Assembly: GCA_026625185.1 (NCBI GenBank)
Contig: CP113000.1
Coordinates: forward strand, 1,725,622 to 1,757,621
Source: Thermodesulfobacteriota bacterium
GTDB lineage: Bacteria; Desulfobacterota; WTBG01; JAGOGO01
Length of the DNA: 32,000 nucleotides
Reading direction: 5' to 3'
The notes under the pieces are model-generated. The model ran no database searches. It was not told the origin of the DNA and worked only from the letters and a program-made list of their open reading frames with translations. Positions 1 through 32,000 of this stretch are shown in pieces. The translations under genes were made by a program, and so were the position numbers. How positions within the stretch are numbered: position 1 is the stretch's first letter; every line of letters begins with the position of its first letter.

Positions 1-23
1 TTAAAACCGGTCCGTGGCAAGGG

Positions 24-743
24 ATGATTCGAAAAGAATATTATTTAAAAAATTTCTTTCACTTATTAGATAAGTGGGGTAAGAATAATAAAAGAACAGA
101 AAATTTGGTTAAGGGGGTATTTCCCCAAGAAAACGCGAAAAATTTGGTTATCCGATACTATAACCAAAACAGCTTTTTCTCCACGCTGAGGTCACTCTTC
201 CAAATTTCTCCAGCCGAAAGAACCTGGGTTACTATACACACCTTGATCATGCGAGGAATACCTACGCTTATGCCCGTTGCTTTTGGTGAAAGAAACCAAT
301 GGGGAGTTTTACGGGATTGCTTTCTTGCCTTTGAAAAAGTGCCCGAGGTCACGTCAGGCGCTGGTCTTTTAAAAGAATTATCAGAGACGCCTTTGATTGT
401 TCAAAATACATTTTTAAAAAAAAGGATTATCTTTCACCTTGCCCGATTGATTCGGTGGATGCATCAAACAGGTGTGTGCCATAAAACTTTGAAGCCGACT
501 GACATTGGTGTTACATTCGATCATAAAAAGGTTTTTTTGCATGTGGTGAATGTGGACGGGATGACGATTAAGAAAAGCGTTGGAATAAATGACGTGGTTA
601 AAGACCTAAGCTCTATACGCCTATCCTTTTTGCATGCCCTGGAACAAAAGGACCAGAACTTTTTTTTCAAAACATATGCCTGGGGAAATACGTTTTTTAA
701 AGTTAACGAGAAAAAAATAAGAGATAAGATGCAAAAAAAATAA
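24..743 (+). CDS. Kdo/WaaP-type lipopolysaccharide-kinase-family protein with degenerate catalytic motifs (possible pseudokinase); may be 5'-truncated by the window edge
   Basis: 239-aa ORF. The frame stays open back to base 3 and the ATG at 24 has no properly spaced SD, so the N-terminus may lie upstream. The motif order NLVIRYYNQ ... RGIPTLMPVAFGE ... HQTGVCHKTLKPTDIGV ... VVNVDGM follows the LPS-kinase fold as I remember it. The expected HGDLxxxN loop reads HKTLKPTD. Confidence 0.55.
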   Translation: MIRKEYYLKNFFHLLDKWGKNNKRTENLVKGVFPQENAKNLVIRYYNQNSFFSTLRSLFQISPAERTWVTIHTLIMRGIPTLMPVAFGERNQWGVLRDCFLAFEKVPEVTSGAGLLKELSETPLIVQNTFLKKRIIFHLARLIRWMHQTGVCHKTLKPTDIGVTFDHKKVFLHVVNVDGMTIKKSVGINDVVKDLSSIRLSFLHALEQKDQNFFFKTYAWGNTFFKVNEKKIRDKMQKK

Positions 744-767
744 CAGCTCATTCAGCAGTAGTGATTT

Positions 768-1217
768 TTGCTCATCACGCTGTTAATTCTTATTCCAACG
801 GCATTGAAACCGCAGGGAGAAGATAAGCTTCCATTAAAACAGGCTGCTTTTTGGATCAATGTGAATAAAAATAAACCCTTTCCGATAATTATGAGCAACG
901 AGCCATCGGTGGGTTATTATGCCGGAGGGAAAAACCTATTCGTCCCGACTTTGGGGTATCCTGAATTTGGGGACTATATTGACGCGAGACAGGTTGATCA
1001 TGTAGGATTTTCGGAGAGGAATATTATTAAGGAATTTTTTTTTTATCACTGCTTCAACCGGAAAAATTTAAAAGAGTTGATTTTGGGAATAAGAAGGTTT
1101 TGTTTTATGAAGTCTCACGCTAAGGGAAATGGCGAGTATTTTAAAAATCGCCCCCATGATTTTTTTGGGTTGCGATTGACGGAAAGGTATAGCTGGGAAA
1201 ACTCTGCCGATTTTTAA
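768..1217 (+). CDS. Hypothetical protein; resembles the C-terminal periplasmic part of GT39/ArnT-like glycosyltransferases (possible stand-alone fragment)
   Basis: 149-aa ORF with a TTG start and one N-terminal hydrophobic segment (LITLLILIPTAL). The stretch KQAAFWINVN...IIMSNEPSVGYYAGG recalls the tail of PMT/ArnT-family enzymes. No clear SD. Weak call. Confidence 0.35.
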   Translation: MLITLLILIPTALKPQGEDKLPLKQAAFWINVNKNKPFPIIMSNEPSVGYYAGGKNLFVPTLGYPEFGDYIDARQVDHVGFSERNIIKEFFFYHCFNRKNLKELILGIRRFCFMKSHAKGNGEYFKNRPHDFFGLRLTERYSWENSADF

Positions 1218-1270
1218 AGAAGGATAGCGCTTTTGTTGAATTTCTCTATGAAAATAATTGGTTAGAAAGA

Positions 1271-2293
1271 GTGAAAAATAGCAAAAGAATAAAAATACGC
1301 ACGGTTATAAAAAGAAGTTTTGTTGTACTGGGGGGGTTGTTATTTTTCCTCGGTATCGTACTAGCCTGGATTCGGTTTGGTTTTATTAAAAAGACGGTAT
1401 GGTCAATTAGTATCTACACGGGCTCTAATTCTTATTCATTTTCTCCCCATCCTCTGGTCAAAAAACATCCTGTACTCCAGGCATCCGATGCTGTCGATGT
1501 GCCGGCTTTTTTTCTGTCCGACCCGTTTATGGTTCAGCATAATAACAAGTGGTTTATGTTTTTTGAGGTGTTCAACAAATTATCACAGCAGGGTGATGTC
1601 GGATTGGCAACCAGCCATGATGGAGTCGTATGGCACTATGAAAAAATTGTCCTTGATGAGCCTTTCCATCTGTCATTTCCTTGCGTGTTTAAATGGAAAG
1701 GTTGTTTTTACATGGTTCCGGAAAGCCGCGGCGCCCATAGTGTGAGATTATACCAGGCAACGAAATTCCCTTATCACTGGACATTTGTTGCCGAACTCCT
1801 TACCGGTGATTATGCTGATCCCTCATTGATTTTCAAAGACGGAAGATGGTGGTTATTTGTTTTGAATCCGGGAGATAAACTCGCGCTTTACTATGCCGGC
1901 GATTTGCAAGGTCCCTGGACTGAACACCCCGCCAGTCCTCTCATAACCGGAGATAAGAAAATTTCCCGGCCAGGAGGGAGACTTACCATGTTCAGGGAGA
2001 AGATAATACGGTATGCACAAATGGGTGTCCCAACCTATGGCGGCGGATTACGCGCATTTCAAATTGATGAGCTCACGACTACAACCTATCGGGAACATGA
2101 ACTTCCTCAAAGCCCCATTCTCAGCGGAAGCGGCAAAGGGTGGAATGCCAAGGGAATGCATCATATTGATCCGCATCAGATCAAAACCAACGAGTGGATT
2201 GCCTGTGTGGATGGGAAAACCAGGGTAAAGGTTTTTGACGGTAAGGACCGAATTGATCGGATGGTACAAAAAGTGAAAAAATTTATCAAATAA
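1271..2293 (+). CDS. Membrane-anchored beta-propeller protein (GH43-like glycosyl-hydrolase fold; family often annotated as glucosamine inositolphosphorylceramide transferase family protein)
   Basis: 340-aa ORF with a GTG start and an N-terminal TM helix (VVLGGLLFFLGIVLAWI). Repeated propeller-blade-like motifs are present: DPFMVQHNNKWFMFFE, GLATSHDGVVW, ADPSLIFKDGRWWLFV, LALYYAGDLQGPW. It sits inside a glycan-biosynthesis neighbourhood. Confidence 0.55.
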   Translation: MKNSKRIKIRTVIKRSFVVLGGLLFFLGIVLAWIRFGFIKKTVWSISIYTGSNSYSFSPHPLVKKHPVLQASDAVDVPAFFLSDPFMVQHNNKWFMFFEVFNKLSQQGDVGLATSHDGVVWHYEKIVLDEPFHLSFPCVFKWKGCFYMVPESRGAHSVRLYQATKFPYHWTFVAELLTGDYADPSLIFKDGRWWLFVLNPGDKLALYYAGDLQGPWTEHPASPLITGDKKISRPGGRLTMFREKIIRYAQMGVPTYGGGLRAFQIDELTTTTYREHELPQSPILSGSGKGWNAKGMHHIDPHQIKTNEWIACVDGKTRVKVFDGKDRIDRMVQKVKKFIK

Positions 2294-2614
2294 ATCGATA
2301 CGTCTTTCTGTCCTTGAGATAAGAACACATGAAAAAATTCCAACGTATTTCAAAACCAAAGGAGTTTATACCTTCAGGCCAAAGTGGACAAATTTTTCTA
2401 ACTTGACTTTATAAACTAATTGTGGTCCGAGCCTTTGTTTTTCATGATAAAAATTGGATTGCTTTCTGGTGAGGAAGCTGCTCTATAATGAATACCTTTT
2501 TCCTGTCCTGATAAACCAGACCACCTGTCCTCTTTGATGACTGAGGCTGCGTCAAAATGAAGTCTTGGTATATATATTGTAGAAAGGTAATTGCCTTTAT
2601 AAAAGGAGCTCATA

Positions 2615-4216
2615 ATGGGAAATCAAATTAATAATAAAAACATTGCTTGTATTGGCGCGGGTTACTGGGGAAAAAATTTAGTCCGCAATTTTTTCTCTCT
2701 CGGCGTATTACATACAATCTGTGACCGTGATGAAGAAATATTAAAAAGGTTTAACGAAACCTACCCGGGTGTTTTATTGAAAACAAATATCACCGAAGTT
2801 TTAAAAGATTCTGCAATTCAAGCGGTGGCGATTGCCACTCCCGCGGAAACTCACTTTGCGCTGGTAAAACAAGCTCTGGATATGGGGAAAGATGTGATGG
2901 TGGAAAAACCATTGGCTTTGAGCGTGCAGGAAGGTGAGGAGCTGGTTTCTCTTGCCCGGTTAAAAGGGAAAATTCTTATGGTGGGACATATCCTTGCGTA
3001 TCATCCGGGCATTCTAAAATTAAAAGAACTCGTAAGTAAAGGAGAACTGGGAAAGATTAATTATGTTTATTCGAACCGACTAAATTTAGGAAAATTCCGG
3101 AAAGAAGAAAATATTCTCTGGAGCTTTGCTCCGCATGACATTTCGGTCATTCTTATGCTTCTGGGGGAAATGCCCGTGGAGGTTTCCGCCTCCGGGGGAT
3201 CTTATCTTCAATCGGAAATTTTTGATGTTACCGTAACGAATATGCGGTTTGCAAGCGGTGTCCGGGCGCATATCTTTGTGAGCTGGCTTCACCCCTTTAA
3301 AGAACAGAAACTTATCGTGGTCGGAGATAACAAAATGGCTGTTTTTGATGATGTTGCTCCGAAAGATAAATTACTGCTTTTTGAACATCGGATTGACTGG
3401 ATTGACCGACAGCCTGTTCCGCGTAAGGAAGATGCACGCATCATTGAACTACCATCTGCTGAACCCCTTAATGAGGAGTGTGTTCAATTTGTAAGAAGTA
3501 TAGCGACCCGCCAAAATCCTCCAACTGATGGTGAAGAGGGAGCGCGGGTCCTTAGAGTCCTGGAAGCATCCCATAAATCTTTAAAAAATAATGGCCTGGT
3601 TATCCCGCTGACGAATGCCCTTCCATCGCTTAAGTATTTTGTCCATGAGACCGGTATTGTTGATGAAAACTGTTTTATTGGAGAAGGAACAAAAATCTGG
3701 CACTTTTCTCATATCATGGATGGGGCAGTGATTGGGAAAAACTGCTCCATTGGGCAAAATGTGTTTATTGGTCGCAACGTAAGAATCGGCAATAACGTTA
3801 AAGTCCAAAATAATGTCTCGGTCTTTGAGGCCGTAACACTGGAAGACAATGTTTTTTGTGGCCCTTCCAGCGTTTTTACTAATGTCCTTAACCCGCGGAG
3901 CTCAATTTCCCGTAAGGACGAATTTCGAAATACTCTAGTGAAGGAAGGGGCGACAATTGGAGCTAACGCTACTATTGTTTGCGGGCATACCGTGGGACGG
4001 TTTGCTTTTATCGGCGCGGGTTCAGTTGTTACTGAGGATGTGCCGGACTTTGCGCTTGTGTTCGGCAACCCAGGGAGAATGCACGGCTGGATGTGCGCCT
4101 GTGGTATTAAACTCTTGTTTTCTTCTTCATCCAAGAAAAAAGCACAGAGCGCGACTTGCTCTGCGTGCGGTAAGCTTTATGAGAAAAAGGCCGAAAAGAT
4201 TTCTCCGGTAGGATGA
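2615..4216 (+). CDS. Bifunctional Gfo/Idh/MocA-family oxidoreductase (WbpB-like) fused to a hexapeptide-repeat N-acetyltransferase (WbpD/WlbB-like), with a C-terminal CxxC...CxxC tail
   Basis: 533 aa. The N-terminus has a Rossmann motif (IACIGAGYWGKN) and EKPLA typical of Gfo/Idh/MocA. The C-terminal ~190 aa is a left-handed beta-helix collinear with WbpD-type enzymes (WHFSHI, GQNVFIGRNVRIGNNVKVQNNVSVFE, VFCGPSSVFTNVLNPRS, GANATIVCG, VPDFALVFGNPGR). The tail reads CACG...CSACG. An AAGGAG SD precedes the ATG. Confidence 0.85.
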   Translation: MGNQINNKNIACIGAGYWGKNLVRNFFSLGVLHTICDRDEEILKRFNETYPGVLLKTNITEVLKDSAIQAVAIATPAETHFALVKQALDMGKDVMVEKPLALSVQEGEELVSLARLKGKILMVGHILAYHPGILKLKELVSKGELGKINYVYSNRLNLGKFRKEENILWSFAPHDISVILMLLGEMPVEVSASGGSYLQSEIFDVTVTNMRFASGVRAHIFVSWLHPFKEQKLIVVGDNKMAVFDDVAPKDKLLLFEHRIDWIDRQPVPRKEDARIIELPSAEPLNEECVQFVRSIATRQNPPTDGEEGARVLRVLEASHKSLKNNGLVIPLTNALPSLKYFVHETGIVDENCFIGEGTKIWHFSHIMDGAVIGKNCSIGQNVFIGRNVRIGNNVKVQNNVSVFEAVTLEDNVFCGPSSVFTNVLNPRSSISRKDEFRNTLVKEGATIGANATIVCGHTVGRFAFIGAGSVVTEDVPDFALVFGNPGRMHGWMCACGIKLLFSSSSKKKAQSATCSACGKLYEKKAEKISPVG

Positions 4217-4231
4217 AACGTTGGAGAAAGG

Positions 4232-5257
4232 ATGACCAGAGGAGTTAAGCTAAAATTTTTTCTTGGTATTATAAGTAGCGCTTTTTTTTTAGCGCTCGCC
4301 CTGCGCAACGTGAGCGTTGCCGAGCTTATCGACTCCTTAGCGCAGGTTAATTATTTTTTTATAATTCCTTCCTTGATCTTGACTTTTTTCGTTTATTGTT
4401 GCCGGGCCATACGATGGCGCTATATGCTCATGCCCATTAAGCGGGTAAAGCGTTCTCAATTATTCGAGATTACCATTATCGGCTTTATGATCAACAATAT
4501 TCTTCCGGTAAGAATCGGAGAGTTGGTTCGCGCTTATGTCCTTGGAAAGAGAGAAAGCTTGAGTAAAAGCCTTGCGTTTGCCACGATCATCATCGAGCGG
4601 CTCCTGGACGGATTAACCCTCCTTTCATTTCTCATTCCCATTTTGCTTCTTTTCTCCTTTCCCCGATGGTTGAAACAGACCGGCATTGTTTTTCTGATTT
4701 TATATTTGGGGGTAATCGGCTTTCTCTTTTTACTCAACTTTTTTTCCCAAAAACTTATTCAGATTTTTGAGAAACTGGTTTCGCCTTTTTCTCCCTGGTT
4801 TGCCCAGCGACTCGGAAGGATGCTCATGTCTTTTTGTGAAGGACTTAAGATATTTAAAACAAAGAAGCAAATTTTCTGGATCTGTTGTTTTTCTTGTTTT
4901 ATCTGGGTGGGCAGTTCTTTAATCCTTATGGTCTTCCTTTATGCTTTCCATATTAACCTGCCCTTTTACGCTCCTTTCCTATTATTGTTCATTATCGCTA
5001 CCGGAGTGGCCATCCCTTCTTCGCCGGGATTCATCGGAACGCTTCAGTTTTTCTGCGTTACCGGCTTGGCGCTCTTTGGAGTTCCGAAAAGCGAGTCGCT
5101 TGCATATTCCATTGTTTACCATGCAAGCCAATACATTCCCGTAACGTTGCTCGGGTTTTTCTTTATGTGGAAGGAACAGCTTCATTTTAAGGAGATAGCC
5201 GTAACCCAGGAAGAAGAGGTCAATGGTAAAACGGGAAATGGAAAGGGTAAAGCGTGA
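4232..5257 (+). CDS. UPF0104 / lysylphosphatidylglycerol-synthase-TM-domain (flippase-like) integral membrane protein
   Basis: 341 aa with about 8 hydrophobic helices. The N-terminal pattern (FLALALRNV...L, CRAIRWRYML, RIGELVRAYVL) is typical of the LPG_synthase_TM/UPF0104 family. A GGAGAAAGG SD lies directly upstream, and the gene starts 15 nt after the preceding gene. Confidence 0.75.
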   Translation: MTRGVKLKFFLGIISSAFFLALALRNVSVAELIDSLAQVNYFFIIPSLILTFFVYCCRAIRWRYMLMPIKRVKRSQLFEITIIGFMINNILPVRIGELVRAYVLGKRESLSKSLAFATIIIERLLDGLTLLSFLIPILLLFSFPRWLKQTGIVFLILYLGVIGFLFLLNFFSQKLIQIFEKLVSPFSPWFAQRLGRMLMSFCEGLKIFKTKKQIFWICCFSCFIWVGSSLILMVFLYAFHINLPFYAPFLLLFIIATGVAIPSSPGFIGTLQFFCVTGLALFGVPKSESLAYSIVYHASQYIPVTLLGFFFMWKEQLHFKEIAVTQEEEVNGKTGNGKGKA

Positions 5258-5263
5258 AGCCTG

Positions 5264-5782
5264 TTAAACCTTGAGGACAAATGTTCCGGCGATTTTGTCG
5301 TGCCAGCCCTGTTTGTTGGAATCAAACGCGATCCATAAGAAACCAAGGAAAAAAACATAAAAAGAGATGTTATATCCTATCCACCTCAAAAATGCCCGCC
5401 GGTAACCGATCAGCCCCCCATCGGCGCTTACCACTTTTAATCCACAGACCATTTTTCCTATTGTTTGTCCGGTATAGCCATAAAAATACGTGAAGTACGC
5501 GGCTCCAAAAATAAGATTGGCACAATACGTTAGGATAATGGTCGTGAAAAAGTTTTTCAAGGAGAGAACACCACCTCCTTGAGCAATACGAGAAGCAAGC
5601 AAGAACAGTAAACCAACTATACTGAGGACGGTTTTATCGATAAGATACGCAATACTTCTTACCCAAAAGCCACCTTTCTCCATTTCTGGGGAGGAGGGTA
5701 TAGATTCTGAATGAACAGTGCTCCAGATTCGAGGATATTCTTGTTCGAGCGCAGGGGTGGTTAAAACTAAATCGGGAGTCAT
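5264..5782 (-). CDS. RDD-family membrane protein
   Basis: 172 aa with three hydrophobic helices. Family hallmarks are present: R..AYLIDK near the start and GWHDKIAGTFV at the C-terminus. Confidence 0.8.
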   Translation of the reverse strand: MTPDLVLTTPALEQEYPRIWSTVHSESIPSSPEMEKGGFWVRSIAYLIDKTVLSIVGLLFLLASRIAQGGGVLSLKNFFTTIILTYCANLIFGAAYFTYFYGYTGQTIGKMVCGLKVVSADGGLIGYRRAFLRWIGYNISFYVFFLGFLWIAFDSNKQGWHDKIAGTFVLKV

Positions 5783-5839
5783 AGAATTTTTTCTTTTAGC
5801 AAATGCTTTGTTTATTGATTAAAGAGATGTCGGGCATTC

Positions 5840-6631
5840 TTAAGTGGTCGTGCCCGGTTCTGAAGGTCCAGGGTTTATGTCTTCAAGAATTCGCGCAATG
5901 TCATCGTCATCAAGAGGTTCGGTTTTGATTCTGCGCGCGGGTGCTTCTCTAGGAGATTGATCCGATAAGGAATTTTTCATGCGCAGGATTTTTTTTCTTT
6001 CCTCGGAACTGAGTAATTCTTGTTCCCCTTCGTTTTTTTCGTAGAGGGATATATCGTCAATTGATAAGTTGATCTTCTCTTGCCCCGGTTCATCAGGGAG
6101 GAATAGTTCTTTATTCGAAGACAGAGCGCTCATAGAGGGTGGGGTTATCGTGAGGTCTTCGGGAAACTCAAAGTCCACCAAGTCTTTTGGCGGCATTTTA
6201 ATATTCTGAAAGTCTCCTCCTCGTGTTGCTAATGGTAAGGTGTCTCCGGGTTTTGTTTCAAAAGAAAAGGCTGCTTTTAATTCTTCGCCTAATGTCTTTT
6301 CTTGCTCCTCAAACTTCGCCTCAAAGGGTTCGGTAGAAAAATCCTGCTTTTTAATTTTTGGTTCCACGGGAGGGGGGACCATGAGCAACCCAGGGGGTTC
6401 ATTCGTAAAAAGGGGGGAAGTTTTTTCCTGCAAAGGGTATGCGCTGATCATAGCTTTGGGGATAGGGCTCGGCGGCGCTGGTTCCTTTTGGGGGATTGGT
6501 CGGGGCTTGAAACCCCGAGTTTTTGATGAACTTAAGCCGAGCTTTGCCTTTTCAGCAAATAATTCTTTACCACATTTTTTACAGGTATTCAGAGAATCCG
6601 GCCCAAAATATCCGCATTTTGGACATTTCAT
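5840..6631 (-). CDS. Zinc-ribbon protein with a long Pro/Glu-rich, apparently disordered tail
   Basis: 263 aa. The N-terminus is CPKCGYFGPDSLNTCKKCG (CxxC-x11-CxxC). The remainder is low-complexity P/E/K/S-rich sequence. It lies 57 nt upstream of, and co-oriented with, the RDD gene. Confidence 0.65.
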   Translation of the reverse strand: MKCPKCGYFGPDSLNTCKKCGKELFAEKAKLGLSSSKTRGFKPRPIPQKEPAPPSPIPKAMISAYPLQEKTSPLFTNEPPGLLMVPPPVEPKIKKQDFSTEPFEAKFEEQEKTLGEELKAAFSFETKPGDTLPLATRGGDFQNIKMPPKDLVDFEFPEDLTITPPSMSALSSNKELFLPDEPGQEKINLSIDDISLYEKNEGEQELLSSEERKKILRMKNSLSDQSPREAPARRIKTEPLDDDDIARILEDINPGPSEPGTTT

Positions 6632-6796
6632 TTATCGCTCCATCGAAATATACACCAATTTTTTTACCCTATTATTACTTTTTTTGCTCAAAAGTCAAGA
6701 TAAATAAAATTAACCAAACAGTGTCTAACTATTTGAATAGTTAACTATTAAAAGACAGCGTTTGTTTTTCATTAAGATGTTTAAAAGCAACCCATC

Positions 6797-8086
6797 CTAG
6801 TTAGAGCACTTAAGGTGTTTTGAAATAGAGAAATAAAAGGTTATTCCCTTTCCCCAACCGGGTTCCATCCATGCCTTACCACAATGTTGCTCGGCGATCT
6901 CTTTTACAACAGCTAATCCCAACCCGGCACCTTCAATCCCTTTTGCGGTTTCTTGTCGGTTAAATAATCCAAAGATTTTTTTGACACTTCGCTTTTTATA
7001 CCCACGCCATCGTCTTTTACCGAAAAAATATGAAACTTGTCTGATTCTTTAAATCCAATTTTAATTTCACTTAAATTATCACCTCCATACTTCAAGCAGT
7101 TATCAACCAGGTTTCTAAAAATCCTCAAAAGTGATATTCTATCTACCTTGATTTCCGGTAAGTATTCAGGCTCATCCCACCTGATTTTACGGACACTGAA
7201 TTGAGGTAAAAATTCTTCTTTAACCATCTGAAGAATTTATTTTAACTCCACATTTTCGATTGTTCCGAATAATTCCTTTGTCGATTTGTATTCATTGATT
7301 TTGCCAATCAGAGCAAGAAGCTGTTATGAAACTTTCATGATTTTTTCACAATAGGTTTTTCCTTCTTCACCGAGAATATCCGAAAATGATTTATGGAGGT
7401 CTTTGGTCAGAGTGTAGAGGCCAATGGCGGGGTTTTTTATATCATGGGAAATCGAATAGGCAAAGAACATGATTTTTTCCGAATTTTCCCTCGCAGCTGA
7501 TAATATATATTGCATCCCGGGACTCATCAAAAAGGGTGCGATATTTTTGTTCACTTTCCATTAGTGTTTGTTCAGCCTGTTTGCGTTGTGTGATATCGCG
7601 TGAGACTCCGAGAATCCCAATCGGGTGACCTTCACTATCTCGGAGAAAACTCATTTTTACCTCCGCCCAGATGGTAGAATTGTCTTTACAAGTAAGTTCA
7701 AGCTCCAATGATCGTGATCGGGATAAATCCTTTTGCCTCAGTTTTTCCCTGGCCATTTCCTCGGCAATATTGGTCATAGCAATTTGATAAGAAGAGGGAG
7801 TCAAAAAATCCATCCCACCCTTAGCCATAGCTTCTTCAACACTAAAGCCTAATAAGCGGGTGACCGAAGGGCTGATATAGGTAAGGCGGAGGTTCATATC
7901 CATGGTCCAGATCACATCGCTTACATTTTCTGCAAGCATCCGGTAGAGTCTTTCACTCCTTTCCAGGGTTTTTGTTGGCGCTCTATATTTACGATCATTG
8001 TTTGCCGGTTCCAATGTAATCAATCGTTGCCGTAGTTCTGTCAATTCACTTAGGACTTGCGCTTTCGTTTTATTTTTGTCTTTCAC
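6797..8086 (-). pseudogene. PAS-domain sensor histidine kinase, disrupted by at least four lesions
   Basis: Three ORF fragments carry successive domains. 8086-7442 has a coiled coil, a PAS domain and the start of a second PAS. 7554-7324 has the HisKA H-box (FAYSISHDIKNP). 7227-6913 has the N-box (FRNLVDNCLKYG) and DDGVGI. The G2 box (EGAGLGLAVVKEIAEQHCG...) is read only in another frame, down to a stop at 6797-6799. Lesions are: an out-of-frame junction near 7480-7500 that removes most of PAS2; in-frame TAA codons at 7324-7326 and 7237-7239; and a 1-nt frameshift in the homopolymer run at 6976-6982. The GTG start with a GGGGGAG SD is still present. Confidence 0.8.
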
Positions 8087-8618
8087 TTTGCTCCCCCTAA
8101 ATATTTAAGTTTTGATTGAACCAAATCACTTAAAAGAGGTATTAGGCAAACCGAAGTTTATCAATCATTCAAGTCCGAGTATGGAATTAGAGCGGCATTA
8201 AATTTTCAAAAGGTTTAATGTTTCAAAAAAAGTTAATGATTTTCAACAGGCATTGTTTAGGGGCAAAATGGGTAGAAAATTTACCCATTATTGAAGGGGT
8301 AGCATGTGCTTTCACCGCAATAACATTTAATGAAACCAATTAAATGAATCAAAAATTAAACAGGCCGAACTACCTTTTAGGCAATCCAGCCTATTTATGA
8401 ACTCATGAAACCATTGGTAATTTCCTCCACGGTTATCTTTCTTTTATTCTTTATTATTCAAGAACTTATAATAATCTTGAATAAAATTATTATAAACCTG
8501 AAAAGGTTAAAATTCAATCAAAACGCCAATTAAAAATCAACTTGACAAATAAGGGAGAATATACAATATAGGAACAACATTATGTTATTTCTTTTGATTC
8601 TTATATGATGAGGACTAT

Positions 8619-9278
8619 ATGAAACTTAATGACCATATATATTTTTATCCTGAGCAGGGGATGCTTGATTGCAATACCTATGTGGTTAAAGATAAGCTTG
8701 TTTTGGTCGTTGATGTGGGTTTGGGTAATAACCTGCCTTTGTTGATTAAAGCCATGGAAAAGGATGGGATTGATCCCCGGGAGATAGATATTATTGCCAA
8801 CACCCATCTCCATATTGATCATACTTGGGCAAATGAGGAGTTAAAGAAGAAAGGAAAAGCTAAAATCAAAATTACCCAAATTCAAAAAGAAAATTACCAC
8901 ATCAGCATCCGTCAGACCTCGTTGTTTTTTGGCCTTGAACCAATTGGGTTTAAAGAAGATGGACCCCTTGACTCACCCATAGACTTAGGTAATATAAAAA
9001 TAGAGATAATTTCATCCCCAGGGCATTCACCCGAGAGTGTCTGTTTCTATATGCCCGAGAACAAAGCCCTTATCTGTGGAGACCTTGTTTTTGACCATAA
9101 TACCGGCCGCTCCGATCTTCCCGGAGGAAACGGGGAGCAGTTGAAAAAATCAATTGAAAAAATTGCCGAGCTTGATACTGAGCTTCTTTTGCCGGGCCAC
9201 ATGGGGATAGTCTCCGGAAAGAAAAAAATAAACGAAAACTTTGAATTTTTGAGAACCAATGTCTTCCGTTGGCTATAG
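8619..9278 (+). CDS. MBL-fold metallo-hydrolase (glyoxalase II-like)
   Basis: 219 aa. It has the HxHxDH motif (NTHLHIDHTWAN), a second His (SPGHSPESVCFY), GDLVF and LLPGH. A GAGGA SD sits 4 nt upstream. Confidence 0.85.
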   Translation: MKLNDHIYFYPEQGMLDCNTYVVKDKLVLVVDVGLGNNLPLLIKAMEKDGIDPREIDIIANTHLHIDHTWANEELKKKGKAKIKITQIQKENYHISIRQTSLFFGLEPIGFKEDGPLDSPIDLGNIKIEIISSPGHSPESVCFYMPENKALICGDLVFDHNTGRSDLPGGNGEQLKKSIEKIAELDTELLLPGHMGIVSGKKKINENFEFLRTNVFRWL

Positions 9279-10434
9279 CACCCACGAACTTTGTTTTGAG
9301 CAAGGACCAATCCGGCCGCCCAGTGAAGCCAAGAGCCTCCTGGTGCGGATAACCAGGAATTGTCCCTGGAACAAGTGTCTTTTTTGCCGGACCTTTAAGG
9401 GGGAAACTTTTAGCCTCCGCTCGGTAGAGGAGATTAAGCAGGATATAGAAACCATAAAAAAGATTTATGACGAGATCAAAGCTATCTCCTGGAAGCTGGG
9501 GTTAAAAGGTATTGTGGCTGAGGAGGTGGTTCACTACCTTTACCATAACCCGGAGAAATACTCAAGCAGCTTTCTTAGTGTGGCGATGTGGCTTTACTAT
9601 GGTGAAGGTTCGGTCTTCTTGCAGGACGGAAATAACTTGATGGTTAAGACCAGTGAACTGGTTGACATCTTAACTCTTCTCAAAAATACTTTTCCGGAGA
9701 TAACCAGAATAACTTCGTATGCTCGCGCCAAAACGATTGCCACGAGAAAAACTGTCGAGGAATTACAGGCGCTGCGAATCGCGGGTCTTTCCCGGATCCA
9801 TATCGGACTTGAAAGCGGAAGCGATAAAGTGCTTGAGTTTATCCGCAAAGGGGTTACTGCGGCAGAGCATATTGACGCCGGCCGGAAGGTGAAGAAGGCG
9901 GGTATTTCTCTTTCTGAATATGTGATCCCCGGCTTAGGAGGGAAAAAACTCTCGCAGGAGCACGCTCTTGAAACCGCGCGAGTGCTCAATGAAATTAATC
10001 CTGATTTTATCCGGTTAAGGACACTGACGGTTGTTGAGGGAGCAGGACTGGATGAAAAGGTGGCTTCCGGAGAATTTGAACCCATAAGCGATGAAGAAAT
10101 TGTGCGGGAGATACGGCTGATGGTCGAACACCTTGAGGGAATTGACAGCTATTTTGCGAGCGACCATATTCTTAACCTGCTCGAAGAGGTGGAAGGCGAG
10201 CTTCCGGGGGATAAGGCAAAGATGCTGGCAGTGATGGACCGTTTCCTCGCGTTGTCTTTTGAAGAAAAATGCAATTTCCGACTGGGGCGAAGAGCAAGCA
10301 TTTACCACACCCTCGCTGATCTCAAAAACCAAGGGCTTTATCAGCAGGTTGATAAGGCGCTTAAGCAGATCATGGCTCCGGACGGAGATGGGCTTGAGGT
10401 AGTGATTGATGGGCTTACCAAGAGGTTTGTTTAA
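9259..10434 (+). CDS. Radical SAM protein (cluster motif CX4CX2C)
   Basis: 391 aa. The motif is RITRNCPWNKCLFCRTFKG, and TIM-barrel motifs follow (FLQDGNNL, GLSRIHIGLESGSD, PGLGG). The start overlaps the MBL gene by 20 nt. Confidence 0.85.
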   Translation: MSSVGYSTHELCFEQGPIRPPSEAKSLLVRITRNCPWNKCLFCRTFKGETFSLRSVEEIKQDIETIKKIYDEIKAISWKLGLKGIVAEEVVHYLYHNPEKYSSSFLSVAMWLYYGEGSVFLQDGNNLMVKTSELVDILTLLKNTFPEITRITSYARAKTIATRKTVEELQALRIAGLSRIHIGLESGSDKVLEFIRKGVTAAEHIDAGRKVKKAGISLSEYVIPGLGGKKLSQEHALETARVLNEINPDFIRLRTLTVVEGAGLDEKVASGEFEPISDEEIVREIRLMVEHLEGIDSYFASDHILNLLEEVEGELPGDKAKMLAVMDRFLALSFEEKCNFRLGRRASIYHTLADLKNQGLYQQVDKALKQIMAPDGDGLEVVIDGLTKRFV

Positions 10435-12110
10435 TCGTAAATAATCGTTAAGGGGTGTTCTTCAGTTGAGTTAATTTCTTTGATTGCTTCCCGCCTTAAT
10501 TCATTTCGGTCAAGGTTTGTTCCCTCTTTTTCACCCGGAAATTGTTCCACTAATGTTATCCATCGGGGAATGTTATGGCGGGAAATTTCATTGCGAAAAT
10601 ATTCTCGGATAGGTTGCGCGCTGGAGATTATCCCATTATTGGTTTTGACAAAGGCAAAAGCTTCTTCGCCCAAACGCCGGCTGGGAACTCCTACCACCCG
10701 CGCATCAAGTACTCCGGGAAATGAAAGCAGGTATTTTTCTACTTCCAGGGGATAGATATTTTCTCCTCCCCGGATGAGCATGTTGCGTCTCCGGCCGGTT
10801 ATCCGGTAAAAATTATCTTCGTCTTTCGTCCCCAGATCGCCGGTATGGAACCAGCCATCCTGGTCCATTAGTTCTGCGGTTTCTTGGGGCATGTTATAAT
10901 ACCCCTTCATCATCACCGGCGTGCGAACACAAATTTCTCCTTTTGCCCCGGTCGGTAAATCCTCTCCAGTTATCGGGTTGACTATTTTCATCTCCATCCC
11001 ATCTAAAGGCTCGCCCACGGTAGAGAGGATTTTTTCTCTTCTTGTTTCCTTGCATGAGGTTTGGGTTAATAGTCCAATTTCAGTGATCCCATAAGCGATA
11101 GTGAGTTCAGGGATAGACATGGTTTCGATGGTTTGTTGCATCAGATCCGGGGGGCAAAAATCACCGGACATCATGCCGGTTCGCAGGCTTTTAAGGTTGA
11201 AGGTGGGAAGCTCCGCATGGTTAAGAAGATCCGCAAAAATGGTCGGGACTCCATATAAAGCGGTACAGCGCTTTTCTTCTAAAAGTTTCAGAACCGCAAG
11301 AGGTGTGTATTTGGGCACCGTTACTATTGGGGTGTGGGTTGAAAAAGACGCCATCAGGCCCATCCAGAAACCAAAGATATAATGAAAAGGGACCGGCACG
11401 CAGAGGATGTCCGAAGGGCCAAAATCCTGTTTTTTGGCAATCGTCAGACCATTGTTGATCAACCCAAAATGAGTAAGCATGACGCCCCGGGAATAACCAG
11501 TCAGTCCACAAGTAAACTTAATCAGGACAGGATCAAAAGGGGAGATTTTTTCTTTAAGAAACGGCAGATCCGACTTGCGTACTTTGCTTGCTTCCTTTAA
11601 TAAATCCTCAAAGTTGAGGAATCCCGAAGTGGTGCTGTCTCCGATAACAATAACTTTTTTTAACAAAGGAAATTCCCGGGAAGCGACCTCACCTGAGGAA
11701 AAGACTTGCAGATCCGGGATAGCTTTTTTAAGAATTTCTTCATTGTCGCTTCCGTTTATTTTTTTGGCCAGGAATAACACCTTAATATCAGCGGTTTTTA
11801 GGTAATAGGCGAGATCGCGTGATCGGGCATTTGGGTTTATGGGAACCATGACCGCCCCGAGTTTACTAATGCCTAAAAAGAGAAAAACCCATTCAGGGAT
11901 GTTATGGGCCCAGACCCCTATCTTATCTCCTCTTTTAATGCCCACGCTCATCATTCCTTGAGCCAATTGGTCAGAAATATCCTTAAGCGCTCCAAAAGTA
12001 AAATTCCCTTGATCAGGAGTAATCAAGGCTTTCTGAGCAGGTATTTTATCTGCTTGACGATCAAAAAACTCTCCTAATGAAAGATTATTAATCCAATCCT
12101 GGTAGGACAA
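10431..12110 (-). CDS. AMP-dependent acyl-CoA synthetase/ligase (ANL superfamily)
   Basis: 559 aa. Motifs present: TCGLTGYSRGVMLTH (phosphate loop), YGITE, GWFHTGDLG, GRRRNMLIRGGENIYPLEVE. TTG start with an AGGAGA SD 6 nt upstream. Confidence 0.9.
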   Translation of the reverse strand: MSYQDWINNLSLGEFFDRQADKIPAQKALITPDQGNFTFGALKDISDQLAQGMMSVGIKRGDKIGVWAHNIPEWVFLFLGISKLGAVMVPINPNARSRDLAYYLKTADIKVLFLAKKINGSDNEEILKKAIPDLQVFSSGEVASREFPLLKKVIVIGDSTTSGFLNFEDLLKEASKVRKSDLPFLKEKISPFDPVLIKFTCGLTGYSRGVMLTHFGLINNGLTIAKKQDFGPSDILCVPVPFHYIFGFWMGLMASFSTHTPIVTVPKYTPLAVLKLLEEKRCTALYGVPTIFADLLNHAELPTFNLKSLRTGMMSGDFCPPDLMQQTIETMSIPELTIAYGITEIGLLTQTSCKETRREKILSTVGEPLDGMEMKIVNPITGEDLPTGAKGEICVRTPVMMKGYYNMPQETAELMDQDGWFHTGDLGTKDEDNFYRITGRRRNMLIRGGENIYPLEVEKYLLSFPGVLDARVVGVPSRRLGEEAFAFVKTNNGIISSAQPIREYFRNEISRHNIPRWITLVEQFPGEKEGTNLDRNELRREAIKEINSTEEHPLTIIYD

Positions 12111-12154
12111 GGTATTCTCCTGAGTTGATGAGTAATGATTTAAGAAAAAGGTAA

Positions 12155-12763
12155 TTAACTGATAAAGGGGTCCATTGTTTTTATGCTGGCCGCTTTTTCA
12201 TGGGAAAGGCCTTCAGCCATCTTTTTTAGGAGCAGGGAAAGCTGTTTCAACTCTTCCTGGGAAAGGCAGCGCATCAAAGGGACAAACTCTTCTTCATAGG
12301 CAGAAAGAATCTCTCCAAAAAGCTGTTCCCCTTTCGGGGTAAGTCTCACCCATATTTTTCGGCGGTCTTTTTTATCCTGATCCCTGATAACAAACTCATC
12401 CCTTTCCAAATGATCCACAATCGTGGTGATATTTCCTTTGGTAACCAGCAATTCTTTACCCAGCTTTCCTAGTGGCATATCTCCCTGGAGTCCTATGGTC
12501 GTTAGCACGTAAAGTTGGGGCAGGGTCACCCCTTTCTTACCGACTTTTTTTCGGATTTCAGTGGAAATAACGGCATAAACCCTTAAAATTCTTACCCACA
12601 CCCCGATAGAGAGTTCTTTTAGTAAGCCCCTTCTGGAACGGGATAAAGACGATGTAAGGGTTTTTATGCCGGGAGAATCTTGCATTCTACTAAAGAAACT
12701 AAGATTTTTTAAATTTAGATTTTTATCATAATAATTTAGAAAAGTCAATTTATTTCCCGACAA
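12155..12763 (-). CDS. MarR-family transcriptional regulator (start codon ambiguous)
   Basis: The winged-HTH core reads LPQLYVLTTIGLQGDMPLGKLGKELLVTKGNITTIVDHLERDEFVIRDQDKKDRRKIWVRLTPKGEQL. The longest ORF (TTG at 12763) gives 202 aa, long for MarR. An internal ATG at 12685 would give 176 aa. A TTGACT-N17-TAAAAA promoter-like element lies inside the putative extension. Neither start has an SD. Confidence 0.8.
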   Translation of the reverse strand: MSGNKLTFLNYYDKNLNLKNLSFFSRMQDSPGIKTLTSSLSRSRRGLLKELSIGVWVRILRVYAVISTEIRKKVGKKGVTLPQLYVLTTIGLQGDMPLGKLGKELLVTKGNITTIVDHLERDEFVIRDQDKKDRRKIWVRLTPKGEQLFGEILSAYEEEFVPLMRCLSQEELKQLSLLLKKMAEGLSHEKAASIKTMDPFIS

Positions 12764-13050
12764 GATTATTTAAAAAATACTTTAATAAATTTTTTAACCA
12801 TTCGAAATTTAAATATTTATTCCAAAAATTAAAAGCCCCATTCCCTTTTTCTTTTGATTCCTTTTGTCACTTATTGATTTTCCGGGTAGTTTTGTTTGGT
12901 TGACAGTAGGCCCTGAAAAAATGTAATCCTTTTTGAGAAACCTCCTCAACCAAGGTGTTGCATATTTGTTTTGAGATAAATATCTTACGCTAACAATTTG
13001 AAGGAAACGTAAGAATTTTTTTGAGGAAAAATGGTTTTCCGGAGGAGCAG

Positions 13051-13070
13051 AGGAGGGGATTCCCCCTCCT
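13051..13070 (-). terminator. Candidate stem-loop terminator downstream of qmoC
   Basis: Perfect 8-bp G/C-rich stem (AGGAGGGG / CCCCTCCT) with a 4-nt loop, starting 19 nt after the qmoC stop. On the minus strand a T-run (CCATTTTTCC) appears only about 20 nt further on, so it is not a textbook intrinsic terminator. Confidence 0.4.
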
Positions 13071-13089
13071 TTGGATAAATTTAAAGTAG

Positions 13090-14223
13090 TTACTTTTTTC
13101 GATTGGTATATTCAGCGAAGATCATTGCTACTGTTCGATAAATCATGTGGGCAAACTTTGAGTAGGGAAGGTAGGCGAGAAGATAAAACACAAAGACCAA
13201 ATGGAGGACATAAAAAAGGTATGCCAAAAAAGCAGCTTCTGCCATGCGGGCAAACTGGGTAAGGAATCCGGTGATAGCCACGCACAAAATAGTCCAGGTA
13301 AAAACTGAATCAAGATAGGTGCCGGCTCCGGCCTTATCCTTGTTGACAGAACGGTTGTAAAGCACCAGCAGACATCCCACCACAATTGCTATCCCTCCCA
13401 AATTCCCCGCGACCTTGACTACACTAAAAAAAGACCACGGAGGCAAAAATAATTCATTGCCTTTGAAAAACAGTTTTTCTGCCCAAATACCTCCCGCACT
13501 GATAGATGTGGCGATAAGGCATAACACAAAGCCGTAGAATATGCAAAGATGGGCGTAATACCTTATTTGGTTTGCTACACAGTCATTGAATTTTTCGTGC
13601 CGCAAAATTTTGCTCATTACCGGTATCAGGTAAGACTTGGAGGCGCTAAGCAGCGTTGGCGCACCATCTATTCCCTGGATAAGAATGGTCCAGAACCTGT
13701 TTGTTCCCGTAAAAAGACCGATAAATACCAGAAGGGTAAAAACTCCTGCAGCAATATCGATTACTTCATATGGAATAAAGTTCCTGAAAAGGATTGGTCC
13801 AGAAGGTATGGTATTACCCCGCAGCATCAGCAATAAAAGAAGAATGGGAAACCCAAAAAGAAGGGGGAGATACCGAGCCTGACTTAAAATTTTACCCATG
13901 AATCGAGGAAAGGCTAAATTGATAAAACTATAGTTACGGACAGCGGCAAGGACTTCACCCGGTTTTGCGCCTCTCGGACAATGCACTGAGCAGTCATTGC
14001 AGTTGTAACAGAGCCAGATATCCGGGTCTTGCATCAGCTTGTCTTTTAAACCCCATTGCGCCCAAATCATCTCTTTTCGAGGAAAAGGGTTGTCCTCAGG
14101 GGTTAACTTGCAGACGACAGAACAGGTGGCGCACTGAAAACATTTTTTTAGCGAGTCACCTCCCAGGGATTTAACGTCTTTAATAAAATCAAGATCAGGT
14201 TTTACAATAGTCGAATCAGCCAT
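13090..14223 (-). CDS. qmoC: Quinone-interacting membrane-bound oxidoreductase subunit C (QmoC)
   Basis: 377 aa. The N-terminus has two ferredoxin-type Cys motifs (CFQCATCSVVC, CYNCNDCSVHCP). About six TM helices follow (NarI/HdrE-like heme-b domain). AGGAGG SD. The gene lies directly after qmoB. Confidence 0.9.
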   Translation of the reverse strand: MADSTIVKPDLDFIKDVKSLGGDSLKKCFQCATCSVVCKLTPEDNPFPRKEMIWAQWGLKDKLMQDPDIWLCYNCNDCSVHCPRGAKPGEVLAAVRNYSFINLAFPRFMGKILSQARYLPLLFGFPILLLLLMLRGNTIPSGPILFRNFIPYEVIDIAAGVFTLLVFIGLFTGTNRFWTILIQGIDGAPTLLSASKSYLIPVMSKILRHEKFNDCVANQIRYYAHLCIFYGFVLCLIATSISAGGIWAEKLFFKGNELFLPPWSFFSVVKVAGNLGGIAIVVGCLLVLYNRSVNKDKAGAGTYLDSVFTWTILCVAITGFLTQFARMAEAAFLAYLFYVLHLVFVFYLLAYLPYSKFAHMIYRTVAMIFAEYTNRKK

Positions 14224-14235
14224 GATTCATTCCTC

Positions 14236-16449
14236 CTACATTCCTTTATAGGGATTGGGGCCAACTTTATCAATGGTTTCCATGAAACTATCAATGATGT
14301 TGGGAATCTTATTGAAATCAGAGTGAGCAACCAGCTCGAAACGAATTCGGTCGGATTCAAGCTTCAGCCGGTCCAGGGTTTCCTTAACCTTTATCATCCG
14401 ATAGCTGGCCAGTTCACTCCCTTTTACCATATGGCATTGATAATCATCGCCGTGCTTGCAGGCTAAAAGGAGCACGCCGTCAATGCCCTTGGAAAGGGCA
14501 TCGGCAATCCAGACCAGGTTCGTTGAACCCACACAGCGCAAAGGGATGATCCGCGCGTAAGGAGTGTAGGTAAGACGATTCATTCCCGCCATATCGATAG
14601 CGGGATAAGCGTCGTTTTCGCAGGCCAGGATGAGAATTCTGGGCTTTTCTTCATAATCTTCCGGAACTTCGATATTCTTTATCATGGAACCGATCATATC
14701 CACCGAATAATCCTTAAAAGAAATGATTCGTTCCGGGCAGGATCCCATACAGATAGCGCAACGCCGGCACCGGGTAGGATTAGGGAGAGGATTGCATTTT
14801 TCGTCTTCATTGATGGTGCCGAAGGGGCATTCCTCAGTGCACCGTTTGCACTGGGTGCAGCGCTGCATAAAAAAGTCAGGGTAGGTCCGGTCACCGGCCC
14901 GTGGATGGACTGCTTCGCCCCGGGAACTCATCTCCACGCACTGAATCGCTTTAAGGGCGGCGCCGGTAGCGTCTTCCATGGTTGAAGCCAGGTCTATGGG
15001 AGAACGCACCGCTCCGGCCGCGTAAATACCGGTGCGCCGGGTCTCGTAAGGAAAACAGACAAAGTGGGAGTCGGGGAACCCATACTTAAGTGGCGGCAAT
15101 TCCGGTCCCTGTCGGTAATCAAGGTTGAGGATATTTGATCTGATGATGATATCAGTTGGTGGCGGCGGTTGATTTTCCTTTTTATCCTTTTCTTCCTCCA
15201 CCACAATCTTGATTGCCTCTCCGAGAGCCGTGGCTGGCACCATGCCGGTTGCCAGCACCACCAAGTCTGCTTCGATTTTTATATTTTCACCGAGCAGCGT
15301 GTCTTTTACCTCTACTGTTACCGCGGCATCGTTTCCGTTTACCGCTGTGACTTCGCCCTTGGTAAAAAATATACCGTCATCCTGCTGGACGGCTTTGTAA
15401 AAATTTTCATAAAGCCCGGGGGTACGCATGTCTTTATAAATAATATACACCTTGGCCTCCGGGTTCTGCGTACGGATGTACTTGGCTTGTTTAAGCGATT
15501 CCATACAGCAGATAGCAGAGCAATAAGGAAGATGATTATTATCCCGCGATCCGGCGCAAAGAATAAAAATCACGCTTCCGGCTGTCTTCCCGTCCGAAGG
15601 CTTGTTTATTTTTCCCCCGGCGACAAGCTCTTCCAGCTGTTCCCGGGTGACGATATTTTTCGAGGTCCCGTAGCCCAGATGTCCAAGCTTACCGGCATCA
15701 TAAGAAACCGCACCCGCGGCATTTATAATAGACCCGGCTCGCTCAGAAACCGAGTTCCCATTTTGTTTTATCGCCACGTCAAACAATCCCGGCATGCCAC
15801 TGATCTTTTCTATGGTAGCTGAGGTGTAAACCTTGACATTGGACGCCTGGTCAATTTCGCGCATCAGGGCTTCGATCATGCCCGAATCCTCGATTGCTTC
15901 GAAGGGGGATTGGGTAGGGCAAAGTTTGGTTTGCTTTTTAACCCATCCGCCCAGGGTATTTTCCTTTTCCACGAGAATGACATTGTAGCCGGTTCGGGAA
16001 GTTTCCAATGCCGCGGTCATTCCCGCAAGCCCACCGCCAACCACCAGAATGTTTTTCACGATATCTTCAACCTGGTAGGGGGTAACAAAATCCATCTTCT
16101 GTATTCGCACCACTCCCATACGCAGAGTGTCTTCTGCCAGCATCTGAGTGTCTTCATCATTGGGTTTATGACACCACGCCACCTGCTCCCGCAAGTTTAC
16201 GCGGTTTAAAAGCACGTCGGGTCCGAATTGAAAAACTTCGGTTTTTACCCGCTGGGAGCAAGCGGCGATAACTACCGCATTGACCCCTTCGCTGATATCC
16301 TGTTTGATGAGAGCGGGCCCTTCCTTGCCGCATAAGACGTCATGGCTCTTGCAAATCGGAGTTTTAGCGATTTTTCCCAATGCCTCTATATTAATGGATT
16401 CTCCAATCTCGCAGCCTTTACAAATATACACACCGATCTTTTTATCCAT
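14236..16449 (-). CDS. qmoB: Quinone-interacting membrane-bound oxidoreductase subunit B (QmoB; HdrA-like flavoprotein with MvhD-like C-terminal domain)
   Basis: 737 aa. It has the dinucleotide motif VVGGGLAGMTAALE and two 4Fe-4S motifs (CTQCKRCTEECP, CRRCAICMGSCP). The C-terminal MvhD-like region reads ILILACENDAY ... LRCVGSTN ... LLLACKHGDDYQCH. GAGGAGG SD. Confidence 0.92.
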   Translation of the reverse strand: MDKKIGVYICKGCEIGESINIEALGKIAKTPICKSHDVLCGKEGPALIKQDISEGVNAVVIAACSQRVKTEVFQFGPDVLLNRVNLREQVAWCHKPNDEDTQMLAEDTLRMGVVRIQKMDFVTPYQVEDIVKNILVVGGGLAGMTAALETSRTGYNVILVEKENTLGGWVKKQTKLCPTQSPFEAIEDSGMIEALMREIDQASNVKVYTSATIEKISGMPGLFDVAIKQNGNSVSERAGSIINAAGAVSYDAGKLGHLGYGTSKNIVTREQLEELVAGGKINKPSDGKTAGSVIFILCAGSRDNNHLPYCSAICCMESLKQAKYIRTQNPEAKVYIIYKDMRTPGLYENFYKAVQQDDGIFFTKGEVTAVNGNDAAVTVEVKDTLLGENIKIEADLVVLATGMVPATALGEAIKIVVEEEKDKKENQPPPPTDIIIRSNILNLDYRQGPELPPLKYGFPDSHFVCFPYETRRTGIYAAGAVRSPIDLASTMEDATGAALKAIQCVEMSSRGEAVHPRAGDRTYPDFFMQRCTQCKRCTEECPFGTINEDEKCNPLPNPTRCRRCAICMGSCPERIISFKDYSVDMIGSMIKNIEVPEDYEEKPRILILACENDAYPAIDMAGMNRLTYTPYARIIPLRCVGSTNLVWIADALSKGIDGVLLLACKHGDDYQCHMVKGSELASYRMIKVKETLDRLKLESDRIRFELVAHSDFNKIPNIIDSFMETIDKVGPNPYKGM

Positions 16450-16453
16450 CGCG

Positions 16454-17710
16454 TTACCTCCTCACCGTAGATTGAATTGCTTTGAGTGTTGCTGCCGTGG
16501 CGTCCTGAACAGCGGCTGCCACATCCATCGGTTTTCTCACACAACCGGCGCCGTAAATACCTCGCTTGTTTTGATCCCATAAGACGAAGCCGTTTTCTTC
16601 GTAGGAAACATCAGCAGGTATTCTTGTCTGAACAGTTGCAGGCACCATGCCCGTGGCCAGAACAACCATGTCTACGGTCTCTTTCGAGAGCTTGCCTGAA
16701 AGTTGATCCTCCGCGGTCACCGTGAGCGCTCCGGTGGCCGGATCTTCGGTGATCTCTGCGACTTTTCCCTTGATAAAAGAAACCTTTTGATCTTTGGCCA
16801 CCTCAGTATAGAAGTCTTCGAATTTTCCCAACGCACGAATGTCGATATAGAAAATATAAATCTGAGCGTCCGGATACTGCTCATGGACGTAACGGGAATG
16901 TTTTAACGAGGCAAGGCAACACACTGAGGAACAGAAAGGAAGAAAGTTTTCATCCCGTGATCCGGCGCACTGCACAAAGGCAATGCCGGCAATTTCTTTC
17001 CCGTCGGAGGGACGTACGATTTTCCCTTTGGTGGGACCGTTCAATGAGGCCATACGCTCCATCATCACATTGTTAATAACATTTTTATGTTTTCCAAATC
17101 CGTAATATTCCACCTTACCTGCGTCAAAAGGCTGCCACCCGGTAGCCCACACGATTGCTCCCACCTTGAGGTCCACGATCTCAGGTTTCATGTCTAAATC
17201 GACGGCGTTATATTTGCAGGCGTCCTTGCATTTTTGAGCATCAGGGGTGCCGATAATCTGAGGAGAGATTACGTAGCGCAATGGAAAAGCAAAACTAAAA
17301 GGAAGATATGCCCCCTTTATGGTGTCCATGCCATAATTAATTTCGTTGGGGATTTCTGTGGAGCAAGCTTTTGCACAATCGCCGCACGCGGTGCAATTTT
17401 CATTCACATAACGAGGATTAACTTTTACCTTAACCTCATACGCTCCTTCCTGCCCGGATATGCTTTCAACTTCCGCCAACGTAAAATAGTGAATTCGGGG
17501 ATTATCCTTAATCCGACGAAAATTGATTTCCAAACCGCAGCTCGGAGGGCAGAGTTTAGGAAAATACTGATTGTTCTGGGCCACTCTTCCTCCTAAGGTG
17601 GGGTTTTTTTCCACCAGGTAAACATCGCAGCCTATTTCGGCAGCTTCCACGGCTGCGGTTATACCGCTCATCCCACCTCCTACCACTAATATTGTTTTGT
17701 TATCGCTCAT
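16454..17710 (-). CDS. qmoA: Quinone-interacting membrane-bound oxidoreductase subunit A (QmoA; HdrA-like flavoprotein)
   Basis: 418 aa. It has VVGGGMSGITAAVEAAE, CTACGDCAKAC, and an HdrA-like core collinear with the N-terminal half of QmoB. GGGAGG SD. Confidence 0.92.
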   Translation of the reverse strand: MSDNKTILVVGGGMSGITAAVEAAEIGCDVYLVEKNPTLGGRVAQNNQYFPKLCPPSCGLEINFRRIKDNPRIHYFTLAEVESISGQEGAYEVKVKVNPRYVNENCTACGDCAKACSTEIPNEINYGMDTIKGAYLPFSFAFPLRYVISPQIIGTPDAQKCKDACKYNAVDLDMKPEIVDLKVGAIVWATGWQPFDAGKVEYYGFGKHKNVINNVMMERMASLNGPTKGKIVRPSDGKEIAGIAFVQCAGSRDENFLPFCSSVCCLASLKHSRYVHEQYPDAQIYIFYIDIRALGKFEDFYTEVAKDQKVSFIKGKVAEITEDPATGALTVTAEDQLSGKLSKETVDMVVLATGMVPATVQTRIPADVSYEENGFVLWDQNKRGIYGAGCVRKPMDVAAAVQDATAATLKAIQSTVRR

Positions 17711-17923
17711 ACATTTTACCTCCCTATGTCCTTTAAATACCTAATCCGAAATTTTTAATATGCCGCGTGAACAACGCTGCAAGACAATCATCTCTTCTCA
17801 AACCACCACGACCAACCACGGAAAAACGTATAGTGAGGAGACCACAATGGTAAAAAAAAATTGCTGAAAGAATAATCAACAAAAAAATAATAGCAAAAGA
17901 AATTCACCGAAAAAAAGGAAATC

Positions 17924-19813
17924 TCATTTTTTCAGCGGCAAAATCTCCCGCTTTAACATCACCCATTCCCCGGTCTTTGGAATCCATCTGCAATTGGCGA
18001 ACACCTGCCAGTTCTTCTGGTCGATATCCGGGTAATCAGCCCGATAATAGTAACCCGGCCATCTGGTTTCTTCGCGAAACAAGACCGTCCGAATATGAGC
18101 TTCCGCTTGCCACATTCGGTGAACATTTTCCCAGCATCGCATCAGTTCATGAAGGTCCTCAGCAGCGAGTTTATCTGAGTCCTCTTTTAAGTATGCCAGA
18201 AGCTCCAAGCCTTTCTCCAGGAGAGGTTTATTGGTGTTGAAGTGCATGGTTACACCACCGGCATATTCGTCCATGATCTTCTGAAGTCGAAACATAAAGT
18301 CCTTTGGCTTAATATAGTTCGGATGAATGTTGGGATCGCTCGATTCTTCCCGGTTTTTCTTGAATGTGTCGAGAGGCTGGAGGATTTTCTTCTTAAGTTT
18401 CTCAACGTGAGCTTTATCCGCGTTGGGCTGGGTATTGTTTTCAACAATAAACCGAATAGCGGATTTAGCGGCAATTCTTCCTTCAGCGTGAGAGCCGGAA
18501 GAATATTTGTGGCTTGAAGCTCCGGAGGCATCTCCAGCGCAAAAAAGCCCTTTAACGGTGGACATGTTACAGTATCCCCAGTTGTATTCTGTTGGCGCAA
18601 CATCTTCAGGCCCGCTTACCCAGGCACCGGAACCGCCGGAATGGGAACCGATAAAATAAGGTTCGCAGGGATCAATTTCCGAAGGTTGCTTTTCGGGTTC
18701 AACGTTCGTGGCAGCCCAAAGTAGGGACTGGGTAATGGTCATATCGAGAAAGTCTTCCCAGGCTTCATTTTCCAGTTCTTTAAGTTTTTTTCTTGCTTCC
18801 TTTTCATCCGGCGAGGCGTCAGCTATGTTTTTGATTGCCTCGGCAGTTTGCATATAAAGAGGACCATTGCCGCCGAAGAGGTCGATCATCCATAAGTGAT
18901 TTCTAAGGCAGGTAGGGATGGGTTTAGTAGTTCCGTAGGGAGCATATTTTTCAAGCTCATCGATACGAGTCACCAAAGAGTCCTCTCCTAACGCATTGGT
19001 GGAATTTGATTTATACAACAAAAACCAGGCTCCCACCGGACCATGGCCATCTTTGAAACGCATCGGTATAAACCGCACTTCCTGACCGGTCATCTCAGCG
19101 CCCGCTTTAAGGGTAAAATACGCGCTGGATCCGGTGTTCCACGGGGCATACCAGGTGCGGCCAAACCCTTCGCCGGTAGATCGTGGTCGGAACACATGTG
19201 CCGCCCCGCCCATGGCGACTAATACGGCTTTTGCTTTGAATATATAAAATTTTTGGTCGCGGACGCTGAAACCGACGGCGCCGGCAATCCGGTCGCCATC
19301 CAGAAGGGGCTCAACAATAAAAACTCTTTCGAAAAGATGCTCCTCCAAGGGGCCGAGGCTTTTTAAGGCATTTTTTGCGGCTTCTGCAATGATTACTTTG
19401 TACGACTCTCCATTAATCATAATTTGCCATCGGCCTTCATGGACGTATTTGCCGTCTTCGTCCTTCCAGATGGGAAGTCCCCAGCGCTCAAAAAGATGAA
19501 CGGAAGAATCCACATGCCGGGCAATGTTTAATACCAAGTCTTCCCGGGTAATGCCCATCATGTCATTGCGGACGTAAGCCACGTAATCATCAGGGCTGTT
19601 AGACTCATCAGCCAGGCCGAGGTATAGATTCAAAGCCGAAAGACCCATTGCCACCGCACCGCTCCGGTCGGTGGCGGCCTTATCAACCATAACGACGTTG
19701 AGACCGTTTTTTTTGGCCCAGTAAGCTGCTTCCACCGCGGCGCCACAGGCGGACATTCCGCCGCCGATGATCAAAAGGTCTGTGATTACTTCGATTGTTT
19801 TAAAATCAGCCAT
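17924..19813 (-). CDS. aprA: Adenylylsulfate (APS) reductase alpha subunit, copy 1 (host-like codon usage, adjacent to qmoABC)
   Basis: 629 aa. Motifs present: LLIIGGGMSACGAAVEAAYWAK, GLSALN, GRTWYAPWNTGS, RFIPMRFKDGHGPVGAWFLLYK, EPYFIGSHSGGSGAW, HKYSSGSHAEGR, RWPGYYYRADYP. No SD upstream (TTATTAATAACTGCGAT-ATG). Confidence 0.9.
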   Translation of the reverse strand: MADFKTIEVITDLLIIGGGMSACGAAVEAAYWAKKNGLNVVMVDKAATDRSGAVAMGLSALNLYLGLADESNSPDDYVAYVRNDMMGITREDLVLNIARHVDSSVHLFERWGLPIWKDEDGKYVHEGRWQIMINGESYKVIIAEAAKNALKSLGPLEEHLFERVFIVEPLLDGDRIAGAVGFSVRDQKFYIFKAKAVLVAMGGAAHVFRPRSTGEGFGRTWYAPWNTGSSAYFTLKAGAEMTGQEVRFIPMRFKDGHGPVGAWFLLYKSNSTNALGEDSLVTRIDELEKYAPYGTTKPIPTCLRNHLWMIDLFGGNGPLYMQTAEAIKNIADASPDEKEARKKLKELENEAWEDFLDMTITQSLLWAATNVEPEKQPSEIDPCEPYFIGSHSGGSGAWVSGPEDVAPTEYNWGYCNMSTVKGLFCAGDASGASSHKYSSGSHAEGRIAAKSAIRFIVENNTQPNADKAHVEKLKKKILQPLDTFKKNREESSDPNIHPNYIKPKDFMFRLQKIMDEYAGGVTMHFNTNKPLLEKGLELLAYLKEDSDKLAAEDLHELMRCWENVHRMWQAEAHIRTVLFREETRWPGYYYRADYPDIDQKNWQVFANCRWIPKTGEWVMLKREILPLKK

Positions 19814-19851
19814 ATCGCAGTTATTAATAAGAGCAATAAAAGGTTTGCAAA

Positions 19852-20150
19852 TTATGCTGCAGCATAGCGAACATATTTTTGGGAAAAATATTTCTTGACC
19901 ACATGAGGCTGACGTTGACGGTTACGCAGGTAACCTCGTACATTTTTAACCAACTATTGCTGATCTTTGGCGCGACGTCTTCCCACAGCATTGCTCTTTA
20001 CATCCTGGTTAAGTAGCTCGTCAGGATTAAGTTCTGGGCAGTAGCTGGGCAAAAAGAATAAACGAATATGTTCCCTATGTTCGGTTAGTAATGAATTAAG
20101 AAACTGGGTATTGAATAAACGAAGAGGGATAATGTGCAATTTCCCCCTGC
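19852..20150 (-). mobile_element. IS630-family transposase remnant (3' third only, with an in-frame stop), filling the aprB1-aprA1 spacer
   Basis: The minus-strand translation reads ...HIRLFFLPSYCPELNPDELLNQDVKSNAVGRRRAKDQQ-TAG-LVKNVRGYLRNRQRQPHVVKKYFSQKYVRYAAA-stop. It carries the LPxYxPELNP DDE-region signature and the typical IS630 C-terminus. The in-frame TAG is at 19954-19956. No N-terminal two-thirds and no recognisable terminal repeats are present. Boundaries are approximate. Confidence 0.75.
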
Positions 20151-20152
20151 CT

Positions 20153-20593
20153 CTATTGTTTCGGCCTTGGAACCGAGCGTGTCAAAGACGCCGGTTCAGT
20201 CATCAGTTCTCCTGCGCTCAGATCCTCGGGGCCTTCCGGGAAACCTCCCAAAGGATCAGCGTAGCCTTCGGGCGTGGTCCGAATGAGAAACTTAAACCGT
20301 TTGGTCATTCGGTTGCGGAAGGTGATGGTCCACAAAATATTATCCGATCCCCGCAAGGGGATAACACTTGCTCCTAGCGGAATAAAGTCGGAATATCCTC
20401 GTACGTCAATTGCCTGTTGGGGACAGATTTTAACGCAGTTGTAACATTCCCAACACATCTGGGGATCCCGGTTGTAAGCCTTTAGGGTCGCCGGGTTGAT
20501 GGCCATGAGATCATTGGGGCAGATATATTGACAGGCGGCCTTATCTTGCCCCTTGCAGCCGTCGCATTTTTTCACGAGCACAAAACTTGGCAT
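20153..20593 (-). CDS. aprB: Adenylylsulfate (APS) reductase beta subunit, copy 1
   Basis: 146 aa. Motifs present: MPSFVLVKKCDGCKG..ACQYICPND, CWECYNCVKICPQQA, IPLRGSDNILWTITFRN..KRFKFLIRTTPEG. Eight of nine Arg codons are CGN. No SD upstream (AAGCTTAAGTTCAAAAT-ATG). Confidence 0.9.
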   Translation of the reverse strand: MPSFVLVKKCDGCKGQDKAACQYICPNDLMAINPATLKAYNRDPQMCWECYNCVKICPQQAIDVRGYSDFIPLGASVIPLRGSDNILWTITFRNRMTKRFKFLIRTTPEGYADPLGGFPEGPEDLSAGELMTEPASLTRSVPRPKQ

Positions 20594-20602
20594 ATTTTGA
20601 AC

Positions 20603-20716
20603 TTAAGCTTGTCATGGTTCGACAAGCTCACTATGACAAGTGACCCTGAGCACTTTGATTCCGTTCGTCCTGAGCTTGTCGAAGGACGAACGTCACTCAG
20701 CACAGTCTTGTCGAAT
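20603..20716. repeat. REP/MITE-like palindromic intergenic element (RPELVEGR / FDKLT type)
   Basis: Two perfect hairpins are present: AGCTTGTC-7nt-GACAAGCT (20606-20628) and CGTTCGTCC-13nt-GGACGAACG (20662-20692). Internal direct repeats also occur: GCTTGTC x2, CTTGTCGAA x2, CTGAGCAC/CTCAGCAC. Its translation (FDKLTMTS...VRPELVEGRTSLS) matches pseudo-proteins I recall from a widespread environmental repeat family. Confidence 0.6.
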
Positions 20717-20773
20717 GGTAACTATTTACTTATGTCGATCACTATAGAGACTAAAACATTGAATGTCTCACAA

Positions 20774-21595
20774 CTAAATAGCAGACCCAAAACCTTCCGC
20801 TTCATGTGAGTGCTCCCCTTTTTTATATTCACCCCTTACTTTCAACGTTTCTTCAAGCATCAGTATATATTTAAGGTATTTGAATCCGAACTTCATTAGC
20901 GCTGTCTCATCAGTCTTTATTTTTTCGACCTCCTCCTTATCAATCTCAAGGATATCGAGAAGTTTACTCTCAAAAACGAATTTTCTGAACTTATCTATAT
21001 CATAACTTGCCAGGTAAAGCATGGCCTGTTTGTTTGGGGTGAGTTTGGACTGCTCAGATGTGTTTCTCCTCAACTGGATCTCCTTCCACTCCCTATTCAT
21101 CTCATCATAAAGGTCAGCCCCCTGTTCAATCCTCCAACTCCCTATCGTCCACTCTCTGTCTCCCTGATAACCAAGACAATTCGGATCTTTTATAAAGAAG
21201 TAGAATTCTTCCTTTATTGGCCCTTTATCTGAGTCCACTATCATGATACCTTGACCGACTGGATAATAGCGACAGTTAGAGGGCCGATCTTCATAAATAC
21301 TGCAACCAGCAGGGGTAACAAAGGGACATTTTTCCTCATTATCATCCATCGTCTTAAGCACTGCATAAGGATGTGATGTTTCTTCATCAATATAGGTGTA
21401 GGTGTATTTTTCGAGGAAATCTCCTGAAGAGATTCCCAACCTATCTTTTATTCTTAGGATATCATAGGGGGTAAGAATTATACTTTTACGGCTACAACAT
21501 TTAGTAAAGCAACTGATATCATGATGGCATCTGAATTTGAATTCAGCATTCAGTGTGCGATTAATAGGATCTACAGTACTCATATCCATTAACAT
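20774..21595 (-). CDS. YkgJ/UPF0153-family cysteine-cluster protein (COG0727-like), paralogue 2
   Basis: 273 aa. Motifs present: FRCHHDISCFTKCC, LTPYDILRIK, CPFVTPAGCSIYEDRPSNCRYYP, NCLGY. It aligns along its full length with the upstream paralogue. An AAAGGGG SD lies 6 nt upstream. Confidence 0.8.
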   Translation of the reverse strand: MLMDMSTVDPINRTLNAEFKFRCHHDISCFTKCCSRKSIILTPYDILRIKDRLGISSGDFLEKYTYTYIDEETSHPYAVLKTMDDNEEKCPFVTPAGCSIYEDRPSNCRYYPVGQGIMIVDSDKGPIKEEFYFFIKDPNCLGYQGDREWTIGSWRIEQGADLYDEMNREWKEIQLRRNTSEQSKLTPNKQAMLYLASYDIDKFRKFVFESKLLDILEIDKEEVEKIKTDETALMKFGFKYLKYILMLEETLKVRGEYKKGEHSHEAEGFGSAI

Positions 21596-21638
21596 AGATT
21601 ACCCCTTTCTGGCTTAATCTTGATGGAGTCGTAAAAAG

Positions 21639-22412
21639 TCAAAATTTCCTCTTAGCTTGCAGAACCTTATCAAATACTTTATCTTTGAGTCTTAAAGTGT
21701 CTTCCCCGAAAAGATTGAATCTTACCCATCTATATCCAAAACTTAGGAGTTCTTCCCCGTCTTCTTTTACCCTTTCAATAATTTCCCTCTCCACATCATA
21801 GATGTCAAAAAACCTGGTTTCAAAAAGAAATTTCTTAAACTCATCGAGGTCATAACAGGCCGTATAAAGCAACTTCGACCTTCCTGGATCAAGTTTATTA
21901 GCCTTCAGGAAGTAATCATGATGGGTAATTTCTTTATAAGATTCATTCATTATATCATAGATCTCGATCCCCTGAGCCTTCTTCCACTCATCAATTGTCC
22001 ATTGTTTTTCCTCTTTAAATCCAAGACATGAGAGCTTTTTCCCCATCAAAAACTCTTCTTTCTCAGAGGAAGCCGGGAATAGAGGATACATCCGGCATGC
22101 CCAGGGCCGATCTTCGTAAATCTCACAACCGCAGGGAGTAACAAAAGGACACTGCTTGTTTTCATCTTCCCTCATCTTAAGCACCACTAAGGGTAACCCC
22201 TCATCTCCTAAGAGCGGAATGGTATAATCCTTTAAGAATTCCCCTGAAGACAATCCCATAGCCTTTTTCATTCTCAGGACATCATAAGGCGTGAGAAAGA
22301 TATTTACATCAGCACAGCAGACGTTAAAGCAGGAAAGCTCATTGTGGCATAAAAATTTGAATTCGCCCTCCGGAGAGAGCATCAGACGTTTTTCACCGTA
22401 CTCTTCATTCAT
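21639..22412 (-). CDS. YkgJ/UPF0153-family cysteine-cluster protein (COG0727-like), paralogue 1
   Basis: 257 aa. Motifs present: FLCHNELSCFNVCC, LTPYDVLRMK, CPFVTPCGCEIYEDRPWACRMYP, SCLGF. No clear SD. The start lies 27 nt after the terminator hairpin. Confidence 0.8.
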   Translation of the reverse strand: MNEEYGEKRLMLSPEGEFKFLCHNELSCFNVCCADVNIFLTPYDVLRMKKAMGLSSGEFLKDYTIPLLGDEGLPLVVLKMREDENKQCPFVTPCGCEIYEDRPWACRMYPLFPASSEKEEFLMGKKLSCLGFKEEKQWTIDEWKKAQGIEIYDIMNESYKEITHHDYFLKANKLDPGRSKLLYTACYDLDEFKKFLFETRFFDIYDVEREIIERVKEDGEELLSFGYRWVRFNLFGEDTLRLKDKVFDKVLQAKRKF

Positions 22413-22439
22413 AATTCATAGGCCATTTTCTCATTAAAA

Positions 22440-22469
22440 TTTGGGGGCGACGGTAAGGTCGCCCCCAAA
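22440..22469 (-). terminator. Rho-independent terminator/attenuator between aprA2 and the ykgJ-like genes
   Basis: Perfect 12-bp stem TTTGGGGGCGAC / GTCGCCCCCAAA with a 6-nt loop. On the minus strand it is followed immediately by TTTTAAT. It starts 12 nt after the aprA2 stop. Confidence 0.75.
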
Positions 22470-22481
22470 GATACATTTGCT

Positions 22482-24398
22482 TTAAATAATAGGAATCATT
22501 GGCCTTTTAAGTACGCTCCATTCCTTTTTATCCACATCGTACTTAACGTTGATAAATTGCTTCTCACCTTCATCCAGTTTGAGGTAATCGGTTTTATAGT
22601 AGTATCCAGGCCACCTTGACTCTTTCCTGGCAAGCCTTGTCCTTGCACATGCCTCACCAACATAGACCCTATGGACACTCTCCCATGCCCTCATTAACTC
22701 ATGAAGGTCTTTGGCAGCAAGCTTCTCTACATCTTCTGCGCAGAAACCCAACTTCCAGAGGGCGATTTCGAGCAGCTGGTCATTTGTTCCATACAATGTC
22801 TCCCAACCACCAACGTATTCTCCCATTATCTTCTGCAGCCTGAACAGGAAATTATGAGGGGAGATATAATTAGGATTCACATCGGGACTGGTTGTATAGT
22901 TGTTTTGTTCTTCATAGTAGGCAAGGGGTTTCAATATTGTTTCCTTAAGTTTCCCTATGGTAGCATCAGATATCGTCGGGGTATAGGCCTTCTTGTCATT
23001 GGCATACTTCAATGCTGACTTTGCTGCAATCCTTCCCTGTACGTGTGAACCGCTTGAGAACTTATGGGCGCATGCTCCCACCCCACACCCTGCGGTGAAC
23101 AAGCCGTTCACCGTGGTCATAAGATTGTACTGCTCTGGGAATGCATCAGCATATTCTTTTGGCATTAGATCTTCAGCGCCACAGGTCCAGGAACCGACAG
23201 AGCAGGCATGCGAACCAATGAAAACGGTATCCGACAACTGAAGTTCCATCGGTTTTTCCAATGGGTCAACATTATGAGCAGCCCAGTTTGTGGCGCCGGC
23301 GATGGTCATGTCGAGGAAGTCCTCCCACGCCTCACTCTCATACTCTCTTATCTTCTTTTTCAGTTCCTTTTGATCTGTTATCTCCTTCTTAAACCTATCT
23401 ACCACCCGGTTTGTGTGCATGAGATAGGGTGTTTTACCTTCTTTCGCGCAGAGTATCATCTCATAATTTCTTAAAGCAGTCGGACAGGGCTTCGCATTTG
23501 AATAAGGTGCCCACTTAGCTAACTCTTCTGGATAAGCACCAACGTATGGCCCATCGAGGCCATTTGTTGCCGGGGTCTTAAAGAGCAGAAAGAATGTGCC
23601 CACGGGACCATAGGAATCCTTGAACCTCGGAGGAACAAAGGTCACATCCATCTGTGTAAGCTCACCACCTGCCTGGAGTACAAGAGCATAGATTGATCCG
23701 CTAACAAAGGGCGGCATCCATGACCTTCCAAAACCTTCAGCCTGAGACCTTGGCCTGAATACATGGACCGCGCCACCCATCAGGGCGATAGTTGCTTTAG
23801 CCTTAAACACGTAGATTTTATCTTCCCTAACGCTAAAGCCGATTGCACCGCATACTCTGTTGGGTTCCTTTTCATCCTTGAGTAGATGGGTGATCATGAC
23901 CCTTTCAATGATCTGGCCTTTATCACCAAGAGTGGCCATAGCGTTCTTTGCCGCTTCTGCCACAACAATCTTATAACTCTCGCCGGAGATCATTACCTGC
24001 CATTCACCTGATTTTCGATAGTTTCCTGTCTCATCCTTCCATATCGGAAGACCCCATTTATCGAAGTGTTTGACGGTTGAGTCAACATGCCGTGCGACAT
24101 CATAGACAAGGTCCTGTCTTGTCAGACCACACTGGTCATTTGTCACATACTCAACAAACCTTTCCGGCATACGGGGATTCTCGGTTACCTTTCCGTCCAT
24201 TCCCATATAGGTATTGATGGCGGAAAGCCCCATGGCCACCGGGCCACTTCGGTCAATGGCAGCTTTGTCTACGAGTGTTACCTTTAAACCCAGCGGCTTT
24301 GCCCAGTAGGCGGCTTCCACCGCAGCACCACAGCCGGCCATTCCTCCACCGAGTATCAATACATCAGTCTCCACAACTTCGGTTGCAAACTCTCTCAT
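22482..24398 (-). CDS. aprA: Adenylylsulfate reductase alpha-subunit homologue, copy 2 (divergent, foreign codon usage)
   Basis: 638 aa. Motifs present: VLILGGGMAGCGAAVEAAYWAK, GLSAIN, GRSWMPPFVSGS, TFVPPRFKDSYGPVGTFFLLFK, VFIGSHACSVGSW, HKFSSGSHVQGR, RWPGYYYKTDY. AAGGAGA SD 7 nt upstream. Arg codons are mostly AGG/AGA and Lys codons mostly AAG. Confidence 0.85.
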   Translation of the reverse strand: MREFATEVVETDVLILGGGMAGCGAAVEAAYWAKPLGLKVTLVDKAAIDRSGPVAMGLSAINTYMGMDGKVTENPRMPERFVEYVTNDQCGLTRQDLVYDVARHVDSTVKHFDKWGLPIWKDETGNYRKSGEWQVMISGESYKIVVAEAAKNAMATLGDKGQIIERVMITHLLKDEKEPNRVCGAIGFSVREDKIYVFKAKATIALMGGAVHVFRPRSQAEGFGRSWMPPFVSGSIYALVLQAGGELTQMDVTFVPPRFKDSYGPVGTFFLLFKTPATNGLDGPYVGAYPEELAKWAPYSNAKPCPTALRNYEMILCAKEGKTPYLMHTNRVVDRFKKEITDQKELKKKIREYESEAWEDFLDMTIAGATNWAAHNVDPLEKPMELQLSDTVFIGSHACSVGSWTCGAEDLMPKEYADAFPEQYNLMTTVNGLFTAGCGVGACAHKFSSGSHVQGRIAAKSALKYANDKKAYTPTISDATIGKLKETILKPLAYYEEQNNYTTSPDVNPNYISPHNFLFRLQKIMGEYVGGWETLYGTNDQLLEIALWKLGFCAEDVEKLAAKDLHELMRAWESVHRVYVGEACARTRLARKESRWPGYYYKTDYLKLDEGEKQFINVKYDVDKKEWSVLKRPMIPII

Positions 24399-24418
24399 GG
24401 TTATTTCTCCTTTCCTTT

Positions 24419-24862
24419 TTATTTCTTTGTTGGAAGCTCTTTTACTCCCATTATGTCAGGCTCTCCGAGGAGTAACTGATTGGCCAAATCTGCTGCCTTT
24501 GCCTCGGGAAATCCCTCCAGCGCCTTTATTGAACCCTCTGCTGTAGTTCTTGTTGGATACTTAAACCTCTTAATTCTTCCATCCCTGAAGGTGATCGTCC
24601 ACATGATGTCCTCTGATCCTCTCAGTGGGGTTGAGGCAGCACCAAGGGGCATAAAGTCAGCATAACCCCTTACGTCCATAGCCTGCTGTGGACATATCTT
24701 TACGCAACAGTAACACTCCCAGCAATAGTTAGGTTCCTGGTTATAGGCTTTCATCTTAACTTTATCCAATACCATTAAATCATTGGGACATATATACTGG
24801 CATGCAGTTTTGTCCTGCCCCTTGCAGCCATCACATTTTTCCGTAATTACATAACTTGGCAT
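24419..24862 (-). CDS. aprB: Adenylylsulfate reductase beta-subunit homologue, copy 2
   Basis: 147 aa from the ATG at 24862 (MPSYVITEKCDGCKG, the canonical AprB N-terminus). The ORF-track GTG at 24874 lies inside the SD (GTGGAGGTAATT-ATG). Motifs present: ACQYICPND, CWECYCCVKICPQQA, PLRGSEDIMWTITFRD. All six Arg codons are AGA/AGG. Confidence 0.9.
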   Translation of the reverse strand: MPSYVITEKCDGCKGQDKTACQYICPNDLMVLDKVKMKAYNQEPNYCWECYCCVKICPQQAMDVRGYADFMPLGAASTPLRGSEDIMWTITFRDGRIKRFKYPTRTTAEGSIKALEGFPEAKAADLANQLLLGEPDIMGVKELPTKK

Positions 24863-24987
24863 AATTACCTCCACAAAAAAAAATTAACACTTCTTGTTTA
24901 CAAAAATTGTTTTCACTGAAACCTTGCGGTCTTACCACCTCCTTTCTGAGAAACTATCTTAAAAGCAAAAAAATTTCCTCTACGTTC

Positions 24988-26214
24988 TTATTTTGTTACC
25001 ACGTTTCCGGTTGCTGCTCCGTGGAGTTTTATTTCCACTTTCTTTTCTAAGCCCTGATAATATTCTTTTAAGATTTCTAAAACCTCAGGACGAGAGAATT
25101 GGGACGACAACATACCCCCTTCGGAGAGGGTTTTACGGACGATAGTTCCACTTAACAGAACCCGGTCATCCTTACCATGAGGACAGGTCCTCATGGATGC
25201 CATCCCGTCGCACTTTTTACAGTAAAAGGTCCAATCAATGGGAAGGGGTTTTAGTTTGAGAGCGTCTTCAGGAATTTCCAGGAAAATTTTCTGAGCATCG
25301 AAAGGCCCATAATAATCCCCAACTCCAGCGTGATCCCGGCCGACAATCAAATGGCTGCAACCGTAATTTTGCCGGAAGACCGCATGGAGCAATGCTTCTC
25401 TCGGGCCGGCATAGCGCATCTCCATGGGGTACCCACCCATAATGGTCGTATTTTTTACAAAATATTTTTCTACCAAGATATCGATCGCCTTGACTCTTAC
25501 GTCAGCGGGTATATCCCCTTCTTTAAGTTTTCCTAAAAGCTGGTGGATATATACCCCGTCACAGACTTCAATAGCTATCTTGGCGAGATACTCGTGAGAT
25601 CGGTGCATGGGGTTGCGAAGCTGGAGAGCCGCCACCGTCGCCCAGTCTTTTTCTTCGAAAAGTTTGCGAGCCTCTTCGGGTCGCTGGTAAAGTCCGGCAA
25701 ATTCTTTGGGGAAGTAACTTTCGCTCAGCACTTTTATTGGTCCGGCTAAATTTATTTCGCTCTGCTCCATTACCTTGGCAACGCCTGGATGCGCAGTATC
25801 TTCAGTCCAGAAAACTTTTTTGCATTCATGCGCTTTATCAATCTTATATTTTTCGGTTATTTTCATTGTGGCCAGAATTTCATCGTTTTCCGTGTCGAGA
25901 AGAGCTACCTCTTGACCAATCGAGAGGGAATCGGACAAGGCTTTGGTTGCCGAGATGGTAATGGGGATAGGCCAAAAAAGACCGGTTGCCATCTTATATG
26001 AATCGCAAATCCCTTTCCAGTCATCATAGCCCATAAACCCTTCCAGCGGGGTAAAGGCGCCGATGGCCAGCATAAGCACATCGCCGGCTTCCCGAGAGGT
26101 CATGGGAACTACTGTGAGCGTCTTTGCCTTTGCCTTTTCTTCTTCTAAGGCCTTACCTTCTAATAATAACGGCTTGAGCGCTCCTCCTCCATGGGGTGGA
26201 ACTAATTTTGACAT
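24988..26214 (-). CDS. sat: Sulfate adenylyltransferase (ATP sulfurylase)
   Basis: 408 aa. Motifs present: [30 protein letters not shown], and a C-terminal Cys/His pattern ([15 protein letters not shown]). AAGGAGG SD. Confidence 0.95.
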
Positions 26215-26757
26215 GATGTTAGCCTCCTTTCAAAATCACTATTTTAAAGGTTAATTTAATCTCTCCTTTTTCCCTGTTGTTGCTCCAATGTTTTTATGGG
26301 AGTCCGGAGAAAGGAAAATTTTTCTCCAACGAAGAAGAGTAGACAAATATAAATATGTCCGGTAAATCTTCCTCGGTTCAAAATCCAAGGCTAACTTTAG
26401 CAAAAGCGAAATCAGAAGGCGCTAACGAAAAAAAAGCTTAAGATTGCTAAAGTAAGTTTTATTTTTTTTGAATTCAGTGGGTTTCACCGAATTATTGCCC
26501 AAGTAAAAGAAAATAACGTCTTTTGCAGCACTAAAAAAAATGATGTTTCCGGCTTTCATGTCATTCTTAATGCTAATCATAACTGACTTTTGTCACAGCA
26601 CAATTTTGTTTTTCTCAACTTCTAATCGAAAAATCCACACTAATTTCAATGAATTTAGTGATGCCTCTATTTAATTAAAAAATCTTCCGATGTGCTAACG
26701 TATTTCTCAGCACAAGAAATGATTTTTATCAAAAAAGTTACTGAAATTTGTCAGTTG

Positions 26758-27456
26758 TTATTTTTCGGAAATCTTTTGAAGTCGGGCAGGATTTAGAAGG
26801 GAAATTGAGTTTTTACCAATATCAATCAAATTTTCTCGCTTAAAATCTTGGAGAATACGTATCGCGGTCTCCTCACAAAGGCCTACTACTTCAGCAAACT
26901 CCACCCGGGACAAAGGCAAATCGAAATCAAGTCGTTGCTCATCAAAGAGGTTTTCAGAGAGATCCAGTACGAAGGATGCTATGCGGGAACGAGCATTTTT
27001 TTGTCCCAGTTCCATTATTTTTTTATAGGAACGAACCAACTTTTTTTTCATGAATTCAATAAAAATTATCCCGGTCTTTGGTCTTCGTTTCAGCAGGTTT
27101 TCTAACAGGTTTTTATCAATAGCGCATAGTTCAGAATCCACTAAAGTTTCAGAACTATGATGACCAAAATCCTCAAAAAGACAATGAAGGTTTAGGATAT
27201 CTTCCTTTTTAATAATGGAAAGAATTTGTTGCTTTCCGCCCGGCAATGATTTGTAGGTCTTTACCAGACCCTTTTTTACTATATAGATATTTTGAACTGG
27301 GTTTGCCTCCATACAGATGACCTGGCGCTTTTTATAGCGGATCGGAAAAGTTATTGAGCAGATATCTTCTTTACTCTCTTCATCAAAGTCTTTCCAGGCA
27401 TGTCCATAGAATACGATACAATTCTTACAAATTGTCCCTTTGCAGTAAATCGGCAT
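26758..27456 (-). CDS. CRP/FNR-family transcriptional regulator with an N-terminal Cys cluster
   Basis: It has a cNMP-binding-like beta-roll plus a C-terminal HTH (LSRVEFAEVVGLCEETAIRILQDFKRENLI). I place the start at the ATG at 27456 (MPIYCKGTICKNC) because a GGAGA SD lies 8 nt upstream. The ORF-track TTG at 27471 would include that SD in the coding sequence. Cys residues fall at positions 5, 10 and 13. Confidence 0.85.
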   Translation of the reverse strand: MPIYCKGTICKNCIVFYGHAWKDFDEESKEDICSITFPIRYKKRQVICMEANPVQNIYIVKKGLVKTYKSLPGGKQQILSIIKKEDILNLHCLFEDFGHHSSETLVDSELCAIDKNLLENLLKRRPKTGIIFIEFMKKKLVRSYKKIMELGQKNARSRIASFVLDLSENLFDEQRLDFDLPLSRVEFAEVVGLCEETAIRILQDFKRENLIDIGKNSISLLNPARLQKISEK

Positions 27457-28025
27457 ACTGATTATCTCCAATAAAGAAATATTTTAATTAGTCAACCCTG
27501 AAAAATAGGCTTTAAAATCTTTATTAATACTGAGTGGGTCTTTGAAAATTAAATAGAATTACAAAAAAAACTGCCATTTTTCTGATGATTTCATGATAAA
27601 TTAATTGAAATGTCAATCACCTTAGCGTGGAACATGAAAAAAATAACCCGCATGGCCAACCGTAAGGAAGAAAAACAGACCTTAAGAACAAACAAACAAG
27701 CCGACCCTAACCCCAAACTATTTCAAGACCTGCCTGTCGGCAGACAAGGAGGCACCTCTTTCACAATTATACTCAGTCTTCAAAGAACAATTTCTATCAA
27801 AAAAACGTATTTTTCGAGATGTACTAATTAATTATATATTAAAGTTAAGCTATTTGAAATAAAAATTTTTTTATGCTAAAAAATCCATAAAGAGATTTTC
27901 CCGTCTTCTCCTCAATGGATTAGATACCTTCTGGAAGATTATAAAATTTTTAATGTATGAAATTTAGTGTACCATTTTAAATTGATATTAACCAGATAAT
28001 TATGATTTGGAAGGAGGGAAACATT

Positions 28026-28238
28026 GTGGGGAAAATTCTAAGCATCGTCGGAGGAATAATAGCCATCCTTATCGGCATCATTCTTCTTTTTAAATGGATA
28101 AAGATTTTCATAATAGGCCTAAAATTTTGTATTGTAGTATCGCTACTTTTCGGGGGATTGATGGCATTATTGTTCGGACTGATCGAAATCAGAGATGCCA
28201 GGGAACTTAAAAAAATGGAGCAAGAAGAAAAGAAATAA
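28026..28238 (+). CDS. Small two-TM membrane protein (hypothetical)
   Basis: The ORF is open from the ATG at 28002, but a strong AAGGAGGG lies 8 nt before the in-frame GTG at 28026, which I prefer as the start. Two hydrophobic helices are followed by a charged tail (RELKKMEQEEKK). Confidence 0.5.
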   Translation: MGKILSIVGGIIAILIGIILLFKWIKIFIIGLKFCIVVSLLFGGLMALLFGLIEIRDARELKKMEQEEKK

Positions 28239-28261
28239 AATTGAAACCAGGCTGGTCTTCA

Positions 28262-29578
28262 TTATTCGGTCAGAATTTCCTTTCGCCAGTCCTCAATGTG
28301 CTTTAAAGCTTGCTGAATAAAAAAATTGCGACGGTCTCTTTTTTTAACTTTTGATGGTAAGGGTGGAAATAGGCCGAAAGTGACGTTCATGGGCTGAAAA
28401 TGTTCAGGATCAACAGTCGTAATGTAATGTAATAAAGCCCCGGTTGCGGTAGCAGGAGATGGGATAACCAATGGTTTTTCTAAGAGAAAACGGGCCGCAT
28501 TTATGCCTGCTACCATACCCATAGCCGCAGATTCTACATATCCCTCAACCCCGGTGATCTGGCCGGCAAAAAATATCTTTATTTCTTTTTTAAGCTGAAG
28601 GGTGGGAAACAGGAGTGTGGGAGAATTTATAAAAATATTGCGGTGACAACTTCCGAGACGAACAAAATTCGCATTTTCTAAACCAGGAATCAGTCGAAAT
28701 ACCCGTTTTTGTTCCGACCAGGTTAAGCGAGTCTGGAACCCAACCATATTATAAATTGTCCGTTCTTTATTCTCCGGACGAAGCTGTAAAACGGCATGGG
28801 GTTGTTCTCCGGTCCGGGGATCTTTTAACCCTACTGGTTTCAATGGGCCAAAAGCCAGGGTATCTTTCCCTCGTTCAGCCATTTCTTCAATGGGGAGGCA
28901 ACCCTCAAAGAAGATAGGTTTTTCAAAATCTCTTGGAATAACTTTTTCAGCGCTTTTGATCTCCGCTACGAGGCGATAATATTCCTCTTGGTTGAGGGGA
29001 CAATTGAGATAATCATCACCGCCGCGATTATAGCGGGAAGCCCGAAATGCACTGTTTAAGTTGATGGAATCCGCCTCAACTACCGGAGAAATAGCATCAT
29101 AAAAATAAAAATAATTTTTTCCAATCAGGTTTGTTATCTCTTCGGATAAAGAGGGTGAAGTGAGTGGGCCGGAGGCGAAAATGAGGGGCCTTTGGAGGGG
29201 AAGCCTGGTAACTTCCTCACGGATGAGGGTTATTTTTTTTTGCTGCTCAAGAGCCGAGGTAATAAAAGATGAAAACTTCACCCGATCCACTGCCAAAGCT
29301 CCTCCAGCGGGTATTCGCGTGGCATCCGCCGCAAGCATAAAAAGAGACCCCATGCGTCTCATTTCCTCTTTGAGGAGCCCAACGGCATTTTCTAATGATT
29401 CGGCGCGAAAGGAATTGCTGCAAACTAATTCTGCCAGGTTTGGGGAGTTATGGGCGGGGGAAAACCGACACGGTTTCATTTCCCATAGAATAACTTTTAT
29501 CCCTCTCTGTGCAGCCTGCCAGGCGGCCTCACTTCCGGCTAAACCACCGCCGATAATAGTAATTTCATCGCTGTGCAT
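28262..29578 (-). CDS. trmFO: Methylenetetrahydrofolate--tRNA-(uracil54-C5)-methyltransferase TrmFO
   Basis: 438 aa. Motifs present: [59 protein letters not shown]. Confidence 0.9.
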
Positions 29579-29731
29579 GATTTGTTCATCGCCTTTTCAC
29601 TATAAAAAGCATACCGTATATTAGCTACTTTGTCGTCGGGATGCAAGAGGTTCAGAAGCCAGATGCTTGACAGAAAGGTTGATTGCCGCTATAGTCCTCT
29701 GAAAAAATGTTCACCTTAAAAAGAGTTGAGA

Positions 29732-30814
29732 ATGGGCTTTGATAATTCCAGTGAAATTTCCGTTAAAAAAATAGCAGTAGACGCTATGGGGGGTGATTTT
29801 GCCCCGGAAATGTTGGTTAAAGGGGCATTGTTGGCCGCACAACACTTTAATATCAGAAGCATTTTAGTGGGAAATGAGGATAAAATAAGGGCAGAGCTTG
29901 AGAAAAACAAAGCCCAAAATCTTCCGATTGAAGTCTGCCATGCTCCCGAAGTAATTGAAATGGGTGAAGAACCGTATCATATTATTCGTAAAAAGAAGTA
30001 TTCTTCTCTTCGGATTGCTTTTGAACTGGTGCGGCAGAATGAAGCTCAGGCGTTAATGAGCGCGGGAAATTCCGGAGCAGTGGTTTACGGAGCCCTTTTT
30101 GTTCTCAAACGGATCAAAAATATCAGCCGCCCTGGTATTGCTACTCTTATGCCCAGTTTAAAGGGGAGGGTAATGGTCATTGACGCCGGAGCGAATACTC
30201 TTTGCCGGCCTCAAAATTTGGCTCAATTTGCGCTTATGGGCTCAGTTTATTTTCAAAATGTTTTCGGCATTCTTGATCCGAAAGTCGGGGTTTTAAGCAA
30301 CGGCGAGGAGGAAACCAAAGGGACTGACCTAACCCGGGAGGCAAATGAACTTCTCAAAAAGAGCACCCTTAACTATATCGGGTACGCGGAAGGCAAGGAT
30401 GTTTTTGCGGGGGACGTTGATATCGTCGTGTGCGATGGTTTTGTCGGCAATGTGCTTCTTAAGGTAGCTGAGGGGATGGCCGAAAGCTTGATAGCAAGTT
30501 TGCGCGGGGAGATCCAAGGACGATTTTTTTCCCGCATTGGTTACCTTTTTGCTAAAAAATCATTTGCTAACTTCAAAAAGCGGGTTGATTACGCGGAGTA
30601 TGGTGGCGCCCCTTTGCTGGGGGTGGACAAACCCGTCATTATTGCTCACGGCAAATCAAATGACCGGGCAGTAATGAACGCTATTCGTGTTGCCCATGAC
30701 TATGTTGAAAAAAATATTGTTGGGAAGCTGATCGAAGAGGTCGAATGTGATGAGACACAACACGGACTTAAAAAAAAGCATCCTTTTTTAGACAGAATTC
30801 TTCATCCTGGTTAA
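29732..30814 (+). CDS. plsX: Phosphate acyltransferase PlsX
   Basis: Motifs present: IAVDAMGGDFAPE, SAGNSGA, VVCDGFVGNVLLK, GAPLLGV..PVIIAHGKS. I prefer the ATG at 29732 over the ORF-track TTG at 29726. There is a C-terminal extension of roughly 25 aa (ECDETQHGLKKKHPFLDRILHPG). Confidence 0.9.
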   Translation: MGFDNSSEISVKKIAVDAMGGDFAPEMLVKGALLAAQHFNIRSILVGNEDKIRAELEKNKAQNLPIEVCHAPEVIEMGEEPYHIIRKKKYSSLRIAFELVRQNEAQALMSAGNSGAVVYGALFVLKRIKNISRPGIATLMPSLKGRVMVIDAGANTLCRPQNLAQFALMGSVYFQNVFGILDPKVGVLSNGEEETKGTDLTREANELLKKSTLNYIGYAEGKDVFAGDVDIVVCDGFVGNVLLKVAEGMAESLIASLRGEIQGRFFSRIGYLFAKKSFANFKKRVDYAEYGGAPLLGVDKPVIIAHGKSNDRAVMNAIRVAHDYVEKNIVGKLIEEVECDETQHGLKKKHPFLDRILHPG

Positions 30815-30950
30815 AAAATCAAGCTGTAAAAAAACTAGTGTTTAGAGTGGCTATCTGCCTTTCCTATATAACCTTCCCAATTTTTTATTAAATCATTGAT
30901 TTCTTCGCGGCATTCCTGCAGTATAGCGAAGATTTCGGTTGAACGAGCAA

Positions 30951-31316
30951 TAAGAACTTATCCGTAAATAATTTATGGCAATGATTAAGGGATTTTGGTA
31001 TTATGACCATGGGTGATATAAAATCATGGACAAGGTCCGACAAACTTTGGAAACGGGTCGAGCCGCTGATTCCAAAAAGAAAGCCTCCGAGGAAGCAAAT
31101 CCGACGGATCGGGGGAAAAAAAAGGGAGCAAGAAAAGAGATCCTCGCTACCGTGCTCGCGGATGGGTGGTTGAGCGAACCCATTCCTGGCTGAATCGGTT
31201 CCGGAACTTGTTGGTTCGCTTTGAAAAAACAACTGCCGCTTACGAGGGCTTATTGGAATTAGCATCTGCCTTAATTGCTTTTCGTCAAATGATTGTTATT
31301 TACGGATAAGTTCTTA
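30951..31316 (+). mobile_element. Internally deleted IS5-family element (MITE-like, non-autonomous)
   Basis: Perfect 21-bp terminal inverted repeats: TAAGAACTTATCCGTAAATAA at 30951-30971 and its reverse complement at 31296-31316. The outer TA may be a target duplication. Inside are only the transposase N-terminus (SDKLWKRVEPLIPKRK) and, in another frame, the C-terminus (RGWVVERTHSWLNRFRNLLVRFEKTTAAYEGLLELASALIAFRQ). The catalytic core is missing. Confidence 0.8.
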
Positions 31317-31466
31317 ACTATTTACTGTTTTGAGGTGTTAACCGAAGGCTGGTGGGCACTACCGAGAGATGAGAGAAGGCGCGAAGGTTAACCCACAGGC
31401 AGTGACAGGCAAAATCCCTTCCAATGAGGGGGGGAATCACTATTGTTAGAGAATCAGGAGGAATAC

Positions 31467-32000
31467 ATGAACATCATTGTCTGCGTAAAACGAGTTCCCG
31501 AGACTTCTGAAGCGGAGATCACGATTGATAAATCGGGAAAAGATATTCACACCGAAGACCTGGTTTTTGATATTAACGAGTGGGATAACTATGCGGTGGA
31601 AGAGGCGGTAAGGATCAGGGAGAAAGAGGGCGGCACCATCACCGTGGTCACCTTAGGGTCCCAGGAGTCCCAGGATACCCTTAGACGCGCACTGGCTATG
31701 GGGGCAGACGGCGCAATTCATCTTAATGACCCCTCGTTTTTGGGAGGAGATCCCTATGCTACCGCCCAGGCATTGCAGGCGGCATTAAAAGGGAAACTAT
31801 TTGATTTGCTTTTAACCGGTGTCCAGGCCGGTGACGATGGATATGCTCAAACAGGCCCAATCCTGGCAGAACTGCTCAATATTCCCCACGCTACTATGGT
31901 AACCAAAGTGGATATTGATGGCAAGAAGGCCCGTATCCACCGAGAGCTGGAAGGTGGGCTGGAAGAAGTCTGTGAAATTGAACTCCCCGCCCTACTTACC
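31467..32000 (+). CDS. etfB: Electron transfer flavoprotein beta subunit (partial, runs off the window)
   Basis: ATG at 31467 with an AGGAGG SD 5 nt upstream. The N-terminus reads MNIIVCVKRVPETSEAEI...DLVFDINEWDNYAVEEAVRIRE..GGTITVVTLG..., and the frame is open to the window end. Confidence 0.85.
   Translation, partial: MNIIVCVKRVPETSEAEITIDKSGKDIHTEDLVFDINEWDNYAVEEAVRIREKEGGTITVVTLGSQESQDTLRRALAMGADGAIHLNDPSFLGGDPYATAQALQAALKGKLFDLLLTGVQAGDDGYAQTGPILAELLNIPHATMVTKVDIDGKKARIHRELEGGLEEVCEIELPALLT

Follow-up and report, generated by a model that had tools for sequence, protein, structure and literature searches.

Among the core enzymes of sulfate reduction is AprBA, and aprA serves as a standard marker gene for microbes of the sulfur cycle. 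In the window (the whole 32-kb stretch of DNA analysed), genes for this enzyme occur twice in a single locus, and the pair next to qmoABC (aprB1 and aprA1) lacks the Shine-Dalgarno (SD) sequences that precede the other pair (aprB2 and aprA2). This raises the question of how the aprB1 and aprA1 SDs were lost. An initial annotation had proposed that mobile-DNA scars removed them and that displacement of this resident pair by foreign aprB2A2 genes might be in progress.

Layout and translation signals of the tandem apr locus

Two APS-reductase gene pairs lie in tandem on the (-) strand, and region 19814-20773 forms the downstream half of this dual locus. The locus comprises sat (24988-26214), genes for an acquired beta subunit (aprB2, 24419-24862; Pfam APS-reductase_C) and alpha subunit (aprA2, 22482-24398; SD AAGGAGA), two CxxCxxCC-domain genes (PF03692; 21639-22412 and 20774-21595), intact open reading frames for a resident-type beta subunit (aprB1, 20153-20593; APS-reductase_C) and alpha subunit (aprA1, 17924-19813), and qmoA (16454-17710), qmoB (14236-16449) and qmoC (13090-14223). 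The order sat-aprB2A2-CxxC-CxxC-aprB1A1-qmoABC was observed in the window, in a 291-kb NCBI contig (L085), in L001, L003 and L004 and, with variation, in L091; the dual-apr arrangement was present in at least five independent assemblies. All comparison data consisted of MAGs and metagenome contigs, with L003 and L004 stemming from different studies. Frameshifts in aprA2, qmoB, qmoC and an AMP-ligase gene of L003 were taken as probable assembly indels, and rates were derived from L004. In the searched collection, the gene calls for the NCBI MAG contig L085 did not include aprB1.

By two [4Fe-4S] cysteine motifs in AprB, by domains and by homology of AprA to the FAD flavoprotein, both copies belong to the dissimilatory AprBA enzymes. 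The eight cluster cysteines were invariant in both AprB copies, which also contained PF12139, and both AprA copies matched PF00890. AprA1 aligned over its full length with AprA of A. fulgidus (1JNR; E=2e-239), with conservation of Asn74, Trp234, Arg265 and His398, reportedly active-site residues (Fritz et al., 2002).

Predicted anti-SD duplexes clearly set aprB1 and aprA1 apart. With +1.3 kcal/mol, the aprA1 duplex was the weakest among the window's 26 genes and that of aprB1 (-0.6 kcal/mol) was among the five weakest, while the remaining seven sat/apr/qmo genes had the seven strongest duplexes (-10.7 to -15.6 kcal/mol). These energies agreed with the SD motifs listed in the initial annotation for sat, aprB2, aprA2 and qmoABC, with aprB1 and aprA1 as exceptions, and the list itself was reproduced. 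Approximately half of the window's genes carried a recognisable SD, which indicates that the organism uses SD-led initiation; a general absence of such initiation, named at the outset as grounds for abandoning the displacement proposal, was thus not observed. Since the other half lacked an SD, SD-less genes also get translated in this organism. The aprB1-aprA1 spacer measured 339 nt against 20 nt for aprB2-aprA2, exactly as had been claimed.

The window shares its genes and their order with the canonical sat-aprBA-qmoABC operon of sulfate reducers, as found in the single-apr relatives L090, L213 and L092, but has a second aprBA and two CxxCxxCC genes between the leader and aprB, and its resident aprBA is SD-less. 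QmoABC is the presumed electron donor to AprBA (PMC3333476).

Resident and acquired apr genes

Synteny with L090, L213 and L092, codon usage and tree topology together supported the assignment of aprB1A1 as the resident and of aprB2A2 as the incomer, the polarity assumed in the initial annotation. Flank genes of the syntenic, single-apr loci L090 and L213 were 89-96% identical to those of the window. Correlation of relative synonymous codon usage (RSCU) with flank genes was high for aprA1 (r=0.71) and near zero for aprA2 (0.08) and aprB2 (-0.09). The initial description of host-like codons thus held for aprA1, and both apr1 reading frames are intact. Unlike RSCU, GC and GC3 taken by themselves gave no separation between the resident and foreign apr copies. 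In a neighbour-joining (NJ) tree, the A1 clade was congruent with flank-gene relationships and the window AprA2 was nested among cassette-type sequences in the A2 clade, where it was not sister to L091 AprA2 (bootstrap 63-76%). The locus thus holds one foreign and one resident copy, as in xenologous displacement.

The reverse polarity, with aprB1A1-qmoABC as incomer, was ruled out by the syntenic single-apr loci L090, L213 and L092 and by codon usage. Two observations had hinted at it: among species-representative genomes, the next relatives of AprA1 (Desulfofundulus) were only 75% identical, and A2-type loci have their own qmoABC.

Single-apr relatives carried GGAGGT-type SDs and aprB-aprA gaps of 15-23 nt; in L090 and L213 the gap was 15 nt and SD duplex energies were -10.7 and -13.7 kcal/mol, and L092 followed the same pattern. 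In a survey of 80 loci of the aprA1 type, SD-less genes were essentially confined to Bacteroidales and the clade of the window. L091, which represents a second dual-apr lineage and contains neither an IS nor a REP element, had a resident-type leader before aprB2, an SD-less aprB1, and an aprA1 with a weak, distant SD match in place of a canonical one. These comparisons support a derived origin of the SD-less state of aprB1 and aprA1.

The sat-aprB intergenic leader (24863-24987), with its strong SD (GTGGAGGTAATT-ATG), is a resident leader that now stands ahead of aprB2. L090 and L213 have a near-identical leader before their one aprB gene, which is of the B1 type, and identity to the L003 and L004 leader was 91-94%. 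Because single-apr relatives have before their only aprB the leader that precedes aprB2 in the window, the acquired cassette appears to have captured the resident leader, and aprB1 would have lost its SD because that leader now precedes aprB2. Consistent with a foreign origin of the cassette, AprB2 showed 84-93% identity to the AprB proteins encoded by cassette-type loci L086-L088 and L215. AprA2 showed 80-86% identity to AprA from single-apr loci of the Nitrospirota/Dissulfurispiraceae type, which are organised as sat-aprBA-CxxC-qmoABC; elsewhere, A2-type loci were single-copy and had this same organisation. One or more CxxCxxCC genes followed aprA in L086-L089, L215 and L091, and thus travel with the A2-type cassette. 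Analysis of the L090 aprB by segment showed 89-93% identity to B2 genes in nt 1-45, and closer similarity to B1 genes from nt ~100. This suggests, with few sites behind the crossover, that the first ~45-100 nt of aprB2 may be resident-derived and mark a recombination junction.

A strong, intrinsic-terminator-like hairpin (22440-22469; 12-bp stem with eight G-C pairs, followed by TTTT) lies directly 3' of aprA2, in a spacer to the first CxxCxxCC gene that was 91% identical in L004. At the other end of the locus, sliding nucleotide identity to L090 was 59-78% up to about position 14163 and 84-95% beyond, and similarity to close relatives resumed at the qmoB/qmoC junction (about 14160-14230). qmoA and qmoB were 73-78% identical to those of L090, with no rate asymmetry, and qmoAB showed similar identities (60-65%) to A1-type and A2-type loci. 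This divergence and the sharp jump at qmoB/qmoC indicate that the whole block from aprB2 to qmoB is mosaic; it may have been imported as one block or stepwise.

Elements upstream of aprA1 and aprB1

The spacer upstream of aprA1 contained a fragment with homology to Pfam DDE_3 (PF13358; E=7.5e-10, profile positions 96-145 of 146, above the gathering score) and to NF033545 (E=1.5e-10, positions 246-297 of 299; as would be expected for a fragment, the match stayed under the full-length cut-off). It consists of the last ~78 codons of a transposase (stop codon at 19852-19854) and a right terminal inverted repeat (TIR; about 19824-19851), and showed 63-74% identity to orfB proteins with intact relatives that pass NF033545. 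An in-frame TAG is present at 19954-19956, where L001 has AAG. Protein and DNA alignments to the IS630-like elements L083 and L084 covered the right terminus, and homology stopped at 19824. IS-derived DNA on the apr strand therefore spans 19824-20088 (265 nt, 78% of the spacer), of which 20074-20088 (15 nt) could be either IS or filler. The outer 64 nt (20089-20152) and 10 nt (19814-19823) of the spacer aligned to the IS-free spacer of relatives, and the insert is flanked by TA at 20089-20090 and 19822-19823, with tcatTAactgagat as the empty site in L003 and L004. The initial annotation had recognised the family and the in-frame TAG correctly, but had placed the start of the remnant within a few nt of the aprB1 stop, where 64 nt of native sequence intervene.

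Transposase homology, the TA target-site duplication and a right TIR that can be aligned with ~1.1-kb IS630-like elements place the remnant in the IS630/Tc1-mariner group. In contrast to mobile members of this group, it has no left TIR and has lost about three quarters of its transposase from the N-terminal side; with just the last 265 nt retained, it is an immobile scar. Since the closest other transposase among 5.8 billion proteins was only 74% identical, no intact sibling copy was seen in that collection.

The IS-free relatives L003 and L004, whose AprA1 was 93-94% identical to that of the window, also have the dual locus. Their aprB1-aprA1 spacer was 72 nt long and free of the IS, and both aprB1 and aprA1 were SD-less there too. 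Their aprA1 is preceded by TAACTGAGAT-ATG, from which the native 10 nt of the window (TAACTGCGAT, with the second TA) differ by one substitution. The native part at 20089-20152 was 76-78% identical to the 72-nt spacer of L003 and L004, which is near the neutral rate. Folding of the aprB1-aprA1 spacer yielded no structure beyond that of shuffled sequences (z=+1.3 to -1.5; z=-0.75 for a 361-nt version), and no terminator-like site was found in it on the coding strand. A polar block by the IS remnant, as had been suggested for the resident genes, is therefore not indicated.

The 5' region of aprB1 (20594-20773), which also lacks an SD, extends from the second CxxCxxCC gene to aprB1 and was predicted to form nested hairpins (MFE -51.7 kcal/mol, z=-2.07). 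It includes a composite palindrome at about 20605-20715, whose 21-nt core (20667-20687) had exact matches in at least 120 unrelated metagenome contigs, with related modules nearby. One copy of the core was present in the 32-kb window, and none in the other loci of the family that were examined. The nested hairpins bear out the earlier description of this leader as REP-like. As an intergenic, imperfect palindrome with hairpin potential, the element resembles REP/BIME sequences, which are likewise short and composite. It may belong to a sequence family spread over many genomes; this family (loop core GAGCTTGTCGAA) spans very different metagenomes rather than one species. The region was 96% identical to that of L003, which makes it the best-conserved non-coding segment of the locus. 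It also contains a promoter-like site (GAGACA-17-TATAGT, 20741-20769), a match that was not above chance for the region. An Rfam scan of 12000-27500 at E<=1 returned no family, and the aprB1 leader is therefore not a known riboswitch or sRNA.

Selection on the two apr pairs and history of the locus

Both apr pairs were intact in all dual genomes and were under purifying selection, with dN/dS values of 0.067 for aprB1, 0.123 for aprA1, 0.061 for aprB2 and 0.101 for aprA2; a dN/dS comparison, proposed initially as a check for decay of aprB1A1, thus revealed none. dS was 0.13-0.25 for aprB1 and aprA1 versus 0.19-0.42 for aprB2, aprA2 and sat, and the low values of the former could reflect strong codon constraint, i.e., high expression. 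In Tajima relative-rate tests, AprA1 showed 54-58 unique changes versus 27-32 in L090 (chi2 5.6-11.3) and AprB1 showed 21 versus four in a single-apr relative (chi2 11.6). L091 agreed with these results, and comparisons between single-apr loci were not significant. This lineage-specific substitution excess of 1.7-5-fold supports significantly faster evolution of AprB1 and AprA1 in dual-apr lineages. Decay of the resident pair therefore has on its side this rate increase and the loss of SDs, and against it the intact reading frames and the low dN/dS. Beyond SD loss and the substitution excess, signs of a displacement in progress were not observed: every dual genome kept both pairs, and a syntenic relative with aprB2A2 only was not found among the fetched loci.

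Three alternative explanations were weighed. According to the initial proposal, IS630 and the REP-like element destroyed the resident SDs, and the poorly translated aprB1A1 is being replaced by aprB2A2. Both elements indeed lie immediately upstream of the SD-less starts, the resident pair is the faster evolving one in dual-apr lineages, and aprB2A2 carries strong SDs. However, IS-free L003 and L004 share the SD-less aprA1 leader, whose ATG-proximal 10 nt the insertion left untouched, and in L091 aprB1 lacks an SD without either element. The REP-like leader is conserved, unlike a decaying scar, the dN/dS values of aprB1 and aprA1 fall in the range of those of aprB2 and aprA2, and a lineage that had lost the resident pair was not found. 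Mobile DNA is thus very unlikely to have removed the SDs. An even smaller probability, close to negligible, is assigned to an assembly artefact in which two co-assembled populations only appear to bring the apr pairs together. The L001 contig begins inside aprA2 and the L002 contig inside aprB1, which indicates that assemblers sometimes break at a dual-apr locus, but the same gene order recurred in the window, L085, L001, L003 and L004 and, with variation, in L091.

Less remote, yet still rather unlikely, is a stable division of labour, in which AprB1A1 would be partnered by QmoABC and AprB2A2 by the CxxCxxCC proteins, the two acting in different directions or under different conditions, and the SD-less, REP-structured leader would be a selected, regulatory feature. 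Such directions could include reduction versus oxidation or disproportionation, and the leader could act through a promoter of its own, by stabilising mRNA or by allowing initiation without an SD on an AU-rich sequence. Strong purifying selection on both pairs over dS 0.13-0.42, conservation of the aprB1 leader beyond synonymous sites, the terminator that follows aprA2, the promoter-like site ahead of aprB1, and the same outcome in two dual-apr lineages are all consistent with this explanation, and the rate increase of AprB1 and AprA1 could be adaptive. On the other hand, relaxed constraint fits the rate excess equally well, the promoter-like match is at chance level, and the neutral rate of the aprB1-aprA1 spacer, together with its tolerance of an IS, argues against a tuned junction.

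The explanation that we consider probable is capture of the ancestral leader by a foreign cassette, with loss of the resident SDs and IS630 as a late bystander. The comparisons show the anatomy of the locus, its polarity and the order of events. The ancestral family locus would have been crp-sat-aprB-aprA-qmoABC-marR, with a single long leader between sat and aprB, whose 3' end reads GGAGGTAATT-ATG, and an aprB-aprA junction of 15-23 nt with AGGAGGT. A foreign aprBA-CxxCxxCC cassette, of a type that Nitrospirota, Dissulfurispiraceae and related contigs carry in one copy, would have entered directly 3' of the resident leader, probably by recombination within the first ~100 nt of aprB. aprB2A2 would thereby have taken the resident leader, its SD and co-transcription with sat, and resident aprB1A1 would have been pushed 4.3 kb downstream, past the strong terminator and the CxxCxxCC genes. 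From then on, aprB1 would have been headed by the conserved REP-like 5' region with its promoter-like site and no SD, and the aprB1-aprA1 junction would have become SD-less and drifted to a length of 50-72 nt. Later, in the species of the window only, an IS630-family element presumably entered at a TA that lies 10 nt before the start codon of aprA1 and was reduced to its last 265 nt, merely lengthening an already SD-less spacer.

After leader capture, AprB2A2 would be the main sat-coupled enzyme, and AprB1A1 would be either less efficiently translated or separately regulated from its own promoter, with both enzymes coexisting stably. It is possible, though we hold this only tentatively, that A2-type cassettes were gained twice, in the clade of the window and in L091, each time followed by leader capture, resident SD loss, faster evolution and persistence. 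If so, leader capture plus translational down-tuning would be a repeatable route in a core energy pathway, leading either to an intermediate of xenologous displacement that persists for a long time or to a division of labour between two enzymes.

The locus provides a dated natural series, from single-copy to dual to dual plus IS, of how a lateral operon gains expression by recombining behind a resident leader and of what becomes of the resident copy; in this series, the transposon scar is a late bystander and not the cause of SD loss. Tandem, distinct aprBA sets, one of which bears the expression signals of the other, also affect the reading of marker-gene surveys and of metabolic reconstructions from MAGs. 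A literature search for tandem dual aprBA in lineages resembling sulfate-reducing bacteria (SRB) returned only the two-locus case of sulfur oxidisers. In these bacteria, two aprBA loci (Apr lineages I and II) occur, for which xenologous replacement has been proposed in some lineages (Meyer and Kuever, 2007, as summarised in PMC5099947). They resemble the window in having two phylogenetically distinct AprBA sets per genome, one of them laterally acquired. In the window, by contrast, two SRB-type sets stand in tandem inside a single sat...qmoABC locus, in a lineage labelled Thermodesulfobacteriota; the incomer brings CxxCxxCC genes and has taken over the leader and SD that belonged to the resident pair, which itself was kept under purifying selection.

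Locus layout and origin of the two aprBA pairs

The minus strand of the window carries sat (24988-26214), aprB2 (24419-24862; its true ATG lies 12 nt within the listed GTG ORF), aprA2 (22482-24398), two genes with CxxCxxCC domains (21639-22412 and 20774-21595), aprB1 (20153-20593), aprA1 (17924-19813), and qmoA, qmoB, and qmoC (13090-17710). A 339-nt spacer separates aprB1 from aprA1; together with aprB1 and the 180-nt region 5' of aprB1, it makes up the interval 19814-20773. All evidence was based on MAGs and metagenome contigs, and an assembly artefact is an unlikely explanation for the tandem dual-apr arrangement, since no fewer than five independent assemblies show it. A strong terminator-like hairpin directly 3' of aprA2 (22440-22469, minus strand; 12-bp stem with eight G-C pairs, followed by TTTT) suggests that sat-aprB2-aprA2 may be a transcription unit separate from the CxxCxxCC genes and aprB1A1.

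The designation of aprB2A2 as incomer and aprB1A1 as resident in the initial annotation was borne out by cassette distribution, codon usage, and tree topology. Elsewhere, including on Dissulfurispiraceae contigs, A2-type genes (80-86% AprA identity) occur as the sole aprBA in clusters of the type sat-(DUF6955)-aprBA-CxxCxxCC(one or two)-qmoABC, which indicates that the CxxCxxCC genes travel with A2. RSCU correlations with the window flank genes were 0.71 for aprA1, confirming its host-like codon usage, 0.67 for sat, 0.08 for aprA2, and -0.09 for aprB2. An NJ tree placed the A1 clade as ((window, L004), (L090, L213)), L091, L092, Desulfofundulus (support 87-100%), in agreement with flank-gene relationships, and nested the window AprA2 within cassette-type sequences. 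Since AprA2 of the window and of L091, a second dual-apr lineage, were not sisters (63-76% support for intervening nodes) and L091 has one CxxCxxCC gene versus two in the window, the dual state may, with only moderate support, have arisen twice.

A sat-DUF6955-aprBA-CxxCxxCC(x2)-qmoABC cluster was also observed on a contig (L086 1-21914; ENA ERZ27247117, k141_179324) that carries ribosomal protein genes confined to archaea and eukaryotes (Pfam S19e, L39e, L31e). Its AprA and AprB are 86 and 90% identical to AprA2 and AprB2 of the window, respectively, which points either to transfer between domains in the very recent past or to a chimeric contig.

Leader capture and a mosaic block

The window neighbourhood (plsX, trmFO, crp, sat ... 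qmoABC, marR, AMP-ligase, radical-SAM, lactamase_B) recurs with a single aprBA in the relatives L090, L213, and L214, whose flanking proteins are 89-96% identical to those of the window. Their AprA is 82% identical to A1 versus 51-52% to A2, and their AprB 75-77% to B1 versus 69% to B2. The aprB-aprA gap on these contigs is 15 nt with AGGAGGT, and their sat-aprB leader (approximately 127 nt, ending in ttttttttgtggaggtaattATGCCAAG) is the sequence found ahead of aprB2 in the window; the more distant single-apr relative L092 showed the same pattern. Based on this shared leader, the resident leader and Shine-Dalgarno sequence (SD) now serve the upstream copy in dual genomes, with resident-type coding sequences located downstream and devoid of both. 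Segment-wise identities, which involve few sites, suggest a junction inside the first ~45-100 nt of aprB: the L090 gene is 89-93% identical to B2 genes in nt 1-45 and nearer to B1 genes from approximately nt 100 on.

Aligned to L090, the window showed approximately 89-92% nucleotide identity over flanks, sat, leader, and aprB2 start, as compared to 59-78% across aprA1, qmoA, and qmoB; identity returned to 84-95% at the qmoB/qmoC junction. The sharp boundaries at ~14160-14230 (qmoB/qmoC) and ~24770-24815 (aprB2 5' end) indicate that, relative to the closest single-apr relatives, the ~10.6-kb block from aprB2 to qmoB is mosaic, with a history unlike that of its flanks. Divergence of QmoA and QmoB (73-78%) was not accounted for by rate acceleration. 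The block may have been imported whole from an unsampled sister lineage, or it may have been assembled step by step.

Sulfate reducers are well known to exchange aprBA by lateral transfer. For sulfur oxidisers, two aprBA loci of different lineages per genome have been described and xenologous replacement has been proposed (PMC5099947). In contrast to that two-locus case, the pairs described here lie in tandem in one sat...qmoABC locus, the incomer holds the resident leader, and the resident pair is SD-less. A literature search yielded no description of tandem dual aprBA in one such locus combined with leader capture and resident SD loss.

Shine-Dalgarno sequences, the IS630 remnant, and the aprB1 leader

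For each of 26 window genes, positions -22..-3 were scored for pairing with the 3' tail of the 16S rRNA. Values for aprA1 (+1.3 kcal/mol) and aprB1 (-0.6 kcal/mol) were among the weakest, and their upstream sequences matched those quoted initially, confirming that both lack an SD. The seven strongest (-10.7 to -15.6 kcal/mol) were sat, aprB2, aprA2, qmoA, qmoB, qmoC, and the CxxCxxCC gene at 20774-21595. SD-less genes were common in the window; recognisable SDs in roughly half of its other genes indicate that the organism does use SD-led initiation. SD loss in aprB1A1 is a derived state, as single-apr relatives keep AGGAGGT and the short gap. Across 80 aprA1-type loci in species-representative genomes, SDs were likewise strong as a rule and most gaps measured 13-25 nt, with Bacteroidales MAGs as exceptions.

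Read on the apr strand, the spacer contains coding sequence for the C-terminal end of a transposase of the IS630 family (Pfam DDE_3, E=7.5e-10; NF033545, E=1.5e-10, positions 246-297 of 299) with an in-frame TAG at 19954-19956, as initially described. The remnant does not, however, begin within a few nt of the aprB1 stop as had been stated. Two relatives with the same dual-apr locus, L003 and L004 (94 and 93% AprA1 identity), have, instead of a long spacer, one of 72 nt without transposase similarity. The window spacer aligns with it at both ends, over the 64 native nt that follow the aprB1 stop and over the 10 nt that precede the aprA1 ATG. The extra 265 nt (19824-20088) have TA at either side, and the empty site reads tcatTAactgagatATG. 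In DNA alignments with two IS630-like elements (L083 and L084, the latter with 34-nt terminal inverted repeats), homology does not end with the transposase gene and extends beyond its stop as far as the right terminus (19824). These results indicate insertion at a TA 10 nt 5' of the aprA1 start and later loss of the left three quarters; the left part is missing exactly up to the TA site. As the best non-self protein match was only 74% identical, no intact sibling copy was visible in the searched protein databases. Comparison with L001, a further metagenome assembly from this species, revealed polymorphism in the population: only two substitutions were present in ~1 kb, TAG/AAG (19954-19956) and GTA/GGA (19939; L001 4150-4170), both inside the remnant, as would be expected for a pseudogene. 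In its AAG form, the remnant has an uninterrupted reading frame of 95 codons that stops 38 nt short of aprA1.

The proposal that mobile-DNA scars had removed the SDs proved to be wrong. IS-free L003 and L004 are equally SD-less at both genes, with TAACTGAGAT-ATG before aprA1 versus TAACTGCGAT-ATG in the window, aagcttaagttcaaaat-ATG before aprB1 in common with the window, and leader pairing energies of -1.5 and -1.8 kcal/mol. In the more distant dual-apr relative L091 (77% AprA1 identity), both the IS and the REP-like element are absent, yet its aprB1, 29 nt after the CxxCxxCC gene, lacks an SD, and the 50-nt spacer ahead of its aprA1 offers no more than a weak SD match at a distance.

Folding of the aprB1 upstream region revealed nested hairpins. 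At least 120 unrelated metagenome contigs carry exact copies of its 21-nt core GTCCTTCGACAAGCTCAGGAC, often adjoining related GAGCTTGTCGAA-loop modules, which argues for membership of a cosmopolitan palindromic repeat family and makes 'REP-like', the original label, a fair one. Contigs carrying the GAGCTTGTCGAA-loop family (20605-20715; L093-L172), whose modules include CCGTTCGTCCTGAGCTTGTCGAAGGACGAACGG and GGTGAGCTTGTCGAACCA, differ greatly in G+C content and come from soil, sediment, freshwater, and marine samples; Rfam contained no matching family. Between the window and L003/L004, the aprB1 leader is 96% identical, exceeding synonymous sites and the sat-aprB2 leader (91-94%), and is probably functional in view of this conservation. 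A promoter-like GAGACA-17-TATAGT occurs at 20741-20769, and the number of such matches in the region was not above chance. In assembly L085 (GCA_029216095.1, JARDUJ010000039.1; 9331-10001, corresponding to window 20153-20809), aprB1 is missing from the called genes and a spurious 87-aa ORF was called on the opposite strand over the leader. A core sulfur gene can escape annotation through an SD-less start and a REP-derived ORF.

Displacement versus coexistence

Both resident ORFs are intact, as initially noted, and all four apr genes are undisrupted in the window, L001, L085, L004, and L091. Between the window and L004, dN/dS was 0.067 for aprB1, 0.123 for aprA1, 0.061 for aprB2, and 0.101 for aprA2, matching sat (0.067) and qmoA (0.10). 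The eight cluster cysteines of AprB are invariant, and Asn74, Trp234, Arg265, and His398 (1JNR numbering), which we take to be the catalytic residues of AprA, are conserved. No syntenic relative that keeps aprB2A2 only was found. These observations speak against decay of the resident pair. In Tajima tests with three outgroups, AprA1 had 54-58 unique changes in dual lineages versus 27-32 in L090 (chi2 5.6-11.3), and AprB1 21 versus 4 (chi2 11.6), with the same excess in L091. Single-versus-single and dual-versus-dual comparisons were not significant, and QmoA and QmoC showed no rate asymmetry. The excess is evidence for relaxed or shifted constraint on AprA1/AprB1 in dual lineages. Non-coding conservation of spacer and leader points the same way: the native spacer of the window, with 76-78% identity to L003/L004, evolves at a roughly neutral rate, which fits its tolerance of the IS. 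Displacement in progress is unproven, and long-term coexistence, in which translation of the resident pair would be down-tuned or separately regulated, is the better reading.

In L003 (3690-5605, 11365-14739), frameshifts split aprA2, qmoB, qmoC, and AMP-ligase, with aprB1 and aprA1 intact. The frameshifts are probably indels introduced during assembly, but aprA2 may genuinely be decaying in this strain. Outside the locus, a perfect 21-nt inverted repeat (TAAGAACTTATCCGTAAATAA and its complement; 30951-30971 and 31296-31316, arms 324 nt apart) has one arm upstream of, and the other within, a 125-aa ORF (30888-31265, minus strand).

Follow-up and report, generated by a model that had tools for sequence, protein, structure and literature searches.

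The stretch of DNA analysed here (the window; 32,000 nt of contig CP113000.1 from a Thermodesulfobacteriota bacterium, assembly GCA_026625185.1) is a composite of two modules with sat, apr and qmo genes, and it includes two genes, Y1 and Y2, directly downstream of aprA2 (Table 1). For aprB2, the true start is probably the ATG at 24862, which is preceded by GGAGG; the corresponding gene in locus L002 is called as 147 aa. The ~267-nt insertion that separates aprB1 from aprA1, which is the IS630 remnant, is missing from loci L003 and L007.

Table 1. Y1, Y2 and the features around them, in window coordinates, from high to low.
Feature	Position	Strand	Description
sat, ATP sulfurylase	24988..26214	(-)	Opens the sat-aprB2A2-Y1-Y2 module; the identical gene of locus L002 has PUA_2 and ATP-sulfurylase domains
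aprB2, APS reductase beta	24419..24874	(-)	TIGR02060, 204 bits; PF12139
aprA2, APS reductase alpha	22482..24398	(-)	TIGR02061, 779 bits (cutoff 642); gene upstream of Y1/Y2
Hairpin aprA2/Y1	22440..22469	(-)	UUUGGGGGCGACC-loop-GUCGCCCCCAAA, then UUUUAAU; terminator-like or RNA-stabilising
Y1	21639..22412	(-)	ORF; 257-aa soluble eight-Cys PF03692 protein
Y2	20774..21595	(-)	ORF; 273-aa paralogue of Y1, all eight Cys kept
Spacer Y2/aprB1	20594..20773	(-)	Structured, fold z-score -2.6; junction of the two modules; single copy in window
aprB1, second APS reductase beta	20153..20593	(-)	TIGR02060, 194 bits; directly 3' of Y2
IS630-type (DDE_3) transposase remnant	19852..20139	(-)	Between aprB1 and aprA1; internal stop in translation; DDE_3 match on the gene called in L001
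aprA1, second APS reductase alpha	17924..19813	(-)	TIGR02061, 915 bits
qmoA	16454-17710	(-)	ORF; domain content of the identical gene in L001; quinone-interacting membrane oxidoreductase (whole, 13090..17710)
qmoB	14236-16449	(-)	ORF; domain content of the identical gene in L001
qmoC	13090-14223	(-)	ORF; domain content of the identical gene in L001

Y1 and Y2 are real paralogous genes. Both open reading frames are present on the minus strand where the first-pass annotation, a model's reading of the letters, had placed them, and their products align with 42% identity over 238 residues (E = 5e-72). Each gene is under purifying selection, with dN/dS values of 0.16-0.22 for Y1 and 0.17-0.38 for Y2. 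The same annotation had assigned the pair to the YkgJ/UPF0153 family and had proposed a profile search as a check; when this search was run, both proteins matched PF03692 above its gathering score of 23 (Y1, 41.0 bits, E = 3e-10; Y2, 41.4 bits, E = 2e-10). PF03692 was the sole Pfam match, with no HdrA-, HdrB/C- or AprM-like domain found, and Fer4-family models, several of which match AprB1 and AprB2, gave no match to Y1 or Y2 at E ≤ 0.1. Neither protein contains a ferredoxin-type CxxCxxCxxxCP motif, and no NCBIfam model fits either at E ≤ 0.1. A protein search with Y1 identified 3054 homologues; all of the Y homologues listed have a precomputed PF03692 match, and the JGI name on Y proteins is COG0727 'Fe-S-cluster containining protein'.

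The cysteine pattern described previously is present as C22-x5-C28-x3-C32C33, C88PF-x5-C96-x9-C106(RxYP) and C129LG, along with the LTPYD[VI]LR and IYEDRP motifs in both proteins, and the spacing of the first cluster is indeed non-standard, with CX5CX3CC in place of CX2CX2CC. These eight cysteines are invariant in alignments of 19, 61 and 127 family sequences, with the first four belonging to the motif used to select the 127-sequence set and the other four independent of that motif. The C-terminal ~120 aa contain no conserved cysteine (C186 of Y1 is C, S or L in other members), and neither protein has a transmembrane segment, as had been noted, with maximum 19-residue hydropathy values of 1.16 for Y1 and 0.55 for Y2 versus 2.31 for QmoC. 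The pI is ~5.2. Y1 and Y2 are soluble, cytoplasmic eight-cysteine proteins of the PF03692 superfamily that putatively bind metal. They represent a distinct long subfamily, in which an N-terminal Cys-cluster domain is followed by a conserved helical domain of ~120 aa. E. coli YkgJ (UPF0153/COG0727) has PF03692 and a C.IY..RP..CR motif in common with Y, but is a single-domain protein of 109 aa that lacks the extra helical domain of Y and differs in first-motif spacing. Comparison of Y with YkgJ by hhalign aligned only 18 columns at 16% probability, and Y does not conform to the short YkgJ-like type of about 110 aa with a Cys domain only. To our knowledge, YkgJ has no known function or link to sulfur.

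Structures of the two proteins were modelled with AF2 (Y1, pLDDT 79.8 and pTM 0.79; Y2, pLDDT 77.0 and pTM 0.77). A sequence-profile search of the PDB with Y gave a single chance match (E-value 0.24), Foldseek comparison of both models to the PDB gave nothing at E ≤ 0.001 (TM ≤ 0.2), and a BFVD structure search gave no match for either model; the fold therefore provides no functional lead.

The context of Y was examined in genomes with a close relative, 80 in all, each representing a species. Y lies directly downstream of aprA in 72 of them and within the same cluster in one, while five were undeterminable and two (L069 and L072) are not apr-linked. Among the 75 decidable genomes, which come from about ten phyla, 72 thus have Y immediately after aprA; aprA is the gene immediately upstream in 64 of the 67 loci with enough upstream sequence, and in eight more it is cut by a contig end. 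This neighbourhood analysis, which had also been proposed as a check, excludes random genomic placement. The carriers are Nitrospirota, Thermodesulfobacteriota, Syntrophobacteraceae, Dehalococcoidia, Ignavibacteria/Kryptoniota, Zixibacteria, Elusimicrobiota, Omnitrophota and one archaeon. The phyla with apr-linked Y are mostly uncultured, and all named close homologues listed come from MAGs, with no cultured carrier found among them.

The usual gene order is sat-aprB-aprA-Y(-Y2)-qmoABC. Among the 53 loci with enough downstream sequence, the gene 3' of Y is qmoA in 28 and qmoC in 7, which renders unlikely the suggestion of the first-pass annotation that Y could substitute for Qmo, at least as a general role. 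In loci with qmoA or qmoC within 1.5 kb, the distance between qmo and the last Y gene, whether single Y or Y2, is 15-200 nt in 34 of 43, as measured from tblastn hit ends, and is mostly <120 nt where Y is single. The genes aprB-aprA-Y1-Y2 travel together as a block, whereas sat and qmo vary in position (L009, L026, L033), and adjacency to aprA persists at Y protein identities down to 43-50% and through three architectures (Y1-Y2, Y alone and ZR-Y) amid rearrangement of sat and qmo. ZR is a ~90-aa protein with an Ogr/Delta-like zinc finger (PF04606, E = 1e-11) that is encoded directly before Y in 29 loci; L072 also has a ZR-Y pair, which there is not near apr, and no ZR homologue was found in two-Y lineages, this window included. 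Y1 groups with, and is orthologous to, the single-copy Y behind aprA in other phyla, and Y2 comprises a separate clade of 34 sequences that is restricted to two-Y lineages. The internal branches of the NJ family tree (0.007-0.03) are too short to resolve monophyly of apr-linked versus non-apr members. A link specific to the AprBA2 type, as initially envisaged, does not hold, because single-copy Y trails AprA1-like enzymes in other phyla. We conclude that, across many phyla, the aprB-aprA module has a Y-subfamily gene as a conserved third or fourth member; what is new here is this conserved placement of the family directly behind aprA.

Model sulfate reducers are without a Y gene. In cultured Thermodesulfovibrio, no Y lies between aprA and qmoA, the sat-aprBA-qmoABC genes of green sulfur bacteria have no others in between, and in the published operon of Desulfovibrio vulgaris qmoABC comes directly after aprBA. 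Because Y is missing in these organisms, the Apr-Qmo system works without it. The literature that we searched contained no paper tying the YkgJ/PF03692/CxxCxxCC family to aprA or sulfate reduction. However, two conserved hypothetical genes ("hyp-hyp"), given without family, distribution or function, were reported by apr in Thermonerobacter thiotrophicus (Thiel et al., 2019; PMC6338057). Their order is as in the Ignavibacteria/Kryptoniota-type loci, aprA-ZR-Y-qmoC, and judged by this order they are very probably the ZR and Y families, whereas the present window contains Y1-Y2 and not ZR-Y. DVU0851, the 'extra' gene of the Desulfovibrio qmo operon, was also considered as a possible Y and was rejected; it has been reported to lack homologues outside Desulfovibrio.

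Co-divergence was assessed in a set of 34 loci. Divergence of Y correlated with that of AprB (r = 0.84) and AprA (r = 0.81), as well as with QmoB (r = 0.68) and QmoA (r = 0.62), and the value for Sat was -0.03. The partial correlation was 0.70 for Y and AprA given QmoB and 0.44 for Y and QmoB given AprA; because of these values, and because r(AprA,QmoA) is only 0.44, we place Y between Apr and Qmo, with the caveat that a mirror-tree correlation also arises by co-transfer of neighbouring genes without physical contact. The linkage to aprA and the co-divergence with AprB and AprA lend good support to the earlier description of Y1 and Y2 as candidate APS-reductase accessory proteins.

The spacer between aprA2 and Y1 is exactly 69 nt long (22413-22481), as reported previously. 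It contains the strongest terminator-like hairpin of the region, a feature absent from the first-pass annotation. This GGGGCGACC hairpin is the best terminator-like site between 12.8 and 27.6 kb of the window (dG -23.5 kcal/mol, z -3.1). In 23 loci, a single copy of its GGGGCGAC...GTCGCCCC stem is found immediately after aprA, with the stem invariant and the flanks variable across loci. Rfam gave no match anywhere in the window, and the hairpin is therefore not a described family. The ribosome-binding site of Y1 is weak. The codon usage that had been described as shared with aprA2 was not confirmed: GC3 is 0.43 for Y1 and 0.40 for Y2, close to the background of 0.40-0.45, versus 0.50 for aprA2, and codon usage was dropped as evidence for co-expression, being non-discriminating within this window. 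Also dropped was a sigma-70-like site inside Y1 (21823-21795), since promoter-like matches in the region are no commoner than in shuffled sequences.

More remote members of the family occupy a range of contexts. In Syntrophobacteraceae, a third Y paralogue follows qmoAB-hdrCB and adjoins an HdrCB-like protein with two CCG domains; kinship of Y to HdrB/CCG proteins was nevertheless rejected, since profile-profile comparison of Y with HdrCB-like proteins (hhalign) gave 0.3% probability. A distant relative (L085, E = 1e-44) is located beside aprBA-qmoABC-sat on the opposite strand, and a Y-like pair is located directly 3' of dsrC in L090. One full-length Y-like relative is fused to a radical-SAM domain (P0288), another full-length Y-like gene adjoins a NUDIX gene and then a gene for a PFL-like glycyl-radical-type enzyme, and other full-length relatives lie in housekeeping contexts.

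The only characterised PF03692 protein is FliB, which is an enzyme and not an electron carrier. FliB, the flagellin lysine-N-methyltransferase of Salmonella, is a [4Fe-4S]-dependent protein lysine methylase with eight conserved cysteines, and its CX4CX3CC motif binds one oxygen-sensitive [4Fe-4S] cluster (PMC8598068). When the motifs are compared as printed in that report, CX4CX3CC in FliB parallels CX5CX3CC in Y, each accompanied by a total of eight conserved cysteines; FliB is likewise soluble, without a solved structure and without another recognisable domain. The two differ in that FliB has flagellin as its substrate and is linked to the genes for it, whereas the linkage of Y is to aprBA, and no flagellar genes were found in the window or the 80 loci, where Y neighbours sat, apr and qmo. 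Y is also comparable to QmoABC, QmoAB-HdrCB and AprM, the genes for which are co-located with aprBA. Those proteins carry Fe-S clusters and are proposed to deliver electrons to AprB, but they have no sequence kinship to Y, which is soluble and without an FAD or haem motif, and in most loci Y co-occurs with Qmo and does not replace it. QmoABC binds AprBA, yet electron transfer between the purified proteins has never been obtained, and a third Qmo-Apr partner has been postulated, with none found in the gene cluster (PMC3333476).

The reading that we favour, with a probability of roughly 0.4, is that Y1 and Y2 act as an Fe-S redox partner that links AprBA and Qmo. By analogy with CX4CX3CC of FliB, each Y protein would bind at least one oxygen-labile [4Fe-4S] cluster on CX5CX3CC, and the other four invariant cysteines may hold a second cluster or metal. 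Y1 and Y2 would form a heterodimer, the equivalent of which in other lineages may be a single Y or Y with the small zinc-finger protein, and this dimer would dock on AprBA and pass or gate electrons between a Qmo/Hdr-type module and the [4Fe-4S] cluster at the surface of AprB. We propose that Y is made at levels like those of Qmo and not those of AprBA, owing to the hairpin behind aprA, which would act as a leaky terminator or a stabiliser. A redox partner is consistent with the PF03692 match, the eight invariant cysteines and the FliB precedent, with the aprA linkage, the short gaps to qmo, the block moving as a unit, the co-divergence and the purifying selection, and with the third paralogue after qmoAB-hdrCB, the relatives at L085 and L090 and the unreconstituted Qmo-Apr transfer (PMC3333476). 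Against it stand the lack of a ferredoxin-type motif, the enzymatic nature of FliB, the function of Apr-Qmo without Y in some organisms, the weak Y1 ribosome-binding site behind a strong hairpin, the relatives in radical-SAM, NUDIX/PFL-like and housekeeping contexts, and the possibility that co-transfer produced the mirror-tree signal. In a broader form, which we regard as unlikely, Y would be the long-postulated third partner of Qmo-AprBA, an Fe-S adaptor that enables electron flow into AprB from Qmo or a low-potential cytoplasmic donor in a large share of sulfate reducers and sulfur disproportionators, most of them uncultured, on a fold without a solved representative.

The main rival reading, possible but somewhat less likely, is that Y1 and Y2 are FliB-like Fe-S enzymes or maturation factors. 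With a [4Fe-4S] cluster, and possibly with SAM or radical chemistry, they would carry out a post-translational modification of AprBA or Qmo or help to assemble or repair the cofactors of these, acting catalytically and at substoichiometric levels. The near-identical motif and eight conserved cysteines of a [4Fe-4S]-dependent methylase point in this direction, as do the radical-SAM fusion and the NUDIX and PFL-like neighbours described above, and the conserved helical C-terminal domain could bind substrate. Y expression is expected to be below that of aprBA, given the hairpin, the weak Y1 ribosome-binding site and the background-like GC3, and Y tracks AprBA evolution closely, like dedicated maturases. 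Proteins of the NapF, NarJ and TorD type are maturation or assembly proteins of redox enzymes that are encoded behind their enzyme; Y resembles them as an accessory gene directly 3' of catalytic subunits that co-evolves with these and is expected to be less abundant, but they lack homology to Y, and the analogy is one of gene logic only. However, we know of no AprBA modification that needs such an enzyme, and AprBA is fully functional in organisms without Y. Pfam detected no methyltransferase or SAM-binding signature in Y, no NCBIfam model matches at the threshold given above, and the two or three paralogues per cluster with tight spacing to qmoA or qmoC look more like structural partners.

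Three further explanations appear weaker. A role of Y in sulfur chemistry as opposed to electron delivery, which would involve sulfite handling or protection, or DsrC-linked thiol/persulfide redox through a Cys-Cys dyad and cluster as in HdrB or DsrK, is suggested by the pair behind dsrC, by the third paralogue beside the HdrCB-like protein with two CCG domains, and by the adjacent invariant C32-C33, which recall the CCG motif of HdrB-type disulfide reductases. We consider this quite improbable, as the hhalign result indicates no detectable CCG-domain homology, linkage of Y to dsr genes is much rarer than its linkage to aprA, and the APS reductase mechanism needs no thiol. There is similarly little reason to expect that Y is a redox- or Fe-S-based sensor or regulator of apr-qmo expression or activity, acting in single-Y lineages with the upstream Ogr/Delta-type ZR. 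Ogr/Delta proteins are transcription activators, ZR directly precedes Y in 29 loci and accompanies it away from apr in L072, and Y is located just behind a conserved RNA hairpin. However, Pfam detected no DNA- or RNA-binding domain in Y, two-Y lineages such as that of the window lack ZR, the PF04606 match spans only a four-cysteine zinc ribbon, a fold that also serves protein-protein contacts, and regulators are seldom embedded between structural genes across so many phyla. Finally, the linkage could be a historical accident, if a generic Fe-S gene that plays no part in APS reduction was carried along as an aprBA cassette spread laterally. Transfer of the aprBA module from phylum to phylum is clear, the window itself combines two modules, distant family members occur in unrelated contexts, and the close relatives in L069 and L072 are not apr-linked. 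Nonetheless, this explanation is highly improbable, because adjacency has been kept to 43-50% Y identity through three architectures while sat and qmo were rearranged, both genes are under purifying selection, and even the L085 relative remains beside aprBA, though on the opposite strand.

The route of electrons to APS reductase is still a gap in the bioenergetics of sulfate respiration. The Y family, with its place between aprA and qmo in about ten phyla and its co-divergence with AprBA, offers a concrete, clonable candidate partner, and Y1 and Y2 are good candidates for a missing helper of this enzyme. If Y were instead an enzyme or maturation factor, it would point to a so far undescribed step by which a key sulfur-cycle enzyme is matured or modified, and provide the large PF03692 family with a second functional anchor after FliB. 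In practical terms, the Y gene could mark and separate Apr lineages in metagenomes, and the hairpin behind aprA, being invariant, hints that the aprBA-to-qmo expression ratio is under conserved post-transcriptional control.

Y1 and Y2, the adjacent paralogues encoded behind aprA2, are conserved, soluble PF03692 proteins with eight cysteines, and nearly everything that the first-pass annotation had described from their sequences was borne out. The two align with 42% identity across 238 residues (E = 5e-72), each scores 41 bits in Pfam against a gathering score of 23, and both contain the LTPYD[VI]LR and IYEDRP motifs. The eight cysteines (C22, C28, C32, C33, C88, C96, C106 and C129 in Y1) were retained without exception in alignments of 19, 61 and 127 sequences. 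As had been noted, the C-terminal ~120 residues contain no conserved cysteine, neither protein has a hydrophobic segment, and 69 nt separate aprA2 from Y1. However, the claim that the Y genes share the codon usage of aprA2 was not upheld: their GC3 (0.43 for Y1, 0.40 for Y2) is that of ordinary genes, aprA2 and aprA1 stand at 0.50 and 0.52, and codon usage in the window is non-discriminating.

Both proteins are acidic (pI ~5.2) and under purifying selection, with dN/dS of 0.16-0.38 versus 0.07-0.10 for aprA2. AlphaFold2 models of Y1 (pLDDT 79.8, pTM 0.79) and Y2 (pLDDT 77.0, pTM 0.77) feature an N-terminal alpha/beta domain with the cysteine motifs followed by an all-helical C-terminal domain, and confidence is lower in the N-terminal domain, as expected with an empty metal site. 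Foldseek returned no PDB match to either model at E <= 0.001 (top TM-scores <= 0.2), and a PDB sequence search with Y, as we call a family member at any locus, was empty. The NCBI entry identical to Y1 is named 'MAG: YkgJ family cysteine cluster protein [Thermodesulfobacteriota bacterium]'; although both proteins belong to PF03692, they do not count as YkgJ-like in the strict sense, and the hhalign match of Y to E. coli YkgJ is limited to 18 columns. Y is also unrelated to the known Apr partners Qmo, HdrBC and AprM, and hhalign found no relation to HdrB-type CCG domains (0.3%). In our view Y adds a probable functional variant to a domain family that is known but uncharacterised, and does not amount to a new kind of system.

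In the window, the genes run on the minus strand in the order sat, aprB2, aprA2, Y1, Y2, aprB1, aprA1, qmoA, qmoB, qmoC, so that two APS reductases stand with one Qmo, and the cluster is bracketed by regulator genes upstream of sat and downstream of qmoC. The mechanical aprB2 ORF begins at GTG 24874, but GGAGG stands before ATG 24862 (minus strand), which is probably the true start; it gives 147 aa and is the start called in L002, a copy of the window's own sequence.

Features of the sat-apr-Y-qmo cluster and its borders in the window
Feature	Coordinates	Strand	Remarks
CRP/FNR-family regulator	26758-27471	minus	
sat	24988-26214	minus	
aprB2	24419-24874	minus	TIGR02060 passed
aprA2	22482-24398	minus	NCBIfam equivalog TIGR02061, 779 bits (cutoff 642)
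Terminator-like hairpin	22440-22469	minus	in aprA2-Y1 spacer
Y1	21639-22412	minus	257 aa
Y2	20774-21595	minus	273 aa
Y2-aprB1 spacer	20594-20773		
aprB1	20153-20593	minus	TIGR02060 passed
IS630-type (DDE_3) transposase remnant	19852-20139	minus	~267 nt, internal stop
aprA1	17924-19813	minus	NCBIfam equivalog TIGR02061, 915 bits (cutoff 642)
qmoA, qmoB, qmoC	13090-17710	minus	
MarR-family regulator	12155-12763	minus	

Scanning one genome per GTDB species yielded at least 582 relatives, and the loci of the best 80 (10-kb flanks, 43-82% identical to Y1) were searched with the Sat, AprB, AprA, Y and Qmo proteins of the window. Of the 67 loci whose upstream sequence reaches 2.6 kb or more, 64 have a same-strand aprA, itself preceded by aprB, that ends less than 1 kb before Y, which indicates that the placement of the subfamily near sulfur-metabolism genes is non-random, as its reading as an APS-reductase accessory had supposed. 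In 8 further loci of these 80 a truncated aprA runs up to the contig end, and 5 lack upstream sequence. One Hydrothermarchaeaceae archaeon has the order aprBA-qmoABC-sat-Y-Y, and only two of the 80 loci are not linked to apr within 10 kb: L069 (Ammonifex), where Y follows formate-dehydrogenase-type genes, and L072. The gene sat immediately precedes aprB in 46 of the 80. Where downstream sequence was available (53 loci), the last Y is followed by qmoA in 28 cases and by qmoC in 7, often after a gap of just 15-120 nt. Carriers among these best 80 relatives are Nitrospirota/Thermodesulfovibrionia, Thermodesulfobacteriota, Syntrophobacteraceae, Dehalococcoidia, Ignavibacteria/Kryptoniota/Bacteroidota, Zixibacteria, Elusimicrobiota, Omnitrophota, Abyssobacteria, an Aquicultor (Actinomycetota) MAG and one archaeon.

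Three architectures recur: aprBA-Y1-Y2, as in the window (Nitrospirota, Thermodesulfobacteriota, Syntrophobacteraceae); aprBA-Y-qmoABC (Dehalococcoidia and some 'delta' MAGs); and aprBA-ZR-Y (29 loci), in which ZR is a ~90-aa cysteine-rich protein with a match to PF04606, the Ogr/Delta-like zinc finger (E = 1e-11). Single-copy Y clusters with Y1, and Y2 forms its own clade. In the 29 loci, ZR always lies downstream of aprA and immediately before a single-copy Y (e.g., L051 9672-9953, L056 9667-9936); the pair also occurs in L072, away from apr, and the window contains no ZR homologue. Syntrophobacteraceae encode a third Y-like paralogue (~38% identity to Y1) downstream of qmoA-qmoB and of an HdrCB-like protein that has Fer4 and two CCG domains and replaces qmoC (L032 16387-18451; also L027, L028, L035 and L037). 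The window's cluster (13090-26214, minus) combines two modules, sat-aprB2A2-Y1-Y2 and aprB1A1-qmoABC: aprB2A2-Y1-Y2 is 71-91% identical to its counterparts in loci L005, L011 and L023, whose qmoABC is only ~61% identical to that of the window, and a second aprBA between Y2 and qmoA occurs only in the window, its close relatives L003 and L007, and the Syntrophobacteraceae locus L027. Because the window is composite and sat and qmo shift around the aprB-aprA-Y(-Y2) block (e.g., L009, L026, L033), we regard that block as the conserved unit.

The Y genes are locked to aprBA, and pairwise protein distances across the 34 loci with all six proteins showed that they co-diverge with it. The distances of Y correlate with those of AprB (r = 0.84), AprA (0.81), QmoB (0.68) and QmoA (0.62) and not with those of Sat (-0.03); reference pairs gave 0.95 (AprA-AprB), 0.88 (QmoA-QmoB) and 0.44 (AprA-QmoA). 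With partial correlations of r(Y,AprA|QmoB) = 0.70 and r(Y,QmoB|AprA) = 0.44, the history of Y is closest to that of AprBA and retains some independent association with Qmo. This pattern is as expected of a physical partner, although co-transfer of adjacent genes gives the same signal.

No other terminator-like site in the 15-kb region is as strong as the one in the aprA2-Y1 spacer, where UUUUAAU comes after a 12-bp stem that includes 8 G-C pairs (dG -23.5 kcal/mol, z = -3.1). The stem reads GGGGCGAC(C)-loop-(G)GTCGCCCC and is present once per locus, right after the aprA stop codon, in 23 loci (21 besides the window's copies L001 and L002) of Nitrospirota, Thermodesulfobacteriota and Syntrophobacteraceae (e.g., L003 9123-9144, L006 9802-9824, L028 9886-9908). 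Its sequence is invariant in 22-23 loci with variable flanks and a T-rich tail, which indicates sequence-level constraint behind the aprA2-type stop codon, with no covariation; Rfam gave no match. A cruder scan found a hairpin with T-rich tail in 40 of 64 aprA-Y spacers, and single-Y lineages have another recurrent stem, CCUCCGGGCGCC... The Shine-Dalgarno sequence is weak for Y1 and good for Y2. In aprBA-ZR-Y operons a hairpin of this type precedes Y and, further downstream, qmoC, which encodes a bona fide subunit; we therefore read the hairpin as 'expressed like Qmo, below AprBA' and not as 'not a subunit'.

When 1.84 billion representatives were searched exhaustively with a profile, 230 clusters scored E <= 1e-30, a number that rose to 1080 for E <= 1e-10 and to 2792 for E <= 1e-3. 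The more distant full-length relatives that we sampled all retain the eight cysteines in varied contexts, which makes the two-domain protein a more general module, one large branch of which has been recruited to Apr. P0340 (E = 1e-44) is divergently oriented beside aprBA-qmoABC-sat; P0254 (320 aa) lies between dsrC and a remote PF03692-like protein of 258 aa that retains only the CPF...C..Y.P..C motif (L090 5295-7803, with a PFOR gene on the same contig); downstream of P0270 come a NUDIX gene and a gene for a PFL-like enzyme, in that order; and P0304 and P0366 stand in unrelated contexts. P0288 (690 aa; L083 2942-5014) fuses an N-terminal radical-SAM domain to a full-length Y-like module beside a GmrSD-type gene, with no sulfur context. 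Y is not universal among Apr organisms: aprA directly adjoins qmoA in cultured Thermodesulfovibrio, and nothing intervenes in the sat-aprBA-qmoABC of green sulfur bacteria. DVU0851 of Desulfovibrio, considered as a counterpart, is unrelated to Y.

Every named close homologue of Y comes from a MAG, which is probably why the family is unstudied. Thiel et al. (2019) listed 'sat-aprBA-hyp-hyp-qmoC' in Ignavibacteria-like MAGs but took the analysis no further (PMC6338057), a term search of the main text of a large Dsr/Apr/Qmo synteny study gave no mention of a Y-type gene, and the searchable library yielded no literature tying YkgJ, PF03692 or CxxCxxCC to aprA or sulfate reduction. What makes Y interesting is its position at the step where electrons enter APS reductase.

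We infer that Y binds at least one [4Fe-4S] cluster, and we tentatively favour, at a probability of about 40%, a role in which Y would dock on AprBA and, as an Fe-S redox partner, would link it to the Qmo/Hdr module. We favour this role because Y lies between aprA and qmoA or qmoC in operons made up otherwise of structural genes, the Y-qmo spacing is tight, the third paralogue accompanies qmoAB-hdrCB, and Y co-diverges with Apr and Qmo alike. The Y1/Y2 and ZR/Y pairs suggest a hetero-oligomer, which also speaks for it, as does the fact that Qmo-to-Apr electron transfer has never been reconstituted, for which a third partner was postulated (PMC3333476).

The main rival, which we consider only somewhat less likely, casts Y as an Fe-S enzyme of FliB-like type, or as a maturation factor, with AprBA as its target; it claims the sole biochemical precedent, and the radical-SAM fusion, the PFL-like neighbour, the low abundance expected of Y and the ability of model organisms to manage without it all point the same way. 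Lesser rivals are sulfur or thiol chemistry, for which the dsrC neighbour and the Cys-Cys dyad would speak, a regulatory role together with the zinc-finger protein, and pure hitch-hiking of the gene.

The window's aprB1-aprA1 spacer contains an IS630-type remnant that may be polar on aprA1; L003 and L007, whose spacers are otherwise nearly the same, lack it. The Y2-aprB1 spacer has an unusually strong fold (z = -2.6) with nested inverted repeats; its plus-strand reading gives a '...RPELVEGR...' peptide typical of repeat-element pseudo-ORFs, and its core is single-copy in the window.
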